Shown here one piece after another: positions 1 through 64,000 of a stretch of DNA of 64,000 nt; positions within the stretch are counted from its first letter, which is position 1, and every line of letters starts with the position of its first letter. The DNA is from a virus (Duplodnaviria; Caudoviricetes). The translations under genes were made by a program, and so were the position numbers. The DNA is taken from positions 4,153-68,152 of the IMG/VR virus record IMGVR_UViG_3300031998_000067; one strand, 5' to 3'. Below the pieces are notes generated by a model. It ran no database searches and was not told the DNA's origin. It saw only the letters and a program-made list of their open reading frames with translations.

Positions 1-483
1 TTCCCGGACTCCAAGGGCTTCATCTACACTTGCGACGACATTTATGCCGTAGGTGATTTCACCTTGCGCGACGTGATGATACCCAAGATGCCCGTTCGCG
101 GCTTCTTCTTCGGCATCACTCATTCCTTCGGCGGAGTCCCGGACTGGCTCTCGGACAAGCAGAAGACCGGCGAGCTGTGCTTCCGGGCAAAACTCCCCGT
201 TCGCAACTGGGTATGCCACCTTCCCGTGTATTACGAGTGGGAGAGGCTTCTGGATATGTACGAGCGCCACAACTGCGACAACATCTCCTACATAGCGGAG
301 AATATCTACTTCAATGAGAAGTACCCCGATGAGATCGACGCCTTCGACGAGATGGAGTTCCACGATGAGGTCAAGACGGAGAAGTTGAACCTCAGGCCGC
401 TTGGCGAAGTGCAGTGGATTTCCAACTCGATAGGCGGGTGGAGCAAGGAACTTGAAGACATACTCAAACGCCACTATCAATGA
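1..483 (+). CDS. hypothetical protein, 5'-partial; weak resemblance to glycosyltransferase-like proteins
   Basis: Frame 1 is open from base 1 (FPDSKGFIYTCDDIYAV...) to the stop at 481-483; the DD motif is only suggestive. Confidence 0.6.
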   Translation, partial: FPDSKGFIYTCDDIYAVGDFTLRDVMIPKMPVRGFFFGITHSFGGVPDWLSDKQKTGELCFRAKLPVRNWVCHLPVYYEWERLLDMYERHNCDNISYIAENIYFNEKYPDEIDAFDEMEFHDEVKTEKLNLRPLGEVQWISNSIGGWSKELEDILKRHYQ

Positions 484-674
484 TCACCGTAGAAGAATAC
501 TATAACCAGATGCAGAAGAAGGCCCAACCGGTCCGCAAGGAATGCTCCACGTGCTTCAAGATGGCCTCGTGTTGGTATCAACACCCGGAGGACTTCGCCC
601 TCGACGCCGTGAAGGACTGTTGGGAGCCCCGGCAAGTGCCTTCTTACATCAAAAATATCCCAATTACAAAATGA
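480..674 (+). CDS. small Cys-containing hypothetical protein
   Basis: ATGA overlap with the upstream stop; CSTC and CWY motifs. Confidence 0.6.
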   Translation: MITVEEYYNQMQKKAQPVRKECSTCFKMASCWYQHPEDFALDAVKDCWEPRQVPSYIKNIPITK

Positions 675-1324
675 ATACACTACTTGGAATCATCGCTTTT
701 ATTGCGATAGCACTTGTCGGCTTCTTCATTCTCCTTGGCGTTCTTCACCTCGTTACGAAGCCCGTTGAGGATGAGACCTCCGACCTTATCCACTGCGCCT
801 ACGACTCCCTCTTCTGGCTCCAGAGTCACCTCCAGGATGCCGAGGGAAAGAACTACAAACTCGCCACAAAGAAACTCTCTGCCGCCCTCGATATTCTCAT
901 CGAGATAGAGCAAATGATACAGGAGCCGGAAGAAGACGAGGCGACCAAAGAGTTAAGGCAGAAATATGACGAGCTGGTTGCCGGTGTCGAGGACGCCAAA
1001 ATGTTCGACGGCAGAGGTAAGGGAATCGACGTGTACATCTGCGACGACTGCGGAGCGAGATTCTATACGCAGTATGTCGATAAGGGCGTTACGCCTTTCG
1101 TTATCGTGTGCCAGTCTTGCAAGCACGGCAACGCAGTACATAGGGAAACCATCACTCTACACGAGTGGGTGAAACTTGAGGCTATGGGCGAGAAGTTGCA
1201 CTCCTGGGTGCGCCCCACCTTTGAGCAGTTCTTGAAACTGCCTCCGGCAACGCAAGACCACGTTCTGCAAGGTGGACTCATATTGAGAGAGGAAATCACA
1301 GATGAGCCCACAGATTCTCAATAG
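671..1324 (+). CDS. membrane-anchored protein with Zn-ribbon
   Basis: Start ATG 671 (MNTLLGII, hydrophobic N-terminal helix); CDDC and CQSC pairs. Confidence 0.7.
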   Translation: MNTLLGIIAFIAIALVGFFILLGVLHLVTKPVEDETSDLIHCAYDSLFWLQSHLQDAEGKNYKLATKKLSAALDILIEIEQMIQEPEEDEATKELRQKYDELVAGVEDAKMFDGRGKGIDVYICDDCGARFYTQYVDKGVTPFVIVCQSCKHGNAVHRETITLHEWVKLEAMGEKLHSWVRPTFEQFLKLPPATQDHVLQGGLILREEITDEPTDSQ

Positions 1325-1460
1325 CCTCACGTGGCAAGATGCCAGAGAGATAGTCCGCACAGCAGATCATCTTCTCACCCACGAAACTGGTCGCTATCCC
1401 ACCGAGGAGGCATACTACACCGAAGTTCTTAATAGACTAAAAAGAAATGAAAATCAATGA
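1302..1460 (+). CDS. 52-aa hypothetical protein (below ORF-track cutoff)
   Basis: [18 protein letters not shown]...[13 protein letters not shown] fills the gap between neighbours with overlaps at both ends. Confidence 0.55.
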
Positions 1461-1770
1461 CTATCAACTTGGCGCGTTAGAGACCGCCATTTACCCCAAA
1501 GACAAGAAGGTTATCTACCCCGCTCTCGGCTTGGCCGGTGAAGCCGGTGAGACCGCAGATAAAGTGAAGAAATACCTTCGCGGAGACTACGCTTTGGATA
1601 GCGAGCACAAGAAGGCTATCGCCCTCGAAATTGGCGATGTGCTCTGGTACTGCGCTACACTTGCCAACGATCTCGGCTACTCGCTCGAAGAGGTGGCCCA
1701 GATGAATCTGGCCAAGCTACGCAGTAGGCAACAGAGGAACAAGCTCTCTGGAGACGGAGATAACAGATAG
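1447..1770 (+). CDS. MazG-like nucleotide pyrophosphohydrolase
   Basis: [16 protein letters not shown] and EIGDVLWY (ExxE...ExxD metal motif); C-terminal GDGDNR typical of phage MazG-like proteins. Confidence 0.9.
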
Positions 1771-1775
1771 GCGCT

Positions 1776-2024
1776 ATGACTATAAGAGAATTTTCCAAAG
1801 AATACTGCGGCAACAATCTGCTCGATTATAAGCAGCACACTATCGACCTTATGGAAAAGGTTGAGGAGCATCTGGACTGTGAGGGTGTTCCGTTCCCTAC
1901 AAGAGTCGGCGCCGCACATTACACTGTTTCTTGCGCCCTTGAGGTTTACGACAAAGAACTTCCGGACTACGCCTTCTTACAGAAGGTGGAGAAGGAAATT
2001 AAAAATCTCAAGATGCGGCGATGA
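1776..2024 (+). CDS. hypothetical protein
   Basis: ORF tightly packed in the operon. Confidence 0.6.
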   Translation: MTIREFSKEYCGNNLLDYKQHTIDLMEKVEEHLDCEGVPFPTRVGAAHYTVSCALEVYDKELPDYAFLQKVEKEIKNLKMRR

Positions 2025-2356
2025 GGATCATCTGGCACCATAACACGTGGCCCTGGGGTAAGACGGTAAGGGCAATTCTCGATGATGCCTCCGCTATCGT
2101 CGAGATGTCCTTTGAAGACATTAACCCCGGAGTTTGTTATTTGTCTGGGCTCTCCGTGATCGAACCAATGCGGAGGAAGGGCCTTGCCAAGCACTTGATG
2201 CTCGCTTGCGAGTCATACTGCCGAGAGCAGGGCATCTTCCGCATTGACTTGAACTCCGTTCTTACGGACTGGGTTCAAGACTTTTATAAGAAGCTGGGCT
2301 ATACTCCCATCAAGGAGGATAACGGCTTTATGCAGATGTATAAAATACTCAAGTAG
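2021..2356 (+). CDS. GNAT family acetyltransferase
   Basis: LSVIEPMRRKGLAKHLM (acetyl-CoA motif A) and FYKKLGY. Confidence 0.85.
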   Translation: MRIIWHHNTWPWGKTVRAILDDASAIVEMSFEDINPGVCYLSGLSVIEPMRRKGLAKHLMLACESYCREQGIFRIDLNSVLTDWVQDFYKKLGYTPIKEDNGFMQMYKILK

Positions 2357-2358
2357 AT

Positions 2359-2568
2359 ATGAGCGCACCAAGATTATATCTTCACTTCGAAAATGAAATA
2401 CGTAAGGGAAAGGACTTCTTTGTCTTTTTCCTTACGTTAATCCCGTCCATTACATTTCGGTTTGTAAGGGGAGGTTTTGGCAAAGAAGCCGACCTCTACA
2501 TATCGTGGTTGCTATGGACTTTTACCATCACACTATCATGGAGACCACTACCGAAATCAAATTCGTAA
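2359..2568 (+). CDS. small hydrophobic hypothetical protein
   Basis: Starts 2 nt after the upstream stop; hydrophobic stretches. Confidence 0.5.
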   Translation: MSAPRLYLHFENEIRKGKDFFVFFLTLIPSITFRFVRGGFGKEADLYISWLLWTFTITLSWRPLPKSNS

Positions 2569-2918
2569 ACCCCAGGGGCCCGTTCGGTGATGCCACTATG
2601 TCCTACGACGTGGAGACAAACGCCAAGACCGTAGGCGAATTCATTGAGGCTTGTATCCATCGAGACAACTTCGTCACGATTTGTCTGTTCAAGGACAATA
2701 TCTTCAAGGGTAACGTCTGCGTAGCCTATTCGCGTGAAGGTGAGATCACCCGCAAAGCGACGGACTACGAGGCATACTGCAAGATGAAGATCGACTCTAT
2801 ACACACCAACGGCGGATGGGGAGCAATGACTTATGATATTCACGTCAAGGGAAAGTTAAAACCACAGCCCAGAGATGAGTTTGAACTGGTCTATTGGGGA
2901 TATACGCATAACAAATGA
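2538..2918 (+). CDS. hypothetical protein
   Basis: ATG 2538 (METTTEIKF); its stop overlaps the next start. Confidence 0.65.
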   Translation: METTTEIKFVNPRGPFGDATMSYDVETNAKTVGEFIEACIHRDNFVTICLFKDNIFKGNVCVAYSREGEITRKATDYEAYCKMKIDSIHTNGGWGAMTYDIHVKGKLKPQPRDEFELVYWGYTHNK

Positions 2919-3370
2919 AAAAAAGACTCGAAAAAGAAATAGATAGGGTTTTCTTCAAGGGAGAACACCATTCTAATAAACTCTCCCACGTAGAGCTGAA
3001 GGATATTGCCGAGCATTTCTACGGCTTCGCTCTTAAAGACGTAATGATTCAGTGGAAGGGCGACAACCTCAAGGAAATTGTCGAGTTCACCGGCGTCTCG
3101 CCACTATTCAATAAGTGGTTTAAGTCTTGGGAAGAGTATGAAGCCTACGTCCATTCCCACAACGACATATTCAAGATGTTCTACGAAGATGGAAGTCACT
3201 ATGAGGTTCCGGTCGGTGCCTGGATCGTTAAGACTCCAGACGGCTACAATGTGGCATCAAGAGCGGTATTTGTCCGTAACCCGGAGGAATTTGTTGGCGT
3301 GAGGCAGTCTCCGTCCGAAACGTTTCCAAGGGTAAACGAATTTATTGAGGGCCCAAGTTATAGGAGATAA
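2915..3370 (+). CDS. hypothetical phage protein
   Basis: WKGDNLKEIVEF and VGAWIVK, a common phage protein pattern; packed operon. Confidence 0.65.
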   Translation: MKKRLEKEIDRVFFKGEHHSNKLSHVELKDIAEHFYGFALKDVMIQWKGDNLKEIVEFTGVSPLFNKWFKSWEEYEAYVHSHNDIFKMFYEDGSHYEVPVGAWIVKTPDGYNVASRAVFVRNPEEFVGVRQSPSETFPRVNEFIEGPSYRR

Positions 3371-3371
3371 T

Positions 3372-3885
3372 ATGAAAAGCATAATTACCCCCCCATCAGA
3401 CAATTCTTGATGCCTGTTGCGGTGGAAGAATGTTCTACTTCGACAAGGAGGATGAGAGGGTTTTATTCCAAGACATCCGCGATGAGGAGGTTCCGTTAAC
3501 CAAGGGTGGGCTGTTCAAAGTCCACCCGGACGTTATCGCCGACTTCCGCGATATGCCTTATCCGGACAACACGTTCCAGATGGTCGTCTTTGATCCTCCG
3601 CACATGGTCTATTACTCCAAGAACAACGACGCGCCACACGAAAGGCGTGGAGACCTCTATGCCGAATATGGTGAGCTGCGCAAGGACTGGAGGGAATATC
3701 TGGAGCGAGGTTTCAAAGAGTGTTTCCGGGTGCTGAAGCCTGGTGGATTTCTCATCTTCAAATGGAGTGAAACCGACATTAAGGTCAAAAGCATTCTGGC
3801 CTTGACTCCAGAGCGCCCAGTCTTCGGACATAAATCCGGAAAGACCATGGGAACACATTGGATTTGTTTTATGAAAAACCTTTAG
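3372..3885 (+). pseudogene. SAM-dependent DNA methyltransferase, frameshifted at a C7 tract
   Basis: ATG 3372 hits TGA at 3408-3410. Motif I (ILDACCGGRMF) and VFDPPH are in another frame. Removing one C from 3388-3394 gives a 170-aa ORF. Confidence 0.85.
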
Positions 3886-3889
3886 CAAT

Positions 3890-4258
3890 ATGAAAGCAAA
3901 AATAATCCGAGACTCAATTTATACTCCCAACCTCGAAGTTGGCGAGATAGTCGAGATTGTTCCCGGAATGGAAACCGATTCCGAGGGCATCTTCAATATC
4001 CCTGGCGGCAAGCTGTTTCTCTGCAAAAAGAGCGACGGCACGTTTGCCTACGAGTTCCCTTCCAATCTCCAGATTGTAGCAGAAGACAAGGTTCGTCCAA
4101 ATGTGTCGTTCGATACCTTCAGGGAAGCCGTGACGCCCGCTCACGAGTTTCTACGAAAGAACTATCACCCGCACGCCGTGATTATCATCGGCTATGATGG
4201 CGCCCACGTGTTCGAGGGTGTGCTTGGTATTCCGCAACTTAATCCGGAAGGAAAATGA
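3890..4258 (+). CDS. hypothetical protein
   Basis: Packed operon ORF. Confidence 0.65.
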   Translation: MKAKIIRDSIYTPNLEVGEIVEIVPGMETDSEGIFNIPGGKLFLCKKSDGTFAYEFPSNLQIVAEDKVRPNVSFDTFREAVTPAHEFLRKNYHPHAVIIIGYDGAHVFEGVLGIPQLNPEGK

Positions 4259-4509
4259 AATTTAGAGTTAGAAGAACATCAAGGAGTTCCTTCAGCAAAG
4301 AGAAACCTTGTGACGACGCCTACCTCGATAAGTTCGTGCCAGATACCAATCATGATTATTTCGACCAGAGTTATTGGGCTATCGACATAGATTCCTTGGA
4401 CGCCCTATTAGCGTTATCCGAAAAAGAGGGAGAAATAATCGTTAGCGCACCGTGTGAATACACAGATAACCTTCCGGAGATAGAAATTTACGACGATTTC
4501 AGAGAATAA
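4255..4509 (+). CDS. hypothetical protein
   Basis: ATGA overlap; acidic C-terminus IEIYDDFRE. Confidence 0.65.
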   Translation: MKFRVRRTSRSSFSKEKPCDDAYLDKFVPDTNHDYFDQSYWAIDIDSLDALLALSEKEGEIIVSAPCEYTDNLPEIEIYDDFRE

Positions 4510-4511
4510 CG

Positions 4512-4829
4512 ATGAAACCAATCTTAATGACCGAAGAATACTGGGCCAACTCCCAGTTCTCCATTGCCCGTTATACCGGCGCGATCAACCTTGATGGCCA
4601 CCGCTTCGTTATCGTTGACAAGACCGGCAAGGACATCTTCGAACTCTCCGCTATCGCAGAGAAGGAGGGTAGAGAGAAGGCCATTGAGCCTGGTGAGCCT
4701 TGCGACCTCATCCGCACTGACTTCATTCCTCTGTACAAGAAGTATGGCCGGGATAAGTTCATTGAAGTGCTCAAGGGGCATCCAGAGGTCGAGACACCGA
4801 AACAGATGGAGGCATTGTTTGAGGTATGA
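4512..4829 (+). CDS. hypothetical protein
   Basis: Packed operon ORF. Confidence 0.65.
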   Translation: MKPILMTEEYWANSQFSIARYTGAINLDGHRFVIVDKTGKDIFELSAIAEKEGREKAIEPGEPCDLIRTDFIPLYKKYGRDKFIEVLKGHPEVETPKQMEALFEV

Positions 4830-4984
4830 AAGAGGAAGAGACTATCGACGAGGGTGATGTAATCGTCATTCATCTCGGCGTAGAACTCTCGGAAGAGAAG
4901 TATAACGAGGTTGTGCAGTCGGTTATCGCCTTTTTGAATACCCGATGGCCGGAGTTTAGTAACAATAGATTTTCGAATTGAGAT

Positions 4985-5407
4985 ATGAAAGCAAACGAAC
5001 TTATGTTGGGCGACTGGGTATATGGATTGTACCCCGACGGTAGTAGATACAAGCCTCCGTTCCGCATTTCTGCGGTTGACACCTATCCGTCAAATAAGAG
5101 CCCACGGATAGTAACAGAAGGTGGGTATGGATTCCAGGAAGAGCACCTTGCTCCAATCCCTATCACCGGCGAAATCTTGGAGAAAAACGGCTTCAAGAGG
5201 GTTCGAGACAAACTCGGCCGTGTGTTCTACTCTATTGCGGACGATTATTTCGACTTGACCATAGACGAGATCACCGATAGCATCTGGTGTGTGGAATATG
5301 ACAACCTCGAGGCGCAATTCCCGACTTGTCGCAATCTGGTGGCGCACGTTCACGAGCTGCAACACGCCTTGAAACTCTATGGCATCGACAAAGAAATCAT
5401 TTTATAG
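4985..5407 (+). CDS. hypothetical phage protein
   Basis: ELMLGDWV...PIPITGEILEKNGF...VHELQHAL, a pattern common in Bacteroidota phages. Confidence 0.7.
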   Translation: MKANELMLGDWVYGLYPDGSRYKPPFRISAVDTYPSNKSPRIVTEGGYGFQEEHLAPIPITGEILEKNGFKRVRDKLGRVFYSIADDYFDLTIDEITDSIWCVEYDNLEAQFPTCRNLVAHVHELQHALKLYGIDKEIIL

Positions 5408-5419
5408 GGAGGACCCACT

Positions 5420-5602
5420 ATGATTGCTGTCGTAACTATGCTCCTCGTTGGATTGAACATAATATCGCAGTTCACCCTAATAAGAAAAGACCACGAGAGG
5501 GTAACGAGAAGGGACTTCGTTACTTTCTTTATCCAGACCATTTTCATAATCATTTGTGTCTTAATTGCCGGGTTTACAATCAAATTTTTATTGAAAGTTT
5601 AG
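5420..5602 (+). CDS. small two-TM protein
   Basis: Two hydrophobic helices. Confidence 0.5.
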   Translation: MIAVVTMLLVGLNIISQFTLIRKDHERVTRRDFVTFFIQTIFIIICVLIAGFTIKFLLKV

Positions 5603-5604
5603 CG

Positions 5605-5799
5605 ATGAAAGAACAAATAATACGCTTGCTTATTGCGGTTTTTATCGGGGTTATACTCATATCTGCCGTAATCGTCTTCATATTCATTATGCACTTTTTG
5701 TTTGATATTCTCGGGCCGAAGAACTTCGGCATCGTGGCTATCATTGTTGGTATTATATGTACTGCCATTTGGGCTTATAAAGAACTTGGAAAACCATGA
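5605..5799 (+). CDS. small two-TM protein
   Basis: ATG 5605 (MKEQIIRLL); two hydrophobic helices. Confidence 0.55.
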   Translation: MKEQIIRLLIAVFIGVILISAVIVFIFIMHFLFDILGPKNFGIVAIIVGIICTAIWAYKELGKP

Positions 5800-6131
5800 C
5801 GCAAAAAGTTAAGATATTCTGCTTGCCAGACGGAACGCCGGTTGGTGCAACGTTCAGTACCACCAATCAAGCCGAGGGACCTGACTACGGAAGACGAGTC
5901 AAGCACAACATCTACCGCGATCGTGAGGACCCCCGGCTCTGGTGGCACGAAAGAGTCTGGCTTTCGCGGCGTAGATATACCAGACCAACATACTTTATGT
6001 TCGTGTCAAAACGCAAGTTCTTCGGAAAGGTTCGGCTTGTAAAGTGCCGTGACGGATGCCTTGCGGACACTTGGAGGACTATCGCCGATAGCATTACCGT
6101 TATGGAATCAAAAGGAGGAAAGAATCAATGA
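5796..6131 (+). CDS. hypothetical basic protein
   Basis: ATGA overlaps at both ends. Confidence 0.55.
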   Translation: MTQKVKIFCLPDGTPVGATFSTTNQAEGPDYGRRVKHNIYRDREDPRLWWHERVWLSRRRYTRPTYFMFVSKRKFFGKVRLVKCRDGCLADTWRTIADSITVMESKGGKNQ

Positions 6132-6343
6132 AAATCAAAGAAATCAAATCCCAGAACCGGCGAGACTTCGTAGCTATCTTCGAATGCGAACACTGCGGGC
6201 ATACCGAAGAGCGCTCAGGCTACGATGATGAGTATTTCCATCGCCACGTTATTCCCGATATGGTCTGCCCGGTCTGTGGCAAGAAAGCGCCAGACACATA
6301 CCGGCCGTTAGCAACCAAATATCCGGAGGGAATGCAAGTATGA
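6128..6343 (+). CDS. Zn-finger protein
   Basis: CEHC and CPVC pairs. Confidence 0.75.
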   Translation: MKIKEIKSQNRRDFVAIFECEHCGHTEERSGYDDEYFHRHVIPDMVCPVCGKKAPDTYRPLATKYPEGMQV

Positions 6344-6672
6344 GAGACCTCAAACTTGTTCTCAAGCGCCAGTGGTACGAGATGATAGAAGCCGGTAAGA
6401 AGTTGGAGGAATACCGCGAGGCGACACCCTTCTGGGGTAAGCGCCTTACCGACCTTATGAATGGGCATCTACTCTTCTCGCACCGCAACGGATATGTGCC
6501 GGTTCCGTTCAAGCATTTCGAGTCCGTCACGTTCTATCTCGGCTACGCCAAAGATCGGCCCTCTATGACCTTCGAGATTAAGGATATGACTTATGACGAA
6601 GGCTACCCGCAGTGGGGAGCGGAGCCTGGCAAGAAATACTTTATAATCAAACTTGGGAAGAGACTGATATGA
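6340..6672 (+). CDS. ASCH/PUA-like domain protein
   Basis: LVLKRQWYEMIEAGKKLEEYR (GxKxxExR signature) and VTFYLGY. Confidence 0.8.
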   Translation: MRDLKLVLKRQWYEMIEAGKKLEEYREATPFWGKRLTDLMNGHLLFSHRNGYVPVPFKHFESVTFYLGYAKDRPSMTFEIKDMTYDEGYPQWGAEPGKKYFIIKLGKRLI

Positions 6673-7070
6673 ATAGCAGAAAGAAGAGACGCGATGCCTT
6701 CAGGGCAAAGCAGATTCGGTGGGAAGATGTCTGGGAGCTACCCTTACATCTTGACGAGTGCGATACTTATGCCTTCTCGAAGAATGGTGTAATGGCATTA
6801 ACTTTTGCCGATGCTGATACCAAGGAGCAGATTCTTGAAAACCGAAGGATCGTAGCAATCATCAACGGCGAAGAAGAGTCCGACCGCCAAAACGAGTATA
6901 TTCACAACGGCTATGCGGACATCTCTTGTGACGCAGAGCGCATTGTGTTTAGCGTTCGCGGATGGGGCCACCTCACCGGCACTGGCGGGCTTCGTCTGCC
7001 GGAGAAGGGTGCGGCCAGAATCCAAGACGACTTCATTGCCTATATCTTGAAACGACTTAATGGAGAGTAG
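6669..7070 (+). CDS. hypothetical protein
   Basis: ATG 6669; VRGWGHLTG motif. Confidence 0.65.
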   Translation: MNSRKKRRDAFRAKQIRWEDVWELPLHLDECDTYAFSKNGVMALTFADADTKEQILENRRIVAIINGEEESDRQNEYIHNGYADISCDAERIVFSVRGWGHLTGTGGLRLPEKGAARIQDDFIAYILKRLNGE

Positions 7071-7071
7071 T

Positions 7072-7502
7072 ATGAGAATCCAAGCGTGCCTCACAAGCAA
7101 CTCTAACGAATGGGCGACTCCGCAGAAGTTCTATGAAGAGCTGGATGCGGAGTTTCATTTTAACCTCGATCCTTGCTCCACCCACGAAAATGCCAAATGC
7201 GAGCGGCATTTCACTCTGGAAGACAATGGATTAGCACGTGATTGGGGGGGGCAAGAGTGTTCTGCAACCCGCCATACGGCCGTGAAATTGCCACGTGGGT
7301 ACGCAAGTGTTACGAGGAGTCTCGCAAGCCGGACACCCTCGTGGTTATGCTCATTCCGGCAAGGACGGATACGGCATACTTCCACGACTTTATCTATCAC
7401 AAGGCCGATGAGATTCGTTTCATCCGTGGTCGGTTACATTTTAATGAGTCAAAACAAGGGGCTCCGTTCCCCTCAATGGTTGTAATTTATGGGAGAAATT
7501 GA
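7072..7502 (+). pseudogene. phage Dam-like DNA N6-adenine methyltransferase, frameshifted at a G8 tract
   Basis: N-half (EWATP, LDPC) is in one frame and C-half (VFCNPPY, LIPARTDT) in another. G8 at 7244-7251; G9 gives DWGGARVFCNPPY and a 143-aa ORF. Confidence 0.9.
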
Positions 7503-7788
7503 CAAACTTTTCGGGCCGGTACAAAAACTCTATCTCAAGCCTGACGGCTCGACAGAATGGGCAGAGGTAGAACCGGTCAAGGATTCAATCACTCTGGGCG
7601 AGATGAAGAATGAATACAAGGAATTTGAAGGCTCCCGTCTGGGGTGCTTCGAATTATCATTCAAACTCCATTCGTTCAAGAAGAAGGATCGCGTGAAGAT
7701 AGGTCAGTTCATCGGCCTCCTCAAACGTCCCAAGTGCACATACAAGACAATCAAGCGCGATTGCGCAAAAAGGAATAGGAGATGGTAG
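7489..7788 (+). CDS. hypothetical protein
   Basis: Packed operon ORF. Confidence 0.6.
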   Translation: MGEIDKLFGPVQKLYLKPDGSTEWAEVEPVKDSITLGEMKNEYKEFEGSRLGCFELSFKLHSFKKKDRVKIGQFIGLLKRPKCTYKTIKRDCAKRNRRW

Positions 7789-8126
7789 GAAAAATTCAAC
7801 GCCTCGGTACTGGGAAGTATCGCTACCGAGGCCACATGATTTGGTTGCGTGATTTCCGCTATTGGTGTAGTCCTGATCCGAGTGATTGGCCCACGTGGAA
7901 ATGGACTCTTCGTGGAGTCGTCAAGTATATCGATGATTGGGAGGCCGCGTTCGGGGAGGGGCGAGTGTATGGGAATATAATTGGCATAAGCGAAGAAACC
8001 GCCCAACAACTTATAGAACGCCTTACCGCATTTAATAAAGCGGTTGCCGCTCAAGCGAGAACCACAAGGCAACTCTGTGAGAATATGACCGAGATGTTGA
8101 AATCCTTTGATGTTGAAAGGGGGTAA
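7782..8126 (+). CDS. hypothetical protein
   Basis: Packed operon ORF. Confidence 0.55.
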   Translation: MVGKIQRLGTGKYRYRGHMIWLRDFRYWCSPDPSDWPTWKWTLRGVVKYIDDWEAAFGEGRVYGNIIGISEETAQQLIERLTAFNKAVAAQARTTRQLCENMTEMLKSFDVERG

Positions 8127-8129
8127 TAT

Positions 8130-8390
8130 ATGGCAAAACCTCAAGAATGGAAGGACGCACGGGACATGGTAGTTCCTCTGCGGAAAGAGTGGGCCCGCAA
8201 GACTCTCGCCAGAGCGGGCATCGAAGTCCTCGGGGAGACAAAGCATTCCCTCATCCTCAAAGTCAACTGCGCCAAGGTGGAATACTTTCCCTTTACGGGA
8301 GGCTACCGAGGCAAAGGAATCCCGTCCGGGAGAGGACTAAAGAACCTCATAGCGCTCAAAGAAGGCCATTCCAAAGAAAAAGCCTCGTAG
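8130..8390 (+). CDS. hypothetical basic protein
   Basis: Last gene before the convergent terminator. Confidence 0.6.
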   Translation: MAKPQEWKDARDMVVPLRKEWARKTLARAGIEVLGETKHSLILKVNCAKVEYFPFTGGYRGKGIPSGRGLKNLIALKEGHSKEKAS

Positions 8391-8413
8391 GGAACAATCC
8401 TTACGGGGCTTTT
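8377..8413. terminator. bidirectional intrinsic terminator
   Basis: AAAAGCCTCGTAGG...CCTTACGGGGCTTTT between convergent operons. Confidence 0.75.
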
Positions 8414-8418
8414 CTCGT

Positions 8419-8976
8419 TTAGAACCTCCAGTCGAATCCGACTCCCACATACGGCCCGGCTCCGAACTGCTTGTGTATCGCATCGTACTGGACGCCAAGA
8501 CCGCCTTGGATGCCGATACCGAAGCGCTTCGGGGGTGCGGGCGGCTTCGTGATGTCTATCTGCATCGACGTGGTGTATATCCGCAGAGAGTCAAGAGACG
8601 GCTTATACCCCGATACCCACGCATCGTAGGTGCTGTCACCGTAGTGTCTGGTTTCCATCGGAACGTCAATGTAGATGAGACTGTCCTTCTTGACAATCTT
8701 CGGTTTCTTCTCGAGGGAATCTTCCAAGGCGAGTATCTGGCCGGTGATCCGGTCTATCGTCCCAATCGGCACCAATTCATACCCTTTCGGCGTCACTTCC
8801 ACCGGAACGGGGTTATCGATGTAAGTAGTATCGTGCAACCAAGTCGTATCCCGCACTTCTTGCCCGTTTTCCGCCGGTTTCAGACACCTTAACGGTAAAA
8901 AGGTTCCACACATCCACCCGAGGACTACAAACGCCAGAATGCCCGCAATTACGAGGATTTTCTTTAATGTCTCCAT
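8419..8976 (-). CDS. membrane-anchored lysis-cassette protein (spanin-like)
   Basis: N-terminal TM, DTTWLHDTTY and YDAWVSGYKPSLDSL motifs; directly downstream of the endolysin. Confidence 0.6.
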   Translation of the reverse strand: METLKKILVIAGILAFVVLGWMCGTFLPLRCLKPAENGQEVRDTTWLHDTTYIDNPVPVEVTPKGYELVPIGTIDRITGQILALEDSLEKKPKIVKKDSLIYIDVPMETRHYGDSTYDAWVSGYKPSLDSLRIYTTSMQIDITKPPAPPKRFGIGIQGGLGVQYDAIHKQFGAGPYVGVGFDWRF

Positions 8977-9141
8977 TGTGCAAAATGTTTACGGTTCATA
9001 AGGTACTCTTCGTCGCCCTGGCGGGAGTACGCCTCCACCTCGAAGCTGATGCTCCGGTAGGCTTCCTTCGGACGAAAGCAACGCCGAAGAGATTGATGGC
9101 GAGAAAACCCTTGAAAGGAATGATGTCATTCTCTACTACCT

Positions 9142-9840
9142 TCATTTGTTCCAGTATTCGTTGATGTATCTCTCGATACCCTCAACGTTCAAGTGAATGC
9201 AAGAGCCAAGACCTTCCGGAGACTTGAGCCACGCCACATCTTTCTTGGTATCTTGGAACATGTGCTCCACGAGAACCGAAGTCGCCGGATGTTGCTTGAG
9301 CATCCAGAAAGCCGCCTCATAGTCCGGATCGCCATCGCTCCAGTCGGAACGGATAGGCTTCTGCTTGCCGTCCTCTGGGCTGAAAGTGTTTCCGTAGGGG
9401 TGGCCATAAGTACGCTTCGTCAATTCCTTCACCGCCTCCTCGTAGATGCACGTAGCAAGGGTATCGGATTTGGTTTTACCAGGCGAGGTGTAGATAGCAA
9501 GACCACGGGCGTCGTGCCATTTCTGGTCGCTCTTTGCGGCATTGTTGTGAATGGAAATCACAATGACGTTCTGGGTGCCATACTTCCGGCAGAAAGATTT
9601 GATACGATTCGTGCGCTCCTCGAGCGGAACGTCGTTCTCCTCCGGCACGAGAAGGCGGGCATCATACCCGTCGAAATACAGAACATCGGCAATGCCTTGA
9701 GCGCATCGACGCGCCCAGGCATACTCACGAAAATAGTACGGGGATTCCACAAGGCCCTTCGATGCGTCTGGGGAGCGCTTCCCGGGTGTTTCCTCCCCGT
9801 GACCATTGTCGATGAGGATAATAGGCAGTTTTGTGCTCAT
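9142..9840 (-). CDS. endolysin, N-acetylmuramoyl-L-alanine amidase (Amidase_3)
   Basis: IDNGHG...REY...SIHNNA...VLVE zinc ligands. Confidence 0.9.
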   Translation of the reverse strand: MSTKLPIILIDNGHGEETPGKRSPDASKGLVESPYYFREYAWARRCAQGIADVLYFDGYDARLLVPEENDVPLEERTNRIKSFCRKYGTQNVIVISIHNNAAKSDQKWHDARGLAIYTSPGKTKSDTLATCIYEEAVKELTKRTYGHPYGNTFSPEDGKQKPIRSDWSDGDPDYEAAFWMLKQHPATSVLVEHMFQDTKKDVAWLKSPEGLGSCIHLNVEGIERYINEYWNK

Positions 9841-9843
9841 ACG

Positions 9844-10158
9844 TCAGGATTGTTTTTCGTCAATATCCGGAAGTTCAACCGTCTGGCCCTTCATTTCGTG
9901 GGTGCAGTCATTGAGATACTGCATCTTGCCGTCACGAATGAAGGAGTGACACCGATGTTCTCCATCTGGCATATTGCTGGTTACAAGAATACTGGGGTTT
10001 ATTGTTGGCTTATTGAAGTCGCCATTAAACTCCCACTGTTGCTTCCAATAAGCCTTGGGGCCTACGGAGACTATATGGTGCTCTCTACAAGCTGGGCAGT
10101 AGAATTTATACATATCCGCCAGCTCCGGCTTGTTCGGCCAAACCTTCACGAGTTTCAT
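9844..10158 (-). CDS. small Cys/His protein resembling DUF6527
   Basis: CPAC..HH, WEFNGD..KPTINPSI, CHSFIRDG, DCTH; family recalled from memory. Confidence 0.6.
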   Translation of the reverse strand: MKLVKVWPNKPELADMYKFYCPACREHHIVSVGPKAYWKQQWEFNGDFNKPTINPSILVTSNMPDGEHRCHSFIRDGKMQYLNDCTHEMKGQTVELPDIDEKQS

Positions 10159-10649
10159 TTCGCCTCCTCCTTATCCTTTTGCTGAATCACGTCCTCGAGG
10201 TCTTCCTTCGTCACCTCGACACCAACCTTCTCGGCACCCTTGCGGAATATGAGTTTCCACAGATTAGCCACGGAGAGGTTGATACCCTTGGTCTCGAGAT
10301 AATTCCCGATAACGCTTATGAGTTCGTTTCCGTACACCAAGCCGAGGATCGCCTTGTCGAGCCACGCAACTTCGAAGAGCTGAGCAATCATCACGGCGGC
10401 GGCACACCACATCACATAGGAAACCGTCTTGTCAACAGTCCTTCTGATGGCGGTTGACCACCGCACCGCCTCACCACGGAACTTTGCCGCACGGATGCCG
10501 TACAGCAAGTCAAGCACAATGATGGGGACGGCCAGAATCAGCCAAGGTAAAGTTTGTTTCATAGCTTCGGAGAAGAAGGCGACTACTCCAATGGTTGCAC
10601 CGCCCTCCACTATCGTGTTGACGGCGCCGTTTTCAGTAGCCTGTACCAT
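10155..10649 (-). CDS. holin
   Basis: Multiple TM helices, DLLYGIRAA...AIRRTVDK pattern, charged C-terminus, upstream of the amidase. Confidence 0.8.
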   Translation of the reverse strand: MVQATENGAVNTIVEGGATIGVVAFFSEAMKQTLPWLILAVPIIVLDLLYGIRAAKFRGEAVRWSTAIRRTVDKTVSYVMWCAAAVMIAQLFEVAWLDKAILGLVYGNELISVIGNYLETKGINLSVANLWKLIFRKGAEKVGVEVTKEDLEDVIQQKDKEEAK

Positions 10650-10662
10650 AGGGCGGTCCTCC

Positions 10663-10956
10663 CTAACTTATGAGTTGGAACCCCCATATCAACAGACCAC
10701 CGATCACCGCAGAGAGGAAGTTGGAAACACGGAAACTGCGTCCGCAGAACAGGGGGATGAACTCCCTTATGAATGCGACCATCAGTATCGGCCACCAAGC
10801 CCACTCGACCTTGAGCACAATGGCGCAGAATGCCGCGCCGAGAATGCCGGTGATAAAAGAGTAGAGTAGGTCCTTACGAACCTTATCCAGTTGGGCGATA
10901 ATCCAGTTGTAGGCGGCGCATATCTGCGCCCATACCCACGCGAAAAACTTTTTCAT
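10663..10956 (-). CDS. small multi-TM membrane protein
   Basis: ATG 10956 (MKKFFAWVW); three hydrophobic helices. Confidence 0.65.
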   Translation of the reverse strand: MKKFFAWVWAQICAAYNWIIAQLDKVRKDLLYSFITGILGAAFCAIVLKVEWAWWPILMVAFIREFIPLFCGRSFRVSNFLSAVIGGLLIWGFQLIS

Positions 10957-11207
10957 AGCAGAATGAGAATTTGAGGGATTGCCGCGAGTACGATGCCCCC
11001 GCAGTCGGCAATGAAATCGAGCCATTCGGCAGAATGATGCTCCGGATGCTTCGCGTCGTAAATTTCCTTTGCGACGCCTACAAGCAGAGAGAGAGAGGCG
11101 GCTATCGCCATCGCCCAACCACGGAGGTTGAAGAAATGGCAAACTGCGAACACCACCGTAGAGATGGCGAAGCACGCGAGAAGGTGGAGGAGTTTATCAG
11201 TTTTCAT
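10953..11207 (-). CDS. VanZ-like small membrane protein
   Basis: DKLLH...KEIYD...DFIADCGG pattern. Confidence 0.7.
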   Translation of the reverse strand: MKTDKLLHLLACFAISTVVFAVCHFFNLRGWAMAIAASLSLLVGVAKEIYDAKHPEHHSAEWLDFIADCGGIVLAAIPQILILL

Positions 11208-11463
11208 CGCGCACCTCCTCGTCGATAGGTTCTGCCTCCAGACGATCTATCTCGTCCTGGGCGGCGTTGATGCGGTCACGGAGGTCCTGTCGCTCTTCGT
11301 GAAGGGCATCGATGTCATACGGTAAGGCGGACTTGGCAACCCCACGGGCCTTGTCCTCGGCACACTTGATCACCTTGTAGTCGGATGCCTTCAACTGGGC
11401 ATTGCAACTGTCGATAATCTCACGCTGCGCCTGTTTCTGGATGTCAATTTCTTGCTGTGTCAT
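11197..11463 (-). CDS. tail-fibre-associated small coiled-coil protein
   Basis: LKASDYKVIKCAE...LHEERQDLRDRIN, a pattern typically found after fibre genes. Confidence 0.6.
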   Translation of the reverse strand: MTQQEIDIQKQAQREIIDSCNAQLKASDYKVIKCAEDKARGVAKSALPYDIDALHEERQDLRDRINAAQDEIDRLEAEPIDEEVRDEN

Positions 11464-11465
11464 AG

Positions 11466-12644
11466 TTATACTAAATTAAGATTGTGGATTTTACATATCA
11501 GTTCATTATGCTTGAATCCCGGACGGAGGCCGAGGATATTCTTATGCTCTCTCAATTCAACGAATGTCTTCCACTTCGGGTTCAAAGACTCATACCCACG
11601 GCGGAGTATGGCATACCCTTGGCGGTTACGCAGAATGCCGAAATAGGAGTCCAGAGATGATACCATACGCTCAACATTCTTTATCGACACGCGCCGATTC
11701 CAATACCGTATCTTGCGGAAGAAATTATAGACGGTGCGGTTTCCGGGGTAAATACGATCGGGCTTGACAATCTGGGAGCAGAAACGGGCTCCCTTCGAAT
11801 AGTGCTGGCAATAGAATTTCTTCTTATGGACCAGACATCCTATGGCCTCCATCCGGGCGCGGAACTCTGGCATGATAAGATTCAAAAACTGCTCTTTGTT
11901 CTTGAAAACAAAGGCAAAATCGTCGCCATATACGGTGACACGGACGCCGCATGATAGAAGCCACTTTATCACCTCGTCGTGATAATAGGTCATTGCTATC
12001 TGCATAATAATCTTTCCGGGGGCGGCGCCAACACCCTCCGGTTTATTCATAAGGCTCTTATTCGGCGGAACCCGAAGCCAATCTTGCGCGGGGCAACGTC
12101 GTTCAGACGCCCTGGCATTGAAATAGATGCTCATCCGGAGCAAATAGATGAGTTCATCCTTCAGGTCCGACTCTATATCAGCATCGAGAAGCAACTTCTT
12201 CAAGATGTTATAACTACGATCCTGATTTGCGTTAGGAAAGTATCCCGAGAGATCAGCAACGGCTACATAGCAATCCTCCGTGTAACCATTGCTGAGTTCA
12301 AATATGTCTTCGGCAAGACAATTCAGTGCGCGGTCAAGCCCCATTCCGATACGGTTATTGAAAACCCTTGGATTGATGTCTTTTTCAATAAGAGGACGAA
12401 GGCGCCTCTCCAGACGATGTTCAACCGTGCACTGGGCTATATCTGCGGAATAGACCTCCCGGATTACGGGAGAAAAGACGACATAAGCAGAAGACGTCGG
12501 GCGCAGGGTGCGTTGCTCTATGTCGTCGCGCAACTTGTTAAGGTTCGCACAACGATGCAGATCAAAAGCGACATAATCGGGATTATGCGATTTGTTTTTA
12601 ACCGCATCACGATAATCCGAATATAACTCTCTCAAACTTACCAT
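11466..12644 (-). CDS. DGR reverse transcriptase
   Basis: ADLSGYF (motif A) and YGDD (motif C); 392 aa with no endonuclease domain; directly downstream of the TR. Confidence 0.95.
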   Translation of the reverse strand: MVSLRELYSDYRDAVKNKSHNPDYVAFDLHRCANLNKLRDDIEQRTLRPTSSAYVVFSPVIREVYSADIAQCTVEHRLERRLRPLIEKDINPRVFNNRIGMGLDRALNCLAEDIFELSNGYTEDCYVAVADLSGYFPNANQDRSYNILKKLLLDADIESDLKDELIYLLRMSIYFNARASERRCPAQDWLRVPPNKSLMNKPEGVGAAPGKIIMQIAMTYYHDEVIKWLLSCGVRVTVYGDDFAFVFKNKEQFLNLIMPEFRARMEAIGCLVHKKKFYCQHYSKGARFCSQIVKPDRIYPGNRTVYNFFRKIRYWNRRVSIKNVERMVSSLDSYFGILRNRQGYAILRRGYESLNPKWKTFVELREHKNILGLRPGFKHNELICKIHNLNLV

Positions 12645-12673
12645 AGTTCAACGACATTTGTTCATAAATAAAT

Positions 12674-12794
12674 TGCGACACGGGCACAACGGTATTGCTG
12701 TTATACATATTGTTGTTGTTGAAGAACCCGTTGTTGCCGTTGGCATTCCAAGCGTTGTTGGCGTTGTTACGGCAGCAAGACCAGAGGTTCGAGC
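12674..12794 (-). repeat. DGR template repeat (TR), 121 bp
   Basis: 15 AAY codons in the target reading frame; matches VR1 and VR2 except at TR adenines. Confidence 0.97.
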
Positions 12795-12799
12795 TCAGC

Positions 12800-12839
12800 G
12801 CCCGCTTTCTTGTTCTTAACTGTAAATGACAGTGCGGGC
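12800..12839 (-). other. structured 5' leader of the TR RNA
   Basis: GCCCGC/GCGGGC stem enclosing an ACTGT/ACAGT stem, between avd and TR. Confidence 0.6.
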
Positions 12840-12893
12840 TCCATCTTATTGTATGAACAGACTACCCAGACCGACCTTCATATTTCAAAGGAT

Positions 12894-13349
12894 TTAGTGG
12901 CTGGATTTGCTGCTAATAGCCGACGTTCTCCACTTGCTTATGTCTGTGTCAATTTTTCCTATTTCCTCATAGATTTGAATAACCAACTTGTCTTGTTTGT
13001 TCGGGATTTGCTTTCCATCCTTATCGGTCACGTGCTTCTGTGGGATAAGAATATGCTCATCAACTATCTCATCCATAAGAGTCATTATCACGTGGATACT
13101 TCCAACGAGTTTCATATAATAGTGCGGTCGCTCGTCTTGGAAATCAAACGCAATAATGTAATTGTCGAAGCAGTCAAGCATTCTACTGACGATCCGGTCC
13201 CCATAATTGCGCTTGTTCTCCTGCGTCATGTGAAACGGAAGTTTGTGAATATGCCTCGACAACCGCTTCAAACCCTTGTAGATGCTCGCCAACTGATACT
13301 TCGGAACCGAGTGGTTGACAAAGTCTTTCATCGATGAACTATCTTGCAT
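12894..13349 (-). CDS. Avd-like DGR accessory protein (four-helix bundle)
   Basis: Lies between target and TR; helical; C-terminal EIGKIDTDISKWR resembles the Avd EIGxxxGGW motif. Confidence 0.85.
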   Translation of the reverse strand: MQDSSSMKDFVNHSVPKYQLASIYKGLKRLSRHIHKLPFHMTQENKRNYGDRIVSRMLDCFDNYIIAFDFQDERPHYYMKLVGSIHVIMTLMDEIVDEHILIPQKHVTDKDGKQIPNKQDKLVIQIYEEIGKIDTDISKWRTSAISSKSSH

Positions 13350-13366
13350 AGCAAATCCTTTTTAAT

Positions 13367-13392
13367 GGACGGCGGTACGGAGCCCGCCGTCC
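13367..13392 (-). other. GC hairpin downstream of VR1
   Basis: GGACGGCGG-GCTCCGTA-CCGCCGTCC, 13 nt after the target stop. Confidence 0.85.
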
Positions 13393-13405
13393 GGAAGGTT
13401 AAGGT

Positions 13406-14683
13406 TTAATCTTCGCTTTCGCTCAGGTTAAGATGCGACACGGGCACAACGGTAACGCTGCTATACATATAGCCGTTGCTGAAGAACCCGTAGCCGCCGC
13501 GGGCATACCAAGCGTAGTAGGCGTCGCTACGGCAGCAAGACCAGAGGTTCGAGCCGTTCGAAATCGCAGTTCCGCCCAATTTGAGCAGTGTAGCGTTTAC
13601 GACATCCGCCCTACGGTCATTCACGGTTCCATACATGATGCCGTCAAGCATATCGTAGATGTCCTCCACGGTGCCGAGGTGCCAACGCCCTGCGGGGAGG
13701 CAAGACGTGCCATAGGTGTAGGCATAATCCGCCGCCGGACAGAGAGGCTTGTCGGTAAGGGTGAGGCTACTGTACCGCTTGAGAGCGAGCACCTTCGTGC
13801 GCTCCAGTCCATCACGCATACCCATATTACCGAAGTCCGTGGGGACCACGGGAAGCATGCTCTTCATATAGCGGAGCCATCCTTCCTCTCCTTCGCCATA
13901 GATAGCACGGAGAGCGGCGCAGTAGTCGTTGTACTCGTCGCCGGTCTTGCGATACTCACTGTGGCCGAGATAACCGGGGAGACAAATCGGATAGCCGGTC
14001 TTCTTGCTCGTGACGGTTGATGTCGGGTTGTAGGTGGAGGAACTGTTGTCGGCACGGAAATACGCCAGTGCGCGATACCAGGAACTCAACACGCCTTCGC
14101 CACCGGTGCCGCCGTGACGGCGACGGATGTTCGCCAGAGCGACAACATCGGGCATAAGGTTGGCCGAGAGGCTGAACCCGCTCTTTCCGGTGTTGTAACC
14201 GGCCTGACGCCAATCGGCGTACGCGAAATGCACGTTGATACCGCCGTTGCCATCGCTTTCGGCCACCCAGTCCTGGGTAGAGAAAGGAGTATTGGCGGCA
14301 AAATAGGTATTTAGGCGCTCGATGAGTTCGTCCACAGTAGAGCAGCCATACGTGATGGTGTAGTCGTGGTTTGCGGCCCAAGAGTCGCTTGCCTCACGGA
14401 CGGAAAGGACGCCGGAGCGGGAGGTGCCGTCAAGCGTGTACCCGGTAAGGGCGAAGCTATAACGGTCGCACCACTTCTTGCCCGCTTGCGAAAGCGCACC
14501 GATAAGCACATCGTCGCCACGTCGCTTGAGCACGACACCCTCGATCTCATAGAGATCAGAGGGGATGTCGGCCGTCGATTCGATGCTTTCATGTTTTACA
14601 TAGAGCACCTTGCCTTGAGTGCCCTTAACGCCCAGAACCGCGTCACCACGGCGGGGCAGCTTGGTAAACTGTAATGTTGCCAT
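13406..14683 (-). CDS. DGR target 1, probable receptor-binding protein with C-terminal CLec-like domain
   Basis: Ends in VR1; WHLGTVEDIY...LWSCCR; follows the tail fibre gene. Confidence 0.9.
   Translation of the reverse strand: MATLQFTKLPRRGDAVLGVKGTQGKVLYVKHESIESTADIPSDLYEIEGVVLKRRGDDVLIGALSQAGKKWCDRYSFALTGYTLDGTSRSGVLSVREASDSWAANHDYTITYGCSTVDELIERLNTYFAANTPFSTQDWVAESDGNGGINVHFAYADWRQAGYNTGKSGFSLSANLMPDVVALANIRRRHGGTGGEGVLSSWYRALAYFRADNSSSTYNPTSTVTSKKTGYPICLPGYLGHSEYRKTGDEYNDYCAALRAIYGEGEEGWLRYMKSMLPVVPTDFGNMGMRDGLERTKVLALKRYSSLTLTDKPLCPAADYAYTYGTSCLPAGRWHLGTVEDIYDMLDGIMYGTVNDRRADVVNATLLKLGGTAISNGSNLWSCCRSDAYYAWYARGGYGFFSNGYMYSSVTVVPVSHLNLSESED
13434..13554 (-). repeat. DGR variable repeat VR1
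   Basis: 17 mismatches to the TR, all at TR adenines (manual alignment). Confidence 0.97.
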
Positions 14684-14702
14684 ATTGAATCGTGTTTAGT
14701 TG

Positions 14703-16544
14703 TTAGCAGTTGTACCACTTGAGGCCCATATTGGTGTCGCGCACTGCGATGTAGTGACCTCCGCTGGTAACGGCGGTATTGATGTACTCCTGGCCGATAG
14801 CCGAGGGAACGCCATTCCAGTCGTAGCCGCCATCGGCAAGTTGAATCCAGTTGTCGGGGACTACGGCCTCCTGGGGAGTACCGGCGCCAAAGAGTTTCAT
14901 CGGCTGACCGCAGAGCTTCGCCTGGTTAATGTCGTGATAGTCGGGCTCCTGAAGGGCGACAATCTCGTCCTCGGCACTTCCGATACGGACGTCAAATCCA
15001 CCGACGTTGCCCTCGATGTTCTTAACCTTGCCAAGCAGACCATAGATGGCGTCGGGAATGCCCTGGACGTACTGCCAGAGGCCGTTGCCATCGCCGGTGG
15101 CATCAACGTATTCGATACCCCAGTCGTTGATGTGGGAGAAGACGGTGGTGACGCTCACGGTGCTTGTGGTGGGAGCCTCAAGTTGATACTTCACCACGTA
15201 TCCGGCCGCTACGGTGGAGTTGGCATCCTGGAAACTCACAGTCTTTCCTTCAACGGTAAGCGCGTTGAACACGCTACCACCATTGACCTTGATCTCCGCA
15301 ACGCCGTCGGAAAGCATTCCGCTGATAGTCGCCTTGTGAGTATAGGTGCCGGTGGGAGTTCCTTCGCCGTCAACGTCGGCCGTGTTGGTCCAAGTGAGGC
15401 TCGAAGATGTACCGACCTTGACGGTCTTGAGCATCTGGGAGTCGGAGGTGCGGTCACAACGATCGCTTACGAGGGCACCGCCGCTACCAACGGAACGGAG
15501 CGTACCGACACCGGTGGTGCTCACGATAGTTCCGGCATCGTCCGCGTCGGTAGGAGAGACGTACTTGTCGTAGTTCGTACTCCAACCGAGGTGGGCGCAA
15601 GTGGAGGCCCAGGTGATGCCGCTCACGATGAGGTAGCCGGGGCCGCTCGTGGTGTAGTGGCGACGGCCGTTCTTGTCGAGGTAGGTGGCCGCAGTGCCGT
15701 CGGTAGCGCTCGTAGGCACGCCGGAGGCAAGAGGCTTGAAGTACACCGTAGGGGTGAGGTTGTTGCCGTTGGAGTCGGTGAAGAGGACGCCGTTGTTCTC
15801 GTTGGCGGTTCCGATGGAGTCGTTGGTCGCGGTCAGCTTCGGTACGGGGATGTACCACCAATCTCCACTGCCCTTCACGGCAAGGCCGTTGTTGCTCTGG
15901 AGGCGGAGGAGGTTGAATCCGGAGGAGATGATGCGGGAAGGCGCGAAATCCGCACCGATGCAGAGCATAGCAATCAACTTGGCGCCGCCCGCGCTGTTGA
16001 TACTCTCATCACCGCCGGTGGAGCGGATAAGGGCCTTGGACTCGCTCTCGACGGGAGAGTCATCACGTGCGGCCCAGGACTCCAAATCCTTCGAAGCGTT
16101 AGGGACGAAGGTGGGATCGAGGGTGCCGTTATACACGTCGAAGTCGAAGTGATTGCCGTTCGTCAGGTTGATGCGGTAGGTAGAATGCCCGCCGTTCTCG
16201 GTGGAGATGGAGACCGCCTCGACGCTCGAGATGCCGTTGCCAGTAGGGCCCTCGGGGCCAGTAGGGCCCTGGATACCCTGGATACCCTGGGAACCCTTCG
16301 TACCGTTCTTCACGTTGAGCGTGTAGGTCGTCCCGTTGAGCAAAGTGAAGATAACGACATTGGTGCCGCCATCCTCCTGAGACTCCGTTACGGAGACGGA
16401 GTAAATGACTTTCAGAAGGTTCGCAAGGGAGACCTTCTTGCTGGTGACATTACCCTGCCCGTCGTCGAGGGTGCCGATCGTCCACAAGTTTGCGAAATCG
16501 ACCGACTCGGTAAGCTGGGAGATTTTTGTTACGTCTTGTTCCAT
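14703..16544 (-). CDS. tail fibre-like protein with short collagen-like repeat
   Basis: GSQGIQGIQGPTGPEGPTG; Gly/Thr/Ser-rich beta sequence; N-terminal TKISQL. Confidence 0.75.
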   Translation of the reverse strand: MEQDVTKISQLTESVDFANLWTIGTLDDGQGNVTSKKVSLANLLKVIYSVSVTESQEDGGTNVVIFTLLNGTTYTLNVKNGTKGSQGIQGIQGPTGPEGPTGNGISSVEAVSISTENGGHSTYRINLTNGNHFDFDVYNGTLDPTFVPNASKDLESWAARDDSPVESESKALIRSTGGDESINSAGGAKLIAMLCIGADFAPSRIISSGFNLLRLQSNNGLAVKGSGDWWYIPVPKLTATNDSIGTANENNGVLFTDSNGNNLTPTVYFKPLASGVPTSATDGTAATYLDKNGRRHYTTSGPGYLIVSGITWASTCAHLGWSTNYDKYVSPTDADDAGTIVSTTGVGTLRSVGSGGALVSDRCDRTSDSQMLKTVKVGTSSSLTWTNTADVDGEGTPTGTYTHKATISGMLSDGVAEIKVNGGSVFNALTVEGKTVSFQDANSTVAAGYVVKYQLEAPTTSTVSVTTVFSHINDWGIEYVDATGDGNGLWQYVQGIPDAIYGLLGKVKNIEGNVGGFDVRIGSAEDEIVALQEPDYHDINQAKLCGQPMKLFGAGTPQEAVVPDNWIQLADGGYDWNGVPSAIGQEYINTAVTSGGHYIAVRDTNMGLKWYNC

Positions 16545-16556
16545 AATTTCGATATT

Positions 16557-18377
16557 TTATTCTGGTAGATATAGTTTTTCTCGCAAGGTCACTTTGAAGG
16601 TGGGGATGTTGCTATCGTTCTCCGTGATGGTCACGGTGTCGATAAGCACGTATTCGGCGCTCTCGCCGATAAGGTCGCTATCCGCAATCTGCATATACAT
16701 CCCGGGACGCAGATAGACACCGGTCTGGCCGTGAATCCACTTCGAATCAATCTCAAGGTCGTAGAGGTACTTGAGTTTCGAGTGGGTGTCGTAGTACACG
16801 CGGGCCTTGGCAAGCAGACGCTTACCCGCCACAGTGATATAGACCTCCGGCATCAGTATGTCCGTGAGCACGAAGCGGTCGCCCGCGTTGATGGGATACG
16901 AGATGTTCGGGAACACCATCCCCACGGAGGAATCCTCGAGCCGGTCGAGGGTAAGTTTCCACCGGTCGTGGGTGGCGTCATACTCGCAGTTCGTGATATT
17001 GAAGTCACGACCCGCACAAGGGCCGGACTTCATATTCAGTGTCCCGATGCCGTTCGCCCCGGCGGCGTAGTCGGCAATGTTGAATCCTATCTGCCGGAGG
17101 TAGAGGTTGAAGGTCGGGGCGTTGTAGTAAGCCACCTCCATATCGAAGGTGTGCTTCACGATGGTGGCCGCATACGCCTTGACGCTCTTAGCTTGTCCGG
17201 AGACGATGTTCTCAACGGCATAATAGCGCTCGATACCCCACTGTACAATGGGGATTTTGTAATACTGGTTGGCAGAGGTATCCAGAATCGATATGGTTCC
17301 GGCACGGGCCTCTCCGGAGGTATTGGCATCGATGGTAAGAGTTACCTTCGTCTTGGAGCCGGAGCCGGAACTGACACTCGCAGTCACCCAGCTCGGTTTG
17401 TCGGTGAAAGACCAGCTATGACTGTTCTTCGCAAAGATATAAAACGCCACAGTCCTCGCGGCCGGGGACTTGTAGCGGATAGTGCGCATATTGAAATCCA
17501 GAGAGCCAGTAGTGCCGGATTTCTGGCTGATAGGAACATAATCCGTATATCCGTTATCTGCGGAGCGCCTTATTGGAATGAAACCCGCCCGCATCAAGGT
17601 TGACGAGTTGGAGTAGGAGGGAATTGTGGCGGTGATCTTCGCGGATTTCGGCATAAACTCTACGCCTTGGGCAAAGGTTCCGGAGTTCACGTCGATACTT
17701 CCGAAGGTAATCGAAGGAATACCCCATCCGAGGTTGCTTCCGGCGGCAAGTCCGCGAAGATAAAAGGCCGCAGCGCCACCGGCGCTATCCATCTCGATAC
17801 CACCGCCGATGTACTCGATAAGTTTCGTCTCATAGAAGTACCCACGCAGATACACCGACACTTTCGAGAGGTCGGTGAGCGGAGTTCCGGAGCCGTCCGT
17901 CCCGAAGGTCATTTCATTCGTGGGAATCTTGAACGTGTACTTGTATTTGCTCAACTCATAGTCCCATCCGCCGCCAGTTACCAGTGTCAACTCCTTACTG
18001 ACAATGTGGTTGCCATTGTCCACGACGGAGAGGTAAACCTTGTAGGTATAGTTCGAGAGCGCCTTATCCAGAAGAAAGTCCTGAAAGAACTCCGGCGTAG
18101 CGGTCTCGACGAGTTTGAGCTTCACCGCACCGGCCCCGGCCCAGATGCCGGAGAAACTGCCGAGAAGGAAGCAGAAACCCTGCGTCACCTCCATCAGATT
18201 CTTATGTGTGGCAGAAAGCGACATGGGCGTATCCTGAACGCCGGAACTGACGATAAAGCCCTTACTGCCGCCGTTCGAGCCGACGGCGATCTCGTCCGCC
18301 CGGTCGGTGGCCGCATCAGTCACAAGGCTCGGCTGGTAATACTTCGCCTCATCGTCTATCTTAACATATACTCCCAT
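16557..18377 (-). CDS. tail tip protein, C-terminal part, with BACON domain
   Basis: PSWVTASVSSGSGSKTKVTLTIDANTSGEARAGTI (BACON); MKSGPCAGRDF and GDRFVLTDILMP. Confidence 0.75.
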   Translation of the reverse strand: MGVYVKIDDEAKYYQPSLVTDAATDRADEIAVGSNGGSKGFIVSSGVQDTPMSLSATHKNLMEVTQGFCFLLGSFSGIWAGAGAVKLKLVETATPEFFQDFLLDKALSNYTYKVYLSVVDNGNHIVSKELTLVTGGGWDYELSKYKYTFKIPTNEMTFGTDGSGTPLTDLSKVSVYLRGYFYETKLIEYIGGGIEMDSAGGAAAFYLRGLAAGSNLGWGIPSITFGSIDVNSGTFAQGVEFMPKSAKITATIPSYSNSSTLMRAGFIPIRRSADNGYTDYVPISQKSGTTGSLDFNMRTIRYKSPAARTVAFYIFAKNSHSWSFTDKPSWVTASVSSGSGSKTKVTLTIDANTSGEARAGTISILDTSANQYYKIPIVQWGIERYYAVENIVSGQAKSVKAYAATIVKHTFDMEVAYYNAPTFNLYLRQIGFNIADYAAGANGIGTLNMKSGPCAGRDFNITNCEYDATHDRWKLTLDRLEDSSVGMVFPNISYPINAGDRFVLTDILMPEVYITVAGKRLLAKARVYYDTHSKLKYLYDLEIDSKWIHGQTGVYLRPGMYMQIADSDLIGESAEYVLIDTVTITENDSNIPTFKVTLREKLYLPE

Positions 18378-18378
18378 A

Positions 18379-18409
18379 TTGCTTTTTCAATAAATCTTTT
18401 CTATCTTTG
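18379..18409 (+). promoter_or_regulatory. Bacteroidota sigma-A promoter, antisense to the tail operon
   Basis: TTG-N20-TATCTTTG in the intergenic gap. Confidence 0.6.
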
Positions 18410-18501
18410 TCTCATCGTAAGCGAGACTTTGTGTTGGGGCCCGTGCAACAGGAATCCGGTTGGCATGCGTCGTTCCCTTCTCTTAATCCCGCTTACTTTT
18501 T

Positions 18502-20763
18502 TTATCCCCCGAGTATGATATTGTCGGTATTTCCGAACCACACCTTCGTGCAGTCAAAACGCGAGGTATATCCCGGTATCGGGAGACGGCCACGCACCTT
18601 CACGATATTGCTCACGAGTTCCCATCCGCGATCCTTCTCGTAGTGGTACAGGCCGATATAAAGGTCGGTAACACCCTCCTTCTTCGAATCCAGATAATAG
18701 GTCACGCCGCTCTGCCGATGCGTGTAGATATTGTTATCCATTATCTTCGGCATCTTCAGGGCCGCACCAAGCCTGGTAGCAAGGGTGGCCCCGTCGTACT
18801 TCCTACCCGTACCGGTAGCATAGGTAAGCTGTGAGTGCGAAGGCATGGAGCCGTGAGTGAGGATGTCCCATCCGATGATGCGGTAACGGAGCGCCGGAAG
18901 GCCGTTGGAATAGCCACGACGCACCAGTTGGTAGTTACTCGGCTCGCACTCGCGGAGGGGGTGCGTAACCGTCGGATTGGGATACCGTCGGGTGGTATGC
19001 GTGGACTCCTTGTCCGGACGGGGATTCTGCTGGCGGATAACAGAAGTGTTATCCTTTGACGGGAACCACTGGCCACGACGAGCATAACCGTAGCGGAGAA
19101 GCAGCACACGGTAGGAAGGATCAGCCTTAATCTGCGCCAGAATATCCGCGTCCATACCGTAGATGTCGGACACCCAGTCGTCACCAACTTGCTTCACGAT
19201 AAGATTCGTTGTCGGATTGGTGCTTGTGGGTATCTGCTTCGAGAGACCGATGTCGTCGATGATGTCCTGGAGCGTAGCGCCGGTGATGGACGGGTAGATA
19301 TTCCCGTCCTTATCATTGTCAAACCGCACCGTCTTGGTAATCACGCCGTACTTCGCTATGATGTCCGCATCCTCGATAAACGCCTTCCTCGCGTCCGGAA
19401 GCATCATAAGGTTCTCCTTGTACGTCTGCGGCAGAACACTCGTCGTAGGAAAAGATGAGGTGGTATAGGAGCCAGAGGCCACGACCGCGCCGGTCTTGTC
19501 CGTCACCGTGTAGGTGAGCAGAGAAATGTTGTAGTTGTAGATATAGACGAAGGTGGTGCTGTTATAACGCGCAGTGGCGGTTGCAATACTGCCATCGTCA
19601 TTCAGTGTGGTCTCGTACTCGATATTATATGTCGAATCGTGCACACGACCGTAGGTCTTGCCCCACTTGGAGATGGGAATCATCAGATTCGGAATATCCA
19701 CCGAATCAGCGTTAAGAATCTCCTTCCCGTTGTAGTACCTTCCGGGGAGGTTCCTTTCGGAGCCGTAGGCCACCAGACGAGTTAAGAAGTCCTCCTGGTT
19801 GGTGATGTACTTCCGGAGATTCACAAGACCGGCGTGACGGGCAAACTGGGCGGAGACTCCGGCATTGCTGACGAAGTTCACGCCCCCAACATTCACGACG
19901 ACGATCCACGTAGGAAGCGACTCGCATTCTTGCCCGTATTCATCTTTGATACTGCTCGGAACGGTACTGCTCGCGCTGCGGTATGAGAAGGTGTAATATA
20001 TCCCGGTCTCTTGCTCCTCCGCATCGGAAATACGGCCGTATTCATCGTAATCATAGTTCCAGGTGCAGGGGACGAAGACCATGCTCCACCCAACGGCGGG
20101 CCAGACCTCCTGGATATTATTCAGTCCGTCAAGGACGAAGCCGTCGATGGTGACGGCACGAGCCTCGGCGATAAGCTCCTCATAGGCTTCCGCATTCTCT
20201 CCGCCAAGCGTCGTGATCGGCGTCACGGTACGCTCATAGGAATAAGCATTGGAGGTGCAGAGCCAGAAATAGAACTTCACGCCCTTCATCGGATTGGTGG
20301 CCGCAAGGCTCAAGCGGTAAGCATCGGCGCAAGCCTGGAGGCGGGCAAGGATACCGGCCACCGGCTCGAAGGTTGAAAGACCGCTCCGCGTGGAATAGTG
20401 AATGAGGTTATCGTTCTCGACCTCCATATCCACGAAAGGCACAAGGGAGAGTATCTGGCCATAATCGTGGAACTGCACGCCGGAATAGACGAAGCCGCCG
20501 CCATAAAGACCTCCCTCGGCCTCTTTCTTCGGCTGAGGGATAGAGAAAAGCATAAAGCGGAGGTTGGTCGCCCCGATGAGACCGGCGCCCCAGTCCACAT
20601 AGTCGCCGACATTCCACGCGATAGGGTAAGGACTGGCAATGGTGAACTCCAGATAGGATATGTTTACGGTCTGGCCTACATACTTCATCTTCCCATAGAC
20701 CCTATCGCCATGGGAATTGAGTTTATAGTTTCCGCTCTTGTCATATATCGCTATCTGTGCCAT
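18502..20763 (-). CDS. tail tip/hub protein, N-terminal part
   Basis: Follows Dit; FLTRLVAYGSERNLP and KYGVITKTVRFD..IYPSI motifs. Confidence 0.75.
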   Translation of the reverse strand: MAQIAIYDKSGNYKLNSHGDRVYGKMKYVGQTVNISYLEFTIASPYPIAWNVGDYVDWGAGLIGATNLRFMLFSIPQPKKEAEGGLYGGGFVYSGVQFHDYGQILSLVPFVDMEVENDNLIHYSTRSGLSTFEPVAGILARLQACADAYRLSLAATNPMKGVKFYFWLCTSNAYSYERTVTPITTLGGENAEAYEELIAEARAVTIDGFVLDGLNNIQEVWPAVGWSMVFVPCTWNYDYDEYGRISDAEEQETGIYYTFSYRSASSTVPSSIKDEYGQECESLPTWIVVVNVGGVNFVSNAGVSAQFARHAGLVNLRKYITNQEDFLTRLVAYGSERNLPGRYYNGKEILNADSVDIPNLMIPISKWGKTYGRVHDSTYNIEYETTLNDDGSIATATARYNSTTFVYIYNYNISLLTYTVTDKTGAVVASGSYTTSSFPTTSVLPQTYKENLMMLPDARKAFIEDADIIAKYGVITKTVRFDNDKDGNIYPSITGATLQDIIDDIGLSKQIPTSTNPTTNLIVKQVGDDWVSDIYGMDADILAQIKADPSYRVLLLRYGYARRGQWFPSKDNTSVIRQQNPRPDKESTHTTRRYPNPTVTHPLRECEPSNYQLVRRGYSNGLPALRYRIIGWDILTHGSMPSHSQLTYATGTGRKYDGATLATRLGAALKMPKIMDNNIYTHRQSGVTYYLDSKKEGVTDLYIGLYHYEKDRGWELVSNIVKVRGRLPIPGYTSRFDCTKVWFGNTDNIILGG

Positions 20764-21347
20764 TATGCTACCTGGATAAAGAGTCCTTCTTCGGTGATGA
20801 TGTACTTGGAATCCTCGGTGCCGAGCAGGTCACTGCGTCCGGCGCTCGGGTCGGTGGTGATCTTCTTATTCTTCGAATCGTAGTACAGAGCCGTCAAGGG
20901 GTCGTTCACCTTGAACTTGACCGTGAAAATCGCACGGGCGTAGCCATCACGGGCCACGAAAGAATCCTCCTCATAACCGGCGTAGTGCACCTTCTGGCGC
21001 CCGATACCGGTGTAGTCGTCATAGATAAGGAACTCGCCTTGCTTGATCTTGGCAAAGAAGTCGGCAATCTGCCCACGGAGGAGTTTTTCGGAGTCGTCAC
21101 CCTCCGGCACCTTACAGTAGAACTTCACGCTCAACTCCTGGGGCTCGAAGAACTGCGAGGCGACATACTCATCGTCGCCATCCGCGTCCTTCCAGTCGTT
21201 GTTGTACGGCGCCTTGGGATTCGGCATTATGGGGTACGGATTAGACTTGGCAATAAGGCCGAAGACCTCCGTACTCCAGGCCGCAGGGTCTCCCGTGGTC
21301 TGGATGTAGAAGGGTTTGTAGTTGTTTATGAAAGGTAGCCAAGCCAT
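20763..21347 (-). CDS. distal tail protein (Dit-like)
   Basis: Directly after the tape measure; YNNDWKDADGDDEY...YDDYTGIGRQ. Confidence 0.7.
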   Translation of the reverse strand: MAWLPFINNYKPFYIQTTGDPAAWSTEVFGLIAKSNPYPIMPNPKAPYNNDWKDADGDDEYVASQFFEPQELSVKFYCKVPEGDDSEKLLRGQIADFFAKIKQGEFLIYDDYTGIGRQKVHYAGYEEDSFVARDGYARAIFTVKFKVNDPLTALYYDSKNKKITTDPSAGRSDLLGTEDSKYIITEEGLFIQVA

Positions 21348-21351
21348 AGCA

Positions 21352-21384
21352 CAAAGTTACTATAAAAGTCCAACAAATTACAAC
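21352..21384 (-). promoter_or_regulatory. internal late promoter upstream of Dit
   Basis: On the minus strand TTG-N21-TAACTTTG in the tape measure-Dit gap. Confidence 0.6.
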
Positions 21385-21385
21385 T

Positions 21386-24300
21386 TTAATTGACCAACTG
21401 CACTTTTATTGATTCGCCAAGCCCAGAAGGCATCGAGAAGTCGCGGATGAAGCCGTCGAAACGCTGAAGCATAGCCTGTGTGTTCTGCGCCGTATCGAAG
21501 GTATTTGCGGCCACTTGTTGCAGATAGTCGTTGAGGGTGATGTACCTTCCGGCCTGGCCCTCCACGGCCACCGCAATGCGCTCCCACTGCGTCTTGCCGT
21601 AGGATACGTCAGCGCGGATTGCATTGAGATAGGAGGCAAGGAGGTTGGCCGTGTCCTCGGTGATGGATTTGATGCCGTTTCCGAGGGATTTGGCCGAGGT
21701 CTCATCACCGGCGTTCCAAGTGTACCCAAGCATCTCCAGAGCGGCAGTTGCGCCCTCCATTGCGTCGTTCCAAGCGGGAAGCGCCTTCTCTAATCCGACA
21801 TTGAATTTCACCAAGTCGTCAATCCAATCATAGTCAACCGCAGAATCAAACGAGGTCATTGGATTACCCTCAGCGTCGATGCCGAAAGAGTGGCGCATAT
21901 TCTTCTCCAACTCATCAAACAGAGGTTGCAACGTCTTGGCGAAAGCAATCTCCATCATAAGGCTCTGGATAGTATTCCCGATATAGTCGTGGAGGTCGTC
22001 AATGGCACCATATACATCCCCGTTGTTAAAAGCATCGATGAGCATATCCTTGATACTCTGACCAATATCGCCAACCACATCCTCGACATTCTCATTGAAG
22101 GTATCAAGCGCCTCGCGCATAACCTCCTTAATCTCCTTCCAGTGGTCGATAATGGCCTTTCCGGCCTCATCCATCTGGTTATATCTCGCAAGGACCTCAT
22201 CGGTGAGTTCGAGCGTCTTCGGATCAAATATCTTCCCACCGGTAAGGGAACCCAGAGACTCGAACACATCCACCATCTTCTTCGAGGTGAAGGCGGCGAC
22301 GATACCACCCGCCACCAAGCCGACTGCGGCGCCAATCAATGTGGTCGCCCACGAGAATACGCCACCACCGGCGGCAGCACCAACGGCGGCACCGGCGGCG
22401 GTCATTTCGAGGACCGTCTTCGCAGTATCTCCCCAGTCTTGAGCCTTCTTCTGTCCGGTCTTGACTTGGATACCGGCCATCTTCTGCGTCTGGGCCAGAA
22501 GTTTCTCCTGAGCCTTTCGCATCTGCTCCGTTGCGGCAAGGGCCTTGGCATAAGGACTCTCTACGCCAAAGACGTTCGCTTGCTTGTATCCGAAGTGAGA
22601 GAGGTATAGATTCTCAAATTCATAATCGGCCTGTTGAAGTTCAAGTTCCCACTCTTTAGCGGCCTCCTTCATCTCCTTGAAGTTCTCGATGGCCCTGGCG
22701 GTAACAGATACGATATTCTCAATCGCAATCATAATATACGAGGCGGTCCCGGCACCCTTGCTCATCGCACCGGTGCTTACCTTCTCGTATATGTCGGCCA
22801 TAGAGGATATGGAACTACCGGCATCGCTCAAAGCGTCGCCGATACCTTCCCAGTCACCACCAAATTTGGAGATAGCTGAACCTATCTTGCCAAGATAACT
22901 ACCAACGGACTTGAGGTCTTTCGCCAACTGCTTAACCTTCTTCAACTCCTCGTTATCAACAAGATCGTCTATCTTGGTGTTAAGAATCTGCTCGATTAGC
23001 TTCAAGAGAGTGTCAAAGGAAACACCCAGATTGTCGGCATCCTCTTGCACCTCCGGAGGAATCATATCCGGCAGTTCTGCCTTTAATTCCTCAAGGCGAG
23101 TCTTGAGCGTTTCAATCTCCTGGATAGTCCGGAGGTTGAGATTGGAAAGGTCAATGTTCTTCTCTTCAAGCATTGTCCTTACCCACTCATCCGCCATTTT
23201 GTCTATCTGCCTCTGGGTGACCTTATTATTGTAATTCGTCTGCGTTTTAAGCAGAGTATCGATAGCGTCCTTTTGCTCCGTGTAGAAGGCCACCCAAGCG
23301 GCATTAGCCGCCTCATCGTCGGCGGTCGGATTCTTTATCTTGTAGTCCGCGATCCACCCATCCTTGGCCTCGGCGAGTTCATTGAGTTTCTGTTCCCAGT
23401 CGGTTCTTAACCGGCGATTCTTGGCATCAGTATCGACAAGAACCTTATCCAAGTCTGCGGCAAATCCCTCAAGGTTGAGGCGCTTTGTTGCGGCCCCCAG
23501 GTCTTCCAGAGATTCCTTGAACTTGCTCGTAGCCTTCTGTGCGGCCTCGATGCTACTGGCATACGCCCTCCAGTCTTTTCCGGCGGCGAAATTGCGAATA
23601 TCCTCGGCGGCGTGCTTGTCGTACTTATCCATCTCGACGGCAAGAGCCTCAAACGCCGATGCGAAACCGTTTTTCGGTATGCCGGTGCCGAAATAATTGG
23701 TAAGAAGCCCATCGATAGCGGCATCATCGAAACCAAGCGACTTGAACTGATCATACGCCGCCTTCAGTTCCTTGAGGTTCTGGAAGTTCTGGTTGATGTC
23801 AGAAATCTTCTGCCGAATCCTCTCCCTGTACCTCTGCTGGCGTTCGCGCCTCTCTTGCTCTTGGCGCCTACGCTCTGCCTCTGCGGCGGCGGTGCTTCCG
23901 CCGAAGTCCGGCGTACCGTAAAGACCGGTAGAAATGGCTTGGAGCAGCAGTAGGTTGAGCCAATAATTCGCATAAACGCTATTCTGGAGATTTGCATACT
24001 GCGAAGGCATTGCATTCAAATCCGTCTGCGCCTTATTGAGCCCCTTGGTCCACTCTGAAATCATATCGCTCAGGTCGTCGGTCATTTCGACACGATAACT
24101 GTTTCCATGATTTTTGTGAGCCTCAACAAATTCGTCAATCGCAGAATCCTCCATCGTGCCCATTTCCTTGAGGGCCTTCCGGATGGTTTCTCCGAAATCG
24201 TCAATTACCTTATCAACATCAGCTTGCCACCCAGTCTTTTTGTTCGATAAAACGCCAAGCTGTTTCGGAAACTGTTTGAACAGCTCCTCGATAGCCGTCT

Positions 24301-26698
24301 TAATCTTATCCGACGTGCCTTCCGCCGCGAATTTCTCGCGCAACCTATCAGCAAACTGATCGACACCATCTTCCGACAGAAATCCAAGGCCGCTACTCTT
24401 TATAAACCAGTCAAAGACTTGGTCTTGCTGCTCCTTGGTTAAATCTCCATACGAGGTATATGTTTCACCTTTATCAAAAGACCAACCCTGTTTATCGTAT
24501 CCCAATAATGAAAACAACGCCTCGTTGAAAGTCCGGCGCGTAGTTGACATTTCGTGGGCCGCGAGCATATCGTCAGTCTCATTAAGCGCATCCTCATAGT
24601 CGCGCATAATGGCTCTATACTTATCGACATACTCGTCAAGAATCCTTAAAATCTCGTTGGAATAGTCTAACTTGTTACCGGTCTTCTCCCCGAACGCCGC
24701 ACTCATCTTGGCGACCATCGGGCCCATTTCAGACCGATCTATATCACCAAGAACGTATCGCCACGCCATCGTTGCATACGTCTTACCCTCTGACTTATTT
24801 TTGAAAAGATTGGTTACATACTTCGAAAAGCCCCTCGATAAATTCTTAACGGATTCGTCCCTATTCTGTTGAAGGTCGTTATGGGCAGACTCTCTGGCTT
24901 CGTCGGCATAGTATTGGTTCATCTCCATACGAGCCCTCGCCCAATACTGGCCAAGTTCATCGACGGTTGTCGCCAACTTCATATTGTCGTCAACGAACTT
25001 CGGGAACTGTTTCTTCAAATCATCAACCGACTTGTAAAACGCCTTCGTTTCCTCGGTAGCGTCGCCAGTTGCCTCTTTCATCTTTATGAATGCAGACTCA
25101 ACACGATTGGCCCCTATCTCGAAGTCAATCAATGTCGCATTCAGCTTGGCCATCGCGTCGTTGACGATATTGATATGCTTGTTAGCCTCTTCGCTCAACT
25201 TTCTACTGCGTTCAATCAGAACCCAGATTACCGTAGCGAGCATAGATAGGATCGCAAACAAGCCCTTTCTTGCGGCCGTGATTGCGGCCGTGAGCCTCAA
25301 TTCCTCCTTTTGATTCTTGAGGTGTACCTTCTCCAGCGCATTCTGGGTGCCAAACAACACATTGCCCCAAGTGAGATTCTTGTTGCGTATAATCTCAAGG
25401 CTGTTTTGAAGCGTGGTATAAGCATTCTTTGCCTTGAGTAATGTGTTGTGTATCAACAGAAGACCATTGTAGAGGCCGAGATACTTTATAATGGCACCAA
25501 CGAGCCCGATCCATTTTTCATAGTTTGCAAGAAGATTGGTGATGCCGGTGATGATTCCCTTGATGGTTCCAGAGTTCTCATTGCCGATCTTCGAAAGCAT
25601 AATCTCCCACGCATCCTGGAGGTTGGAGACTTTACCCTTGACCGTCTCGGCCAAAACCTCTTGCATCTGGTAGAACTTACCACCGGCAGAAGTCATTCGG
25701 TTGAAAGCCTCCTCCACCATAGAGAATGGCACCTCTCGGGCAGAGATGCGCTCGAAGACTTCGCCAACAGAAATAGCGTGACCCTCAATTTCCTGGAACT
25801 GCTGCGCCAGTTCTTTGAGGATAGGAATACCGGCTTCTGTGAACTGACGGACTTCCTGGCCACGAAGGAACTCGGCGGAACGCACCTGGCCATAAGCAAG
25901 GATGATACGGCCCATATCCACACCAAGACCGGCAGAGACATCCGCCAGCTTCTTCGTGGTCTCAAACACCTCATTTACGGGGATTGAGAATGCGGTCAAC
26001 TGCTTCGCATAGGAAGTCAAGTTCTGGAACGTGAAAGGAGACTTGACCGCCAGAACTTGCAACTGATTGAAAATGCGGTCTGCGGCGGCAGTGTCCTGAA
26101 GAATAGCACGTAGAGCAGTGTGCTGAGCCTCAAATTCGCCAGTGATGCGCACCATATTGCGCACAATCGATACGGCACCAAAGAGAGACGCATACTGCGC
26201 AACATACGACCCGAGGCCCTTCAAGACGTTGCTTTGCAACATCAATTTCTGGGTGTTCAAGCCGATAACCTCACCGGTCTCCTTTTCAAGAAGTTTCCGG
26301 CGTTGAGCATTCGATAACTCCTTCCCTTCAATATCAAGCTGTTTCTTTCGGAGGTCATATTGCTTCTTCTCCTCCTCAAGAATCGCCTTATCGACCTTGA
26401 TAATATCATTCAGTTGCTTGAGTTCCTTGTCGGTAATGGTCCCGGCCGCTTTCTTCGCTTCCAACTCCTGACGGGTCAGAAGCACAATCTCCTTCTGGGC
26501 CTTTACCTTCTTCTCGGTGGCCTTCGAGCCTTTATTCTGCGCCACCTCGAGGAGATTGGTAATAGCAAGAGACTCCTTGACAGACTTCTCGAATTTCGCT
26601 GTCAAGCCTTCAATACGCTTCATCTCGCTCTCAAACTTCTTCGAGTCAAGAACGAGACTGAATTTCAAGCTATCTATGTCGTTACCACCACCGGCCAT
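21386..26698 (-). CDS. tape measure protein
   Basis: 1770 aa, Ala/helix-rich, tape-measure domain (RIILAYGQV...QFTEAGIP), hydrophobic Gly/Ala segment. Confidence 0.95.
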   Translation of the reverse strand: MAGGGNDIDSLKFSLVLDSKKFESEMKRIEGLTAKFEKSVKESLAITNLLEVAQNKGSKATEKKVKAQKEIVLLTRQELEAKKAAGTITDKELKQLNDIIKVDKAILEEEKKQYDLRKKQLDIEGKELSNAQRRKLLEKETGEVIGLNTQKLMLQSNVLKGLGSYVAQYASLFGAVSIVRNMVRITGEFEAQHTALRAILQDTAAADRIFNQLQVLAVKSPFTFQNLTSYAKQLTAFSIPVNEVFETTKKLADVSAGLGVDMGRIILAYGQVRSAEFLRGQEVRQFTEAGIPILKELAQQFQEIEGHAISVGEVFERISAREVPFSMVEEAFNRMTSAGGKFYQMQEVLAETVKGKVSNLQDAWEIMLSKIGNENSGTIKGIITGITNLLANYEKWIGLVGAIIKYLGLYNGLLLIHNTLLKAKNAYTTLQNSLEIIRNKNLTWGNVLFGTQNALEKVHLKNQKEELRLTAAITAARKGLFAILSMLATVIWVLIERSRKLSEEANKHINIVNDAMAKLNATLIDFEIGANRVESAFIKMKEATGDATEETKAFYKSVDDLKKQFPKFVDDNMKLATTVDELGQYWARARMEMNQYYADEARESAHNDLQQNRDESVKNLSRGFSKYVTNLFKNKSEGKTYATMAWRYVLGDIDRSEMGPMVAKMSAAFGEKTGNKLDYSNEILRILDEYVDKYRAIMRDYEDALNETDDMLAAHEMSTTRRTFNEALFSLLGYDKQGWSFDKGETYTSYGDLTKEQQDQVFDWFIKSSGLGFLSEDGVDQFADRLREKFAAEGTSDKIKTAIEELFKQFPKQLGVLSNKKTGWQADVDKVIDDFGETIRKALKEMGTMEDSAIDEFVEAHKNHGNSYRVEMTDDLSDMISEWTKGLNKAQTDLNAMPSQYANLQNSVYANYWLNLLLLQAISTGLYGTPDFGGSTAAAEAERRRQEQERRERQQRYRERIRQKISDINQNFQNLKELKAAYDQFKSLGFDDAAIDGLLTNYFGTGIPKNGFASAFEALAVEMDKYDKHAAEDIRNFAAGKDWRAYASSIEAAQKATSKFKESLEDLGAATKRLNLEGFAADLDKVLVDTDAKNRRLRTDWEQKLNELAEAKDGWIADYKIKNPTADDEAANAAWVAFYTEQKDAIDTLLKTQTNYNNKVTQRQIDKMADEWVRTMLEEKNIDLSNLNLRTIQEIETLKTRLEELKAELPDMIPPEVQEDADNLGVSFDTLLKLIEQILNTKIDDLVDNEELKKVKQLAKDLKSVGSYLGKIGSAISKFGGDWEGIGDALSDAGSSISSMADIYEKVSTGAMSKGAGTASYIMIAIENIVSVTARAIENFKEMKEAAKEWELELQQADYEFENLYLSHFGYKQANVFGVESPYAKALAATEQMRKAQEKLLAQTQKMAGIQVKTGQKKAQDWGDTAKTVLEMTAAGAAVGAAAGGGVFSWATTLIGAAVGLVAGGIVAAFTSKKMVDVFESLGSLTGGKIFDPKTLELTDEVLARYNQMDEAGKAIIDHWKEIKEVMREALDTFNENVEDVVGDIGQSIKDMLIDAFNNGDVYGAIDDLHDYIGNTIQSLMMEIAFAKTLQPLFDELEKNMRHSFGIDAEGNPMTSFDSAVDYDWIDDLVKFNVGLEKALPAWNDAMEGATAALEMLGYTWNAGDETSAKSLGNGIKSITEDTANLLASYLNAIRADVSYGKTQWERIAVAVEGQAGRYITLNDYLQQVAANTFDTAQNTQAMLQRFDGFIRDFSMPSGLGESIKVQLVN

Positions 26699-26726
26699 TG
26701 TATTGTCGTTTTAAGTGTTGTCAAAC

Positions 26727-27159
26727 CTAATCGGCATCGCCATTGAACACCTCTTCCACCGTGTACCCCTCCTTCTCCTGGCGGGCCTTTCTTCTTGCCG
26801 CAGCCCTCTCATCCGCTTGCCTCTGGAGTTCGAAGGCCGGATCATTGGGATTATAGAGTTTGTCCCCATCCTTCGCCTTGTAGTTGTAGAGCGTATGCGG
26901 CAGATCGCTCTGCATCAACTGCTTTTTTGCGCGGGACAGTACCGCGTATGAATCCCACTCCGGGACAGTCACAAGACCGAAAAAGAATCTCCGCGACAGT
27001 CCGTACTGCGGGAAATCCTTTATGAAGGCTGCTCTTCGCCCGATTTCGGTGTAAGAGGGGATGGGCTTTGAGTCGCCATTGTCTTGAGGTCGGCTCTTAT
27101 AGCCTTCCCTAATCCCAAACTCATCGAATACCAGTTCAAGAGATTTGCCGTTTTTTTTT
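26727..27159 (-). CDS. tail chaperone T segment, -1 frameshift extension
   Basis: Open -1 frame from the A9 slippery site to the stop just before the tape measure. Confidence 0.65.
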
Positions 27160-27529
27160 GAGCCTCTGCGAGCACGCTCGCCACCTGGGACTCGTCGAGT
27201 CGCCAGACGTAGGCCCACCACCTCCAAACCAGAGGGAACCACAAACGCAGTTTCCAATAGTCATTGAGAACATAGCATACCGCGATCTTGAGGTTGAGAT
27301 ACGGATGCTTGGCGACGGAGCGCATCAGGTCTTCCGCCTCCTTCGCCTGTTCCTCCTGTTCCTCCCTCTCAAGGAGAAGCCTCGTTACCTTATCCACCGT
27401 GCAGTCACGGAGAAAGCCCAGCTTCACTTTGTGTCGTGTGCCGGGGATAGATACTACTGTCGGGGTGTCGTTAAGAATCGACATCACCGCCTGTCTCGCC
27501 GCAAGGGAGGGCTGTTTTTCTTCTGCCAT
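27020..27529 (-). CDS. tail assembly chaperone G
   Basis: Between major tail and tape measure; contains CAA AAA AAA ACG. Confidence 0.75.
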   Translation of the reverse strand: MAEEKQPSLAARQAVMSILNDTPTVVSIPGTRHKVKLGFLRDCTVDKVTRLLLEREEQEEQAKEAEDLMRSVAKHPYLNLKIAVCYVLNDYWKLRLWFPLVWRWWAYVWRLDESQVASVLAEAQKKTANLLNWYSMSLGLGKAIRADLKTMATQSPSPLTPKSGEEQPS

Positions 27530-27540
27530 AATCGTGAATT

Positions 27541-27575
27541 AAAAAAGGGACGGGCGATTAAAACACCCGCCCCTT
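27541..27575 (-). terminator. intrinsic terminator after the major tail gene
   Basis: Minus strand AAGGGCGGG...CCCGTCCC followed by a T run. Confidence 0.65.
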
Positions 27576-27596
27576 GGGTTTGGATTTCCCCCGATG

Positions 27597-28172
27597 TTAC
27601 TGGCTCACAGCAGTGGCCGTAGGCAGAGGAGTAACCACGATGCCGTTCACATCTGCGATGCAAGCGCCCATGATACTCATAACCTTCGGGTTGGTGTTGT
27701 CGCTTCCCTTCGGGCGGGAGAGACGCATCTTGACGTGGTTCAGGATGATGGCGGTCTTCTTGCTCTGGGAGACAGCGAGGACCACAACCTCCTTCGTCTT
27801 GGCTGCGCCGTAACCCTTACCGGCATAGGTGAAGCCACCATCCGGAGACTTGACACCGGAGACGGCGGAACCCTCCTCGAAGAAGTAGGACATCAGAGCG
27901 AGGTTGATCGAGGGGATGTCACCGGTCATGGTGTACTCCTGATCCTCGGAGAACTCGTCGTCAATGACCTCGTGCTTCTGGTCGAGACGGATAGGGTTGG
28001 TCGAAGGGGACCCCTCGTCGAAATTCAGAGTGCCCTCCAGGGTGAAGAGGACATCGGCGGCGGAGAAGTCCGTAGGGGTGCTATACGAAACCGTAGGGTT
28101 GTACGGGAGTATAGCGAGCTGGGAATTGCCAATGTGCAAATCCTGCTTCATAGCGGAAGTAAGTGTTGCCAT
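27597..28172 (-). CDS. major tail tube protein
   Basis: 191 aa; position before the chaperones; highly biased codons. Confidence 0.75.
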   Translation of the reverse strand: MATLTSAMKQDLHIGNSQLAILPYNPTVSYSTPTDFSAADVLFTLEGTLNFDEGSPSTNPIRLDQKHEVIDDEFSEDQEYTMTGDIPSINLALMSYFFEEGSAVSGVKSPDGGFTYAGKGYGAAKTKEVVVLAVSQSKKTAIILNHVKMRLSRPKGSDNTNPKVMSIMGACIADVNGIVVTPLPTATAVSQ

Positions 28173-28177
28173 AGTAT

Positions 28178-28567
28178 TTAGCTTGTTTTAATGTTCACAA
28201 ACAATTCGATAACCCTCGCGTGGTAGCCATAATCGTCGGCGATATCCCCAAGCACAGAAGGAGTCTGGTCGAACTCATACTTGCCTTCGAAGCCGGGAAG
28301 CCCCGCCCGGAAGGCATTGTACATCTTGCTCAACTTCAACCCATTCTTGAAAGCCTGGGTATCGCGGGCGAAAAGGTAAATCAACACTCGGCATTGGCCG
28401 TATGCGGAAACGTCTTCAACTCTGCCACTTACGGACACAACGACGAAATCATCCTTCGGGGACGGCGTTGCCTTGGGCCGGTTAGAGTACACGGTCTCGG
28501 AAACCCCGGCGCTACGCACGATACCCTTCAGGGTGGTCTCTATGTCGGTAATGTCAAAGTTGTTCAT
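28178..28567 (-). CDS. tail terminator-like protein
   Basis: Position; NRPKA...DDFVVV and DDYGYHARVI pattern. Confidence 0.65.
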   Translation of the reverse strand: MNNFDITDIETTLKGIVRSAGVSETVYSNRPKATPSPKDDFVVVSVSGRVEDVSAYGQCRVLIYLFARDTQAFKNGLKLSKMYNAFRAGLPGFEGKYEFDQTPSVLGDIADDYGYHARVIELFVNIKTS

Positions 28568-29076
28568 TGCTGCATTGCGACCTTAACGTTCTTTCGGTAA
28601 TACCACGGAAAGTTCTGATGCGCGGAGACTTTGAGCAGTTCTTGGAGCTTGGTTTCGAACCTCACACTATCGTGGGGCTCTCCGCTCTCTCCTACGGAGG
28701 TGGGAATGCCGCCTTCATCGTGCTCGGAGCCACCCTCGAAAGGATGTACCATAAGCGCGGAGAAAACGCCCTTCTGCCCTCCGTTGCTCCTCATCGCCTC
28801 CTTCTTCGCATCGTCCTCGGCAGAACCGTATTCATTGGGCTGAGCCAGTACACTGGCGCCAGACCCAACGATAGCGGTCTTGTCTGCAACGGCCCAACCG
28901 TGCGAATCAGACTCCTCTGTATGGTGGGTGTGATACCCACCCTCGAGTTGCTGGTGGAGATTGATAGACTGCTCAAGAGTCCGCGACATCTGGTCGCACA
29001 GAGCGAGATTCCCGCCCTTGTGGACTGCTTCGCGGAAAGCCTTGAACTTCTTTCTAATAATCTCCTGATTCGTCAT
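28564..29076 (-). CDS. tail completion (HK97 gp10-like) protein
   Basis: Position in the neck module; inferred mostly from synteny. Confidence 0.5.
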   Translation of the reverse strand: MTNQEIIRKKFKAFREAVHKGGNLALCDQMSRTLEQSINLHQQLEGGYHTHHTEESDSHGWAVADKTAIVGSGASVLAQPNEYGSAEDDAKKEAMRSNGGQKGVFSALMVHPFEGGSEHDEGGIPTSVGESGEPHDSVRFETKLQELLKVSAHQNFPWYYRKNVKVAMQQ

Positions 29077-29582
29077 TGCTTGACTTCGTTGTACCAGATA
29101 TTCGATCCGAAATTGGTGTTGATTTTCTTTACAACCTCCGCCCGGAAGGTTCTGTCGTTATCGGTCAGTTCGAGCAAATCCTTGGTACGGATGTCACCGA
29201 GAATCAAGGGACAAGCGATTTTCATCTCTGCGATAATCACGTCGCCGTTGATAACGGCGTTTGCGGTCTGCTGTCTGTACCCAAAGGGGACACGCACCTT
29301 CTGACGAGTTACCGGAACCTGGTCCTTGACCATTTCCTCACCGACAATCAGATACTTGCCGTCTTCGGTTACGATAAAGACATTCTCCTCGTCCAGAAGC
29401 ATAGAGTCCGAAGGAGTCATTTTCGTGACCATCTTCGGCATCTGTCCTTCATACTCCGCAACGTCCAGCACCACGGCGCGATAGAGAGGTTCGGCGTTCT
29501 CACCATAGGCGGGCTCGCCGTTCTCGTCCATCACTGCCCGGAGGACTTGGAACGTGTATGGGAAGCGAGGGTTGTAAGCCAT
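29073..29582 (-). CDS. head closure protein with internal TEDG insertion
   Basis: NPRFPYT and NFGSNIWYN termini; position after the adaptor. Confidence 0.55.
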   Translation of the reverse strand: MAYNPRFPYTFQVLRAVMDENGEPAYGENAEPLYRAVVLDVAEYEGQMPKMVTKMTPSDSMLLDEENVFIVTEDGKYLIVGEEMVKDQVPVTRQKVRVPFGYRQQTANAVINGDVIIAEMKIACPLILGDIRTKDLLELTDNDRTFRAEVVKKINTNFGSNIWYNEVKQ

Positions 29583-29591
29583 GTCAAAGAG

Positions 29592-29969
29592 CTATTTTCT
29601 GCGCCGGGGGCATACTCGGATACCCCCAAGCGCAAAATGAATCGTCGATTTCGCCGAGTTAAGGCCATACTTGGCAAGGAGATCAAGACCCATCTGGCGC
29701 ATAAGCCTCTTGTCGTAGGCGGAACTCTGCTTGCCACCTTCCCGGTGGGACCACCCACTGTCCGAGTCCTCGACGGAGCCCGTAATGGAAGGAGTGGACG
29801 CGCACCAGAGATAGGTGTATGCTTTGCAGAGGTCCATCTGCTTGACGGTGAGGCTCGTCACCTCGGAGCCAGCGGGAACGCCCGCATCAATCAGGACGTT
29901 CTCGATGGCGCCGTCAGTGATGTCGAACGCCGTCAGGTCTTTCAGATAATCTTCTATCAGTTTGGCCAT
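29592..29969 (-). CDS. head-tail adaptor
   Basis: Follows the capsid; DSDSGWSHREGG. Confidence 0.65.
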   Translation of the reverse strand: MAKLIEDYLKDLTAFDITDGAIENVLIDAGVPAGSEVTSLTVKQMDLCKAYTYLWCASTPSITGSVEDSDSGWSHREGGKQSSAYDKRLMRQMGLDLLAKYGLNSAKSTIHFALGGIRVCPRRRK

Positions 29970-29999
29970 AATCTCGGTTCAATCACACGTGTTTTTGGA

Positions 30000-31202
30000 C
30001 TACGATGCCGCCTGGTTGGTGCTCAGGTACAGTACGGTCTGGATGGCCTTCGGAACGGGCACGCAGATGGACTCGGCCTGGAAGACGAGACCCTTCTTGC
30101 CACGATCCTCGCAGATAGCGATGGCGCCACCCTCGGAGTACATGATCGGGGAATCGGCGGTTGCGAGGATGTTGGTCGCACGCTTCCACTGGATTTCACC
30201 GAACTTACCGGCAGGACGGAGCACTACGGTGTTGGGGTCGAAAGCCTCGGTCTCAACGGTCTCGAATTTCTTCGAGGTGGGGTTGATGAGGGTTCCGAAG
30301 CCGTAGTAGGACACGACCTCGACTGCGGGCAGTCCGAAGGATGCGATGCAGTTCTTGAGGTCTTCGTCGCTCACGACATAGGCGTCGAGGGAGCCGGAGG
30401 TGGGGCCGTACTTCCACATAGCCACGCGGGCCTTGGTGTCGGCGTGGGCCTTCAGCACCTCCCAGTTGGATGCACTGATACGGAAGACGGATGCCTTGGG
30501 ATCACGAGGGATGAAGCGCATCCTCCAGCCGTAGTTGTACATATCCTCGAGGTCGCCGAGGGGCTTCGCACTGGCGCTGCTCCAAGCGTTCTTGGTGCCG
30601 TGCTTGTAATCGCCGAGCCAGAAACCACCACACTTCTTGCGGTTGGCCGCAATGGGGTTGAGGTTGATTTCGTAACCGACGATACCACCGTTAGAGGTGG
30701 CGAGGGTGGTCACATAGGAGCCCTTGGACTCCACCTGGAGGCCGGTGAAGGAGCGCTGGCTGTGGATGCTCTGGAACAGGTTCATGGTGTCCTTTACGAA
30801 CTGGTCGTAGTAAGGGTCCTGAACGTTCACGCCCTGACGGGCGAGCTGCTGCATCTTCTCGTAAGCGTCGATGTCAAACGCGACACCGCGACCCATACGA
30901 GGGATTTCGCCAGTCTTCTTCGAGAAGCCAGAGGCGGGGAGCAGGGGCCCTTCTGCCTCGTCGGAGAGGTAGGTGGCCATGATGGGAACGCTGCGCTCGC
31001 CGATCTTCTGTTCGAAGGTGCGGGCGGGGTTCTCGAAGGGTGCGAGGGTGTAGATGGACTTCCACTCCTCCTCATCGAACCAGTAGTTCGGGTTTTCCGC
31101 GATCCAATCCTCGAGGGATGCGTAACCGCGAGCGAGGAGGGCACCTTCAAGAAGCTGATAAAATTCGGTCGAATACAGACCGGAAATGAGATTCTTTGCC
31201 AT
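30000..31202 (-). CDS. major capsid protein
   Basis: 400 aa; extreme codon bias; position after scaffold and decoration genes. Confidence 0.85.
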   Translation of the reverse strand: MAKNLISGLYSTEFYQLLEGALLARGYASLEDWIAENPNYWFDEEEWKSIYTLAPFENPARTFEQKIGERSVPIMATYLSDEAEGPLLPASGFSKKTGEIPRMGRGVAFDIDAYEKMQQLARQGVNVQDPYYDQFVKDTMNLFQSIHSQRSFTGLQVESKGSYVTTLATSNGGIVGYEINLNPIAANRKKCGGFWLGDYKHGTKNAWSSASAKPLGDLEDMYNYGWRMRFIPRDPKASVFRISASNWEVLKAHADTKARVAMWKYGPTSGSLDAYVVSDEDLKNCIASFGLPAVEVVSYYGFGTLINPTSKKFETVETEAFDPNTVVLRPAGKFGEIQWKRATNILATADSPIMYSEGGAIAICEDRGKKGLVFQAESICVPVPKAIQTVLYLSTNQAAS

Positions 31203-31216
31203 AATTCAGTCCTCCT

Positions 31217-31882
31217 TTAGCTGTTGCTTACTTCTGCGAAATACTCGGGTTCGATGAACAGGCCGATTTCACGGGCGGCGGCGATCACGGCGGCGGGAAT
31301 ACCGTTGACGGTGTTCACGTAGCAGTAGAGTTCGCCACGGGGAATATCGACGAAGTTCTGGCCGTTACCGGCATAGAGGTCGCGTGTGAAGACGCTGTTG
31401 GCCTTGACCTTGAGGGCCTTGTCCGAACCGGCTTCAGCGGCGATGGAAAGGAAGTCACCGGCGGCAACACTGTCAATGTTGGCGGTGGCCACGGTTATGG
31501 AGATGGTGCCGTCCTGGTTGTCGGTGACAGTGCCAGCAACGACGCCCTTACCGGTGCCGGAGATGGAGGAAGGAACCACCATCACGACGTCGGTAGCCTC
31601 CAGCTTGGGTGCGAGCCAGCTCTTGTTGAGAGTGATCTTGGTGTTGGAACTTTCGGTTTCAACGCCCAGGACCTCCCAGACCTTCATGATCTTGGCGGTG
31701 TGGGCCTTCAGGTCAATCTCGACGGGAGTACCGGCATGCACGAGTTCCTTGTCTGCCAGAGTGTCGGAGATGAGGGCACCGTACTGACGGTACTTCACCT
31801 CGTCCGGGTGGCAGAGGAACGGATTCACGCCACCGATGTCTTTCGAGCGACGCGAATAGGCATTGTTGAAATGTTCGAGCAT
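31217..31882 (-). CDS. head decoration protein (alternative in-frame start at 31999)
   Basis: ATG 31882 follows an A/C-rich initiation region; position between scaffold and capsid. Confidence 0.7.
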   Translation of the reverse strand: MLEHFNNAYSRRSKDIGGVNPFLCHPDEVKYRQYGALISDTLADKELVHAGTPVEIDLKAHTAKIMKVWEVLGVETESSNTKITLNKSWLAPKLEATDVVMVVPSSISGTGKGVVAGTVTDNQDGTISITVATANIDSVAAGDFLSIAAEAGSDKALKVKANSVFTRDLYAGNGQNFVDIPRGELYCYVNTVNGIPAAVIAAAREIGLFIEPEYFAEVSNS

Positions 31883-32016
31883 AGTTGTTTGTGTTGTGAG
31901 GCTCTTAAAATGCAAATGCTCGACAAGAAGTAGCTGTCCGTCTTCTGTTTCGACATAAGCATCATCCTCATCTACAAGCAAAGCATCAAGAGGAGCCATC
32001 TGTTTGTGTGTTAAAG

Positions 32017-32667
32017 TCAACTATTGCGAACCCGGTCGGCATCCTCCTTGGCCTTCTTGGCACGGTCTTCAGCGCTTATCTCGGCGGGCTTGTTGGAACC
32101 TTCCCCGCGATAGGGAGCGGCACCGTCGCCGATATAAGACTTCAACTTCTCCTCGTAGGCCGTCTTGACTGCCGTCAGAAGCGACTCCTCGGTGGTCTGG
32201 TCATTGACCTCGACGCCGGAGATGATGTCGTTCCAGAGCGACACGTTGGATACCTTGAGTTCGTCGGCCTTTCCTTTAACCTTGTCCCGCAGTGCGTTAT
32301 ACTGGCCCTGCTTGACCTTGTTGTTGTAATCGGCCTTGAGGTTGTCGAGTTCCGATTTCTGCTTGTCGAAGTCTTCCTTCAACTGCTTGAGTTCGGGATT
32401 ATCACCGCCACCTCCTCCCTCCGGGTGGGCTTTCTTGTAGTCCTCCAGAGCCTTCGTTGCGTTCGACGCTTTGGTGCGCTCGGCATCTACGGAACTCTGG
32501 ATGGTCTTCAAGAGGGTTTCCACGGAGGCTTCGGCTACGGCGCCTTCGATTTCCTCATCCTTGGTGACGGTTTTTACGAGCAGTGCGGCCACCCCGTCAA
32601 ACGCCTTGTCACTCAACCCCAAGTTCGAATACTTGGTTTTGAGGGCTGCTAAAATCTTGGTTTTCAT
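32017..32667 (-). CDS. capsid scaffolding protein
   Basis: MKTKILAALKTKYSNLG...; Lys/Glu-rich coiled coil. Confidence 0.75.
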   Translation of the reverse strand: MKTKILAALKTKYSNLGLSDKAFDGVAALLVKTVTKDEEIEGAVAEASVETLLKTIQSSVDAERTKASNATKALEDYKKAHPEGGGGGDNPELKQLKEDFDKQKSELDNLKADYNNKVKQGQYNALRDKVKGKADELKVSNVSLWNDIISGVEVNDQTTEESLLTAVKTAYEEKLKSYIGDGAAPYRGEGSNKPAEISAEDRAKKAKEDADRVRNS

Positions 32668-32768
32668 GTTGTTAAAGAACTTTGGTTTTGAGTATAAAAA
32701 AAAGAGCCGCACCTACGACCGTAAGGATCGTAAATACAGCTCAAGGGCTTTTTCGGCAGTTGAGTATG

Positions 32769-32939
32769 TCAAGGAATAAGTTTCACCTCGATAAACCGGT
32801 GGCACCGGCGGCATTTGACAACTACTTTCGTCTCACCTTTAAGCGATGCGACGGAGAGCAATTTCTGCCCGCAACTGGGACACTCGACAAACGTCTTTTC
32901 GCGTCCGTTGCCCGTGACTTCCACCGTCTCGAACTTCAT
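32769..32939 (-). CDS. Com-like Zn-ribbon protein (56 aa)
   Basis: CPSCGQKLL...VKCRRCH matches the Mu Com pattern CxxCxKLL...KCxxC. Confidence 0.7.
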   Translation of the reverse strand: MKFETVEVTGNGREKTFVECPSCGQKLLSVASLKGETKVVVKCRRCHRFIEVKLIP

Positions 32940-32959
32940 ACGCCCATCTATACTCGTCG

Positions 32960-33018
32960 CAAAAATACAAAAAATCCAACAAACAACAACAAAAGTTGTA
33001 AATTTTTTGATAATTTTG
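32960..33018. promoter_or_regulatory. divergent late promoters
   Basis: Minus-strand TATTTTTG (32960-32967) and plus-strand TAATTTTG (33011-33018). Confidence 0.55.
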
Positions 33019-33046
33019 CAGAAAATGATAAAAACAACGGGGTATC

Positions 33047-34663
33047 GTGGTCTTTTCCAAGGACATACCGGTCTTGTCTTATGCGGCTGTTCAGGCTCTC
33101 CGGGATAAGGACAAGGACACAATCAATCCGCTTCGCATCATCGCCCAGGCGGGTGCGCAGGAGCGCATGCTTTCACGCGACGTAGATATAATGATTGGTG
33201 GAGGCTCGAGAGGCGGTTCCAAGTCCTTCAGCCTCGTTATGGAAGGGCTCAAGGACATCAACGAGCCCGCATTCTCCGGCCTTATCGTACGTAATGAGCG
33301 CGACGACCTTACCCAAGTAATCGACTACTCCCTCCAGATGTACTCCCAGTACGGCACATTCAACCGTTCCCGCGACGACCGTACCTGGAACTTCACCGCC
33401 GGAGGAAAACTCCGCTTCTCCTACTACGGAGATAGTATGGAGGACTTCAAGAAGCGTTTCCAAGGCAAGCAATACAACTACATCGGCATCGATGAAATCA
33501 CCCATATACCCTACGAGAAGTTCAAATACCTCGCTACCTGTAACCGAAACGGTATGGGCCTCCGTAACCGCATCTGGGGCACTTGCAACCCGGACCCCGA
33601 TTCGTGGGTGCGCAAGTTCATCGACTGGTGGATAGGCCCAGACGGATTCCCGATCCCTGAGCGTGACTGCGTGGTGCGCTACTGCTTTATGGACGGCGAC
33701 TCCCCGGACACAATCTACTGGGGCGACACTCCCGAAGAGGTGTACGAGCAGTGCAAGGACATCATCGAGCCTCTATGGAATGAGCGCTACGCCGAACTCG
33801 GGTACGACAAGAAGCGGATGTTCGTTAAGTCCGTCACCTTCGTCCGCGCCGGTCTGGAGGAGAACCTGAAACTGATGTTCTCCGACCCCAACTACCTCGC
33901 CAACCTTGCCCAGCAGTCAGACGAGCAGAGGGCACGCGACCTCGAGGGTAACTGGAACTTCAAGTCCGCCGGTGAGGATATGATAAAACTGCTCGATATG
34001 GAGCGGTTCTTCAACTCTCCCAAGATAGAAGGCGGAATCCGCTACGCCTCGTGCGACATTGCCTTCGAGGGCGGAGACTCCCTCGTGATGTGGCTCTGGG
34101 AGGGGTTTCACATCAAAGACCTCTACGTCTGCCGCTACGACTCCAAGACCACTATTCGCAACGTCAAGACCAAGCTTCAGGAGTGGGGAGTCCTCGAGGA
34201 GCACTTCTGCTACGACCTTAACGGGCTCGGCCAGGCGTTCCGGGGTTTCTTCCCCCACGCCAAGCCGTTCAACAACACGGCCGGTGTGGAGCCGAGGTTC
34301 AAGGGTATGTACCACGACCTCAAGAGCCAGTGCGCGTACCTCTTTGCCCACAAGCTGATCGACGGGGAGATGAGCATAGAGCCACGCCTTCTGTCGATGC
34401 GCTTCTCCGGCAAGGGATTTACCAGTGTCCCGCTCCGCCAGATACTCCTCAAGGAACGCCGGGCAATCCGTGGTGAGGACGATTCCTCCGACAAGGGATT
34501 CACGCTCATCAAGAAGAAGGTAATGAAAAACCTCGTCGGCCACTCTCCCGACTACATCGAAGCCCTTCTTATGCGCTTCGTCTTCGAGGTGGGCAAGGGT
34601 ATGCACAACAAGCCGAAAGGCATTCCCCAATACCGTAAAGCAACATCAATCAGATTCGTATAA
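33047..34663 (+). CDS. terL: terminase large subunit
   Basis: GGSRGGSKS (Walker A), IGIDE (Walker B), TCNP coupling motif, CDIAFEGGD nuclease domain. Confidence 0.92.
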   Translation: MVFSKDIPVLSYAAVQALRDKDKDTINPLRIIAQAGAQERMLSRDVDIMIGGGSRGGSKSFSLVMEGLKDINEPAFSGLIVRNERDDLTQVIDYSLQMYSQYGTFNRSRDDRTWNFTAGGKLRFSYYGDSMEDFKKRFQGKQYNYIGIDEITHIPYEKFKYLATCNRNGMGLRNRIWGTCNPDPDSWVRKFIDWWIGPDGFPIPERDCVVRYCFMDGDSPDTIYWGDTPEEVYEQCKDIIEPLWNERYAELGYDKKRMFVKSVTFVRAGLEENLKLMFSDPNYLANLAQQSDEQRARDLEGNWNFKSAGEDMIKLLDMERFFNSPKIEGGIRYASCDIAFEGGDSLVMWLWEGFHIKDLYVCRYDSKTTIRNVKTKLQEWGVLEEHFCYDLNGLGQAFRGFFPHAKPFNNTAGVEPRFKGMYHDLKSQCAYLFAHKLIDGEMSIEPRLLSMRFSGKGFTSVPLRQILLKERRAIRGEDDSSDKGFTLIKKKVMKNLVGHSPDYIEALLMRFVFEVGKGMHNKPKGIPQYRKATSIRFV

Positions 34664-36165
34664 TGAGAACACTACTTTCCAAGAGGCCCTGGCTGACCGT
34701 TCTGCCGTCGGCGCCCGGAACTCCCTTACTGACCAAGCCCAAGATTCAGGACGACTTCATCCGGCAGTATTTCCCGTCGTCCCACAACATCCAGGACCCG
34801 ATGTTCTATCCAGACATCTGGCGTGAAATCGAGGAGCCCGTACTTGACAAAGACGGCAACGATACCGGCAATACCGTTGTCAACACCTACATCGAGAAGG
34901 TTCCCCGCTTCTCTTTCGCTTACCAACAGATTATCACCTTTAAGCACCTCGTACACCTCTGCGGCAACGACATCCAGTTCGACCTGAACACCAATAAGGA
35001 AGACGAGAAGATAAAGGCCGACGTCAGCAGCTTCCACGACGGGTGGCACGAGAAGGATATGGAACACGCCTTCTACGAGTTCGCCAAGAGCGTCAAGATC
35101 ACCGGCGACGCCGCTTTCGCCGCTTACATCGAGAAGGGTAAGTTCGGCTGGGAGGTGTTCTCCTTCCTGAAGGGAGATAAAATCTACCCCCACTATGGCA
35201 AGGACGGTAATCTCTCCGTCTTCGCCCGCTCCTACAAGGAGTACACCGAGGACGGCACCGTCATAGACCGTCTGGAAGTCTGGGACAGAACCTACCTCCA
35301 CCGTCTGCACAAGGTCACTGACCCGAATGCCAACCCCGTCCCGCTCACCTTCGGCACCGGCGCCGGTACTTATCTGCTCGAAGGCTATGCCTACGACGAT
35401 CCTACCTTGGGCGCCGTGGCTCACGGCTTCCAGAACCGCGTGCCCATTGCTTACCTCCGCTCCGAGGAAGGCCCTTGTTGGTCCGCATCCCAGGACTCCA
35501 TCGAGGAGTATGAGATTGCCTTCTCCCAGATGGCGCACAACAACAAAGCGTTCGGTGAGCCCATCCTTTACCTCAAGGGCGACAACGTTGAGGCCAACCA
35601 CGACCTTAACGGCACCATCAAGACCATCGCCATGGGCCCCGACGACAACGCTGGATACCTCGCCGGTCAGTCCGCCTCCGAGTCCTTTATGAAGGAACTC
35701 GAAGACCTCCACGACCGCATCTTCGAGCAGTCCTTCGTCGTGACGCCTCCGGAGCTGAAGAGCGGAGACCTCCCCGCCGCCGCACTGAAAATCCTCTACT
35801 CCCCGGCAGTGGAGAAAGGCATCAACGACGCGGAGATGTTCACCCCGGCGCTCAACGAGGTCGTCTATCTGTTCGCCTTCGGCTACGGCGTCGAGAAAAA
35901 GAAGTCCCTCGACTACGTAAATCTCCCGCTCCGCCCCTGGATCAAGCCCTACGTCCACGTATCCGAGTCCTCCATTATGGCAGACCTCGCCATCGGCGTA
36001 CAGAATGGATTCATCTCCAAGAAGACCGCTTCCGAGCGTGCGTGGTTCTACGCCGTCTCTACGGAATGGCAGCGCCTCCTCGAGCAAGCGAAGGAAGAGG
36101 AGAGGGCAGACCTTCTCGCGGAATTCGAAAAACGGAAGTTTAACACCACCACCGGCCAAGAGTAA
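34663..36165 (+). CDS. portal protein (SPP1 gp6-like)
   Basis: 500 aa directly after terL; acidic. Confidence 0.85.
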   Translation: MRTLLSKRPWLTVLPSAPGTPLLTKPKIQDDFIRQYFPSSHNIQDPMFYPDIWREIEEPVLDKDGNDTGNTVVNTYIEKVPRFSFAYQQIITFKHLVHLCGNDIQFDLNTNKEDEKIKADVSSFHDGWHEKDMEHAFYEFAKSVKITGDAAFAAYIEKGKFGWEVFSFLKGDKIYPHYGKDGNLSVFARSYKEYTEDGTVIDRLEVWDRTYLHRLHKVTDPNANPVPLTFGTGAGTYLLEGYAYDDPTLGAVAHGFQNRVPIAYLRSEEGPCWSASQDSIEEYEIAFSQMAHNNKAFGEPILYLKGDNVEANHDLNGTIKTIAMGPDDNAGYLAGQSASESFMKELEDLHDRIFEQSFVVTPPELKSGDLPAAALKILYSPAVEKGINDAEMFTPALNEVVYLFAFGYGVEKKKSLDYVNLPLRPWIKPYVHVSESSIMADLAIGVQNGFISKKTASERAWFYAVSTEWQRLLEQAKEEERADLLAEFEKRKFNTTTGQE

Positions 36166-36953
36166 TGCCCACCGACGAAGAAATACGCCGGGCAAAGGAA
36201 TACCTTGTCCTCCGACTCAGCGCAGAGAGACTGGCGGTATCATCACTCGATAGCGCCCTTCTCTCCGCCGCGAGGCGGATCGTCGCCATATCCCGCCGGT
36301 ACAACATCCCGCCAGAGCGCTTCCGCTTCTCCGCAGACCCTCAGCTACAAGCAGAGGTGCGTGACGTTCTGGCGCTCCTCCGAGACGCCCTCTACGACCG
36401 CATCGAGACTATCGACACCTTCGATAATGACGAAGACAAGGATCGCCCGTTCGTCGCCCCGGCGCTCACGACCCCGTGGAAGGACAAGACCTTCCGCCAG
36501 AGGCTCGCGGAGTACACCTCCCGTTGGGGCTACGAGATAGAGGCCGTCATAGCCGCCGCCGGTCTGGAAGGTATCAAAGACACCAAGGCCATCGAATCCG
36601 CCATCCGCGAATATCTCGACCGCCCCTATGACAACCCGTGGGTGAAAGACCACATGGGAGAGGGCGCGGCGGTCCGGCTCGAGAACATCCCACACTACGG
36701 CAAGGGTAAGCCCATCGCCTCACAAGCGGCCCTGGCGCTTCTCCTCACAACCGTCGTGGCAAAAGGATGGATGCAGAACTGGGCCAGGCTCAACGCGGGC
36801 AAGAAAGGCTACTACGTCTTCCGTGGCTCATCGTTCCCCTGCGAGATATGCGACTACCAGACCAGCTTTCCGCACGACGCATCGGACGCCGACGGGCTTC
36901 CGCCCTTCCATCCGAACTGTTGTTGCTACGTTGTTTACACCAATGACCTATGA
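36165..36953 (+). CDS. head morphogenesis (Mu gpF / SPP1 gp7-like) protein
   Basis: C-terminal CEICD...PPFHPNCCC. Confidence 0.8.
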   Translation: MPTDEEIRRAKEYLVLRLSAERLAVSSLDSALLSAARRIVAISRRYNIPPERFRFSADPQLQAEVRDVLALLRDALYDRIETIDTFDNDEDKDRPFVAPALTTPWKDKTFRQRLAEYTSRWGYEIEAVIAAAGLEGIKDTKAIESAIREYLDRPYDNPWVKDHMGEGAAVRLENIPHYGKGKPIASQAALALLLTTVVAKGWMQNWARLNAGKKGYYVFRGSSFPCEICDYQTSFPHDASDADGLPPFHPNCCCYVVYTNDL

Positions 36954-37651
36954 TAGAATTTTCCAAGAAACGCATCGCCCGGGCAAGGGAAGAGAAGGTT
37001 GACATCCGGCAGCTCGCCATCGCCGAACTGATGGCGTGGGGATGGTCCGCAATGGACGCTATGCTCGCCATGGGGCTCATCCACGAGGAAGACAACCGGC
37101 TCGACGCCCAACACACCGTCGTGAACTACACCGCAGCCGAGGAGTTCGTCAAGGTGTACAAGAAACGCTCCGGGCAGCTCCGCAACGGAGCAGTGTCCGA
37201 CGACCAGCAGAAGGTACACCCGACGCCCGGCACGTCCGGCGCCCTCCGTGGACGCCCCAAAGCCGACGGCACCAAGCCCGACCGCAAAGAGTGGCAAGGC
37301 CCTCTCGAGGAGCCCGTACAAGACGAAGAAATCCTCGCGGCAATGTGGAGCACCATCACCAAACTCAAGCCGGATGATCCCAAGCGCGTCGATCTCCTCG
37401 ACAAGTACGACAAACTCAAATCCCGCAAGGGCATCGGAGTGGACGACACCACCATCCACTTCTACCTCCCGCGCCCGGAGTGCGACACGTGTCCCTTCCG
37501 TGGAGAACACGTTATCACAGAGCCGGACAAGCCCGCCCAGAAGGAAGCCCCGAAGGAAGACCCCAACAAGGGCTACTCCGTCCACGGCAAGAAACTCGGC
37601 CGTCCAAAGAAGCAACCTCTGGAGAAAATCGACCTCATTATTGAAGAATAA
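36950..37651 (+). CDS. hypothetical protein with C-terminal CxxC (possible small terminase)
   Basis: IHFYLPRPECDTCPF; inside the packaging operon. Confidence 0.55.
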   Translation: MIEFSKKRIARAREEKVDIRQLAIAELMAWGWSAMDAMLAMGLIHEEDNRLDAQHTVVNYTAAEEFVKVYKKRSGQLRNGAVSDDQQKVHPTPGTSGALRGRPKADGTKPDRKEWQGPLEEPVQDEEILAAMWSTITKLKPDDPKRVDLLDKYDKLKSRKGIGVDDTTIHFYLPRPECDTCPFRGEHVITEPDKPAQKEAPKEDPNKGYSVHGKKLGRPKKQPLEKIDLIIEE

Positions 37652-37677
37652 GTTTAACCAACACATCATAACACATT

Positions 37678-37929
37678 ATGTCACAACTCATCAACTTTAT
37701 CCCAAAGACCAAGGAAGAGTGCCGCAGACTCCTGAAAGACCTCTCCGAAAGTCGTGAAGGCGCCGCCGTGGCGGACCGCTACGGCAACATCGACGCCCTC
37801 AACGCCGAAGAGGTGAAGGCCCTCATCGACCTCATCGAGAACCAGATCGGCGAGAAAGCGCCCAAGGCCCCGAAAGCCGAAGCCCCCGCCCAGAAACCCG
37901 CACCCAAAAAGAAAAACGTCAAGAAATGA
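37678..37929 (+). CDS. small Lys/Ala-rich protein
   Basis: Codon bias matches the operon; KAPKAPKAE tail. Confidence 0.65.
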   Translation: MSQLINFIPKTKEECRRLLKDLSESREGAAVADRYGNIDALNAEEVKALIDLIENQIGEKAPKAPKAEAPAQKPAPKKKNVKK

Positions 37930-38330
37930 AAACAGACAGAAAAGGCCGCATCGTCCTCCAGAGAGGCGACTACCGCGTAAACAACTTCATCTTCCACCTG
38001 GAGCCCAACCACATCAAGGTAATGGCCATATCCGGCATCGTGTCGTGGCGCGTATCCCTCGACACGTCCGTCGGCATGCTCATCGCCAACGGCATCAAGG
38101 AGAAACAGGACCAGTGGCTCGGCATCTATGCCGCGTGCACCTTCTCCCACCTCTGCGTCGTCCCCGACCAGAAGTTCTTCGAAAAGCACTCCGAACTCGT
38201 CAACGCCCAGGTCGAGCTCCATCCGGAGTTCTACGGCAAAGCCAAGCCCACCGACGACAAGGAGGCCGACGATAAAATCCTCCAGGAAGAGAAGGAACTT
38301 CACGAAGCACTCGAAAAGTCCGGCGAGTAA
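37926..38330 (+). CDS. hypothetical protein
   Basis: ATGA overlap; last gene before the terminator. Confidence 0.7.
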   Translation: MKTDRKGRIVLQRGDYRVNNFIFHLEPNHIKVMAISGIVSWRVSLDTSVGMLIANGIKEKQDQWLGIYAACTFSHLCVVPDQKFFEKHSELVNAQVELHPEFYGKAKPTDDKEADDKILQEEKELHEALEKSGE

Positions 38331-38368
38331 TACCCAGGCGCCACTTCTCCATACATACTCGCCACCCA

Positions 38369-38410
38369 CCCCTCACGTTTTTCCCGTTGTTGTTGTCGTG
38401 AGGGGTTTTT
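38369..38410 (+). terminator. intrinsic terminator
   Basis: CCCCTCACG...CGTGAGGGG-TTTTT. Confidence 0.75.
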
Positions 38411-39059
38411 CATATCCAGAACACAACATTATCCCAACATTGATCCAAATCCGCCGAAAATCCAAAAATCGGCCTCTGACACCATTTCCCGCCCATTTCA
38501 CAAATTGTAAAATGCATTTCACTATTTGTAAAATCGATTTCGCAAATCTGTCAAATCGATTTGACTAAAATGCTCAACCAATACCATCTATATAACATCT
38601 GTATAAGAAACAATAAAAAGAAATGTAAAAAGAAAAGTTCACGCTTTGCGACTCCTCAACCGATATTGCAAGAAGTTGTAATTTCCAGTCGTAGATTTCA
38701 CTTCAAAAACCAATCTATTTCCGAACAGCTCTCTCGCGTATGCGCGTATGCGTACACACACTCGCTCTGGCAACCATCATTCCGATAGCGATAGCTATGC
38801 GTATCTTCCCTGGCTTTCGATAGAAATGCCCGCAGAGCGCCGATCCGGCACCCCGGTGGCACTCCGCATCATCTCGACACCTCCAATGCGATTCTGGGCC
38901 ATTTCTGGGGCCCAGGAGGGCAAAATTCAAGACAACCCGTTATCCCCTTTGGGGATACCCCCGAAACCGAAAATCCGAAAAATTCAAAAATGAAAAAATC
39001 AAAATTCGTGTGGGAGGTGGGCGATAGTTCCTTTTATACGCGCGGGGGGCCGGGGTGGC

Positions 39060-39319
39060 TAACTCATTGATTATCAATAAGTTATAAATGTTTATCTTAT
39101 AGGTATAAGGTAGCCGGGGCATTTGTAACAACTTTGTTACTTTTCCCGTCCGGGGCGCTCCGCAAGGGGCGGAATTCACCCCCTACAAGGGGCAAAATCC
39201 CATATTTAGAAACCGTCTAAATATATTTTCTAACTCATTGATTATCAACAACTTACAAGTATAAAATTATTCAAATAAGATGTAAATTTTTTTCTAACTT
39301 ATTGAATATCAAGCACTTA
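39060..39319. repeat. three copies of an imperfect palindrome
   Basis: TAACTCATTGATTATCAATAAGTTA at 39060; variants at 39231 and 39295. Confidence 0.75.
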
Positions 39320-39355
39320 CAAAGACGAAAAAAGTGCAAAAAAAGTTGTAAAAAG

Positions 39356-39386
39356 TTTGTTTTGTCAATTCTTTTTATTATATTTG
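39356..39386 (+). promoter_or_regulatory. consensus early promoter
   Basis: TTTG-N19-TATATTTG. Confidence 0.75.
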
Positions 39387-39488
39387 TATTGAAATAGTTC
39401 TTTGATATACTGAAATTCTGAAAGGGGGATTTTGCGCCCTGGTGCGTATTTATTAAAATTTTTTAATAACTTATAAAACCCCTGAATT

Positions 39489-39986
39489 ATGACTAAATTA
39501 GAATTTGTTGTTAACTCCCTTTTTGAAAACAACGCTGCAAGCAAAATCAACGGATTTGCAAAGTACGAAAAAATCGTATCTTTTTACACTGCAAACAAAA
39601 TCGCTTTGCCTGTTTCCCTTACTTTTGTAGAAACAAAAAGCGCTGCAAGATTGACAAAGGACGAAACTATTTCCATACAAAGGGCGTATATTTCGGAGCT
39701 GAAAGCCGGAAACGTAACGCCTGAAACGGAAAGCAATTTCAACGCAATAGGCAAAGAAGACGAAAAAGTTACGTTTTCTAATACGGTTGTTTTTTCGGAG
39801 TGCTGCAAGGTTGTCGGATATTCCGCAACGGCTGCAAAACTTGTCGAAAGACTTTCCCCGAAACAATTAGAAGACTACCAGAAGACAACCCGCAACGGAA
39901 ACGCTCTGTTTTCCGTTTCCGAAATTCCCGCTATTATTGAAATGCTTTCCAAAATAGCGGAAAACGCTAATAAAGAAAGCAAATAA
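39489..39986 (+). CDS. AT-rich hypothetical protein
   Basis: 165-aa ORF after the promoter, followed by the 11-bp hairpin at 40022-40052. Confidence 0.7.
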   Translation: MTKLEFVVNSLFENNAASKINGFAKYEKIVSFYTANKIALPVSLTFVETKSAARLTKDETISIQRAYISELKAGNVTPETESNFNAIGKEDEKVTFSNTVVFSECCKVVGYSATAAKLVERLSPKQLEDYQKTTRNGNALFSVSEIPAIIEMLSKIAENANKESK

Positions 39987-40157
39987 AACCTTTTTCCCCT
40001 TTCAGAATTCAGTATTACAATAACCCCGGAAATTTTCAACGTTTCCGGGGTTACTTTGTTTTGTGTGGATTGAAACCCACACAAAGCGCAAAACAAATTG
40101 CAGTAAGACCGCCCAGGGCGCGAAGTATGGGACGGCGTGCGTAATTCCTTGACATAG

Positions 40158-40183
40158 CGAACGAACGGAACGAACGAACGGAA
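40158..40183 (+). repeat. tandem 13-mer CGAACGAACGGAA x2
   Basis: Read directly; embedded in GAACG-rich DNA. Confidence 0.85.
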
Positions 40184-40582
40184 CGACCAGGGCAGCAGCT
40201 CAGGCCGTGAAATTTTGTGCGCTCCGGGGAACGTCGCAGCTCTGCACCGTAGCATGGACGGGCCGGTGGTGAACGAATCCGAACGCGGGGAACGAGTTTC
40301 CCCAGGGCGAACGGCAGAACGTGATGAACGAGCAGAACGGTTGTGTTTGCAGCCAGTTCGATTTCACCACCGAAATAGTGAATGATTGATTGAACGAGTG
40401 CGGAACGGCTTGCGAGATTCTGGGTGTAAATCCAGGATCACGTCACAGACATTCAGAAATTCATCTTGACCGATGGACGGACGAGGAAAACAGGAACAGG
40501 ACAAGTCATAAAAACGCACTGGCGGAGGGTGGAGGAATCTGCCTTCCGTTTCCAATTCAACAACAACCAATCAACAACAACC

Positions 40583-40801
40583 ATGTGCAAAGTAAGTATT
40601 ATTCACGTTGCTTGCCAGGCGGGCAGCGAGGACGGCCGGAATTTCCCGGTTGAGAACCACGAAGAAATTATGAACATCTTTTCCCGTCAGTTTGAGGACG
40701 AGCGTGCTCAGGCAGCTTACTGCTCGAATTTCCTTGCGGAGATGGGGAACCGCATTTCTCCGGTGAACGGCATACCGATGCGTCAGTATGCGTGTGCATA
40801 A
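40583..40801 (+). CDS. array ORF, hypothetical
   Basis: ATG after the leader motif at 40566. Confidence 0.6.
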   Translation: MCKVSIIHVACQAGSEDGRNFPVENHEEIMNIFSRQFEDERAQAAYCSNFLAEMGNRISPVNGIPMRQYACA

Positions 40802-40869
40802 AGTGATTGTGTAGGTGGATTTGATTATCCGCCTACGCGCCAAATGTTTAACCAATCAAAATAGCTATT

Positions 40870-41118
40870 ATGAAAAAGATTATTTGCAGAGTTATCGAAC
40901 GACTGTTCCCCGAACAAGTTGCAAAGATTCGTGAAACGAACCGTGCCAGACGGGCTGCGATTCAGGTACTGCTCAACGTGAGCGGTGGTCTGCGTCGATC
41001 CGGATGCACGACCAGCGAAACGAACCGTGCACTGCGCAGTGCATTGAGCGCCTACGAACTGGGCGATTACGAGCATGTTCACGAACGTGCGGAACGTGCG
41101 GCGATAGCGAACGGTTGA
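40870..41118 (+). CDS. array ORF, hypothetical
   Basis: Leader at 40851. Confidence 0.65.
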   Translation: MKKIICRVIERLFPEQVAKIRETNRARRAAIQVLLNVSGGLRRSGCTTSETNRALRSALSAYELGDYEHVHERAERAAIANG

Positions 41119-41217
41119 CGAACGAACCGTATCCTGGATGCATCATCCTGACCGGTGTTGCATCCGCGAATTTTCACATTCACAATTATCAATCAACCAA
41201 TCAAAATCACAAGTATT

Positions 41218-41658
41218 ATGAAAAAAATGACTGTTACCGAACTGAACGCCCTCACCGACTACGTAGTGGAAAGCGTACTTGCATCCAAGCGCGACGAGGT
41301 TAAGAAATCCGTTTCCACGATCTCGGAGAACGAGTTGAACGAACTGCTCGCAAGGGCGGAAGAACTGGTCAAGGCCAAGAACGATGCGTACAACGCGCTG
41401 GAGGAGGCGAAGAAACGGCTCGATGAGTTTGAGAAAGGTCTTTTCGACAAGAATTTCCAGGGCCGTTACGTGTACGTGGATGGCTACTATTCCTCCACCA
41501 CGAAGATTCAGGAGTACAACGACGACACGCTGTTCAAGGGCACTAAATTCGAGCCGTGGATTCTCCGCAAGGACGTGGAGCGCAAGTTGGTCCTGAAGAA
41601 CCTCGGTTCGGAGGTGGACGTGGAGAGTTTCATCAAGGAACTGGTCGCGTCCTACTAA
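41218..41658 (+). CDS. array ORF, coiled-coil protein
   Basis: Leader at 41196. Confidence 0.75.
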   Translation: MKKMTVTELNALTDYVVESVLASKRDEVKKSVSTISENELNELLARAEELVKAKNDAYNALEEAKKRLDEFEKGLFDKNFQGRYVYVDGYYSSTTKIQEYNDDTLFKGTKFEPWILRKDVERKLVLKNLGSEVDVESFIKELVASY

Positions 41659-41724
41659 CCGATTTTTGGGTGCAGAATCCTGGCCGATTCTGCATTCACC
41701 ATTTCAACCAATCACAAACGAACC

Positions 41725-41919
41725 ATGGAAAAGACCTACGAATGTTGTCCGCACTGCGGTGCGGAGGTAGAGCTGGATGCAGAATTGAAGGTACAGAAAT
41801 GCCCGAACTGCGGAAAGCACATAGTAACGTGCAGTATGTGTATGAACGGCGAACTGGGCCGTCCGTGCACGTATGACTGCTGCCTTGAAATCCTGGCTCA
41901 TCACCTCAACGGTGAATGA
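41725..41919 (+). CDS. array ORF, Zn-ribbon protein
   Basis: CPHC, CPNC and CSMC pairs; leader at 41707. Confidence 0.7.
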   Translation: MEKTYECCPHCGAEVELDAELKVQKCPNCGKHIVTCSMCMNGELGRPCTYDCCLEILAHHLNGE

Positions 41920-41978
41920 ACGGTTGCGGAGCGAGTGATATTGCTCCGCAGCGCAAATCAACCAATCAACGAACTATT

Positions 41979-42419
41979 ATGAGAACACGTAAATTCAAGA
42001 CCTTGCGTGGATGGTTGAATTTTCTCAACCAACGCAGACCACGAACGAGCGCAAAGGGCAATCCGGAAATTTTCGAACCTCTGGACGAGTTTTTTAAGGA
42101 GGAACGGCATTTTGCCTATTTCTCCAACGTCTTCAAGGCGAACGAAAAATGGCACAGTGAAAATGTGATCCTCCCCTGGGAGGAGAAATATCCCGTCGCC
42201 CTTGCAATCGTGAACTACCACTGGAAATCACGCACGAAATCAGACCGTGAACGAATCGCAACGAACCTTGCGAAAGGCTACGGAGATTTGAGTTTTCTCC
42301 AGTGCTTTGCGGTGTCAATGGAGCGCGTGAACGGCAAGTGGCAGTATGTATTCTGCTCAAACGGCCTGAGCGGTCCGAGCTACGATTACTGCAAGCGAGA
42401 ATACGTGCGCAGTATCTGA
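41979..42419 (+). CDS. array ORF, hypothetical
   Basis: Leader at 41961. Confidence 0.7.
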   Translation: MRTRKFKTLRGWLNFLNQRRPRTSAKGNPEIFEPLDEFFKEERHFAYFSNVFKANEKWHSENVILPWEEKYPVALAIVNYHWKSRTKSDRERIATNLAKGYGDLSFLQCFAVSMERVNGKWQYVFCSNGLSGPSYDYCKREYVRSI

Positions 42420-42480
42420 ACGGTTGGCGGTTCCCGAAACGAACCGTCGGCCACCAATTCAATCTTCAAAATTCACAATT

Positions 42481-42783
42481 ATGAGCAAAAGTATCTATTG
42501 CGTCAAACACGAGTGGTTTGACGAGAGCGGAAACAAACTGGAATCCAAGTGCGTGACGCACGCCTGGTTTTCCGCATACTCACGCGCGGTGGACGAATTT
42601 GAATCACGTCTGACGAACCTCTACGACAAGGTTTATCCGAATCGACGAGTTGAACGGATTTCTCCAGCCACCGGATTTTCACCCGTGGACGGAACCTACG
42701 AACTATCCGCCGCAAAAGTGTATGCGAAACCGGAGGAGCAGAGCTGCATTCGCGTGGCACTTTGTGCCGTGGACTTGCAGTGA
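42481..42783 (+). CDS. array ORF, hypothetical
   Basis: Variant leader at 42453. Confidence 0.65.
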   Translation: MSKSIYCVKHEWFDESGNKLESKCVTHAWFSAYSRAVDEFESRLTNLYDKVYPNRRVERISPATGFSPVDGTYELSAAKVYAKPEEQSCIRVALCAVDLQ

Positions 42784-42847
42784 ACCATTTGCCTGGGCGT
42801 CCTTGGCCGGACAAACGGGCACCAACCAATCAATAAAACACACTATT

Positions 42848-43486
42848 ATGAACGACATCGCAAAAATGAGGAAGGAATTTGACGAGAAAATTCGCCTCGC
42901 AGAACTGGAGAATCAGTACAACGAACAGTTGGAAAAGGTCGGCCTTTCGATGAGTATTTTTACCACCGACAAGACCGGTCGTAATCTTGCGAGCATACAC
43001 AAGACGACCGACGACCGCTACCGCAATCCGTTTGACGGGCACGATGCGCAGAATCTTCTGCGGATTTTACCTATGACGGAGAGCAAGAGCGTGTACGTGG
43101 GCGACCACAAGTATGAACCGCTACCGTGCGAGATGGAAACATACCGCGCACCGAAATCTGCGAGAACGAACCTCTGCGTCAAGTACATCCACGACAACCT
43201 GGAGATATGGTTCGAGCTGCCCATCAACGAGCAGAACAACGAACTGATGCAGTATTTCCAGCGCACACAGCGTGAACTGGATAACAGCGAGATAGGGTTG
43301 TACTACGGATGTGTTTCTCCCAGGGAGAAATCGCGCTTGCAGATGCTCCCTTTCCTCACGTTCAACTGTGGACGGATCGTCCGTTTTCAGGGTGGCCATC
43401 ACAAGCAGATTTCCGAGGGCCACATCTCTTGCATCATAGCAAGCATCGAGAACGACGATTTCTCCTGGGAGCGCGTGAGTGAGTAA
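42848..43486 (+). CDS. array ORF, hypothetical
   Basis: Leader at 42825. Confidence 0.75.
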   Translation: MNDIAKMRKEFDEKIRLAELENQYNEQLEKVGLSMSIFTTDKTGRNLASIHKTTDDRYRNPFDGHDAQNLLRILPMTESKSVYVGDHKYEPLPCEMETYRAPKSARTNLCVKYIHDNLEIWFELPINEQNNELMQYFQRTQRELDNSEIGLYYGCVSPREKSRLQMLPFLTFNCGRIVRFQGGHHKQISEGHISCIIASIENDDFSWERVSE

Positions 43487-43548
43487 CGAACCGTTGCGTG
43501 GAGGGTGAATCTTCCACGCAGCACCAACCAACCAATCGAATCATAACA

Positions 43549-43842
43549 ATGTATTACAACGTAAGCGTATTGTTCTGCGAGTACGAGAATGGCATTTACC
43601 AACATCTGCCGTTTGCGTCGCCCGTGGTACGAACCGAGGAAGAGGCACAGAAACTCTTCGACTACGAACTGAAAGCCTACACAAACAACTGGCGCGGTAA
43701 CGAGCTGTTGTATGACAAGCCGGTTGACCGGACGCAGTTTCACAACGTCCGCCAGGCGCTCGTGAAATGCAACGAGGCTGCGTATGTGCACGGCTACTAT
43801 CTGCTTGAACTCAACGAGTGGAGTATCAATCCGCACGAATGA
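43549..43842 (+). CDS. array ORF, hypothetical
   Basis: Leader at 43531. Confidence 0.7.
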   Translation: MYYNVSVLFCEYENGIYQHLPFASPVVRTEEEAQKLFDYELKAYTNNWRGNELLYDKPVDRTQFHNVRQALVKCNEAAYVHGYYLLELNEWSINPHE

Positions 43843-43904
43843 GTGCTATTTCTCCCGGCTCCTGAACGAACCGGGAGGAACCGAACCAATCAAATCAAGT
43901 AACT

Positions 43905-44219
43905 ATGACACACAACTACAACATTTGGCTTTGGCCGGGCGCTGGTTACTGCCTGGACGGGCCGTGGGAAATCAAGGATGCAAGTTGCGAGGAGCACGCA
44001 ATCGAACTACTCGTGACCGACTTGATCGCAAAGGAGAGCTGGTGCTATTTGCTCAAAGAAGATGAGTATGAAAAGACGTGCCGTGAACTCGGTTACAATC
44101 CCGATGAACACGATGGCGACGATTTGGAGGGATGGTTGTACGTGGATGCAACAATGGAAGGTGCGCCCTATCCGGTGTATCTGCGGATCGAGAATATGCG
44201 CATCGATGAAATCAAGTGA
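43905..44219 (+). CDS. array ORF, acidic hypothetical
   Basis: Leader at 43885. Confidence 0.7.
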   Translation: MTHNYNIWLWPGAGYCLDGPWEIKDASCEEHAIELLVTDLIAKESWCYLLKEDEYEKTCRELGYNPDEHDGDDLEGWLYVDATMEGAPYPVYLRIENMRIDEIK

Positions 44220-44278
44220 TTTGCTCCGGCGGATTTGAGCGTCCGCCAGGGCGCCAACAACCAATCTACACAATCACT

Positions 44279-44548
44279 ATGCTTAAAGACAGAGTAAAAG
44301 AACTAATCGACCGCTACGAAGAGGGCGAAGAATGCCTCACTCCGAGCGACGTCCAAGAGGAACTTGAAAATATCCTCACAGACGAACCGTATGACAGTGT
44401 GAACCTCAAACTCGAGATGGATTTGCAAGACGCACTACACGACTACATCATCGCTCAGCACGACGCGGAGCGTGGTGGTGGCCGCATCCCGGACGGTGGC
44501 GACGAATTTATCGAAGCCGTGGAGCGAATCATCGGCTACAATGACTAA
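44279..44548 (+). CDS. array ORF, strongly acidic protein
   Basis: Leader at 44260; D/E-rich. Confidence 0.7.
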   Translation: MLKDRVKELIDRYEEGEECLTPSDVQEELENILTDEPYDSVNLKLEMDLQDALHDYIIAQHDAERGGGRIPDGGDEFIEAVERIIGYND

Positions 44549-44606
44549 CCGTTCCTTGCGGGAGTGAAATTCCGCAAGGGAGCCAACCAATCAAATATCT
44601 ATCACT

Positions 44607-45251
44607 ATGCGAACCATTACATTTAACGTGTACCAACTGGACGAGTTGTCCGAGGGTGCAAGGAAGAACGCCATTGATAACGTGCGCTCCAAGGTAGGCG
44701 ATATGCTCTGCGATTTCGACGCGGACGATTACCGCTCCACTCTGGAGGAGATCGAGAAAATCTTCGGCATCAAAGTGTACGACTGGAGCGTCGGTTATCC
44801 CGGCACCTATTCTCGCTGGCGTTTCACCGACGAACGGTGGAGCGAGATGAGCGATGATCCGAAATTCCTCGTGCGCTACTGGAACGCCGTGGAGCGGTAT
44901 TGCAGAAAGGGACGTTACTATTCCGGACATTGGAGGAACGTTCCGAAAAGCAAGGAGCATCCGGCTGGATTGTCTTGCCTCACGCGGTACAGCAAGGTTA
45001 TGTGGGAGCGTAACTATGCTCTCACCGGAACCTGGACTTCAAGCGTCGTGGATGATTACACCGGAAAGAAAATCTGGGAGTATGTGCGCAAACGCAGAAC
45101 GATTGAGGATTTCGTGGACGATATGCTCTATGATTTCTTCAAGCAGTGGGAGCGCGACCAGGATGCGAACTACGAGGATGAGGCCATAGAAGACACTATC
45201 CTCGGGAATGACTACGAATTCACCGAAAACGGTGTTCGTTACGTCGCATAA
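44607..45251 (+). CDS. array ORF, conserved mobile-element protein
   Basis: VYQLDELSEGARKNAI and EAIEDTILGNDYEFTENG, a widespread phage/plasmid pattern. Confidence 0.75.
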   Translation: MRTITFNVYQLDELSEGARKNAIDNVRSKVGDMLCDFDADDYRSTLEEIEKIFGIKVYDWSVGYPGTYSRWRFTDERWSEMSDDPKFLVRYWNAVERYCRKGRYYSGHWRNVPKSKEHPAGLSCLTRYSKVMWERNYALTGTWTSSVVDDYTGKKIWEYVRKRRTIEDFVDDMLYDFFKQWERDQDANYEDEAIEDTILGNDYEFTENGVRYVA

Positions 45252-45311
45252 CATCTGCCATGGCGGCATTGAACCGCCGCCGTGGCGCCACACCAATCAA
45301 ATTCAAGCACT

Positions 45312-45572
45312 ATGAACACACAAACACGCAACGAGATTGCATCTTGGCTCTTCGATAGAGTGGGCCAAGGCAAGCGCGAAGAAGTCGGCTCTATGGATTT
45401 CGACACCTTCAACGACGGACAAGAAGAGTTCCGTGTAACCATTATGAAAGATGAGGACGACAAGTACCAGGTCTGGATGATGGACTATGCGATTCCCGAT
45501 TTCACAATCGAGCAGAACACCACGGAGGAACTGATACAGACCGCCATTGATTTGTGGTACGAAACGCTTTGA
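45312..45572 (+). CDS. array ORF, acidic hypothetical
   Basis: Leader at 45292. Confidence 0.7.
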   Translation: MNTQTRNEIASWLFDRVGQGKREEVGSMDFDTFNDGQEEFRVTIMKDEDDKYQVWMMDYAIPDFTIEQNTTEELIQTAIDLWYETL

Positions 45573-45575
45573 GCC

Positions 45576-45794
45576 ATGGAAGAAGAAAACCCTATCTGGA
45601 AACTGATCGAGCGCATCGAGAATGCGTTTTCGAAGGATGATTTGAAATCGGCACCACGCGAGGTGCTGGAGCAAGTCATTGCTGACACTTACGACGGACT
45701 GTGCGCCATCGCTGATTCCCAGGTTGACCCGTGGGAAAGGGATGATGTTGCGCTCGCAGAAATCCGCAACCGAATCTTGTCTGTGCGCTCTTGA
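45576..45794 (+). CDS. array ORF, hypothetical
   Basis: Starts 3 nt after the upstream stop. Confidence 0.6.
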   Translation: MEEENPIWKLIERIENAFSKDDLKSAPREVLEQVIADTYDGLCAIADSQVDPWERDDVALAEIRNRILSVRS

Positions 45795-45978
45795 CCGAGC
45801 GCATAGGCGCCAATCCAAAATTATTCATTATCTTTGCAGACAGCAACACGCAGGGATGCGTGACATAATAAAAGGGAGACTGTCGTGAGACAGCCGTGAG
45901 TTATTAAAAAATTTTCTGGCCAGTCATTCGGGAACGAGTGGCTGGCTTCCATTTTACAACCAATCAAATCACATACTT

Positions 45979-46359
45979 ATGGACGAAAAAATCATTTTGA
46001 GGCCCGCGCAGTATTATCTCTGCGACCGGGAGAAAGAAATCGAGCCCGGCAAGAAGTATCTCTGCGAGACCGGCTCGTCTTACGAAATGAACCTCACCCT
46101 GACGTGTGAGCAAATCCAGCAAGGCTATCACTCCGGCTCTTGTGATGCCGACGTGGAGGCCCTTATGGAAGCGCCCGAGGTCAAGGCTCAGCTTGACGCC
46201 ATTCCCGACGACACACTCAACAAGTGGTGGGAGAACGATATGTTCGTGGACGACACTCCGGAAGAGCACCAGAACGCCACTCGCAAGCAGCGCCTTGCGT
46301 GGCTCGTGTTTGACTGCTGCGCCAACGCAATCGATGGCTACTGCTATGAGATGAAGTGA
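45979..46359 (+). CDS. array ORF, acidic hypothetical
   Basis: Leader at 45959. Confidence 0.7.
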   Translation: MDEKIILRPAQYYLCDREKEIEPGKKYLCETGSSYEMNLTLTCEQIQQGYHSGSCDADVEALMEAPEVKAQLDAIPDDTLNKWWENDMFVDDTPEEHQNATRKQRLAWLVFDCCANAIDGYCYEMK

Positions 46360-46360
46360 T

Positions 46361-46576
46361 ATGGCAAAGCGTAGAACACTCCGAGAGAGGGTTGCCGAAC
46401 TCAATGAGATTCTTGGCGACCACCCGAAGTTTCATTTCGGCATCATCCAGAACTACACGGAGCACCGCTATCCGTATGCTCTTGTGTGGAACTGTTGCGG
46501 TGCGGTGGAACGTAGTCTTTCCTTCCGCGAGATGAAACAAATGGCCATCCAACTGCACGCAGAAATCGCGCAGTAA
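46361..46576 (+). CDS. array ORF, hypothetical
   Basis: Coupled to the upstream stop. Confidence 0.6.
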   Translation: MAKRRTLRERVAELNEILGDHPKFHFGIIQNYTEHRYPYALVWNCCGAVERSLSFREMKQMAIQLHAEIAQ

Positions 46577-46640
46577 CTCTTTACTCTCTGCCCATTGAAC
46601 CGGACAGAGGGTGCCACAAACCAATCAAATCTTTACTATC

Positions 46641-46907
46641 ATGAAAATCGTATCATTAAACCACGAAAGCAACGACGTAGAGTTTTTCTACCTCACAGAC
46701 GAGTATGCCAAATGGTGCATCGACCACGCAATCGGCGACGAAGAGTACGAAGAGCCTGAGTGCTTCAACAACTTTATGACCGATTTCTTCCGTGATCTCG
46801 GATATGACAATCCGGAGTTTAAGTCCTTTATGCGAATCGACGATGATGATACTCCGGTGAATATCCTGGAGGCTTATCCCGATGAGCATATCATCGAAAC
46901 CATCTAA
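46641..46907 (+). CDS. array ORF, strongly acidic protein
   Basis: Leader at 46620. Confidence 0.7.
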   Translation: MKIVSLNHESNDVEFFYLTDEYAKWCIDHAIGDEEYEEPECFNNFMTDFFRDLGYDNPEFKSFMRIDDDDTPVNILEAYPDEHIIETI

Positions 46908-46918
46908 TCCGGCGTGCT

Positions 46919-47248
46919 ATGAAAGCAAGACTTTATCGTGCGACTGGCGAGGCCAGAAACTACGTCGATGGCTACACGCTCTATTTCCCGTACCCGAAAT
47001 GGTATCGGGAAGAGCTGCCTTACTATTCTATCGGGTGCTTCCTCGGATGCTCCCCGGCAAGGGACGGAACGATGATCCGTTGCAACTGGGACGAGATGGA
47101 CGAGAAGTACACTTTCAAGGGCCTTGGCCGAAAGGTAAAAATTGAGTCTATGCCCGAACCTTTCCAGAAAGAGGTTGCAAGGATGCAAGCACTCTGGGAC
47201 GAGGCGTGCAAGACACGCAATTTCGACCGGTGGAATAAGGAGGCGTAA
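46919..47248 (+). CDS. array ORF, hypothetical
   Basis: Ends at the terminator hairpin at 47251. Confidence 0.7.
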   Translation: MKARLYRATGEARNYVDGYTLYFPYPKWYREELPYYSIGCFLGCSPARDGTMIRCNWDEMDEKYTFKGLGRKVKIESMPEPFQKEVARMQALWDEACKTRNFDRWNKEA

Positions 47249-47250
47249 AG

Positions 47251-47345
47251 AAAAACCCCAGACGTGTCTGGGGTTCCCCGCCGGACGGATTCCGGCATCT
47301 TTAAGCACTTTTCAAGTATGCGCTTCAAATTCATCTTGAAAATCG
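47251..47345 (-). ncRNA. candidate small RNA
   Basis: Minus-strand promoter TTTG-N20-TACCTTTA, two stems and a terminator. Confidence 0.4.
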
Positions 47346-47480
47346 GGCGGATAAAGGTAGTAATTTCTAACTACTAATCCAAATCCGAGCGCGGAGGGAC
47401 ACGCCTCCGCGTGTGCTTTCTGTATGGGAAAGCGGACTTGACCGTCCGCCTTCCCTCCAATCAACCAATCAATTACAGCT

Positions 47481-47912
47481 ATGTACACCAGTGAAATTCA
47501 AAAGAGGCTTATGAACCTCATCGACAAGCACCAGACAACCTACAACCGTGCTTATGGTCTTGCTCTATACAACGGAGCCAACCCGAAAGAAATGACCGAT
47601 TCGTACCACCTTGCTCTCTGGTTCGAGGGTGCGGATGCGGGCGTCAAGAATGACTTCTTGTCAATCTTTGACAACTCATTCTCCGACACCGGCCTTCGCA
47701 TCTGCGACGTGTGCGGAAAGTTCATCACCGAGGGCTATCTGCTCCACGGCCTTGACGACTACGCTTGCTCCAGGGAATGTGCAATCAAAATCTTCCAGTG
47801 GAACGGACTGGATGCTTCTCTCTCGCCTGAAGAGGCAGAGAAGAGACTTGACCGCGCTCTGGAGGAGGACGAAGACGACAACTTCTGGACGGAGTGGTAT
47901 CAGGAATTGTAG
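47481..47912 (+). CDS. array ORF with Zn-finger
   Basis: CDVC and CSREC; leader at 47464. Confidence 0.7.
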   Translation: MYTSEIQKRLMNLIDKHQTTYNRAYGLALYNGANPKEMTDSYHLALWFEGADAGVKNDFLSIFDNSFSDTGLRICDVCGKFITEGYLLHGLDDYACSRECAIKIFQWNGLDASLSPEEAEKRLDRALEEDEDDNFWTEWYQEL

Positions 47913-47968
47913 GGGCGAAACCCTACTTTTCCACCAAACTTATGTTCAACCTTTTAATTCACAACATT

Positions 47969-48505
47969 ATGGAACCAAAAATTATTTTCAAGGATGGTCG
48001 TGAGGGCGAAATGACACTCGACGCTATCAAGGGCATCGCTATCCCGAGGATTGACGGTGAAACAATCTTGGTTTACCCGAAGTACAAGGACTGCATCCTA
48101 CTCGACGAGAACCGCATCCGCGATTGGAAAGAACCCGAGCACGATGAAATCGACGCTCTGTTCGTGGACGCGGACCGCAGTAAGGAGGTAACCGACGATC
48201 TGCTCGCGCTGGATAGCCCGGCGGCAAAGCATGTCCGCAGTGTCGGAGAGCAGTTCAACATCCCGAGTCTGCTCACCGTCGGAGCAATCTGGAAATACCG
48301 TAAGGACATCAATGCCCTTGCAAAGAATATCTCCGGCGCAGACCTTCTCCGCGAACGTCCGTACCTCTGGTCTTGCTGCCGTGGCGGCGCCTACTACGCT
48401 TGGATTGCCCTCGGCTACAACGGGTTCTTCAGCGGCATCAATATGTATTACAGCGTTACCGTTGTGCCCGTGTCGCATCTTAACCTGAGCGAAAGCGAGG
48501 CTTAA
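47969..48505 (+). CDS. DGR target 2, stand-alone CLec-like protein (about 178 aa)
   Basis: ATG 47969; FNIPSLLTV...INALA...YLWSCCR; ends in VR2. Confidence 0.9.
   Translation: MEPKIIFKDGREGEMTLDAIKGIAIPRIDGETILVYPKYKDCILLDENRIRDWKEPEHDEIDALFVDADRSKEVTDDLLALDSPAAKHVRSVGEQFNIPSLLTVGAIWKYRKDINALAKNISGADLLRERPYLWSCCRGGAYYAWIALGYNGFFSGINMYYSVTVVPVSHLNLSESEA
48360..48477 (+). repeat. DGR variable repeat VR2
   Basis: 118 bp matching TR 12674-12791; 18 mismatches, all at TR adenines. Confidence 0.97.
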
Positions 48506-48517
48506 TCCTTATTCCTT

Positions 48518-48544
48518 GGGCGAGGGCGCTCCGTCGCCCCGCCC
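48518..48544 (+). other. GC hairpin downstream of VR2
   Basis: GGGCGAGGGCG-CTCCGT-CGCCCCGCCC, 12 nt after the stop. Confidence 0.8.
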
Positions 48545-48607
48545 TTTGCTCTGGATAGTCGCCCCCGACCGGGCGGCTGTCTGCTAACAATCAAAAACAC
48601 AATCACT

Positions 48608-48841
48608 ATGGCTATCAAAGTAACAAAACGGCACACCGGCGAACGCGGGTGCACGTATTCAATATCTGGTTTGACCTTCGACCAGGTATTCCGCATCAAG
48701 AATGCAATGTATGCAGAGGCGGAAAAGATGAAGGCGATTGCAGAGGGCGAGATGCAAGACTATGCACGCTTGCAAGAGGAGTTTAAGCAGTACGCGAAGG
48801 ATGCCCTCTCCGTGGCCGAGGCGGTTAATCTTGGCATTTGA
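48608..48841 (+). CDS. array ORF, hypothetical
   Basis: Variant leader at 48586. Confidence 0.65.
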   Translation: MAIKVTKRHTGERGCTYSISGLTFDQVFRIKNAMYAEAEKMKAIAEGEMQDYARLQEEFKQYAKDALSVAEAVNLGI

Positions 48842-49076
48842 TTGGTTGTAGGGGCGGGGAACCGCCCCTTTGGCCGCTAATTAACCCAATCAAAACACAT
48901 TCATTATGGCAACACAAAAATTTCGCATCACCTTGGAGCATCCCTATGGCCCCTGGGACACCTATGTGGTAGAAGCTAAAGACCTCAAATCCGCAAGGAA
49001 GAAGGCAAAGGACATCTACGTGAAGAACTACTTCACAAGGAGGGAAATCAAGACATATAACGAGCCCTTATAGCCT

Positions 49077-49340
49077 ATGAAAGTCACGGTTTACAGAAGC
49101 GTCGATTCCAAGCCCGGCGCATTCATTTCCTACTCGATCACCGGCAGGAAAGACCCTATCGTGGAGTTCTACATCCTTGACCATGGTTTCCTTGTTCTGG
49201 GGGCAACCTACACCGGCGGATATATGAGACGATTCTACAAGACGGAGGCCGGAGCAAAGCGCTGGATGAAGTCTTACGTCACAGAGTTCTGCCGAACCTA
49301 CTGGCCGCATCATGAGATAGAAATCGTGCCGGTCTTCTGA
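49077..49340 (+). CDS. array ORF, hypothetical
   Basis: Packed ORF. Confidence 0.6.
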   Translation: MKVTVYRSVDSKPGAFISYSITGRKDPIVEFYILDHGFLVLGATYTGGYMRRFYKTEAGAKRWMKSYVTEFCRTYWPHHEIEIVPVF

Positions 49341-49404
49341 TGCTCGCCTTACCCGTATTGAACCACGGGTGAGGTGCCAATTTAATTCAATCAAAATCAC
49401 TGTT

Positions 49405-49710
49405 ATGGCAAAGGAATACGAACTCTATTTGCGCTCGTGGTCCCACCTCAACCCAAATGCGAAGGAGGACGAGGACTACGAAACTGTTGACTTCGAGCCG
49501 TGCGTCAACTATCGTGACGCGGTGAAACGGGCGAAGGAACTCTCTAAAAGCATTCCGTTCAAGAACCACTACGGACAAGAGATAGTCCAGGTGCAGATTG
49601 CCGCCTACATTGCGGATGAGGAGGAAAAGTACGGAACGACCTATTATCTTCTCTGGAAGGAAACCTACGAAAACGGCAAGGGCCTTGGGAGATACAACAG
49701 CGAAATCTAA
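49405..49710 (+). CDS. array ORF, hypothetical
   Basis: Hairpin plus variant leader. Confidence 0.65.
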   Translation: MAKEYELYLRSWSHLNPNAKEDEDYETVDFEPCVNYRDAVKRAKELSKSIPFKNHYGQEIVQVQIAAYIADEEEKYGTTYYLLWKETYENGKGLGRYNSEI

Positions 49711-49878
49711 CATTCAACGACTATGTATCACTACACAGTAGAAGTGTCCGCTGAAGGACATGAGAACACAAACTTCAACTCCTATGAAGTCGCCTTGGAA
49801 TACTACAACAAATTAAAGCAGCAAGGCATGAATCCCGTACTACGTGACAATCTCACCAACACCGTAATCAAGTAGGCT

Positions 49879-50196
49879 ATGGAACGCGAAATCAGTATTC
49901 AAATCCACGACTACGACCGTGCTGGCCGGTACGTGATTACCGAGGATCGCAAGGCGACCTTGGATGAGGTACACGAACTGAAAGAAACGGCACGTAAGTC
50001 CGTCAAGGCGGACTGGTGGAGGCTCCCCAGGGAGGCTACGCACATCGTGTACTATGCCGAGATGTTGGATAAGGACGGAGAGGTATGGTTCGCCGGTATC
50101 TATATGCACGGCGAGGCGTACGATGAGGCGGAGTTTGACCGTATCTTCCACCAAACGAACATCGGCTATGTCGGTGCAATTCACAAACGTGTTTAA
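49879..50196 (+). CDS. array ORF, hypothetical
   Basis: Packed ORF. Confidence 0.6.
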   Translation: MEREISIQIHDYDRAGRYVITEDRKATLDEVHELKETARKSVKADWWRLPREATHIVYYAEMLDKDGEVWFAGIYMHGEAYDEAEFDRIFHQTNIGYVGAIHKRV

Positions 50197-50260
50197 CCTT
50201 ATGCCCGGCGGCTCCTGATCGAACCTCCGGGTGCTATTCACCAATTAAAAATTACTCATT

Positions 50261-50512
50261 ATGAAAATCTATGTCGGACGTTGGGACTTGCTTCCCGACA
50301 ATCTGGAGGGTTATAATGGCCTTCGTCAAATGAACCGTATGGACGTGGCAGTAGAACTGTCGCACGAAATCGAACGTTATGCCGAAACGCACGACGTTGA
50401 GGACAATAGGATGGGTGTCTATACGCCCGAGGAATTCGAAGATGAGTTCAACCAGACCCTCGAGAAACACTTTACGTCCGAAGACTATTGGATTCGCATT
50501 TTTGCGTACTAA
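50261..50512 (+). CDS. array ORF, acidic hypothetical
   Basis: Hairpin plus variant leader. Confidence 0.65.
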   Translation: MKIYVGRWDLLPDNLEGYNGLRQMNRMDVAVELSHEIERYAETHDVEDNRMGVYTPEEFEDEFNQTLEKHFTSEDYWIRIFAY

Positions 50513-50528
50513 TCACTATCTTTGCACT

Positions 50529-50786
50529 ATGATGCCAAAGTGGTACTACATCTTATGGAACCGCCTCGCTTGGATAAGCGTGGCCGTGCTCGTGCTATTC
50601 CTTCTGGTAGCTTGCATCCTCGCGTTCATCTTCCATATCTACGTGTCCGGGGGCCTCTATTGGTGGGTATGCGCCGGATGTCTCGCGGTATTCGTAATGG
50701 GCCTCACCATCTGGTCTGACGGCGTTGCGCAGTATGGAAGGAAGAACGCAAAAGATGCGGAGGAAAAAGAAAAAGAGAAGGAGTAA
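50529..50786 (+). CDS. two-TM membrane protein
   Basis: Two hydrophobic helices and a charged tail; TATCTTTG at 50517 just upstream. Confidence 0.65.
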   Translation: MMPKWYYILWNRLAWISVAVLVLFLLVACILAFIFHIYVSGGLYWWVCAGCLAVFVMGLTIWSDGVAQYGRKNAKDAEEKEKEKE

Positions 50787-50866
50787 TCTTCCTATCAACG
50801 AATTATGGGCGGGCGAGGGTGATTCCTTGCCCGCTCGCCATTATTAACAATCAAAATCACAATGCT

Positions 50867-51703
50867 ATGACACCACTTTACGACGCGATCGAATGCGTCA
50901 CACCCAAAAGCAGACCGAGCCTTATCAAGTACCTGAAGGCCAGTAAAATCAACTCGTGGAATGACATAGACACTGCGCACCTCAAACGGTTCGCCAAGAT
51001 AGTCAGGTCTTCCATGGCACCATCATCAGCACACACCACCTTCGCCGTGTTCAAAGGATTCCTATCAAAGTTCGACGATGAAATCGATCTCCCGAAAGGG
51101 TGGCGTAAAATTCTCGTCCAGAAGAACGAAGACACAATGAAGACTTATCTCACCGCAGAGGAGGTCGAGAAGTTTGGCGAGGTCTGGGTAGATGATGCCC
51201 GCCAACAAACCGTCCGGGACGGGTTCTATGTTTCGTGCAAGACCGGACTCAGGCATTCCGATCTGGTGAAGCTGACGCCCTCCAACTTCGAGAAGAGGGA
51301 AGACGGCTCCTACCTCCTTAACTACGTCTCCAAGAAGACGAAAATCCACGCCACCATCCCTTGCTCCGCAAAGACGAAGGAGAAAGTGGATTGGCTACAC
51401 AAGAACGGCAAGCAAGTGTCGCTCTCGTACTACAACTATATGGTACGAACCATCGCGGAGTGGGCTGGCATCAACGAAGAAGTCTCCGTGTACAAGGCGG
51501 GACAAGAACTCACCGGCCCCAAGTATCAGTTCATTTCCTCACACTCTGCCAGAGTCTCGTTCAGCACGATCCTCGCCGATTTCGATACCGACCTCGTAGA
51601 TATTATGCGCATGGCCGGTCACAAGGACCCGGCAATGACGGCACGATATATCGTCCGGCACGGGGTGAGGGTTAACAAGAAGGTACAGAAATTCCTTATG
51701 TAA
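50867..51703 (+). CDS. second tyrosine recombinase lacking an arm-binding domain
   Basis: TGLRHSD (R), SSHSAR (HxxR), AGHKDPAMTARY (H, Y). Confidence 0.9.
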   Translation: MTPLYDAIECVTPKSRPSLIKYLKASKINSWNDIDTAHLKRFAKIVRSSMAPSSAHTTFAVFKGFLSKFDDEIDLPKGWRKILVQKNEDTMKTYLTAEEVEKFGEVWVDDARQQTVRDGFYVSCKTGLRHSDLVKLTPSNFEKREDGSYLLNYVSKKTKIHATIPCSAKTKEKVDWLHKNGKQVSLSYYNYMVRTIAEWAGINEEVSVYKAGQELTGPKYQFISSHSARVSFSTILADFDTDLVDIMRMAGHKDPAMTARYIVRHGVRVNKKVQKFLM

Positions 51704-51722
51704 CACTTAATATCAATCAGCT

Positions 51723-51938
51723 ATGTTCATCATTAAGAAAAACACCAAGGCCGGTCTCCAGTTCACCGGCATCGAATGCGAAATCCTCGACGAAGCCAAG
51801 GCCGAATGTTCTGTGCAGACTGCGGGGAAGACACCAACCACCGACGAGGCGGATAACTACTTCCGTCTGGAGGTGTACGAGGTTGCCGAGAATGGCGACC
51901 AGAACCAGGTGTATGTCACGGACTTCTTCGAGGAGTAG
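51723..51938 (+). CDS. acidic hypothetical protein
   Basis: Last ORF of the array. Confidence 0.65.
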   Translation: MFIIKKNTKAGLQFTGIECEILDEAKAECSVQTAGKTPTTDEADNYFRLEVYEVAENGDQNQVYVTDFFEE

Positions 51939-52018
51939 TCCGCATTGGTCACGGGAGCCTGACCGTTCCCGTGGTCGCTATCGCAGTTCATAGTGAACGG
52001 TGATTTTTGATTGGACGC

Positions 52019-52047
52019 CCCGGGGTATTGCGCCTCCGGGGTTTTTG
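52019..52047 (+). terminator. intrinsic terminator ending the array
   Basis: CCCCGG...CCGGGG-TTTTT. Confidence 0.7.
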
Positions 52048-52226
52048 TTGTATATTTGTGTCTCGGTAGGGTCACACCCAAAATCGGTTAAATCGATGCG
52101 ATTTAGATTTGGTTAAAAATCCTTAAAATGGGGGCAAAAATCGTTATGATTTCGCCTTGAAAACGAACCGAAATAGAGGGTGTAACTGATTGATAACCAC
52201 CGAGAATACCCATAAAACCGGGCTAC

Positions 52227-52244
52227 ATCCTGTAGGAGTCACCA
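52227..52244 (+). other. putative attP core (tRNA 3' end, Arg-like)
   Basis: ATCCTGTAGGAGTCACCA = T-stem strand, acceptor strand and CCA; followed by a hairpin at 52246-52277; next to the integrase stop. Confidence 0.7.
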
Positions 52245-52303
52245 CAAACCCCGCCAGAGATGCTTCTGACGGGGTTTTTCGTATCATCGATTTAGAATCC
52301 GTA

Positions 52304-53476
52304 TTACTTTTTGAAAAGAGGGTTGTTTTTGAGCGCCTGGGCGTTCTCCTCTTTCGTCAGCTTTACATAGGTCGCAAATGACCTCTCGTTCTTGTGCCCG
52401 GTGATGAGCATTATCTGTCTCTCCGGCACGCCCTGCAAGACAAGCGTAGTCGCCAGAGATCGACGGCAGCAGTGGGACGAGATGAGCATATACTTCGGCT
52501 TCGTGGTCTTGACTTGCTTGCCACCCTTGACGATGGTGGTCGTGACGGGCTGATTGATGCCCGCCTTACAACAAACCATCTTTATCTCCCGATTCAGCTC
52601 CTCTTGGGACATCCGGGGTGCCCTTCCGCCGTTACGTTTGAGCATCTTCACCACCCTGGGAGAACAGGGTATAAGGGACTCCACGCCGGTCTTCCGCGAG
52701 GTGAGATGGATGATGCCGTCACGGATCATACTCTGCTCCAGATGCGAGTAGTCGGAGAACCGCGCCCCACAGTAGAAGCCGATGAGGAAAAGGTCGCGCA
52801 CTTCCTGGTCGTGCTTGTTGGGCAGCTTGAGGGCCCACAGACGCTCTATCTCGTCTTCGGTGAGGTACACGCTGTCCGAGGGCATAAAATGCTTCTTGAC
52901 GGCAAGGAACGCCGTGTTATGGTGCAATCCTTTGGCGAGCGCTTCGTTGAGACAGGACTTGAGTTTGGTTATCATCGAGGACTTGTAGTTCTCGGAGTAG
53001 TTGCGGTCATTGAAACCGTCTATGAGCCGACGGAACCAGTCTTCGGTGAGGTCGTCCCAGTTGTCGCCCTTTCCCATTATCTCCGCCACGATGTTCTGGG
53101 TGCTGACGTGTTGGCGTTTTGCGGGCCTCTCACGCGATGCGTACTCGTCATAGAACTCCCAGAACGTCTTGGGTGCTTCGGGCGTCTCTACGGGCAATTC
53201 TGCTCGCCCTGCGGCGATTCCGGAGAGAACTTTGCGGATATGCTCTTCGGTGGAATAGTCGTCGAGATGGGTTTGGAGGTAGAGGTCAATCTTCCGCATC
53301 TTCTCGGCTACCTTTGTATCGGTGCAATACTGCGGGCCCTTCTTCGGCACCTTCCACTGCTTTGTGGGAACTGTGATGCCGATGGCCTTGTTGTATATCT
53401 TGCCCTTATGATGGATGGCAATCCTTATCGGGCTCTTCTCCTTGCTCGGAGTGCAGAGGTTCCAGTTTATTTTCAT
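52304..53476 (-). CDS. int: site-specific integrase (tyrosine recombinase)
   Basis: N-terminal arm domain, CGARFSD, SSHCCRRS, TGHK...Y. Confidence 0.95.
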   Translation of the reverse strand: MKINWNLCTPSKEKSPIRIAIHHKGKIYNKAIGITVPTKQWKVPKKGPQYCTDTKVAEKMRKIDLYLQTHLDDYSTEEHIRKVLSGIAAGRAELPVETPEAPKTFWEFYDEYASRERPAKRQHVSTQNIVAEIMGKGDNWDDLTEDWFRRLIDGFNDRNYSENYKSSMITKLKSCLNEALAKGLHHNTAFLAVKKHFMPSDSVYLTEDEIERLWALKLPNKHDQEVRDLFLIGFYCGARFSDYSHLEQSMIRDGIIHLTSRKTGVESLIPCSPRVVKMLKRNGGRAPRMSQEELNREIKMVCCKAGINQPVTTTIVKGGKQVKTTKPKYMLISSHCCRRSLATTLVLQGVPERQIMLITGHKNERSFATYVKLTKEENAQALKNNPLFKK

Positions 53477-53796
53477 AACTTCTCCTCAATTATCCTCTGC
53501 AAAGTCCTTATCAGGGCATCCTTCTCCGCCACAATCTTTTCGAACCTCTGCTTGACCAACGATGCGGATAAATCACCCGGGTAGCCTTCGCCGGTCCGGA
53601 GCCAGACGGGGTTCACCTCCGGCCACGCCTTGATGATGGCATCGAAGAGGCCGGACAGCTTGAGCTGGCCATGGACTATCTTCGAGAGTCTTGTCTTGTC
53701 TATGCCTACCGAGCGGGCGAAGTCGATGGCTGAGCCGCCAGTGCAGTTGTCGATGAGGTATTGTGCCCTCTGGGCTTCGGTCATTATCTCGTCCAT
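53473..53796 (-). CDS. XRE-family HTH regulator
   Basis: FARSVGIDKTRLSKI and VNPVWLRTGEG. Confidence 0.85.
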   Translation of the reverse strand: MDEIMTEAQRAQYLIDNCTGGSAIDFARSVGIDKTRLSKIVHGQLKLSGLFDAIIKAWPEVNPVWLRTGEGYPGDLSASLVKQRFEKIVAEKDALIRTLQRIIEEKL

Positions 53797-53798
53797 AT

Positions 53799-54116
53799 CT
53801 ATTTTGCTTTGTTTAGAAGGTCAACAAGTTCTGCCCAGTTCCCGATGTTCACGGTCTGGATGTGACCGATGGAAACCGAGGGGGTGGTCCTGGGTTGTGA
53901 TAATTCTCCGGCTACCATATTGCCGGTTCCACGGAAGAGCCAGTCCATTGAAAGTTCCGGGAAGGTTGTGAGAATTTTCATAAGGTAGGAAGCCGTCGGT
54001 CCTTGCTTCAGGGCACGGATGTTGGTGTGCGTGAGACCGCACTTCTGCTCAAAGGCATTTTGAGTGAGGCCCTTGGCCTCCATGAACTCAAAGAGTCTGT
54101 TTACAAAGTCGTCCAT
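53799..54116 (-). CDS. XRE-family HTH repressor (CI-like)
   Basis: GLTQNAFEQKCGL and LSMDWLFRGTGNM. Confidence 0.85.
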   Translation of the reverse strand: MDDFVNRLFEFMEAKGLTQNAFEQKCGLTHTNIRALKQGPTASYLMKILTTFPELSMDWLFRGTGNMVAGELSQPRTTPSVSIGHIQTVNIGNWAELVDLLNKAK

Positions 54117-54146
54117 AAACTTTTTGTTAAAATTTTCTCAAAAAAG

Positions 54147-54177
54147 TTTGGACTTGTGAAAATTATCACTACCTTTG
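54147..54177 (+). promoter_or_regulatory. rightward lytic promoter
   Basis: TTTG-N19-TACCTTTG, perfect consensus, divergent from the repressor. Confidence 0.8.
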
Positions 54178-54182
54178 CATCG

Positions 54183-54650
54183 AACAACGGGTAAGTAACA
54201 AAGGTGTGAATTGACACAAGCCTACCCAAAAAGGGCAATAGAAAGGGTTCCCAGCCATTTCTGCCCATAAAGGTAGGCTTTTTATCTGAAAGTTACAAGA
54301 ATAAGTAACAAAAGTTGCTCGCTCGTTGTTAAGACCTACGGAACCCCGAGGGGTGGAAGACACCAGGGGGACTTGAAAGGTTGAATCCAGGGGTCCGCGA
54401 AAGTGGACATAGCCGGTGGGGGTGGCGTCCTCCAAAACCGCGAGAGGTCGGAGCGTAACTCTGATGAGCGGAACCGCCCGTAAGTAACCGCACTGGAGAT
54501 TGAGGCGAGAGATGGTCGGCAGCGACGTAATGCCAGACCTGTCTTTGGAAAATGGGCAATAGCGGCGAACCGGAATGGCCTTAAAATCGGGGCGCATTAT
54601 GCGTCAAGGTCTAAACCCCTCAAAGTATTGATAGGGGCCATACGTGAAAC
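54183..54650 (+). ncRNA. candidate long structured leader or ncRNA
   Basis: About 480 nt with no plausible sense ORF; many stems, several GNRA loops. Confidence 0.45.
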
Positions 54651-54665
54651 ATAAGACAACAATAT

Positions 54666-54881
54666 ATGATAGATTACACACTTGTAGATGCGGGACGTTG
54701 GACTGATTTCTTGAAAAGTCTCGCACCAGGCGTCTCGACGGTGAAGTTTCCTACCCTCGGGGCAATCAAGTCCTGCAAGGCGGTTGCCTACGATATGAAC
54801 TCCGACAAGAGCGGGCGCACCTATACATTTAAGGTAAAGAAGGAGTCTTGCTCTGCTGAAATCACTGTAACAGAACAATGA
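54666..54881 (+). CDS. small basic protein (possible Cro-like regulator)
   Basis: First ORF of the rightward operon. Confidence 0.6.
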   Translation: MIDYTLVDAGRWTDFLKSLAPGVSTVKFPTLGAIKSCKAVAYDMNSDKSGRTYTFKVKKESCSAEITVTEQ

Positions 54882-55090
54882 AAGAACTTTCCGAAGTCAT
54901 AACCGCCCTCCAGAGGCTCGATACGGCCATGAACGACGAGACGCGGGTAATGACTTGCGGAGAGGCCGCTTTCGTCCTTGGCAAGACGCCCCAGACAGTC
55001 TCCCGGTACATCGTCGAGGGTAAGCTGCACAAAGCCGTAGGAAACGGCGTTACGGGCGTCTGGGCGAAGGAAGTGTACCGACTGCTTTAA
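54878..55090 (+). CDS. excisionase-like winged HTH protein
   Basis: MTCGEAAFVLGKTPQTVSRYIVEGKL. Confidence 0.8.
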   Translation: MKELSEVITALQRLDTAMNDETRVMTCGEAAFVLGKTPQTVSRYIVEGKLHKAVGNGVTGVWAKEVYRLL

Positions 55091-55114
55091 TCACCCATTA
55101 AATACTTTTCAACT

Positions 55115-55395
55115 ATGGTTAAAATTATCATTGAACTCGATGAGAATTACATCGAACAGAGGTCAAATCCTGACAATCTTGACAAGTTGGAGGGGGGGGC
55201 AATCCGTTAAGGGCATTTGCTGACATCCTTTCCTTCGGCATGATCAACAGTGAAGTCAAAGGCGGCAAGACGGAGTTTCCCGTCAACCGTGAGTCGCTTG
55301 ACGACAACGGTAAGCAACTCTTCGATAACACCGTTACGCACTTCTGTGCGCTCGCGGGCATTATGAAGAAGAAGGAAGAGAAGAAGGAAGAGTAG
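55115..55395 (+). pseudogene. small gene frameshifted at a G8 tract
   Basis: ATG 55115 stops just after G8 (55192-55199); G9 gives a continuous 93-aa ORF (NPLRAFADILSFG...). Confidence 0.7.
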
Positions 55396-55401
55396 TAATA
55401 C

Positions 55402-56130
55402 ATGGAAATCAACGGCAAGGCTTGGCTACTCTTTGAGCAATCGGGAGTTTTCAAGCAAGAGTTTATCAAGTTAGGTATTCCGGCCATCGATGTGGATATT
55501 CAAGACAACTTTGGCCAGACTGACTACCAGATAGACTTGTTTGCCGAAATCGAGTCCGCGTATAGGGGGGGGGTAAGCCTGTTCGACCAGATTACCAAAG
55601 ATGATGTGGTCTTGGCTTTCTTCCCCTGCATCTACTTCGAGGCTATGCAGATGATGGAGTACACCTTCGAGCATCTGAACCAACGTGGCCTCACCACCAA
55701 GCAGAAGTTTGACCGAGTTGTGGAGCGAATCGAGAACAGAGAGAGGTTCTTGATTTTGCTCTACAAACTGGTCGAAATCGCTCAGGTCCGTGGCCTCCGG
55801 CTCATCATCGAGAATCCGGCCACGCAACCGCACTACCTTCTGCTCACCCAGGTCTTCCTCCGGCCGACAATCATTGATAAGGATCGCACACGAAGAGGAG
55901 ACTACTTCAAGAAACCTACCGCTTACTGGTTCATCAACTGCGAACCGACACAAGGCGAGACGCTGCAAGACCCGGAGAAACGCAAGACCATCCTCTCCAG
56001 TAAGGCCGGTGCCAAGGCGGGCATCTGCTCCGAGGAGCGGTCGATGATGTCACCAGACTATGCCCGCAATTTCATTGCAGATTTTATCCTCGGGCGCAAG
56101 CAAGAGGTTGGGCAACTACAACTATTCTAA
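55402..56130 (+). CDS. C5-cytosine methyltransferase-like protein with in-frame G9
   Basis: LFEQSG (motif I-like), FFPC (IV), IIENP (VI); G9 at 55565-55573. Confidence 0.7.
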   Translation: MEINGKAWLLFEQSGVFKQEFIKLGIPAIDVDIQDNFGQTDYQIDLFAEIESAYRGGVSLFDQITKDDVVLAFFPCIYFEAMQMMEYTFEHLNQRGLTTKQKFDRVVERIENRERFLILLYKLVEIAQVRGLRLIIENPATQPHYLLLTQVFLRPTIIDKDRTRRGDYFKKPTAYWFINCEPTQGETLQDPEKRKTILSSKAGAKAGICSEERSMMSPDYARNFIADFILGRKQEVGQLQLF

Positions 56131-56648
56131 TGCAAGGAAGAAGACTGACAGAAGAGCAGATTAACGAGGTGAAGCGCCTCTTCCCAGACCATACCAAGCG
56201 GGAAATCCACGAAATCACGGGCATCTGCGTCTCGTGCATCGACCGCATCCAAGCAGGGTTCCATCTCCGCAAGTCGCCGGAGCACCTTCACAATATGGGC
56301 GTAAGGGCGGGCAAGGCATCCAACATCGCTCGTGGTGGCGATTCCTCCGCTTGCTACACGCCGGAGGCTATCGCCAAGCGCATCAAGACCTACAAGCAGA
56401 CCTATAAGACCGAAGATATGCGAGCCCGGTGGGGACTACCGCAGCTCACGAAGATTCGGCTCAAGCACGGCTGCAAGCACCAACAAGACCAGTCCTCCTA
56501 TCTGCGGAGGAACGGGTATATCATAGACGAGGCCGAGAAGGTCGCCTACTACACTGACACCACGCGGCGCTCGACTCGTCTGGAGAGACTGAAACGGGGC
56601 GAGAAACGGGGCCCCGCCATTTGCTACTACGAATTCAAACCGATATGA
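56130..56648 (+). CDS. HTH-containing basic protein
   Basis: TKREIHEITGICVSCIDRI. Confidence 0.6.
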   Translation: MQGRRLTEEQINEVKRLFPDHTKREIHEITGICVSCIDRIQAGFHLRKSPEHLHNMGVRAGKASNIARGGDSSACYTPEAIAKRIKTYKQTYKTEDMRARWGLPQLTKIRLKHGCKHQQDQSSYLRRNGYIIDEAEKVAYYTDTTRRSTRLERLKRGEKRGPAICYYEFKPI

Positions 56649-57160
56649 AAATCCTGAAAACAATCCTCGGCTACATCCTCGGCCTTATCACTATGATGGC
56701 GATAATGTTCGCTTGTGCCGAAAATGAGGATGGCTCGTGCAATCTCTGGTGGTCGCTCGGATGTATTGCCGTCGCGGTCGTCTGCGGATGGCTCTGGAAT
56801 AAATACTTCAACGAGGATGCCCATCTCATTCATGTCCCGGACGAAGTTTACTCCGCACTAAACCGCCAGATTGCAGATGAGGCATTGGAACTCTCCGGAG
56901 GGTGCAAGAGCGTTATGGTGGAGGAGTATTTTGGAAGGGATTACAGCATTCTTCTCAAACTCGATCTCTGCGCCAGTTCGTCACGGATGAAGTTTACCGA
57001 TGATGCCTGGGGTGCGACGAGAATCTGCACCGAGGTTAACTGGGAGTGCAGCGTGGAGGTCGTGGGCGTCAACATCTACAACGAGAGTGGCGACCACCTC
57101 GCTTCCGACTTTGACAAGGATCGGATCGAGACGAGTTATGAGAATTCTCATTGGGAATAA
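56645..57160 (+). CDS. membrane-anchored hypothetical protein
   Basis: Two N-terminal hydrophobic helices. Confidence 0.6.
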   Translation: MKILKTILGYILGLITMMAIMFACAENEDGSCNLWWSLGCIAVAVVCGWLWNKYFNEDAHLIHVPDEVYSALNRQIADEALELSGGCKSVMVEEYFGRDYSILLKLDLCASSSRMKFTDDAWGATRICTEVNWECSVEVVGVNIYNESGDHLASDFDKDRIETSYENSHWE

Positions 57161-57181
57161 CAACATTAAATCATCTATATT

Positions 57182-57763
57182 ATGGCAATTTATGACAAAC
57201 TTCTTCGTCTTCAAAAGGCTGTTGTGGGCCTCACGAAAGACAAGAAGGGCAACAGCTACGAATATGTGTCCGGCGACAAGGTGCTCGGCATCGTCCGTCC
57301 CACGATGGACGAACTTGGTCTGATCCTCATTTCAGAAGTCACCGACACGAGTTTCCAGAGGATAGACTACAACACCAAGACAGGCCCCAAGTCGGAGATG
57401 TTCTGCGCTATCAAGATGCGGTTTACCTGGGTGGATGCCGAAACCGGCGAGAAGGTCGCTTGCGACTGGGCCTCCTCCGGCATGAACAACTGGGACAAGG
57501 GCTATGGCTCGGCCGTTACTTACGGTGAGCGCTACTTTCTCCTCAAATTCTTCCATATCGCCACCGACAAGGACGATATTGACGCACCCAAGACTGCCGA
57601 GCAAGAATTTTCGCTCCAGAGTGCTATCGCCTATATCAATGGGCTCAACACCACCGAGGAGATGCAGAATGCTTGGAACTACTACTCACAGTGGTACGGC
57701 AAGGACAAAGAGTTTATCAAGGCGTACAACAAAAAAATGCAGCAGATAAATGGAACTAAATAG
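57182..57763 (+). CDS. ERF-family ssDNA annealing protein
   Basis: DKGYGSAVTYGERYFLLKFFHIATDKDDID. Confidence 0.85.
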   Translation: MAIYDKLLRLQKAVVGLTKDKKGNSYEYVSGDKVLGIVRPTMDELGLILISEVTDTSFQRIDYNTKTGPKSEMFCAIKMRFTWVDAETGEKVACDWASSGMNNWDKGYGSAVTYGERYFLLKFFHIATDKDDIDAPKTAEQEFSLQSAIAYINGLNTTEEMQNAWNYYSQWYGKDKEFIKAYNKKMQQINGTK

Positions 57764-58682
57764 AAACACCAGAGTCTTCTTTGAGCCCACCTCGCATAGC
57801 TATCTTCTGGACGGAGATACCCTTCTGATGGGCGTTACCGAGCTGATGAAGAAGCACAATCTCTCGGCAGACTACTCCGCTATCCCCGAGGCCGTCTTGA
57901 AGAAGGCCGCAGAGGAGGGAACGGCAATCCATCTGGAGATTGAGAAATACGACGACGGCGAGGCGGTTTTCGCCTCCGAACTCATAGACGAGTACAAGAA
58001 GATTTGCGCCGCAAACGGCTTGAAGTCCGTTGCAAGCGAATATCTCATCTCGGACTATGAAGTTATCGCATCTGCGATAGATAAGGTCTATGAGGGCCCC
58101 AGAAAGGGTGCGGTACTCGTTGACATCAAGTCCACCCTCGAACTCCACCGCCGCCCGTTGGAATGGCAGCTTGGTATCTACAAGGTATATTTCGAGCGCC
58201 TGAATCCTGGCGTGCCAGTTGAAGGGTGCTACTGCCTCTGGATCGACAAGAAAAAGCGCACGATAAAGGGCTTCGTTCCGATAGAACCCGTGAGCGAGGC
58301 TGAGGTCGTGGCGCTGATAGAAGCCGAGAAGAGGGGCGAAATCTACATCGACGAGAACGCCAAGCCGGATGCGAGTCTGGTCTTGAAGTCCAACGAACTC
58401 GCCTCTTATGTCGGCGGCTACAACAAGGTCGCCGAACTGAAAGCGCGGATAAAGCAGATCGAGGACGCCATGAAAGATGCGGACGCAAAACTTCTCGCAT
58501 ATATGGAGAAAAACAACCTCGATGAGATGGCTGCTCCCGGCGGTGTTATCAAGCGCAAGGCGGCATACACGCAGACTCGCGTCGATAGCGCAAAGCTGAA
58601 AGAGCAGTTCCCGGCCGTCTGGCAGAAGGTCGCAAAGGAGACGCAAGTCAAGGGCAGTATCAGTTATAAACCTAAAGAATAG
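57750..58682 (+). CDS. PD-(D/E)XK exonuclease
   Basis: H..IE, SAID, VDIKST, QLGIY motifs; adjacent to ERF. Confidence 0.8.
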   Translation: MELNRNTRVFFEPTSHSYLLDGDTLLMGVTELMKKHNLSADYSAIPEAVLKKAAEEGTAIHLEIEKYDDGEAVFASELIDEYKKICAANGLKSVASEYLISDYEVIASAIDKVYEGPRKGAVLVDIKSTLELHRRPLEWQLGIYKVYFERLNPGVPVEGCYCLWIDKKKRTIKGFVPIEPVSEAEVVALIEAEKRGEIYIDENAKPDASLVLKSNELASYVGGYNKVAELKARIKQIEDAMKDADAKLLAYMEKNNLDEMAAPGGVIKRKAAYTQTRVDSAKLKEQFPAVWQKVAKETQVKGSISYKPKE

Positions 58683-58687
58683 AAACC

Positions 58688-59242
58688 ATGGCATCTGTTA
58701 ACAAAGTCATTCTTGTTGGCAACGTCGGCAAAGACCCCGAAGTTCGCCAATTCCAGGACGGTAATCAAGTGTGCAATTTCACCCTCGCAACTTCGGAGGT
58801 CCATACGGGCGCCGACGGCCAGAGGAACGAAATCACCACTTGGCACAACATCGTTCTCGCTGGAAAGAACGCCACGAATGTCGCTCCCTTCATCCGTAAG
58901 GGCACAAGCCTTTACATCGAGGGAAAGATTCGCAACCGTTCCTTCCAGACGTCAACCGGCGAAACAAAGTACATCACCGAAATCGTCGCGTTTGCCGTCC
59001 AGATTCTCACTCCCAAACAGGAGCAAGCCCAGGCTCCCGCTCCGGCACAACCCGCCTATCAAGGCCCGGTAGCGCCCCCGCAGCGCCCCGTAACTCCGGC
59101 GGCTCCAGTATCACCTCCTGCGCAGCCGCAGTATCCCCAGGCCCCCGCTCCGCCGGTAGCACCACAGTATCCTCAGCCGACACCACCGGCACAACCGCAG
59201 TACCCCGCCGACGGGGGCTATGATCCAAGCGTCGGATTCTAA
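58688..59242 (+). CDS. ssb: single-stranded DNA-binding protein
   Basis: VNKVILVGNVGKDPEVR, KGTSLYIEGKI; Pro/Gln tail. Confidence 0.95.
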   Translation: MASVNKVILVGNVGKDPEVRQFQDGNQVCNFTLATSEVHTGADGQRNEITTWHNIVLAGKNATNVAPFIRKGTSLYIEGKIRNRSFQTSTGETKYITEIVAFAVQILTPKQEQAQAPAPAQPAYQGPVAPPQRPVTPAAPVSPPAQPQYPQAPAPPVAPQYPQPTPPAQPQYPADGGYDPSVGF

Positions 59243-59674
59243 ATGATCTATCGCAATTCAGACCCTCTCGTCAAGGCCCAGTTTCTCTATCGTGCCAACA
59301 AGTTCGCCGAAAAGGGCGCAACCGTTGAGATGGTAGAGAAACGGCCTATGACGGAAGAGGAAAGACGGACTCTCTCGCAGAACAAAATCGTCTGGTATTG
59401 GTTCAATGTCTTCGCCGACGCTACCGGATGCACCCCGAAAGAGGCGCACGACAACGTGCTCAACGCAATCCTGGGCGAGAGGTGGGAATATAACCCGATA
59501 ACACGGGGTAAGCGCCCCGCAGAGTGGCATACAAGCGAGATGTCGAAGGCCCAGTTGTCGCGCTTTATGGATATGTTCAAGGCGTGGGCTGGAGAGGAGC
59601 CGTTCAACGTGTATCTGCCATATTACGGCGATGCCGGATACGATGAAATGATAGAAAAATACGGAAGAAGATGA
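59243..59674 (+). CDS. NinB-like recombination protein
   Basis: RTLSQNKIVWYW and TSEMSKAQLSRFMD. Confidence 0.65.
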   Translation: MIYRNSDPLVKAQFLYRANKFAEKGATVEMVEKRPMTEEERRTLSQNKIVWYWFNVFADATGCTPKEAHDNVLNAILGERWEYNPITRGKRPAEWHTSEMSKAQLSRFMDMFKAWAGEEPFNVYLPYYGDAGYDEMIEKYGRR

Positions 59675-60369
59675 TACATTCATACAACGTCGAGATTGCT
59701 CTTGCTGTGGGTGGTGCTCCGGAGGCCGTTGTGCTCAAGGAAATCGCCTACTGGTGTAAAAAGTATGAGGAGATAGGCAAGAATAAGCATGACGGACGTT
59801 TTTGGATGTACAAGAGCATCGCCCAGTGGAAAGAGGATTTCCCGGAGTTCAAGGGAAACATCAGTCATATCCTCCAACGTCTTGAGAATGGAGGATGGCT
59901 TGCCTCGGGCAACTACAACAACACTCCGTTCGACCGCACGAAATGGTACGCAGTAACGGAGAAATCCATTTCACTGTTTGCGCAAATCGATTTGACAGAA
60001 ATGCAAAATGGATTTGCCGATTCGGATAAACCTATACCATCTGGTAAAACATCTGGAAAGACAACAGAAGAAATCTTAAAGAAGAACGCCGAGGTTATCG
60101 ACCGGCTTTATGCCATCTACCCATGCAAGAGCGAGACGAGGGACGGGATACGGAGCACGGGAAAGTGCTCAAAGGATAAGCACCGCCTCGCCATTCTGCT
60201 TCGTGACCATACGCCGGAACAGATAGAACGCACAATAAGACAATACGTCGAGGAGCAAGGTGGAAAGTACCTCAAGAACTTCTCGACATTCCTCAACAAT
60301 TTCCCTGAAGACGAAGGGAGCGACACGGCTCCTCTACCGCAGACGGATGAATATGCGCACTACCAGTAG
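59671..60369 (+). CDS. replication initiator (lambda O-like, N-terminal wHTH)
   Basis: GRFWMYKSIAQW and FDRTKWY; internal repeats at 59967-60011. Confidence 0.75.
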   Translation: MIHSYNVEIALAVGGAPEAVVLKEIAYWCKKYEEIGKNKHDGRFWMYKSIAQWKEDFPEFKGNISHILQRLENGGWLASGNYNNTPFDRTKWYAVTEKSISLFAQIDLTEMQNGFADSDKPIPSGKTSGKTTEEILKKNAEVIDRLYAIYPCKSETRDGIRSTGKCSKDKHRLAILLRDHTPEQIERTIRQYVEEQGGKYLKNFSTFLNNFPEDEGSDTAPLPQTDEYAHYQ

Positions 60370-60392
60370 CGCATCAATATGTACAAAATAAA

Positions 60393-62498
60393 ATGGGCTT
60401 GCGAATCAACGAAAGCGACATATACAAATGGTTCTCCATCTTCCGCCCTACCGGCAAACTTGCCGAGATAAGGGTAAAGGATAGAAGAGGGAAGATGTGG
60501 TCCGGGTACTTTCATACACCGGAAAAGGCCATTGAAGCGCTTAACGAGAATAGCGACCTCCTCAATGGCAACGTCTTCCAGGTATTCAACGCCATCAATG
60601 AGGGGTGTAAGTCCAGACAGCAATACGATAAGTTCATTCTCGGAGCCACCAATACAAGCGATAGTGACATCATCGCCCGCGACTGGGTGTTCATTGACAT
60701 AGACCCAATCCGCCCGGCAGATACCAATGCTACCGACGATGAAGAAAAATACGCGATAGCAGTCGCAAGGAAGGTGGTCCGCTACCTCCTTGACGAAGGC
60801 TTTAATGAGCCGGTGGTCGTGGCCTCTGCCAACGGAGCACACATCTACATCCGATGCGAACTCGCCAACAATGATGCCAACAAGAATCTCGTAGTTGACT
60901 TCATCAAAGTCCTCGGGATGATGTTTGACGATGAGCGTGTACATATCGACCAAGCTATCTTCAATGCCGCTCGCTTGGCCAAACTCCCGGGCACAAAGTC
61001 CGGGAAGGGACGCGAGGACGATGAGGAGCGCCCACAACGTTGGTGCCGGTTCCTGAAGGTTCCGGATGAGATTCGTCCTACGGATAGGGCATTCTTCGAG
61101 AAGGTGGTTTCAAACCTTCCGGAGAAGCCCAAGCCCTCCGCGAGAAACGACTGGGGCCGCGAGAAGTTTGACCTCCGCGACTTCATTAGCCGGTACAACA
61201 TACCGGTAAAGCAAGAAGTGAGGGCGGCGGGTGGAACGCGCTTCATCCTCGACCATTGCCTCTTCAATGAGGCCCACAAAGCCAAGGATGCGATGATATT
61301 TCAGTACGATGATGGAAGCATCGCCTACAAGTGCCTTCACGCCTCTTGCTCGCAGTACCGTTGGAGGGACGTGCGACTTCTCTATGATCCTGAAGCCTAC
61401 TCCACCAGAGAGGACGTTGCGGACTTCGCTTATAAGCGCCGTATGCAAGGTGCAGAGAAGCGCCAGTTCGTTCCCCAGGAGGAGACGCAAGAAAAGGGCC
61501 CCATCTGGCTCGGTCTCCACGAAATCAAGACCGTTGACCCGGACTCCATAGAGAGCATCGCTACGGGCATCAAAGACCTTGACAATAAGATATTCGGCGG
61601 CACGATTCTCCAACAGCTCTCGGTTATGACCGGTCGCCCTTCGTCTGGTAAGTCCACGGTGCTCAATTCCATTATGTTGAGTTCTATCCAACAAGGGTAT
61701 CCCACGGCAATCTTCTCCGGTGAACTGCCGGACTGGATGCTAAAGTCTTGGATTACCCTTCCGGCGGCGGGAAAGAACAATGTCCGCCCATCCCTCAAGA
61801 GGGCCGATTCCTACTACGTTCCGAAGAATGTTGAGGAAAGGATACTCCAGTGGCTCAACGGGAAGCTATATGTGCATAACGAGGAGTATGGAAACAACTG
61901 GGGGCAGCTCAAGAAGGACATCTTGAATATAGTCAGCAAGGGTGTTAAGAATGTCATTATTGACAACCTCATGACCATTGACCTCAACGTCGATTATGAC
62001 CGCGAGAAACTGATGGCGCAGATTGACTTCATCAAGGACCTTCACGATATGGTCCGCAAGAACAAATTCCACTGCTGGCTTGTCGCTCACCCTCGTAAGC
62101 AGACCGCATTCCTTCGCTTTGAGGATATTGCCGGTGCCTCCGAAATAGGAAACCTCGCCGACAATATCTTCCTCGTTCACCGTATCAACCAAGACTTCGA
62201 GAACCAGGCTAAATCTTTCTTCCCGAAGCCCAAACTCACCGCCATTAAGACCGGCGAATACACCAATGTGATAGAGATTGCGAAGAACCGAATCCCGGGC
62301 AATCACATCGGAGACCTTATCGGTGTGTATTATGAGCCGGAAACCAAACGCATGAAGAATACGCCTACTGAAATGTTTCAGTATGGATGGGACTTTACTC
62401 CCGCCCAGACGCAGATTCTTCCACAACCGGAGGAACATCACGAAGCCCCGGAAACATTGTGGTATAATAAAGACGAAGACAATGAACTCGATTTCTAA
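60393..62498 (+). CDS. primase-helicase fusion
   Basis: N-terminal FIDID...SANGAHIY (AEP/RepB-like); C-terminal GRPSSGKST, IIDNL, LVAHPRK (SF4). Confidence 0.85.
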   Translation: MGLRINESDIYKWFSIFRPTGKLAEIRVKDRRGKMWSGYFHTPEKAIEALNENSDLLNGNVFQVFNAINEGCKSRQQYDKFILGATNTSDSDIIARDWVFIDIDPIRPADTNATDDEEKYAIAVARKVVRYLLDEGFNEPVVVASANGAHIYIRCELANNDANKNLVVDFIKVLGMMFDDERVHIDQAIFNAARLAKLPGTKSGKGREDDEERPQRWCRFLKVPDEIRPTDRAFFEKVVSNLPEKPKPSARNDWGREKFDLRDFISRYNIPVKQEVRAAGGTRFILDHCLFNEAHKAKDAMIFQYDDGSIAYKCLHASCSQYRWRDVRLLYDPEAYSTREDVADFAYKRRMQGAEKRQFVPQEETQEKGPIWLGLHEIKTVDPDSIESIATGIKDLDNKIFGGTILQQLSVMTGRPSSGKSTVLNSIMLSSIQQGYPTAIFSGELPDWMLKSWITLPAAGKNNVRPSLKRADSYYVPKNVEERILQWLNGKLYVHNEEYGNNWGQLKKDILNIVSKGVKNVIIDNLMTIDLNVDYDREKLMAQIDFIKDLHDMVRKNKFHCWLVAHPRKQTAFLRFEDIAGASEIGNLADNIFLVHRINQDFENQAKSFFPKPKLTAIKTGEYTNVIEIAKNRIPGNHIGDLIGVYYEPETKRMKNTPTEMFQYGWDFTPAQTQILPQPEEHHEAPETLWYNKDEDNELDF

Positions 62499-62979
62499 AA
62501 TCCGCGTTTACACAAATGGCCTCGCCATAGAGAACACCGGTGCCTATGCCTATATCGTTCTCGAGAGCCAGGGGGCCAATGTTAATATCGCCGGAGCGGA
62601 GGCGGCAATGTTTGCGCCCTCCGTTCTCAAGGCGAAGTTCGCCCAGGGCGGCAAGTGCTCCAGTCCGGACCGTATGATGATGCGTGCCGTGTACGAGGGG
62701 GTGCGCCACTGCCCGAATGGGAGTTCTCCGGAGGTCTATCTTGAGAACTTCCTTGTACCCTCCATGCTCGAGGTTGCGAAGGCCGGTGAGGAAGACGGCG
62801 ACATAGCCGTCAAGTACCGGCAGTACATCGCTGCCAACCGTATCACCCCGCAGTTCATCATCGCCAAGCACTACAACGGCAAAGACCTCCCGGATAACGA
62901 CCATGACGAGTGGACCTGGTGGGCCCATCACCTCTGCGAAGACGCTATCAAACGATTCAATAAGGAGAACAAGCAATGA
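62482..62979 (+). CDS. RNase H-fold protein, apparently inactive
   Basis: IRVYTNG, GAYAYIV, RMMMRAV, WAHHLC follow the RNase HI layout. Confidence 0.65.
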   Translation: MNSISKIRVYTNGLAIENTGAYAYIVLESQGANVNIAGAEAAMFAPSVLKAKFAQGGKCSSPDRMMMRAVYEGVRHCPNGSSPEVYLENFLVPSMLEVAKAGEEDGDIAVKYRQYIAANRITPQFIIAKHYNGKDLPDNDHDEWTWWAHHLCEDAIKRFNKENKQ

Positions 62980-63158
62980 TCCTCATTAAACTCACCACCA
63001 CCGAGAGCCGCGACATCTGGGTTAACCCGGATTATATCGCAAGCATCTCGTCCGGCGATAACTGCGCGTGTGTTTACGTCGCCAATGACTCCTATCCCGT
63101 CAAGGTCAAGGAGAAAGTCGAAGAAATCCTTCAAAAAATAACAGTAGCATACCAATGA
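62976..63158 (+). CDS. small hypothetical protein
   Basis: ATGA overlap; IWVNPDYIASI...VKEKVEEI. Confidence 0.6.
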   Translation: MILIKLTTTESRDIWVNPDYIASISSGDNCACVYVANDSYPVKVKEKVEEILQKITVAYQ

Positions 63159-63976
63159 AAGAAGACATCATCTTTACCGCAGAGCCGCAGCAGATGCACG
63201 GCAAGTATGTGGCGGAAGACCTCAACCGAACGTGGAAAGAGGTCGAAGAGAAGACCGATCCCAAGGACGGCCACAAGTTCAACGCCGAGGTTGAGAAGAA
63301 AGAACTCATCCTCAAGAGGGGCACCCTTCTGGATGCCGACAACATCCAGGTAGTTCAGTTCCATCTCCAGGCCGGGGACATCACCGGAGTGTACTGCTCC
63401 GCTATTCAACGCCGCGCTATCCTCGCATCGCCTCCGGCGTGGCAGAAGCCGTGGAAGATTCAAGTGGAGAATTCTGTGAAGCCCACCAAGCACACGGTTA
63501 TCCTCTATGCCAAGACCGTCACCGATGCTCTGGCCATCACGGCCGAGTATATGGAGCGCACCTACGACGGCATCTTCACCTTCAAGAGTGTGGGTAATTT
63601 CGACAGCGCAACATTTGTTGCTCCAAAGCCCCGCGAGTTGAAGGAGGGCGAGAAGGCTCCCGAGCTGAACTTCTACCAGATTTCCATCTCCGCCCGTTGG
63701 CGTGACGACAATGATGAGCAGAACGGCACCATCATCCTCCAGTCCGAGAACGTGGACGAGGCTCTGGCTGTGATTGAGAAGATCATCACCGAGCGTCGTG
63801 AGAAGTTCGTTAAGGAACTCAAGGCCAACTCCAAGGATGAGGAGCGAATCAAGGGTGAGACCAAGAAACTCAAAGCCGGATTCGTCCTCACTCTCAACGA
63901 GGCGAAGATTATCAAGTGCACGGACATCGTGCCGAAGGAACTCTCCGACTCGTTCTATCCTGACGACCGTAAGTAA
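63155..63976 (+). CDS. hypothetical protein
   Basis: 273-aa ORF with good codon bias. Confidence 0.7.
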   Translation: MKEDIIFTAEPQQMHGKYVAEDLNRTWKEVEEKTDPKDGHKFNAEVEKKELILKRGTLLDADNIQVVQFHLQAGDITGVYCSAIQRRAILASPPAWQKPWKIQVENSVKPTKHTVILYAKTVTDALAITAEYMERTYDGIFTFKSVGNFDSATFVAPKPRELKEGEKAPELNFYQISISARWRDDNDEQNGTIILQSENVDEALAVIEKIITERREKFVKELKANSKDEERIKGETKKLKAGFVLTLNEAKIIKCTDIVPKELSDSFYPDDRK

Positions 63977-64000
63977 GGAAAAAGGCGCGGGTGCGGTACT

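Follow-up and report, generated by a model that had tools for sequence, protein, structure and literature searches.

Homopolymer tracts as likely contingency loci in the predicted DNA methyltransferase genes of a gut or rumen phage

Introduction

Switching of DNA methyltransferases (MTases) by repeat tracts is textbook knowledge for bacteria, and the principle of a poly-G tract within a phage methylase was reportedly published for Bordetella phage BPP-1 in 2004. Among published cases, the one nearest to that described here is a G8 run within bpm, the adenine methylase gene of that phage (2004, J Bacteriol 186:1503, as cited in PMC4791379 and bioRxiv 10.1101/2025.10.21.683753). We confirmed this G8 at codon 195 of bpm, where it is the sole G/C run of at least 7 in the 42.5-kb genome, mirroring the concentration of tracts in MTase genes reported below (three of four runs). 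The likeness is that of a temperate phage carrying a DGR, with a poly-G run within its own adenine methylase gene. However, the 251-aa Bpm enzyme is of the beta class (DPPY) and from a family other than those of all three genes here, and BPP-1 has one tract in one gene, whereas here all three MTases and an adjacent small ORF are affected, at tract sites common to many gut and rumen phages of Bacteroidota and Firmicutes.

Among bacteria, phase-variable MTases and phasevarions include the Type III mod genes of Haemophilus, Neisseria, Moraxella and Streptococcus suis (reviewed in PMC11868660, PMC13076061) and the Type IIG cj0031 of Campylobacter, a phase-variable DNA methyltransferase (PMC4889913). 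As in the phage genes described here, simple-sequence repeats lie within MTase coding regions and turn them ON or OFF by reversible frameshifts, and several independently switching MTases are possible per genome. The bacterial enzymes, in contrast, belong to cellular restriction-modification systems, and it is a methylation-dependent regulon that defines a phasevarion, while the phage genes encode solitary enzymes with no nuclease partner, whose presumed benefit is protection of the phage's own genome. Two further phage systems share the logic of hypermutable homopolymers that generate mixed progeny as bet-hedging. Campylobacter Fletchervirus phages carry poly-G tracts in receptor-binding genes (Sorensen et al. 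2021, as cited in PMC12823448), and switching OFF the agt locus of T2, which encodes a glucosyltransferase that modifies DNA, evades defence targeting modified DNA (Gomez, Barrick and Waters 2025, bioRxiv 10.1101/2025.10.21.683753). The switched T2 gene also encodes a DNA-modification enzyme, with the same evasion logic as proposed here, but the genes (receptor-binding proteins and a glucosyltransferase) and hosts are others, and in neither case are DNA methyltransferases switched, or several modification genes together.

Results

The material is a 64,000-nucleotide stretch of DNA (the window) from the metagenome-assembled IMG/VR record IMGVR_UViG_3300031998_000067, a gut or rumen phage whose full genome comprises 68,152 bases; the tracts and the genes that carry them lie on the + strand. 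A preliminary description had counted by eye four G/C runs of at least 7, three of them in MTase-like genes. The count is exact, and the same four runs (C7, G8, G8 and G9) are found in the window and in the full genome alike. Three sit in MTase genes, which make up about 2.5% of the genome, and the fourth (G8, 55192-55199) interrupts an ORF of 93 codons, which stops 6 bases ahead of the third MTase gene. All three DNA-methylase genes therefore carry a G or C run, two reading OFF and one ON in the assembly, so that, as with Bpm, a homopolymeric G/C run in a phage DNA methylase gene stands apart from the rest of the genome. Since a dinucleotide model predicts about 7 runs of at least 7, the raw count is not unusual, unlike the shape of the distribution, which falls steeply (35 runs of length 5, one of length 6) and then reappears at 7, 8, 8 and 9. 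For runs of at least 8, three were observed against 0.23-0.28 expected under Markov models of order 3-4, a number matched in 0-0.7% of simulations. The earlier caveat that Trp-Gly-Gly codons naturally produce G runs does not account for the tracts: GGG is the rarest glycine codon in this genome (13%), and the 41 Gly-Gly pairs of its confident genes include no GGG-GGG.

The C7 and G8 lengths could have been miscalled by sequencing or assembly, leaving the genes truly in frame, an explanation that we consider unlikely. The genome is a metagenome-assembled record, long G/C runs are the classic place for indel errors, and a change of one or two bases is enough for each break; moreover, the contig ends overlap at 96% identity, so that at least two strains are present in the sample and the consensus may mix strains. 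However, every other gene is free of frameshifts, the intact 1,770-aa tape measure, TerL, portal and helicase included; the 21 runs of 5 bases in large genes cause no damage, and the sole A/T run of 9 falls at the canonical slippery site of the tail chaperone. Nor are split genes peculiar to this assembly, as split C-terminal pieces make up about 19 of the best 120 protein clusters and come from many sources.

The first gene, MTase1 (3372-3885), resembles a small amino-type (DPPH) SAM-dependent DNA methyltransferase and is OFF in the assembly. Translation from its ATG at 3372, which does not share the frame of the gene body (3385-3885), gives MKSIITPPSDNS and then a stop, while motif I (ILDACCGG) and motif IV (DPPH) are read at +1 relative to this ATG. 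Between the ATG and these motifs lies the C7 tract (3388-3394, codons 6-8, upstream of motif I), and because the MTase frame lies at +1, C6 or C9 restores the gene. A translation check thus bore out the earlier claim that this tract parts the ATG from motif I and that either length rejoins them. MTase1 matches phrog_954 'DNA methyltransferase' (E 6.7e-65) and Pfam Methyltransf_11 (29.8 bits, cut-off 21.2), and has motif I followed by DPPH. Its score against PF01555 N6_N4_Mtase (18.8-19.5 bits) is under the gathering cut-off of 26.7, and for this reason it is classed as amino-type by resemblance only; as a DNA methyltransferase it is a putative assignment, made from PHROG and fold similarity only.

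Near relatives of MTase1 hold the same run at other lengths. The natural in-frame allele P0122 (171 aa, 98% identical), which starts MKSIITPPHQTILDACCGG, is the predicted C9 reading (MKSIITPPHQ...). Elsewhere the tract was found as C7 (L183), C8 OFF (L149), C8 ON (L146) and C9 ON (L144/L001), while more distant homologues have neither the tract nor the N-terminal extension. The C7 of the window is repeated in L183, an independent contig that is 99.93% identical, with one SNP in 1,417 bases. This repetition, together with the predicted in-frame products found in relatives at 98-99% identity, disfavours the sequencing-error caveat that the preliminary description had attached to its reading.

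The second gene (7072-7502) encodes a Dam-family (PF05869) N6-adenine DNA methyltransferase and is likewise OFF, with its halves (7072-7251 and 7251-7502) in different frames. The N-terminal half is read from 7072 and ends at DWGG, and the C-terminal half (RVFCNPPYG...) is read at -1, as far as 7502. The break falls in the G8 tract (7244-7251) at the Trp-Gly-Gly codons immediately before FCNPPY, and here, too, translation agreed with the earlier proposal that the run splits the gene before NPPY and that G9 or G6 restores it. The halves occupy adjoining positions of the PF05869 profile (7-60 and 61-134; 52.0 and 51.8 bits; E 9e-14 and 1e-13). The natural in-frame allele P0002 (143 aa, 99% identical) is the predicted G9 reading, ...DWGGARVFCNPPY, scoring 111.2 bits against PF05869, above the gathering cut-off of 28.1, with FCNPPYG present. 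The preliminary description had called both genes adenine/amino-type, a label that holds for this one (PF05869, NPPY) but for MTase1 by resemblance only, as its PF01555 score is below cut-off.

The Dam tract could be followed across 80 IMG/VR loci together with the window. The homologous site holds G7-G10 in 49 loci, 24 of which are out of frame and 25 in frame, OFF counts that systematic homopolymer bias in metagenome contigs could inflate. Only one of 30 loci with a tract of 5 or shorter is out of frame, against 24 of 49 with G7 or longer (Fisher p = 1e-5). Because GGG accounts for only 19% of the other glycine codons in the same genes, G7 or longer is expected in about 4% of homologues, whereas 41 of 63 distinct homologues keep G7-G10. 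The breaking of runs by synonymous codons had been named earlier as the observation that would speak against switching, and most homologues do not break them; sequencing error leaves this retention of GGG-GGG against codon usage unexplained. Length varies between nearly identical genomes: L085 (G8, OFF) and L091 (G9, ON), from different metagenomes, are identical across 6,249 bases but for one gap, a single G in the tract. Similarly, L034, L037, L043 and L045 carry G8, G7, G9 and G9 at 96.6-99.9% flank identity, and L031 and L032 carry G6 and G7 at 99.6%. By these comparisons tract length is the character that changes fastest. Prophages of two cultured Firmicutes isolates, Pseudoflavonifractor sp. 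Marseille-P3106 (G10) and Clostridium zeae CSC2 (G7), are out of frame at the tract.

With two of the three MTases and the small ORF broken in the consensus, the methylase genes might be pseudogenes in the course of being lost, the tracts being chance break points. We find this scarcely credible. Breaks are confined to the tract, both halves keep all motifs and are free of further lesions, and ON alleles exist at 98-99% identity. Between OFF lineages dN is 0.08-0.26, far under a dS that is saturated, and both gene halves are thus under purifying selection, the genes not being dead.

That selection persists in out-of-frame lineages would also suit a different explanation, in which OFF alleles still yield full-length enzyme by programmed ribosomal frameshifting or transcriptional slippage and the tract tunes the level of expression. 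The run G GGG GGG fits the formal X XXY YYZ heptamer pattern, with a shift of -1 required for the Dam break in this window, MTase1 needs +1 and CCC-C is a known +1-prone site, and one clade spanning several lineages (L060-L083) is uniformly G9 and out of frame. The uniformity of this clade is odd for a freely fluctuating switch and could reflect recoding or sustained selection for OFF. However, the direction of the shift is opposed among homologues (-1 in this window, +1 in the L014 and L060 clades), no significant RNA structure was found 3' of any tract (z -1.2 to +0.1), and in-frame alleles exist in the same phage lineage, which a fixed recoding signal would not need. Recoding is, on this evidence, very unlikely.

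The third gene, MTase3 (55402-56130), is C5-cytosine-methyltransferase-like, with conserved FEQSG, FFPC and ENP motifs, and is ON in the assembly, its G9 tract (55565-55573) being in frame within a variable loop (residues 54-58) upstream of FFPC. It matches phrog_757 'DNA methyltransferase' (E 2.4e-23), and a profile search gave no Pfam match, PF00145 included. Its AlphaFold model (pLDDT 73, pTM 0.77) has as best PDB fold matches DNMT3A/3B, DNMT1 and M.HaeIII, all C5 MTases (Foldseek E 3e-4, prob 1.0, TM only 0.4-0.5), and FFPC and ENP are invariant in 11 homologues, with an atypical motif I (FEQSG). MTase3 is thus a predicted DNA methyltransferase from PHROG and fold similarity only. In seven IMG/VR homologues this loop contains a run of G8-G11, in some of them in frame and in others out of frame, and further homologues have other repeats there: (AAGAC)x6 in L135, (CAGGCAA)x4 in L128 and a repeated 7-mer in L137. 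Poly-G, 5-mer and 7-mer repeats in one loop of one family, some in frame and some out, point to convergence, and the 5-mers and 7-mers are left unexplained by homopolymer error.

Six bases upstream of MTase3 lies the small ORF (55115-55395), which has no assigned function, gave no Pfam or PHROG family match in profile searches and is split in the assembly by its G8 tract (55192-55199). A G9 tract would give a 93-aa product and G7 would join a different N-terminus, while G8 gives neither. Relatives carry these readings: P0242 (93 aa, 98% identical) is the predicted G9 reading (...LEGGGNPLRAF), P0243 (84 aa, 91% identical) corresponds to G7, joined to the alternative N-terminus, and P0244 is a 51-aa remnant called on 7 contigs. 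This three-state ORF could be an accessory or regulatory part of the MTase3 switch.

Discussion

We consider it likely that the four tracts are genuine simple-sequence contingency loci, at which slippage switches three MTases and a small ORF, with bet-hedging as the proposed function. In support of the core reading, that slipped-strand tracts switch phage MTase genes, near-identical phages carry the predicted restoring lengths (P0122 C9, P0002 G9, P0242 G9), and it is because the same runs occur at different lengths in close relatives that we take the switches to be real. The loci have the marks of contingency loci: a repeat inside the coding region sets the frame (four ORFs, with frames checked by translation), ON and OFF alleles and tract-length polymorphism occur among near-identical genomes (C7/C8/C9; G7/G8/G9/G10), the tract is retained more often than codon usage would lead one to expect, and the gene shows no decay. 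The evidence at hand does not warrant the label 'phasevarion', which in the strict sense denotes a regulon controlled by variable methylation.

During phage or prophage DNA replication, the tracts would gain or lose a base through slipped-strand mispairing, reversibly shifting the three MTase genes and the upstream small ORF in and out of frame. The assembled consensus captures one state, with MTase1 OFF (C7), Dam OFF (G8), the small ORF OFF (G8) and MTase3 ON (G9); with three MTases switching independently, progeny could differ in as many as eight methylation states. A methylase that is ON may shield the phage genome from restriction enzymes cutting unmethylated sites, and one that is OFF may avoid methylation-dependent (Type IV-like) defences together with any cost of methylating the lysogen's chromosome. 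Hedging against restriction systems is what we reasonably infer, as had the preliminary description; how fast the tracts switch, which sites are methylated and what agent selects for switching are inferences only. Tentatively, and with some doubt, we suggest that phase-variable self-methylation might be a general, largely unrecognised counter-defence among phages of the gut and rumen whose hosts span Bacteroidota and Firmicutes. Under this view, slippery repeats of convergent origin (poly-G, poly-C, 5-mers and 7-mers) would be maintained by selection in the permissive loops of solitary MTases from several unrelated families, and combinatorial progeny methylomes (eight states here) would balance defences cutting unmethylated DNA against those cutting methylated DNA.

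The principle itself is not new, given BPP-1 in 2004 and the bacterial cases. Should the proposed switches operate, any one phage stock would be epigenetically heterogeneous by design, with consequences for measurements of host range and restriction escape, for the reading of methylation-based host assignments of metagenomic phages, and for the annotation of 'split' methylase genes; such halves seem to make up several PHROG families. The prophages of Pseudoflavonifractor sp. Marseille-P3106 and Clostridium zeae CSC2 offer cultured entry points. The recent claim that phages use contingency loci would be extended to DNA-modification genes in the gut virome.

Long G/C runs lie in or beside the methyltransferase genes

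The genome that is the source of the 64-kb window, a 68,152-base IMG/VR record, holds exactly four G/C runs of at least seven bases (C7, G8, G8, and G9). Counted by length, the whole genome has 236 runs of four, 35 of five, and one of six, followed by those of seven, eight, eight, and nine. Although the raw count is unremarkable, with about seven runs of at least seven expected under a dinucleotide model, the run-length distribution is unusual and departs from chance: under Markov models of order 3 and 4, which capture the genome's avoidance of G/C runs, 0.23-0.28 runs of at least eight are expected where three are observed, and at most 0.7% of simulations attain three. The preliminary description had cautioned that Trp-Gly-Gly codons naturally produce G runs, a caveat that fails to explain the tracts because GGG is the rarest glycine codon in the genome (13%) and GGG-GGG occurs in 0/41 Gly-Gly pairs among about 8,000 codons of confident genes. 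Searches of the genome with PF01555, PF00145, and PF02086 found no further methyltransferase gene without a tract; thus, every recognisable methyltransferase in the phage has a tract, and every tract lies in or adjoins a methyltransferase gene.

The C7 tract (3388-3394) belongs to MTase1, a putative amino-type methyltransferase gene, where it follows the ATG at 3372 and a stop is reached after 12 codons. The body of the protein (ILDACCGG, then DPPH) is in the +1 frame relative to this ATG and runs to 3885. MTase1 matches phrog_954 'DNA methyltransferase' (E 6.7e-65), and in Pfam only the generic Methyltransf_11 passed, with N6_N4_Mtase scoring below the cut-off. The preliminary description placed the ATG, this tract, and the G8 at 7244-7251 exactly, and its prediction that C9 would restore MTase1 is realized in a natural allele: P0122, a 171-aa protein (98% identical) from a near-identical phage, has the N-terminus MKSIITPPHQTILDACCGG, precisely the C9 in-frame reading. 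C7 itself recurs in L183, a separate metagenome contig with one substitution relative to the window in 1,417 bases, and among close relatives the tract is C8 in both L149 (out of frame) and L146 (in frame) and an in-frame C9 in L144 and L001. More distant homologues have neither the tract nor the short N-terminal extension that bears it.

The first G8 (7244-7251) sits at Trp-Gly-Gly codons of a Dam-family gene on the plus strand (start 7072, end 7502), with RVFCNPPYG then in the -1 frame. Both halves match Pfam PF05869, on adjoining profile positions. The predicted restoration by G9 again exists in nature, as P0002, a 99% identical protein of 143 aa encoded on a 69,062-base contig, reads ...DWGGARVFCNPPYG, exactly the G9 in-frame reading. 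Comparison with the locus L024 offered another origin for the break, the loss of a single base next to the tract (CAG to CA), which is ruled out by P0002 reading WGGARVFC. In the OFF (out-of-frame) gene, the N-terminal reading frame runs on for about 78 codons past the tract (7252-7485), overlapping nearly all of the C-terminal half. Translated as it stands, this allele would yield a 137-aa chimera instead of a short stub, an arrangement with a probability of about 2% if due to chance.

The G9 tract (55565-55573, plus strand) is in frame within the 242-aa protein of MTase3 (55402-56130), which matches phrog_757 'DNA methyltransferase' and whose FFPC and ENP motifs are kept in 11/11 aligned homologues. 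The predicted structure of MTase3 (pLDDT 73, pTM 0.77) resembles C5 cytosine methyltransferases only (DNMT3A/B, DNMT1, and M.HaeIII), with moderate TM-scores; sequence searches of the PDB with MTase1 and MTase3 gave nothing useful. The second G8 (55192-55199, plus strand) splits a small ORF (55115-55395) that ends 6 bases before MTase3. With G9, the N-terminus MVKIIIELDE... is joined, and the natural protein P0242 (93 aa, 98% identical) reads ...LEGGGNPLRAF; with G7, an alternative N-terminus, MRITSNRGQ..., starting at 55140, is joined (P0243); with G8, as in the window, neither is joined and a 51-aa remnant is left. Judged by these readings, the small ORF looks like a three-state switch. It has no Pfam or PHROG match, and the tail of its protein is rich in lysine and glutamate.

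Tract length varies while the genes are conserved

We surveyed 80 IMG/VR loci with Dam homologues together with the window, calling ON and OFF (frame intact or broken) from tblastn frames; a simple open-frame test (at least 55 codons) misassigned some loci and was dropped. G7-G10 is present at the homologous site in 49 loci of this survey, and 24 of the 49 are out of frame, versus 1/30 loci with a tract of five or fewer (Fisher p = 1e-5). L085 and L091 come from different samples, and one gap is their sole difference across 6,249 bases; L085 has G8 and is out of frame, and L091 has G9 and is in frame. Other near-identical sets comprise G6/G7 and G7/G8/G9. At the Dam loci, tract length is changing faster than all else.

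Conservation of the tract across homologues, a check put forward in the preliminary description, is evident at the same site, where 41 of 63 distinct Dam sequences retain at least G7. Of the remaining glycine codons in these genes 19% are GGG, which predicts a tract in about 4%; the 63 sequences are phylogenetically non-independent, though synonymous sites between them are saturated. The G run persists where other synonymous positions have been randomised. Between all-OFF Dam lineages, dN is 0.08-0.26 and dS is inestimable through saturation, and therefore both halves of the gene are under purifying selection. Simple pseudogene decay is excluded by this combination and by retention of the G run. 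A reversible switch is consistent with the Dam data; a recoding signal would also fit but is less likely.

With recoding, ribosomal or transcriptional slippage would yield product from out-of-frame alleles, and some weight is due to it on account of one IMG/VR Dam clade of several lineages (L060-L065, L071, L074, L082, and L083), which is uniformly G9 and out of frame, where G8 would restore the frame and the sole length variant is G10 (L079). Such uniformity is odd for a freely fluctuating switch and could reflect sustained selection for OFF, recoding, or platform bias. However, recoding would need shifts in opposite directions among homologues, no significant RNA structure that would support a frameshift stimulator was predicted downstream of any tract, and in-frame alleles exist within the same lineage (P0002, P0122, and P0242).

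Selection for mutability is most strongly indicated by the repeats of the MTase3 loop. Where the window has G9, seven relatives have G8-G11, some in frame and some out, and three loci carry other repeats at 1650-1700: (AAGAC)x6 in L135, out of frame; (CAGGCAA)x4 in L128, in frame; and a 7-mer CAACAGA repeat in L137, out of frame. Because repeat units of differing sizes occupy one permissive loop, error or coding constraint is hard to sustain.

The tracts are unlikely to be assembly errors

Several independent lines point to tracts that are real and fast-changing. Homopolymer sequencing error, the other caveat of the preliminary description, is disfavoured by the P0122, P0002, and P0242 alleles, the C7 of L183, the L085/L091 pair, and the undamaged large genes. 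The window encodes tailed-phage proteins, including the large terminase, portal, a 1,770-aa tape measure, a primase-helicase, and a DGR-type reverse transcriptase (11466-12641, minus strand, phrog_1423); the large genes are all intact, their 21 five-base runs included, and no homopolymer damage was seen in the rest of the assembly. The sole A/T run of nine, A9 (27151-27159, minus strand), forms the slippery site C AAA AAA AAC in a tail-assembly-chaperone pair (ORFs 27529..27020 and 27257..26727, minus strand) that immediately precedes the tape measure gene. Shifting by -1 at this site fuses ...AEAQKK to KNGKSLELVFDEF..., the G/GT-type programmed frameshift that is conserved among tailed phages.

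The contig ends, 748 bases each (genome bases 1-748, outside the window, versus window 63253-64000), share 96.3% identity over a gap-free alignment containing 28 mismatches, from which at least two strains are present in the sample. A near-complete genome of about 67.4 kb, circular or with terminal redundancy, is the probable arrangement, versus the record's label of 'linear, 70% complete'. Megablast of the MTase1 and Dam regions against GenBank phages gave no match, nor did an exact-flank pattern around the Dam G8 tract in an IMG/VR set from which close kin of this record may have been withheld.

Relation to known systems

The closest likeness is to Bordetella phage BPP-1, where the poly-G run of the Bpm methylase gene is, by the account of Liu et al. 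(2004) as cited in PMC4791379 and bioRxiv 10.1101/2025.10.21.683753, a frameshift hot spot and possible expression control point. In the BPP-1 record (42.5 kb), G8 at 29922-29929, codon 195 of bpm, is the genome's only G/C run of at least seven. Both phages combine a DGR with a methylase gene bearing a poly-G run. Bpm is of another methyltransferase class, and BPP-1 has one such gene. Quimbyviridae, Bacteroidales phages of about 75 kb, have DGRs and four methyltransferases, and the word 'homopolymer' is absent from the paper describing them (PMC8008677). The wider context includes the phase-variable methyltransferases of bacteria and the contingency loci that phages carry in receptor-binding genes. 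Our search of the openly accessible literature turned up no account of methylases switched by repeats in phages of the gut or rumen. The additions to the known picture are all three methyltransferase families switched in one phage, repeat types that converge on one loop, and a tract that outlasts synonymous saturation.

Bacterial genomes of two phyla likewise contain tract-bearing Dam homologues, within prophage regions. Two cultured isolates are out of frame at the tract, Pseudoflavonifractor sp. Marseille-P3106 (G10) and Clostridium zeae CSC2 (G7), and related MAG copies have G8, G9 (in frame), and G10. Among the 120 best-matching protein clusters, about 19 consist of C-terminal pieces of 78-106 aa, the type that a gene caller makes from an out-of-frame allele. 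Five short PHROG families (phrog_22740, phrog_6083, phrog_6151, phrog_11564, and phrog_7811; 41-117 positions), one of them labelled 'unknown function', match only N- or C-terminal methylase halves and, from these matches, look like families built from genes split at such tracts. Annotation pipelines may treat switch-OFF alleles as separate proteins.

Mechanism and proposed function

Slipped-strand mispairing with frameshift switching, proposed in the preliminary description, is the best-supported mechanism, given the ON alleles P0122 and P0002, the excess of frame breaks at long Dam tracts, and the single-gap difference between L085 and L091. The term 'phasevarion', a regulon under variable-methylation control, is not supported. 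Mispairing at replication would shift tract length and so turn each gene ON or OFF reversibly; the sequence presented here has MTase1 and Dam OFF and MTase3 ON, one of up to eight possible combinations. From this supported switch we infer an anti-restriction function. A methylase that is ON would shield the phage genome from restriction of unmethylated sites, while one that is OFF may allow escape from defences against modified DNA and from any cost to the lysogen. Experiments have demonstrated the same logic for agt, the glucosyltransferase gene of T2 (bioRxiv 10.1101/2025.10.21.683753).

Follow-up and report, generated by a model that had tools for sequence, protein, structure and literature searches.

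The early region of phage T7 carries RNase III sites (R0.3 to R1.3), hairpins placed between small genes on one long transcript, and the hairpin remaining at the 3' end stabilizes the mRNA. Integrons hold promoter-less, co-oriented cassettes, mostly of unknown function, at structure-conserved sites adjoining a tyrosine recombinase gene. In the hyperplastic regions of T4-type phages, the promoter-early stem-loop (PeSL) combines a stem-loop, shown to terminate, with a sigma-70-type promoter in about 100 bp of common sequence; these short composite modules lie between small ORFans in variable regions, where relatives differ by indels and replacements (Arbiol et al. 2010, PMC2839356; Comeau et al. 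2014, PMC4122927). Stoperators, whose properties are described for the Cluster A mycobacteriophages L5, Bxb1 and TipsytheTRex (PMC9283540), are short asymmetric motifs of temperate phages, present in tens of intergenic, transcription-oriented copies genome-wide, with sequence in common with the early-promoter operator.

The locus described here shares features with each of these systems. In a stretch of 64,000 nucleotides (the window, meaning the whole of the DNA analyzed), about 20 small ORFan genes of a rumen phage are joined by one 61-base unit that consists of an RNA hairpin of fixed size and the leader AACCAATCAAA. The array, which spans about 40.1 to 52.05 kb and holds about 28 small, co-oriented genes, all of them ORFans, looks like one co-oriented transcription unit of a temperate siphovirus from the cattle gut. 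A unit runs from the stop codon through 3–6 nt to a hairpin of 12–13 bp with a hexaloop YUGACC and a conserved UG...CR base followed by C, then through 4–8 nt of A/C to AACCAATCAAA and a G-free leader of 8–12 nt with A at -3 of the AUG. As in the PeSL, a stem-loop and the start signals of the downstream gene form one module between small ORFans in a variable region. We rate the chance as about even that the unit is a promoter-less, PeSL-like intercistronic module that would insulate and stabilize cistrons, allow ribosome entry independent of Shine-Dalgarno (SD) sites and serve as a recombination linker. The features of the locus are as follows.

39357..39386, + strand: Bacteroidetes-type promoter-like site (TTTG, 18 nt, TATATTTG), by consensus match only; precedes a conserved 165-aa gene (39489-39986)
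40021..40089, + strand: two terminator-like hairpins after that gene, of which the first has a T-rich tail; they delimit the array unit upstream
40100..40520, + strand: ORF-less leader kept in five phages, with 9–17 GAAC on the + strand and 0–3 GTTC
40521..40585, + strand: unit 1, GGAA-loop hairpin, tandem motif, AACCAATCAAC, ATG 40583
40807..40872, + strand: unit 2, hairpin 40807-40840, 11-mer 40850-40860, ATG 40870
41134..41220, + strand: unit 3, hairpin 41134-41167 (loop CTGACC), long spacer, 11-mer 41195-41205, ATG 41218
41666..41727, + strand: unit 4, hairpin 41666-41699, 11-mer 41706-41716, ATG 41725
41921..41981, + strand: unit 5, hairpin 41921-41954, 11-mer 41960-41970, ATG 41979
42420..42483, + strand: unit 6, hairpin 42420-42454, variant ACCAATT at 42453, ATG 42481
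42789..42850, + strand: unit 7, hairpin 42789-42822, 11-mer 42824-42834, ATG 42848
43491..43551, + strand: unit 8, hairpin 43491-43524, 11-mer 43530-43540, ATG 43549
43848..43907, + strand: unit 9, hairpin 43848-43881, 11-mer 43884-43894, ATG 43905; left edge of a cassette missing in relative C
44221..44281, + strand: unit 10, hairpin 44221-44254, motif 44259-44269, ATG 44279; that cassette ends here on the right, and a 1.7-kb block common to L290 begins
44550..44609, + strand: unit 11, hairpin 44550-44583, 11-mer 44585-44595, ATG 44607
45255..45314, + strand: unit 12, hairpin 45255-45288 (8-nt loop ATTGAACC), motif 45291-45301, ATG 45312
45777..45835, + strand: decayed unit, best-scoring hairpin (loop TTGACC), GCCAATCC, leader end CATTATC instead of CATTATG, no ORF after it
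45916..45981, + strand: unit 13, hairpin 45916-45949 (alone among the array hairpins in being scored as T-tailed too), 11-mer 45958-45968, ATG 45979; the L290 block stops here
46581..46643, + strand: unit 14, hairpin 46581-46614, 11-mer 46619-46629, ATG 46641
47424..47483, + strand: unit 15, hairpin 47424-47457 (loop TTGACC), tandem TCCAATCA and ACCAATCA, ATG 47481
48551..48610, + strand: unit 16, hairpin 48551-48584 (loop CCGACC), variant AACAATC, ATG 48608
48837..48908, + strand: unit 17, exact inverted copy of AACCAATCAAA at 48837-48847 (present too in relatives B, C and D), hairpin 48842-48877, variant ACCCAATCAAA 48884-48894, ATG 48906
49344..49407, + strand: unit 18, hairpin 49344-49377 (loop ATTGAACC), variant TTCAATC, ATG 49405
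50201..50263, + strand: unit 19, hairpin 50201-50234, variant ACCAATT, ATG 50261
50805..50869, + strand: unit 20, hairpin 50805-50838, variant AACAATC, ATG 50867 of a 278-aa tyrosine recombinase
51945..51978, + strand: terminal family hairpin (38 bits, loop CTGACC), downstream of the last gene and not followed by a forward leader
52017..52050, + strand: GC hairpin with T-run closing the array, terminator-like by consensus

The sequence-only reading had proposed an array of hairpins with ACCAATC leaders and listed 14 copies of the motif; all 14 are exact + strand matches, and the array proves larger than it had noted, with variants at 42453, 48586, 48885, 49386, 50240 and 50846 (about six) bringing it to about 20 units. 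Exact and variant copies alike lie on the + strand ahead of an ATG, and the proposed distance of 17–23 nt from motif start to ATG holds in 53 of 56 units. ACCAATC occurs 26 times in the window against 9.1 expected, a count that none of 100 shuffles reaches, and AACCAATCAAA with at most one mismatch has 15 + strand copies, all within 40565-48894, with one chance-like match outside that span. The loops that had been quoted are present (ATTGAACC three times, TTGACC, CTGGCC, TTGGCC, GTGAAT and GTGATT). The unit is restricted to the array, as had been suggested: a hairpin covariance model, run unfiltered on both strands of the full 64 kb, placed 23 of 24 matches on the + strand at 40020-51978, and the sole match elsewhere is weak (E = 0.45). 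Small and acidic is a correct description of the cargo, given a median length of 93 aa and a pI below 6 in 19 of 28 proteins.

About 120 units were counted over eight related arrays of bovine-gut phages. Among 77 units from five of these arrays, 49 have a hairpin of 30 or 32 nt, and the leader has a G content of 4% with A at -3 in 81%; the loop G is invariant (32/32), and the distance from stop codon to ATG is 57–66 nt in 47 of 65. Selection acts on the RNA fold. The hairpins are genuine, with a mean z of -3.55 against -0.37 in control windows, and their stems differ in sequence between units, with double changes at all 13 pairs. In the covariation check across related phages, 94% of cells pair, compared with 54.5% after shuffling and about 40% with partners slid; the alignment was drawn from units that already fold, an ascertainment bias tempered by z < -2 in 95% of all 77. 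G·U pairs make up 16% of stem pairs and outnumber A·C by 68 to 13, which identifies the + sense RNA as the folding strand, and in 64 of the 77 units the + strand gives the more stable fold (p = 1.7e-8). Covariation and this asymmetry thus back the earlier claim of a repeated RNA element, which has no match in Rfam. In the window and at seven other loci, hairpin-model matches all lie on the array coding strand. Hairpin and 11-mer are both rare elsewhere, sampled Bacteroidaceae genomes included: 26 Bacteroidaceae-family genomes gave five hairpin-model matches, three of them on a phage contig binned with one genome, and the 11-mer has about 1–3 copies per 2-Mb genome, about twice a reversed-pattern control.

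Mosaic breakpoints fall on the unit, and it is precisely at these junctions that relatives have acquired, lost or exchanged genes. Homology blocks end 0–30 nt past the motif start in 40% of cases (5% at random) and start between -60 and +10 of the motif in 53% (13% at random). In the cassette indel between A and C, the crossover lies inside AACCAATC, on the 11-mer itself, and the 1.7-kb block common to L290 runs from motif to motif. Replacement joints in contigs from other cattle samples map to 41969 (left, unit 5), 43896/43897 and 49382 (left, unit 18). These observations bear out the proposal that gene cassettes are swapped, and the suggested comparison of cassette order showed common cassettes to be collinear, with 6–13 ORFs per array found nowhere else. 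A T(G)AACC motif often lies at the stop codon of junctions. We infer that the exchange is homologous, not site-specific.

Could the units do more than link genes? If they were true PeSLs, each an autonomous cassette with promoter and terminator, a modified or alternative host polymerase would use ACCAATC as a single-element promoter, and transcription arriving from upstream would end at the hairpin. Single-element phage late promoters have an information content comparable to the roughly 17 bits of the 11-mer, unit 1 stands ahead of the first gene with no ORF upstream, and the layout matches that of PeSLs (PMC2839356, PMC4122927). Against this, the units lack a host-type promoter motif: none contains TAnnTTTG or a sigma-70-type hexamer pairing of loop and 11-mer, and the only + strand sigma-70-type match to fall within a unit is in unit 3, in its long spacer. 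A sigma-factor domain search found none; a phage RNA polymerase search was blank, as were its controls. The hairpins are without T-tails (mean 1.8 T in the 10 nt past the stem; at least 5 T in only 6 of 77), the units are all co-oriented within an operon bracketed by T-tailed terminator-like hairpins at 40021 and 52017, and the last gene is followed by a family hairpin that has no leader after it. We regard autonomous cassettes as improbable. Unlike in PeSLs, stems vary between units at fixed length with a conserved loop, the 11-mer is the only common sequence, and the module sits in a temperate siphovirus, the host of which very probably does without SD sites. We find it very unlikely that AACCAATCAAA is a stoperator-like DNA site at which a prophage protein halts elongation and so keeps the array silent in the lysogen. 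A motif that is asymmetric and about 11 bp long, with about 20 copies that are always intergenic and oriented with transcription in a temperate phage, would suit such a site; however, candidate promoters and the immunity region hold no copy with up to one mismatch, so that an operator copy is missing, the motif keeps to a single 11-kb array instead of ranging over the genome, and its coupling to an RNA-strand hairpin and a fixed ATG distance of 17–23 nt would be left unexplained by DNA binding.

Still less probable is an integron-like array, in which the 278-aa tyrosine recombinase would move cassettes site-specifically at hairpin-plus-ACCAATC sites folded as single-stranded DNA. In A, B, D, F and L290 the array ends with a small recombinase gene, the cassettes are promoter-less and co-oriented, hairpin structure is kept while sequence is free, as in attC sites, and one crossover falls on the conserved 7-mer. 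Yet the Xer-type matches of the recombinase are weak and far under cut-offs, the integron-integrase model gave no match, and neither an integron integrase nor attC features turned up at the array: the 7-mer lies outside the stem with no inverted partner save in one unit, there is no R''/R' inverted core, extrahelical bases follow no consistent pattern, the 16% G·U pairs would be G·T mismatches in DNA, and common cassettes are collinear among relatives, not piled at one entry site. A trans-acting factor that reads the units in RNA is an unlikely explanation too, in two versions: a nuclease cutting the transcript into monocistrons at each hairpin, as RNase III does at its T7 sites and Cas6 at CRISPR repeats, or an antitermination or other RNA-binding factor that recognizes the YUGACC loop and the 11-mer, perhaps after loading on the GAAC-repeat leader. 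Loop sequence, stem length and stem base are kept while stem sequence is free, as a structure-plus-loop reader needs; the 450-nt leader is conserved, with its excess of GAAC over GTTC, and several loops equal UGAACGAACC. YUGA also fits the YUNR U-turn loop type, which is known from antisense RNA recognition. The term YUNR occurs in PMC4485353. No candidate factor was found, and the two conserved genes heading the array had no family or fold match. The earlier suggestions of boxB/boxA antitermination and T7-type RNase III processing are disfavored by anatomy: about 20 sites per operon, with 12–13-bp stems and 6-nt loops, are unlike nut or boxA sites, and one continuous 12–13-bp stem with a conserved hexaloop, without a lower stem, misfits bacterial RNase III sites, those of T7 having longer, irregular stems with an internal loop. 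The strict 11-mer and loop sequence exceed the needs of an unstructured landing pad, so something reads both specifically, which counts against the intercistronic module that we prefer, as does the lack of an identified promoter for the array as a whole.

For that module, translation offers the best reading of the 11-mer and G-free leader, as a translational activator. An SD-like 4-mer precedes 11 of 78 genes genome-wide; the host very probably does not use SD sites, which suggests a Bacteroidota-type host and fits the A-3 and low-structure rule for Bacteroidetes (PMC6847099). Complementarity of the 11-mer to the 16S rRNA of one Paludibacteraceae genome, from one of three families with which the relatives' contigs were binned, was not significant. 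We propose the following model, whose roles in translation and stability are deduced from sequence. The hairpin would keep the flanks of each cistron folded away, blocking 3' exonucleases or marking a processing point, and would keep coding regions from base-pairing with the leader that follows. The G-free, single-stranded leader with AACCAATCAAA may form an SD-independent ribosome landing pad. Because the same 11-mer, often with T(G)AACC, recurs at every junction, exchange between phages, or between units of one phage, would swap, delete or add whole cassettes with expression unbroken, and the array would thus correspond to the PeSL cassettes known from T4-type phages, minus the promoter.

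The array of small genes at about 40.1–52.05 kb is punctuated by a repeated intercistronic unit of about 61 nt, in which a hairpin is followed by a conserved motif and a short leader that ends at the next ATG. All 14 ACCAATC positions listed in the sequence-only reading are exact on the + strand, and the heptamer occurs 26 times in the window, compared with 9.1 expected. It extends to the 11-mer AACCAATCAAA, whose + strand copies with at most one mismatch are confined to 40565–48894, barring one chance-like match inside a tail gene; once one-mismatch heptamers are counted, about 20 units are found, up to 50846. Intergenic gaps are quantised at about 58–68 nt, and the cargo genes between the units are small ORFans without family assignment. 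Including the window, eight arrays provide about 120 units: 77 from five arrays (the window and the related phage loci L155, L156, L158 and L160), on which the anatomy described here is based, and 43 more from L170, L290 and L294. The loci L294, L295 and L296 are one sequence and contribute no additional joints.

The first element of a typical unit is a stop codon, frequently embedded in T(G)AAC(C/G). A 12- or 13-bp stem follows after 3–6 nt; the whole hairpin measures 30 or 32 nt in 49 of the 77 units and 30–33 nt in 60. The stem base carries a conserved UG...CR and then an invariant C; the six-nucleotide loop reads YUGACC, with the G present in all members of a stack of 32 hairpins, the U in 29, the A in 27 and the last C in 28. 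The spacer between stem and 11-mer is 4–8 nt long and 75% A+C, the hairpin-to-motif distance ranging overall from 0 to 22 nt. Behind the 11-mer, G accounts for only 4% of the leader, and the start codon AUG is preceded by A at −3 (81%), Y at −2 and U at −1. From stop codon to ATG the distance is 57–66 nt in 47 of 65 units. The features that flank the array or depart from this pattern are as follows.

Features at the array's borders and exceptional units
39357–39386: TTTG and TATATTTG at a distance of 18 nt
40021 and 52017, + strand: T-tailed, terminator-like hairpins that bracket the array
45777–45835, + strand: decayed unit, hairpin kept, CATTATC in place of the expected CATTATG
51945–51978, + strand: hairpin of the family after the last gene, with no leader behind it

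Our analyses identify the hairpin as a selected RNA structure. The mean folding z-score is −3.55 for the hairpins and −0.37 for control windows. Covariation across related phages, which the sequence-only reading had named as a check, is evident in the gapless stack of 32 hairpins, with two-sided changes in all 13 pairs. Standard pairs make up 94% of this stack, compared with 54.5% after shuffling and about 40% with slid partners; the 94% is inflated, the stack having been picked for folding with the commonest geometry, but 95% of all 77 units have z-scores below −2. There are 68 G·U pairs but only 13 A·C mismatches, and folding favours the + strand over its complement in 64 of the 77 units (p = 1.7e-8). 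The folding molecule is therefore the sense transcript, the + DNA strand being less likely. A covariance model built from the stack places 23 of 24 matches in the window, and 49 of 49 in 103 kb of other loci, on the coding strand of the arrays. In 26 Bacteroidaceae-family genomes it yields five matches, three of them on a phage contig binned with one genome, and Rfam offers no credible family for the unit.

Equal frequency of the motif ahead of host genes, part of what the sequence-only reading had named as a refutation, is not seen in the genomes sampled: across 61 Bacteroidaceae-family genomes, the 11-mer occurs in about 1–3 copies per 2-Mb genome, roughly twice the reversed-pattern control. 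A BLAST search with the array against 50,697 phage records gave no match, and a protein-anchored search with one cargo gene returned nothing. Two motif-pattern scans of IMG/VR gave single matches only, with at least two units in none of the 235 fetched loci, and are silent on the module's spread.

Several copies of the motif stand out from the regular pattern. Tandem partial duplicates, such as TCCAATCA followed by ACCAATCA, lie at 41188–41202, 43523–43537, 47456–47470 and 40551–40572 and could be footprints of imprecise exchange. At 48837–48894, an exact inverted copy of the 11-mer (48837–48847) sits just 5′ of one unit's hairpin, an arrangement kept in relatives B, C and D that could allow the unit's motif to be locked into a long stem. 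On the minus strand, at 51981–52016, a reversed motif variant, GTCCAATCAAA, and a CACTATG leader point into the end of the array, just past the terminator hairpin as read on that strand; L170 has an exact ACCAATC at the equivalent place. It is doubtful that the small minus-strand ORF behind this leader is real, since it overlaps a conserved + strand gene.

The window comprises bases 4153–68152 of a virus record of 68,152 bp. The first and last 748 bases of the record overlap with 96% identity (window 63253–64000 and genome bases 1–748), reflecting either two strain variants assembled together or a terminal repeat, and the genome, of about 67.4 kb, is probably complete. Its products include a large terminase, a portal, a major head protein, a tape measure of 1770 aa, a primase/helicase, an integrase of 390 aa and a second tyrosine recombinase of 278 aa, a gene set that marks the phage as a temperate siphovirus. 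The related phage at L170 (relative F) has kept the 278-aa recombinase (window 50867–51703) while the segment with the 390-aa integrase (window 52304–53476) is missing, so this group of phages may have had the small enzyme as its ancestral recombinase. Shine-Dalgarno-like 4-mers precede only 11 of 78 long ORFs, which, together with the TTTG/TATATTTG site at 39357–39386, suggests a Bacteroidota-type host. Contigs of relatives occur in bins of Bacteroidaceae, Paludibacteraceae and Treponemataceae genomes. The public runs in which array DNA occurs come from gut metagenomes of cattle, sheep or other sources, and among those listed there is no RNA run.

Upstream of the array, an AT-rich control region at 38520–39330 contains a repeat of about 30 nt (ctaactcattgattatcaa...) in three copies, along with short direct repeats (gtaaaat, for example); these elements could represent operators or an origin. 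The conserved 165-aa gene that follows it found no lead in Pfam, PHROG, NCBIfam or Atlas, and its product, despite a good structural model (pLDDT 86), has no fold match in the PDB. An ORF-less leader of about 450 nt (40100–40520), conserved in five phages and containing the tandem run GAACGAACGGAACGAACGAACGG, precedes the first units; it holds 9–17 copies of GAAC and 0–3 of GTTC, in part at a 9–10-nt spacing. GAAC(C/G) on the + strand is enriched about 3-fold across the whole array, with its peak at the 5′ end. One cassette of a related array (L294, 18549–18863) encodes a single-strand DNA-binding protein (Pfam SSB), which hints that the array is co-expressed with replication-phase genes.

Comparison of relatives, whose portals are 74–78% identical and which share the module, upholds the earlier proposal that cassettes are swapped at the units. 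Pairwise BLAST of the arrays reveals a mosaic. Among 121 homology blocks, 40% end 0–30 nt past a motif start (5% at random), and 53% begin between −60 and +10 of one (13% at random). The cassette at 43905–44254 is absent from relative C, whose single unit matches window unit 9 up to AACCAATC and window unit 10 after it. A 1.7-kb block with 93.6% identity to L290 runs from just 5′ of the motif at 44260 to just past that at 45959. In contigs from other cattle samples, replaced segments have their left joints at 41969, 43896/43897 and 49382, a few bases from a motif, and their right joints at the following motif or at a start or stop codon. Shared gene families are collinear in seven arrays, each with 6–13 unique ORFs; this conserved order, interrupted by indels, is explained better by homologous exchange between short linkers in common than by a single integron-like entry site.

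Which known systems does the array resemble? Its closest likeness appears to be to the promoter-early stem-loop (PeSL) cassettes of T4-type phages (PMC2839356, PMC4122927). In both, the small ORFans of a variable region are separated by copies of one intergenic module, here numbering about 20 in the window and about 120 across the eight arrays, and module-to-module recombination gives rise to indels and replacements among relatives. As judged from sequence, the array is PeSL-like in organization but has neither the promoter nor the terminator tail. Unlike in PeSL cassettes, the host-type (sigma-70-like) early promoter is absent from the units: TAnnTTTG occurs in none, no unit pairs loop and 11-mer as sigma-70-type hexamers, and the only + strand match within any unit is located in unit 3 (41134–41220), in its long spacer. 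The PeSL stem-loop acts as a terminator or attenuator. The stem-loop described here is likewise present and under selection; a T-rich tail (at least 5 T) follows it in only 6 of 77 units, the 10 nt past the stem averaging 1.8 T and 75% A+C, and a terminator scan picks up a single one of the roughly 20 hairpins in the array. An ECF-like arrangement, with a −35 element in the loop and a −10 element in the 11-mer, was likewise rejected, since the hairpin-to-motif distance varies between 0 and 22 nt and an alignment anchored on the motif reveals no fixed upstream signal. Sigma-factor domains were not found in the record; looking for a phage RNA polymerase gave nothing either, a weak negative given that the controls of this search were equally empty. 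Like stoperators, the motif is asymmetric, intergenic, present in many copies and oriented with transcription; stoperators, which the immunity repressor binds, are in contrast genome-wide, and their motif is also the operator at the early lytic promoter, whereas copies with at most one mismatch are restricted here to 40565–48894 and the one chance-like match.

Two RNA-based precedents raised in the sequence-only reading are not supported by the anatomy. Lambda-type nut sites number one or two near a promoter, with a short boxB stem and a pentaloop, unlike the approximately 20 sites per operon, 12–13-bp stems and hexaloops found here, and T7-type RNase III sites have stems of roughly two helical turns, interrupted where they are cleaved by an internal loop, unlike the single continuous stem of 12–13 bp in 60 of 77 units. 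A tRNA-minihelix or RNase P substrate (12 bp plus NCCA) was also considered and set aside: 35 of the 77 stems are followed by CCA, but in a spacer that is in any case rich in C and A. Judged against one 16S rRNA from a candidate host family, Paludibacteraceae, the 11-mer is not an anti-16S enhancer either, its longest paired run being 7, a length that 203 of 500 shuffled motifs reach. An attC-like site, finally, would have inverted core sites (R″ and R′) pairing at the base of the folded site; here the conserved heptamer lies 4–8 nt outside the stem, with an inverted partner in one unit only, and cassette entry at a single site would scramble an order that is collinear in seven arrays. The 278-aa recombinase encoded by the last array gene is only weakly Xer-type (39.8 bits against a cut-off of 220), and no integron-integrase model is among the matches listed at E ≤ 0.01.

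We propose the following model. The array would be transcribed as one long transcript, in which each hairpin would insulate and stabilise its neighbours, the 11-mer and the G-free leader would support Shine-Dalgarno-independent initiation, and the shared 11-mer would serve as a recombination seam. The role proposed for the leader matches the initiation rule described for Bacteroidetes, namely low structure and an A at −3 (PMC6847099). A serious rival is a specific reader of the units, be it a nuclease, an RNA-binding protein or a small RNA, because the 11-mer and the loop are conserved more strictly than insulation and initiation would need. We consider it rather improbable that the YUGACC-loop hairpins, the 11-mer and the GAAC-repeat leader are cis-elements of one dedicated control system, in which a putative factor of phage or host origin, either a protein or a small RNA, would be loaded at the leader and read every junction, so as to cleave, protect or activate all cassettes jointly. 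Such a system would represent a "punctuated operon" logic so far undescribed for Bacteroidota phages.

Under the model of insulation and Shine-Dalgarno-independent initiation, a phage of a host that ignores Shine-Dalgarno sequences could make unrelated genes plug-and-play, with a compact hairpin and a G-free leader providing a standard context for every new gene and, at the same time, the seam for its exchange. The PeSL idea would thereby extend beyond lytic T4-type phages to a temperate siphovirus of the gut, in a version without a promoter. The unit is a small, well-defined module of 61 nt, known in about 120 natural variants with clear compensatory changes. It therefore lends itself to experiments on how translation starts and how mRNA is stabilised in Bacteroidota, and is a candidate insulator part for the engineering of such bacteria.

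Follow-up and report, generated by a model that had tools for sequence, protein, structure and literature searches.

Introduction

In a DGR, a reverse transcriptase (RT) together with Avd copies the RNA of a template repeat (TR) into adenine-mutagenised cDNA, which then replaces a VR in a target gene. The usual explanation of phage DGRs is that they adjust host range by acting on receptor-binding proteins.

In DGRs associated with phages, an adjacent target is often accompanied by a non-adjacent one, both within 50 kb (Wu et al. 2018, PMC5758913). In the Roseburia phage Shimadzu, sequencing reads show that both VRs are rewritten, and selection on the second seemed weaker than on VR1 (Cornuault et al. 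2019, bioRxiv 10.1101/575076). The distal non-structural target of Quimbyvirus has methylases, a nuclease and RtcB as neighbours and was proposed to serve in phage-host conflict (Benler et al. 2021, PMC8008677). The Bacuni phages have a distant DUF1566 target, which was interpreted as an adhesin (Hedzet et al. 2021, PMC8143477).

Here we analyse a 64 kb stretch (the window) of a 68,152-bp IMG/VR record (completeness ~70%, CheckV estimate), in which one TR is matched by VR1 in a tail-module gene (target 1) and by VR2 in a small remote gene (target 2). As in Shimadzu, whose VR2 lies in orf43, the second VR is carried by a gene that is remote from the tail gene and has no known function; the host of Shimadzu is a member of the Firmicutes, unlike that of the gut Bacteroidales phage studied here. 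LoVEphage (MW660583) shares with the window the single TR, a VR1 at the end of the tail module and a VR2 (34003-34115) in a small (194 aa) non-structural protein, QVQ57199.1. The target 1 proteins of the two phages are unrelated, and the second target is found in a methylase/RtcB island in LoVEphage but in a small-ORF array between head genes and integrases here. QVQ57199.1 was rejected as a homologue of target 2 (hhalign probability 0.1).

The cultured Bacteroides siphophage Bacuni_F1 has one target adjacent to Avd-TR-RT and a distant small DUF1566 protein, Bacuni_F1_00026 (224 aa), encoded between the DNA polymerase A and C5-methyltransferase genes. Bacuni_F1_00026 and target 2 both match the 4eps pilus-tip fold and differ in the N-terminal half of the former. 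Close kinship between them was rejected, the likeness being only at the generic DUF1566 level (32% over 73 aa at the C-terminus, hhalign probability 34). With BPP-1 (mtd-avd-TR-brt) the locus shares adenine-specific transfer from TR to VR, a target of the C-lectin fold whose VR is C-terminal, and an IMH with a downstream hairpin (PMC3240598). The only target of BPP-1 is an adjacent virion protein with an anchoring domain, whereas the window adds a remote target that lacks an anchor.

The first-pass annotation of this DNA described remote targets as rarely characterised. This overstated the novelty, given that both the architecture and the conflict hypothesis are already published for related phages (PMC8008677; PMC8143477; bioRxiv 10.1101/575076), and the locus by itself reveals no new mechanism. 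What is new, as judged from sequence comparison, is that the target-2 protein family differs from that of LoVEphage and occupies a different genome position, and that relic-VR copies appear to persist in complete phages without an RT. The locus thereby adds a second, sequence-unrelated protein family in the distal-target role within LoVEphage-like phages, together with a confident structural model and a natural allele series, both DGR-linked and RT-less, that make the function testable.

Results

The phage and its genome

The genes that define the setting of the DGR are as follows.

Minus strand: 1770-aa tape-measure protein, large tail proteins and major head protein
33-37.7 kb, plus strand: TerL, portal and head-morphogenesis protein
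Directly after the head-morphogenesis gene, plus strand: array of small unannotated ORFs, 13 kb
50819-51703, plus strand, and 52304-53476, minus strand: two tyrosine-integrase genes, convergent (tail to tail)
Beyond the integrase pair: methyltransferase, then primase/helicase at 60.4-62.5 kb

Pfam matches on the contig of a syntenic relative suggest that the primase/helicase region also includes ERF and SSB. The TerL of LoVEphage is 62.6% identical (aa) to that of the window, TerL, portal and the two integrases occur in the same order in both phages, and the LoVEphage integrase pair is likewise arranged tail to tail (17601-18419 and 18471-19610). Relatives of target 2 in bacterial assemblies originate from Bacteroidales MAGs. 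Given the TerL identity, the gene order with integrases and the Bacteroidales MAG relatives, the phage is probably a temperate LoVEphage/Quimbyvirus-like siphophage of Bacteroidales. When both DGR loci were compared with GenBank phages by megablast no match was obtained.

One template repeat and two acceptor sites

The DGR cassette and its two targets consist of the following elements.

11466-12644, minus strand: DGR reverse transcriptase, 392 aa (phrog_1423, E 5.8e-25; Pfam RVT_1, E 1.4e-6; YGDD motif)
12674-12795, minus strand: template repeat (TR), 122 nt, A-rich with 36 A, source of every A-to-N difference
12894-13349, minus strand: Avd-like accessory ORF, 151 aa, in the canonical position between target 1 and TR
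13367-13392, minus strand: GC hairpin 3' of VR1, 9-bp stem, loop GCTCCGTA
13406-14683, minus strand: target 1, 425 aa, final gene of the tail module, after the tape-measure gene and three large tail genes
13434-13555, minus strand: VR1
47969-48505, plus strand: target 2, 178 aa, predicted stand-alone DUF1566/C-lectin-fold protein (from AF2 model, scaffold dN/dS and homologues)
48356-48477, plus strand: VR2
48478-48505, plus strand: IMH-like 3' tail of VR2, common to VR1 and absent from TR
48518-48544, plus strand: GC hairpin 3' of VR2, loop CTCCGT

The RT gene ends 30 nt from the TR, and its product shares 31-32% identity with RTs from relatives that carry their own TR/VR sets. For the Avd-like ORF, phrog_3206 ('Avd protein of DGR') was a weak hit (E 0.005), and Pfam and NCBIfam gave none. 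The cassette is a canonical DGR (target 1, putative Avd, TR, RT) with two acceptor sites. The GxxxSQ motif is near-universal among DGR RTs; in this enzyme motif 4 reads GKIIMQ and the usual SQ is absent.

TR, VR1 and VR2 could be aligned without gaps. All 17-18 mismatches between VR1 and TR (100%) and all 18 mismatches between VR2 and TR in 48360-48477 (18/18) are at TR adenines; with 36 A in 122 nt, the chance of finding 17/17 mismatches at A is ~1e-9. The homology of VR2 starts ~8 nt after that of VR1, and two non-A differences at 48358-48359 fall outside it. In frame with both target ORFs, the TR contains 12 AAC and 3 AAT codons. Only three TR-like copies, and three copies of the anchor CCTCTGGTCTTGCTGCCGT, are present in the whole 68-kb record, and target 2 is located 35.5 kb from the TR. 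The one-template, two-target relationship with mismatches confined to TR adenines, as first annotated, was thus confirmed to the base.

VR1 and VR2 are followed by the same 3' tail, beginning CATCTTAACCTGAGCGAAAGCGA, where the TR has CAATTTATTTATGAAC. The GC hairpins follow ~40 nt downstream of both VRs and have similar loops; no comparable hairpin fold was found in the TR flank. Target marks of this kind, an IMH and a downstream hairpin, are described for the Bordetella phage DGR (PMC3240598). Relatives of the present phage carry the same marks at their VRs, including an analogous downstream hairpin. As shown in the sequence, the shared IMH-like tail and GC hairpin mark each VR as a candidate acceptor site. 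The two targets had been called co-diversified, which is imprecise in that the substitutions in VR1 and VR2 differ. This difference shows independent homing events of one template: each mutagenised cDNA would replace either VR1 or VR2, and the two are rewritten independently of each other.

Diversification of VR2 in nature

Homologues of target 2 were collected as 35 close sequences and 32 from IMG/VR, where a scan with the single target-2 protein found nothing and an alignment-based scan recovered the homologues. The family is small, with 153 clusters of mostly 160-230 aa in a profile search of 1.84 billion representatives, and tblastn of target 2 against 50,697 phage records gave no match.

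The JGI contig L059 is 97.5% identical to positions 46450-52097 of the window. About 28 of the 122 VR2 bases differ between the two, nearly all at TR-adenine positions, as compared with ~5 differences in the 1400 nt upstream (46950-48350). Given that this near-identical contig differs mainly in VR2, VR2 is being diversified in nature. Similarly, residues 1-130 are well conserved across the 35 full-length homologues and the AAC-derived positions are hypervariable, with SPAA of the DSPAAK motif invariant, and among 30 close homologues the pairs with at least 95% scaffold identity are only ~65% identical in the VR. VR1 also varies among relatives (14/25 differences in target 1 to P0188 are inside the VR). 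The dN/dS of the target 2 scaffold is 0.11 and 0.10 over residues 1-130, which indicates that target 2 is a real protein-coding gene. We searched for signs that VR2 is invariant across relatives and found instead that it varies between near-identical phages, as VR1 does; the proposed hypervariability of target 2 is thus upheld by A-site variation both in L059 and in the 35 homologues. From these sequence comparisons, target 2 is almost certainly a real and active second target of the DGR.

Even without retrohoming, VR2 could in principle resemble the TR if paralogous lectin genes had undergone ordinary duplication or gene conversion, and targets 1 and 2 are distant paralogues with the same fold. 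Such events are hard to reconcile with 18/18 differences on template adenines, with two proteins that can barely be aligned outside the VR, and with near-identical phages that differ almost solely in the VR and mostly at the same A sites. The adenine-only differences and the VR-restricted variation effectively refute this explanation, to which we assign practically no probability.

In L059 (1493-2176) a 1-nt deletion in VR2 shifts the reading frame at the end of target 2 and yields a 227-aa product (P0007); the deletion either arose by defective retrohoming or reflects an assembly in which different VR variants were joined. A different phage, L058, has a target-2 gene that is 87% identical at the DNA level, with a VR that fits the same TR family. 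This gene (L058:4658-5197) follows a 1075-aa primase and precedes a YafQ-toxin-like gene in an otherwise unrelated context, and its VR is one codon longer. The unrelated context suggests that the target-2 gene may move between phage genomes.

Predicted fold of target 2

An AF2 model of target 2 built from a 53-sequence alignment had a pLDDT of 93 and a pTM of 0.89, and the whole chain is predicted to form one C-type-lectin/DUF1566 domain, in which the VR makes up the C-terminal strands. The model matched the pilus-tip domain of BACOVA_04982 (4eps_A) with Z 13.2 over 168 residues, the C-terminal domain of Lcl (8q4e) with Z 11.0, Bd2740 with Z 9.5 and TvpA with Z 6.3, as well as DUF1566 proteins and tail-fibre tips in BFVD with TM 0.70-0.78. 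Its neighbours in the ESM Atlas are named DUF1566, and Lcl_C is found in just 18% of one cluster. In sequence searches target 2 matched no Pfam family at E <= 0.01, including PF07603, and nothing in PHROGs or NCBIfam. In the model, the surface that can be randomised would comprise 15 codons.

The model of target 1 (pLDDT 95) shows the same C-lectin fold, again close to 4eps (Z 14.8), into which a beta domain is inserted at about residues 73-176; this insert is similar to domains of tail and flagellar-cap proteins (Z 6-7.7). Target 1 has more than 1000 homologues and no match in Pfam, PHROGs or NCBIfam. Outside the VR the two targets are barely alignable, consistent with distant paralogues of one fold. 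Given that target 1 combines this fold with an inserted domain and target 2 has none, the modelled target 2 looks like a bare binding domain without an anchoring part. No membrane segment or signal sequence was indicated in target 2 (maximum 19-residue Kyte-Doolittle average 0.96, N-terminus not hydrophobic), and no longer fused forms of residues 1-130 were found, which is weak evidence. The AF2 model, the hydropathy and the lack of fused forms agree with the original description of target 2 as a CLec-like protein of ~178 aa with no signal peptide, TM segment or fibre domain.

Since all close structural relatives of target 2 are adhesins that work outside the cell, a serious rival to the non-virion reading is an accessory adhesin, either associated with the virion or released. 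As a soluble lectin, target 2 would bind non-covalently to the capsid or tail, or would act outside the cell after lysis, and would broaden attachment to variable Bacteroidales surface glycans, its gene merely lying apart from the structural module. Its best structural relatives are indeed tips of surface adhesins and C-termini of tail fibres (the 4eps pilus tip, Lcl and Bd2740), the two targets share both the 4eps-like fold and the template, and the position of a gene is by itself compatible with a virion role. The authors of the Bacuni study also interpreted both targets as adhesion proteins (PMC8143477). However, 4eps and 8q4e are domains of secreted surface proteins, whereas target 2 is free-standing and lacks a signal peptide, and the fold occupies all 178 residues so that no room is left for an anchoring domain, which longer fused forms do not supply either. 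Together with the gene neighbourhoods described below (0/35 loci in a tail or head module), this leaves the accessory adhesin a real but minor chance.

Genomic context and possible role of target 2

In the window, target 2 lies between the head-morphogenesis genes and the integrase pair, and its immediate neighbours have no annotated function in Pfam or PHROGs. The neighbours in the 35 loci with target-2 homologues include ParB-like/methylase genes (17 loci), VRR-NUC (13), HNH (8) and PcfJ (5), and no structural (tail or head) gene was found among the conserved neighbours in these loci. The order in G022 is replication initiator, target-2 homologue, methyltransferase, HNH and resolvase, and P0022 is surrounded by UvrD, RNase H and methylases. 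The placement of target 2 among small ORFs, as initially annotated, is borne out in the window, and this putatively early array is non-structural, as are the loci of more than 30 relatives. In all, more than 60 homologues are placed in regions of replication, methylase and nuclease genes in Bacteroidales phages. Because target 2 and its relatives are always found among replication, methylase and nuclease genes, this genomic evidence tips the balance slightly towards a non-virion protein.

We consider it probable that the locus is a DGR with two acceptor sites in which target 2 acts as a non-virion binder of a variable host or competitor molecule. The host cell, infected or lysogenic, would produce target 2, whose variable face would contact that molecule, an anti-defence role being one possibility. 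The recurrence of a small free-standing second target among replication and methylase genes suggests a hypervariable binder with another purpose than host range, possibly an intracellular one.

In a more specific version, proposed in the first-pass annotation, target 2 works inside the cell and inhibits, in a tunable way, proteins of host defence or regulation; variable restriction, specificity or sensor proteins would be examples. DNA methyltransferases and nucleases are repeatedly adjacent to the gene family, target 2 has cytoplasmic features, and the Quimbyvirus authors inferred the same role (PMC8008677). This case is a contextual one. The immediate neighbours of target 2 itself lack annotated functions, and a 2026 survey found no DGR that targets known anti-defence proteins (bioRxiv 10.64898/2026.03.05.709809). 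We regard such an inhibitor as unlikely on the available sequence context.

Maintenance and decay of the two-target layout

The layout of one TR and two VRs is kept in three IMG/VR relatives (G013, G029 and G019) in which the target-2 homologue has only ~35% aa identity to target 2. In these, the VR of the homologue differs from the resident TR by 16-22 adenine differences and 0-1 other bases, the homologue is located 13-23 kb from the RT, and the IMH and hairpin are common to both targets. Given its retention at this level of divergence, the layout is, as far as sequences can tell, old and maintained.

G019 (L045/L046; L027) is a provirus in which the RT frame is broken by two TGA codons. Both of its VRs differ from the TR at adenines only (16/0 for the target-2 homologue), and its DGR may have been inactivated recently. 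In G031 (L039) an RT is present and the target-2 homologue ends before the VR, which is deleted. In G022 (L030) identity between the VR of the homologue and the resident TR is no more than 66-70%, and part of the IMH/hairpin region is deleted. G031 and G022 look like decayed second targets.

These cases bear on the idea that VR2 is a passenger acceptor site, rewritten by virtue of its IMH and hairpin, with largely neutral variation and a conserved function of target 2 that is independent of diversification. The VR of G022 no longer matches its TR, that of G031 is gone, many complete phages carry the family without an RT, VRs are frozen between close relatives (see below), and selection on VR2 of Shimadzu is weak (10.1101/575076). 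A passenger site would on the other hand not be expected to be kept with the two-target layout across relatives ~35% identical in target 2, nor to retain IMH and hairpin at both sites, and the AAC-codon design prevents stop codons in the target-2 frame too. We therefore judge a mere passenger role to be decidedly unlikely, and a diversified binder remains the preferred reading.

Copies without a reverse transcriptase

Among the 21 IMG/VR records that are at least 90% complete and carry the target-2 family, only two contain an RT, and in most such records the target-2 VR is the sole TR-like sequence. A TR copy was not found within +/-10 kb of any target-2 homologue. The IMH-like tail and the GC hairpin are nevertheless kept without RT or TR in L024 (G016, DTR-complete), L013, L026, L028, L032, L035 and L036. 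The RT-less VRs differ from related TRs mainly at adenines (e.g. 20 A vs 4 non-A) and are hypervariable at moderate divergence. In the two closest RT-less pairs (97% scaffold identity) the VRs are 99-100% identical. By their sequences, the RT-less copies look like relics of past diversification, i.e. orphan DGR targets.

It is conceivable that the family consists of widespread free-standing, cytoplasmic, hypervariable lectin-fold binders for intracellular conflict and that RT-less copies which have retained the IMH-like tail and the hairpin are re-diversified in trans by co-resident relatives that bear a DGR. If this were true, DGR activity would be a resource shared among co-resident phages. 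Ongoing diversification in trans was unsupported by the VRs of the closest RT-less pairs, which are 99-100% identical in a small sample, and we consider the combined scenario very improbable.

Upstream signals of the small-ORF array

For the target-2 gene itself, a scan of its surroundings for promoters and terminators found no signal above background. The motif ACCAATC occurs in 26 copies in the window (9.1 expected). Fourteen of these are on the plus strand in the small-ORF array (40566-47470), each shortly 5' of an ATG and 3' of a hairpin. A related unit precedes target 2.

47909-47926, plus strand: hairpin 5' of target 2; after it comes the leader ACCAAAC (47934-47940), one mismatch from ACCAATC

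This hairpin and ACCAAAC have the same unit design as in the small genes at 40.5-47.5 kb, and ACCAATC with its hairpin may be a common leader or regulatory unit of the small-ORF array.
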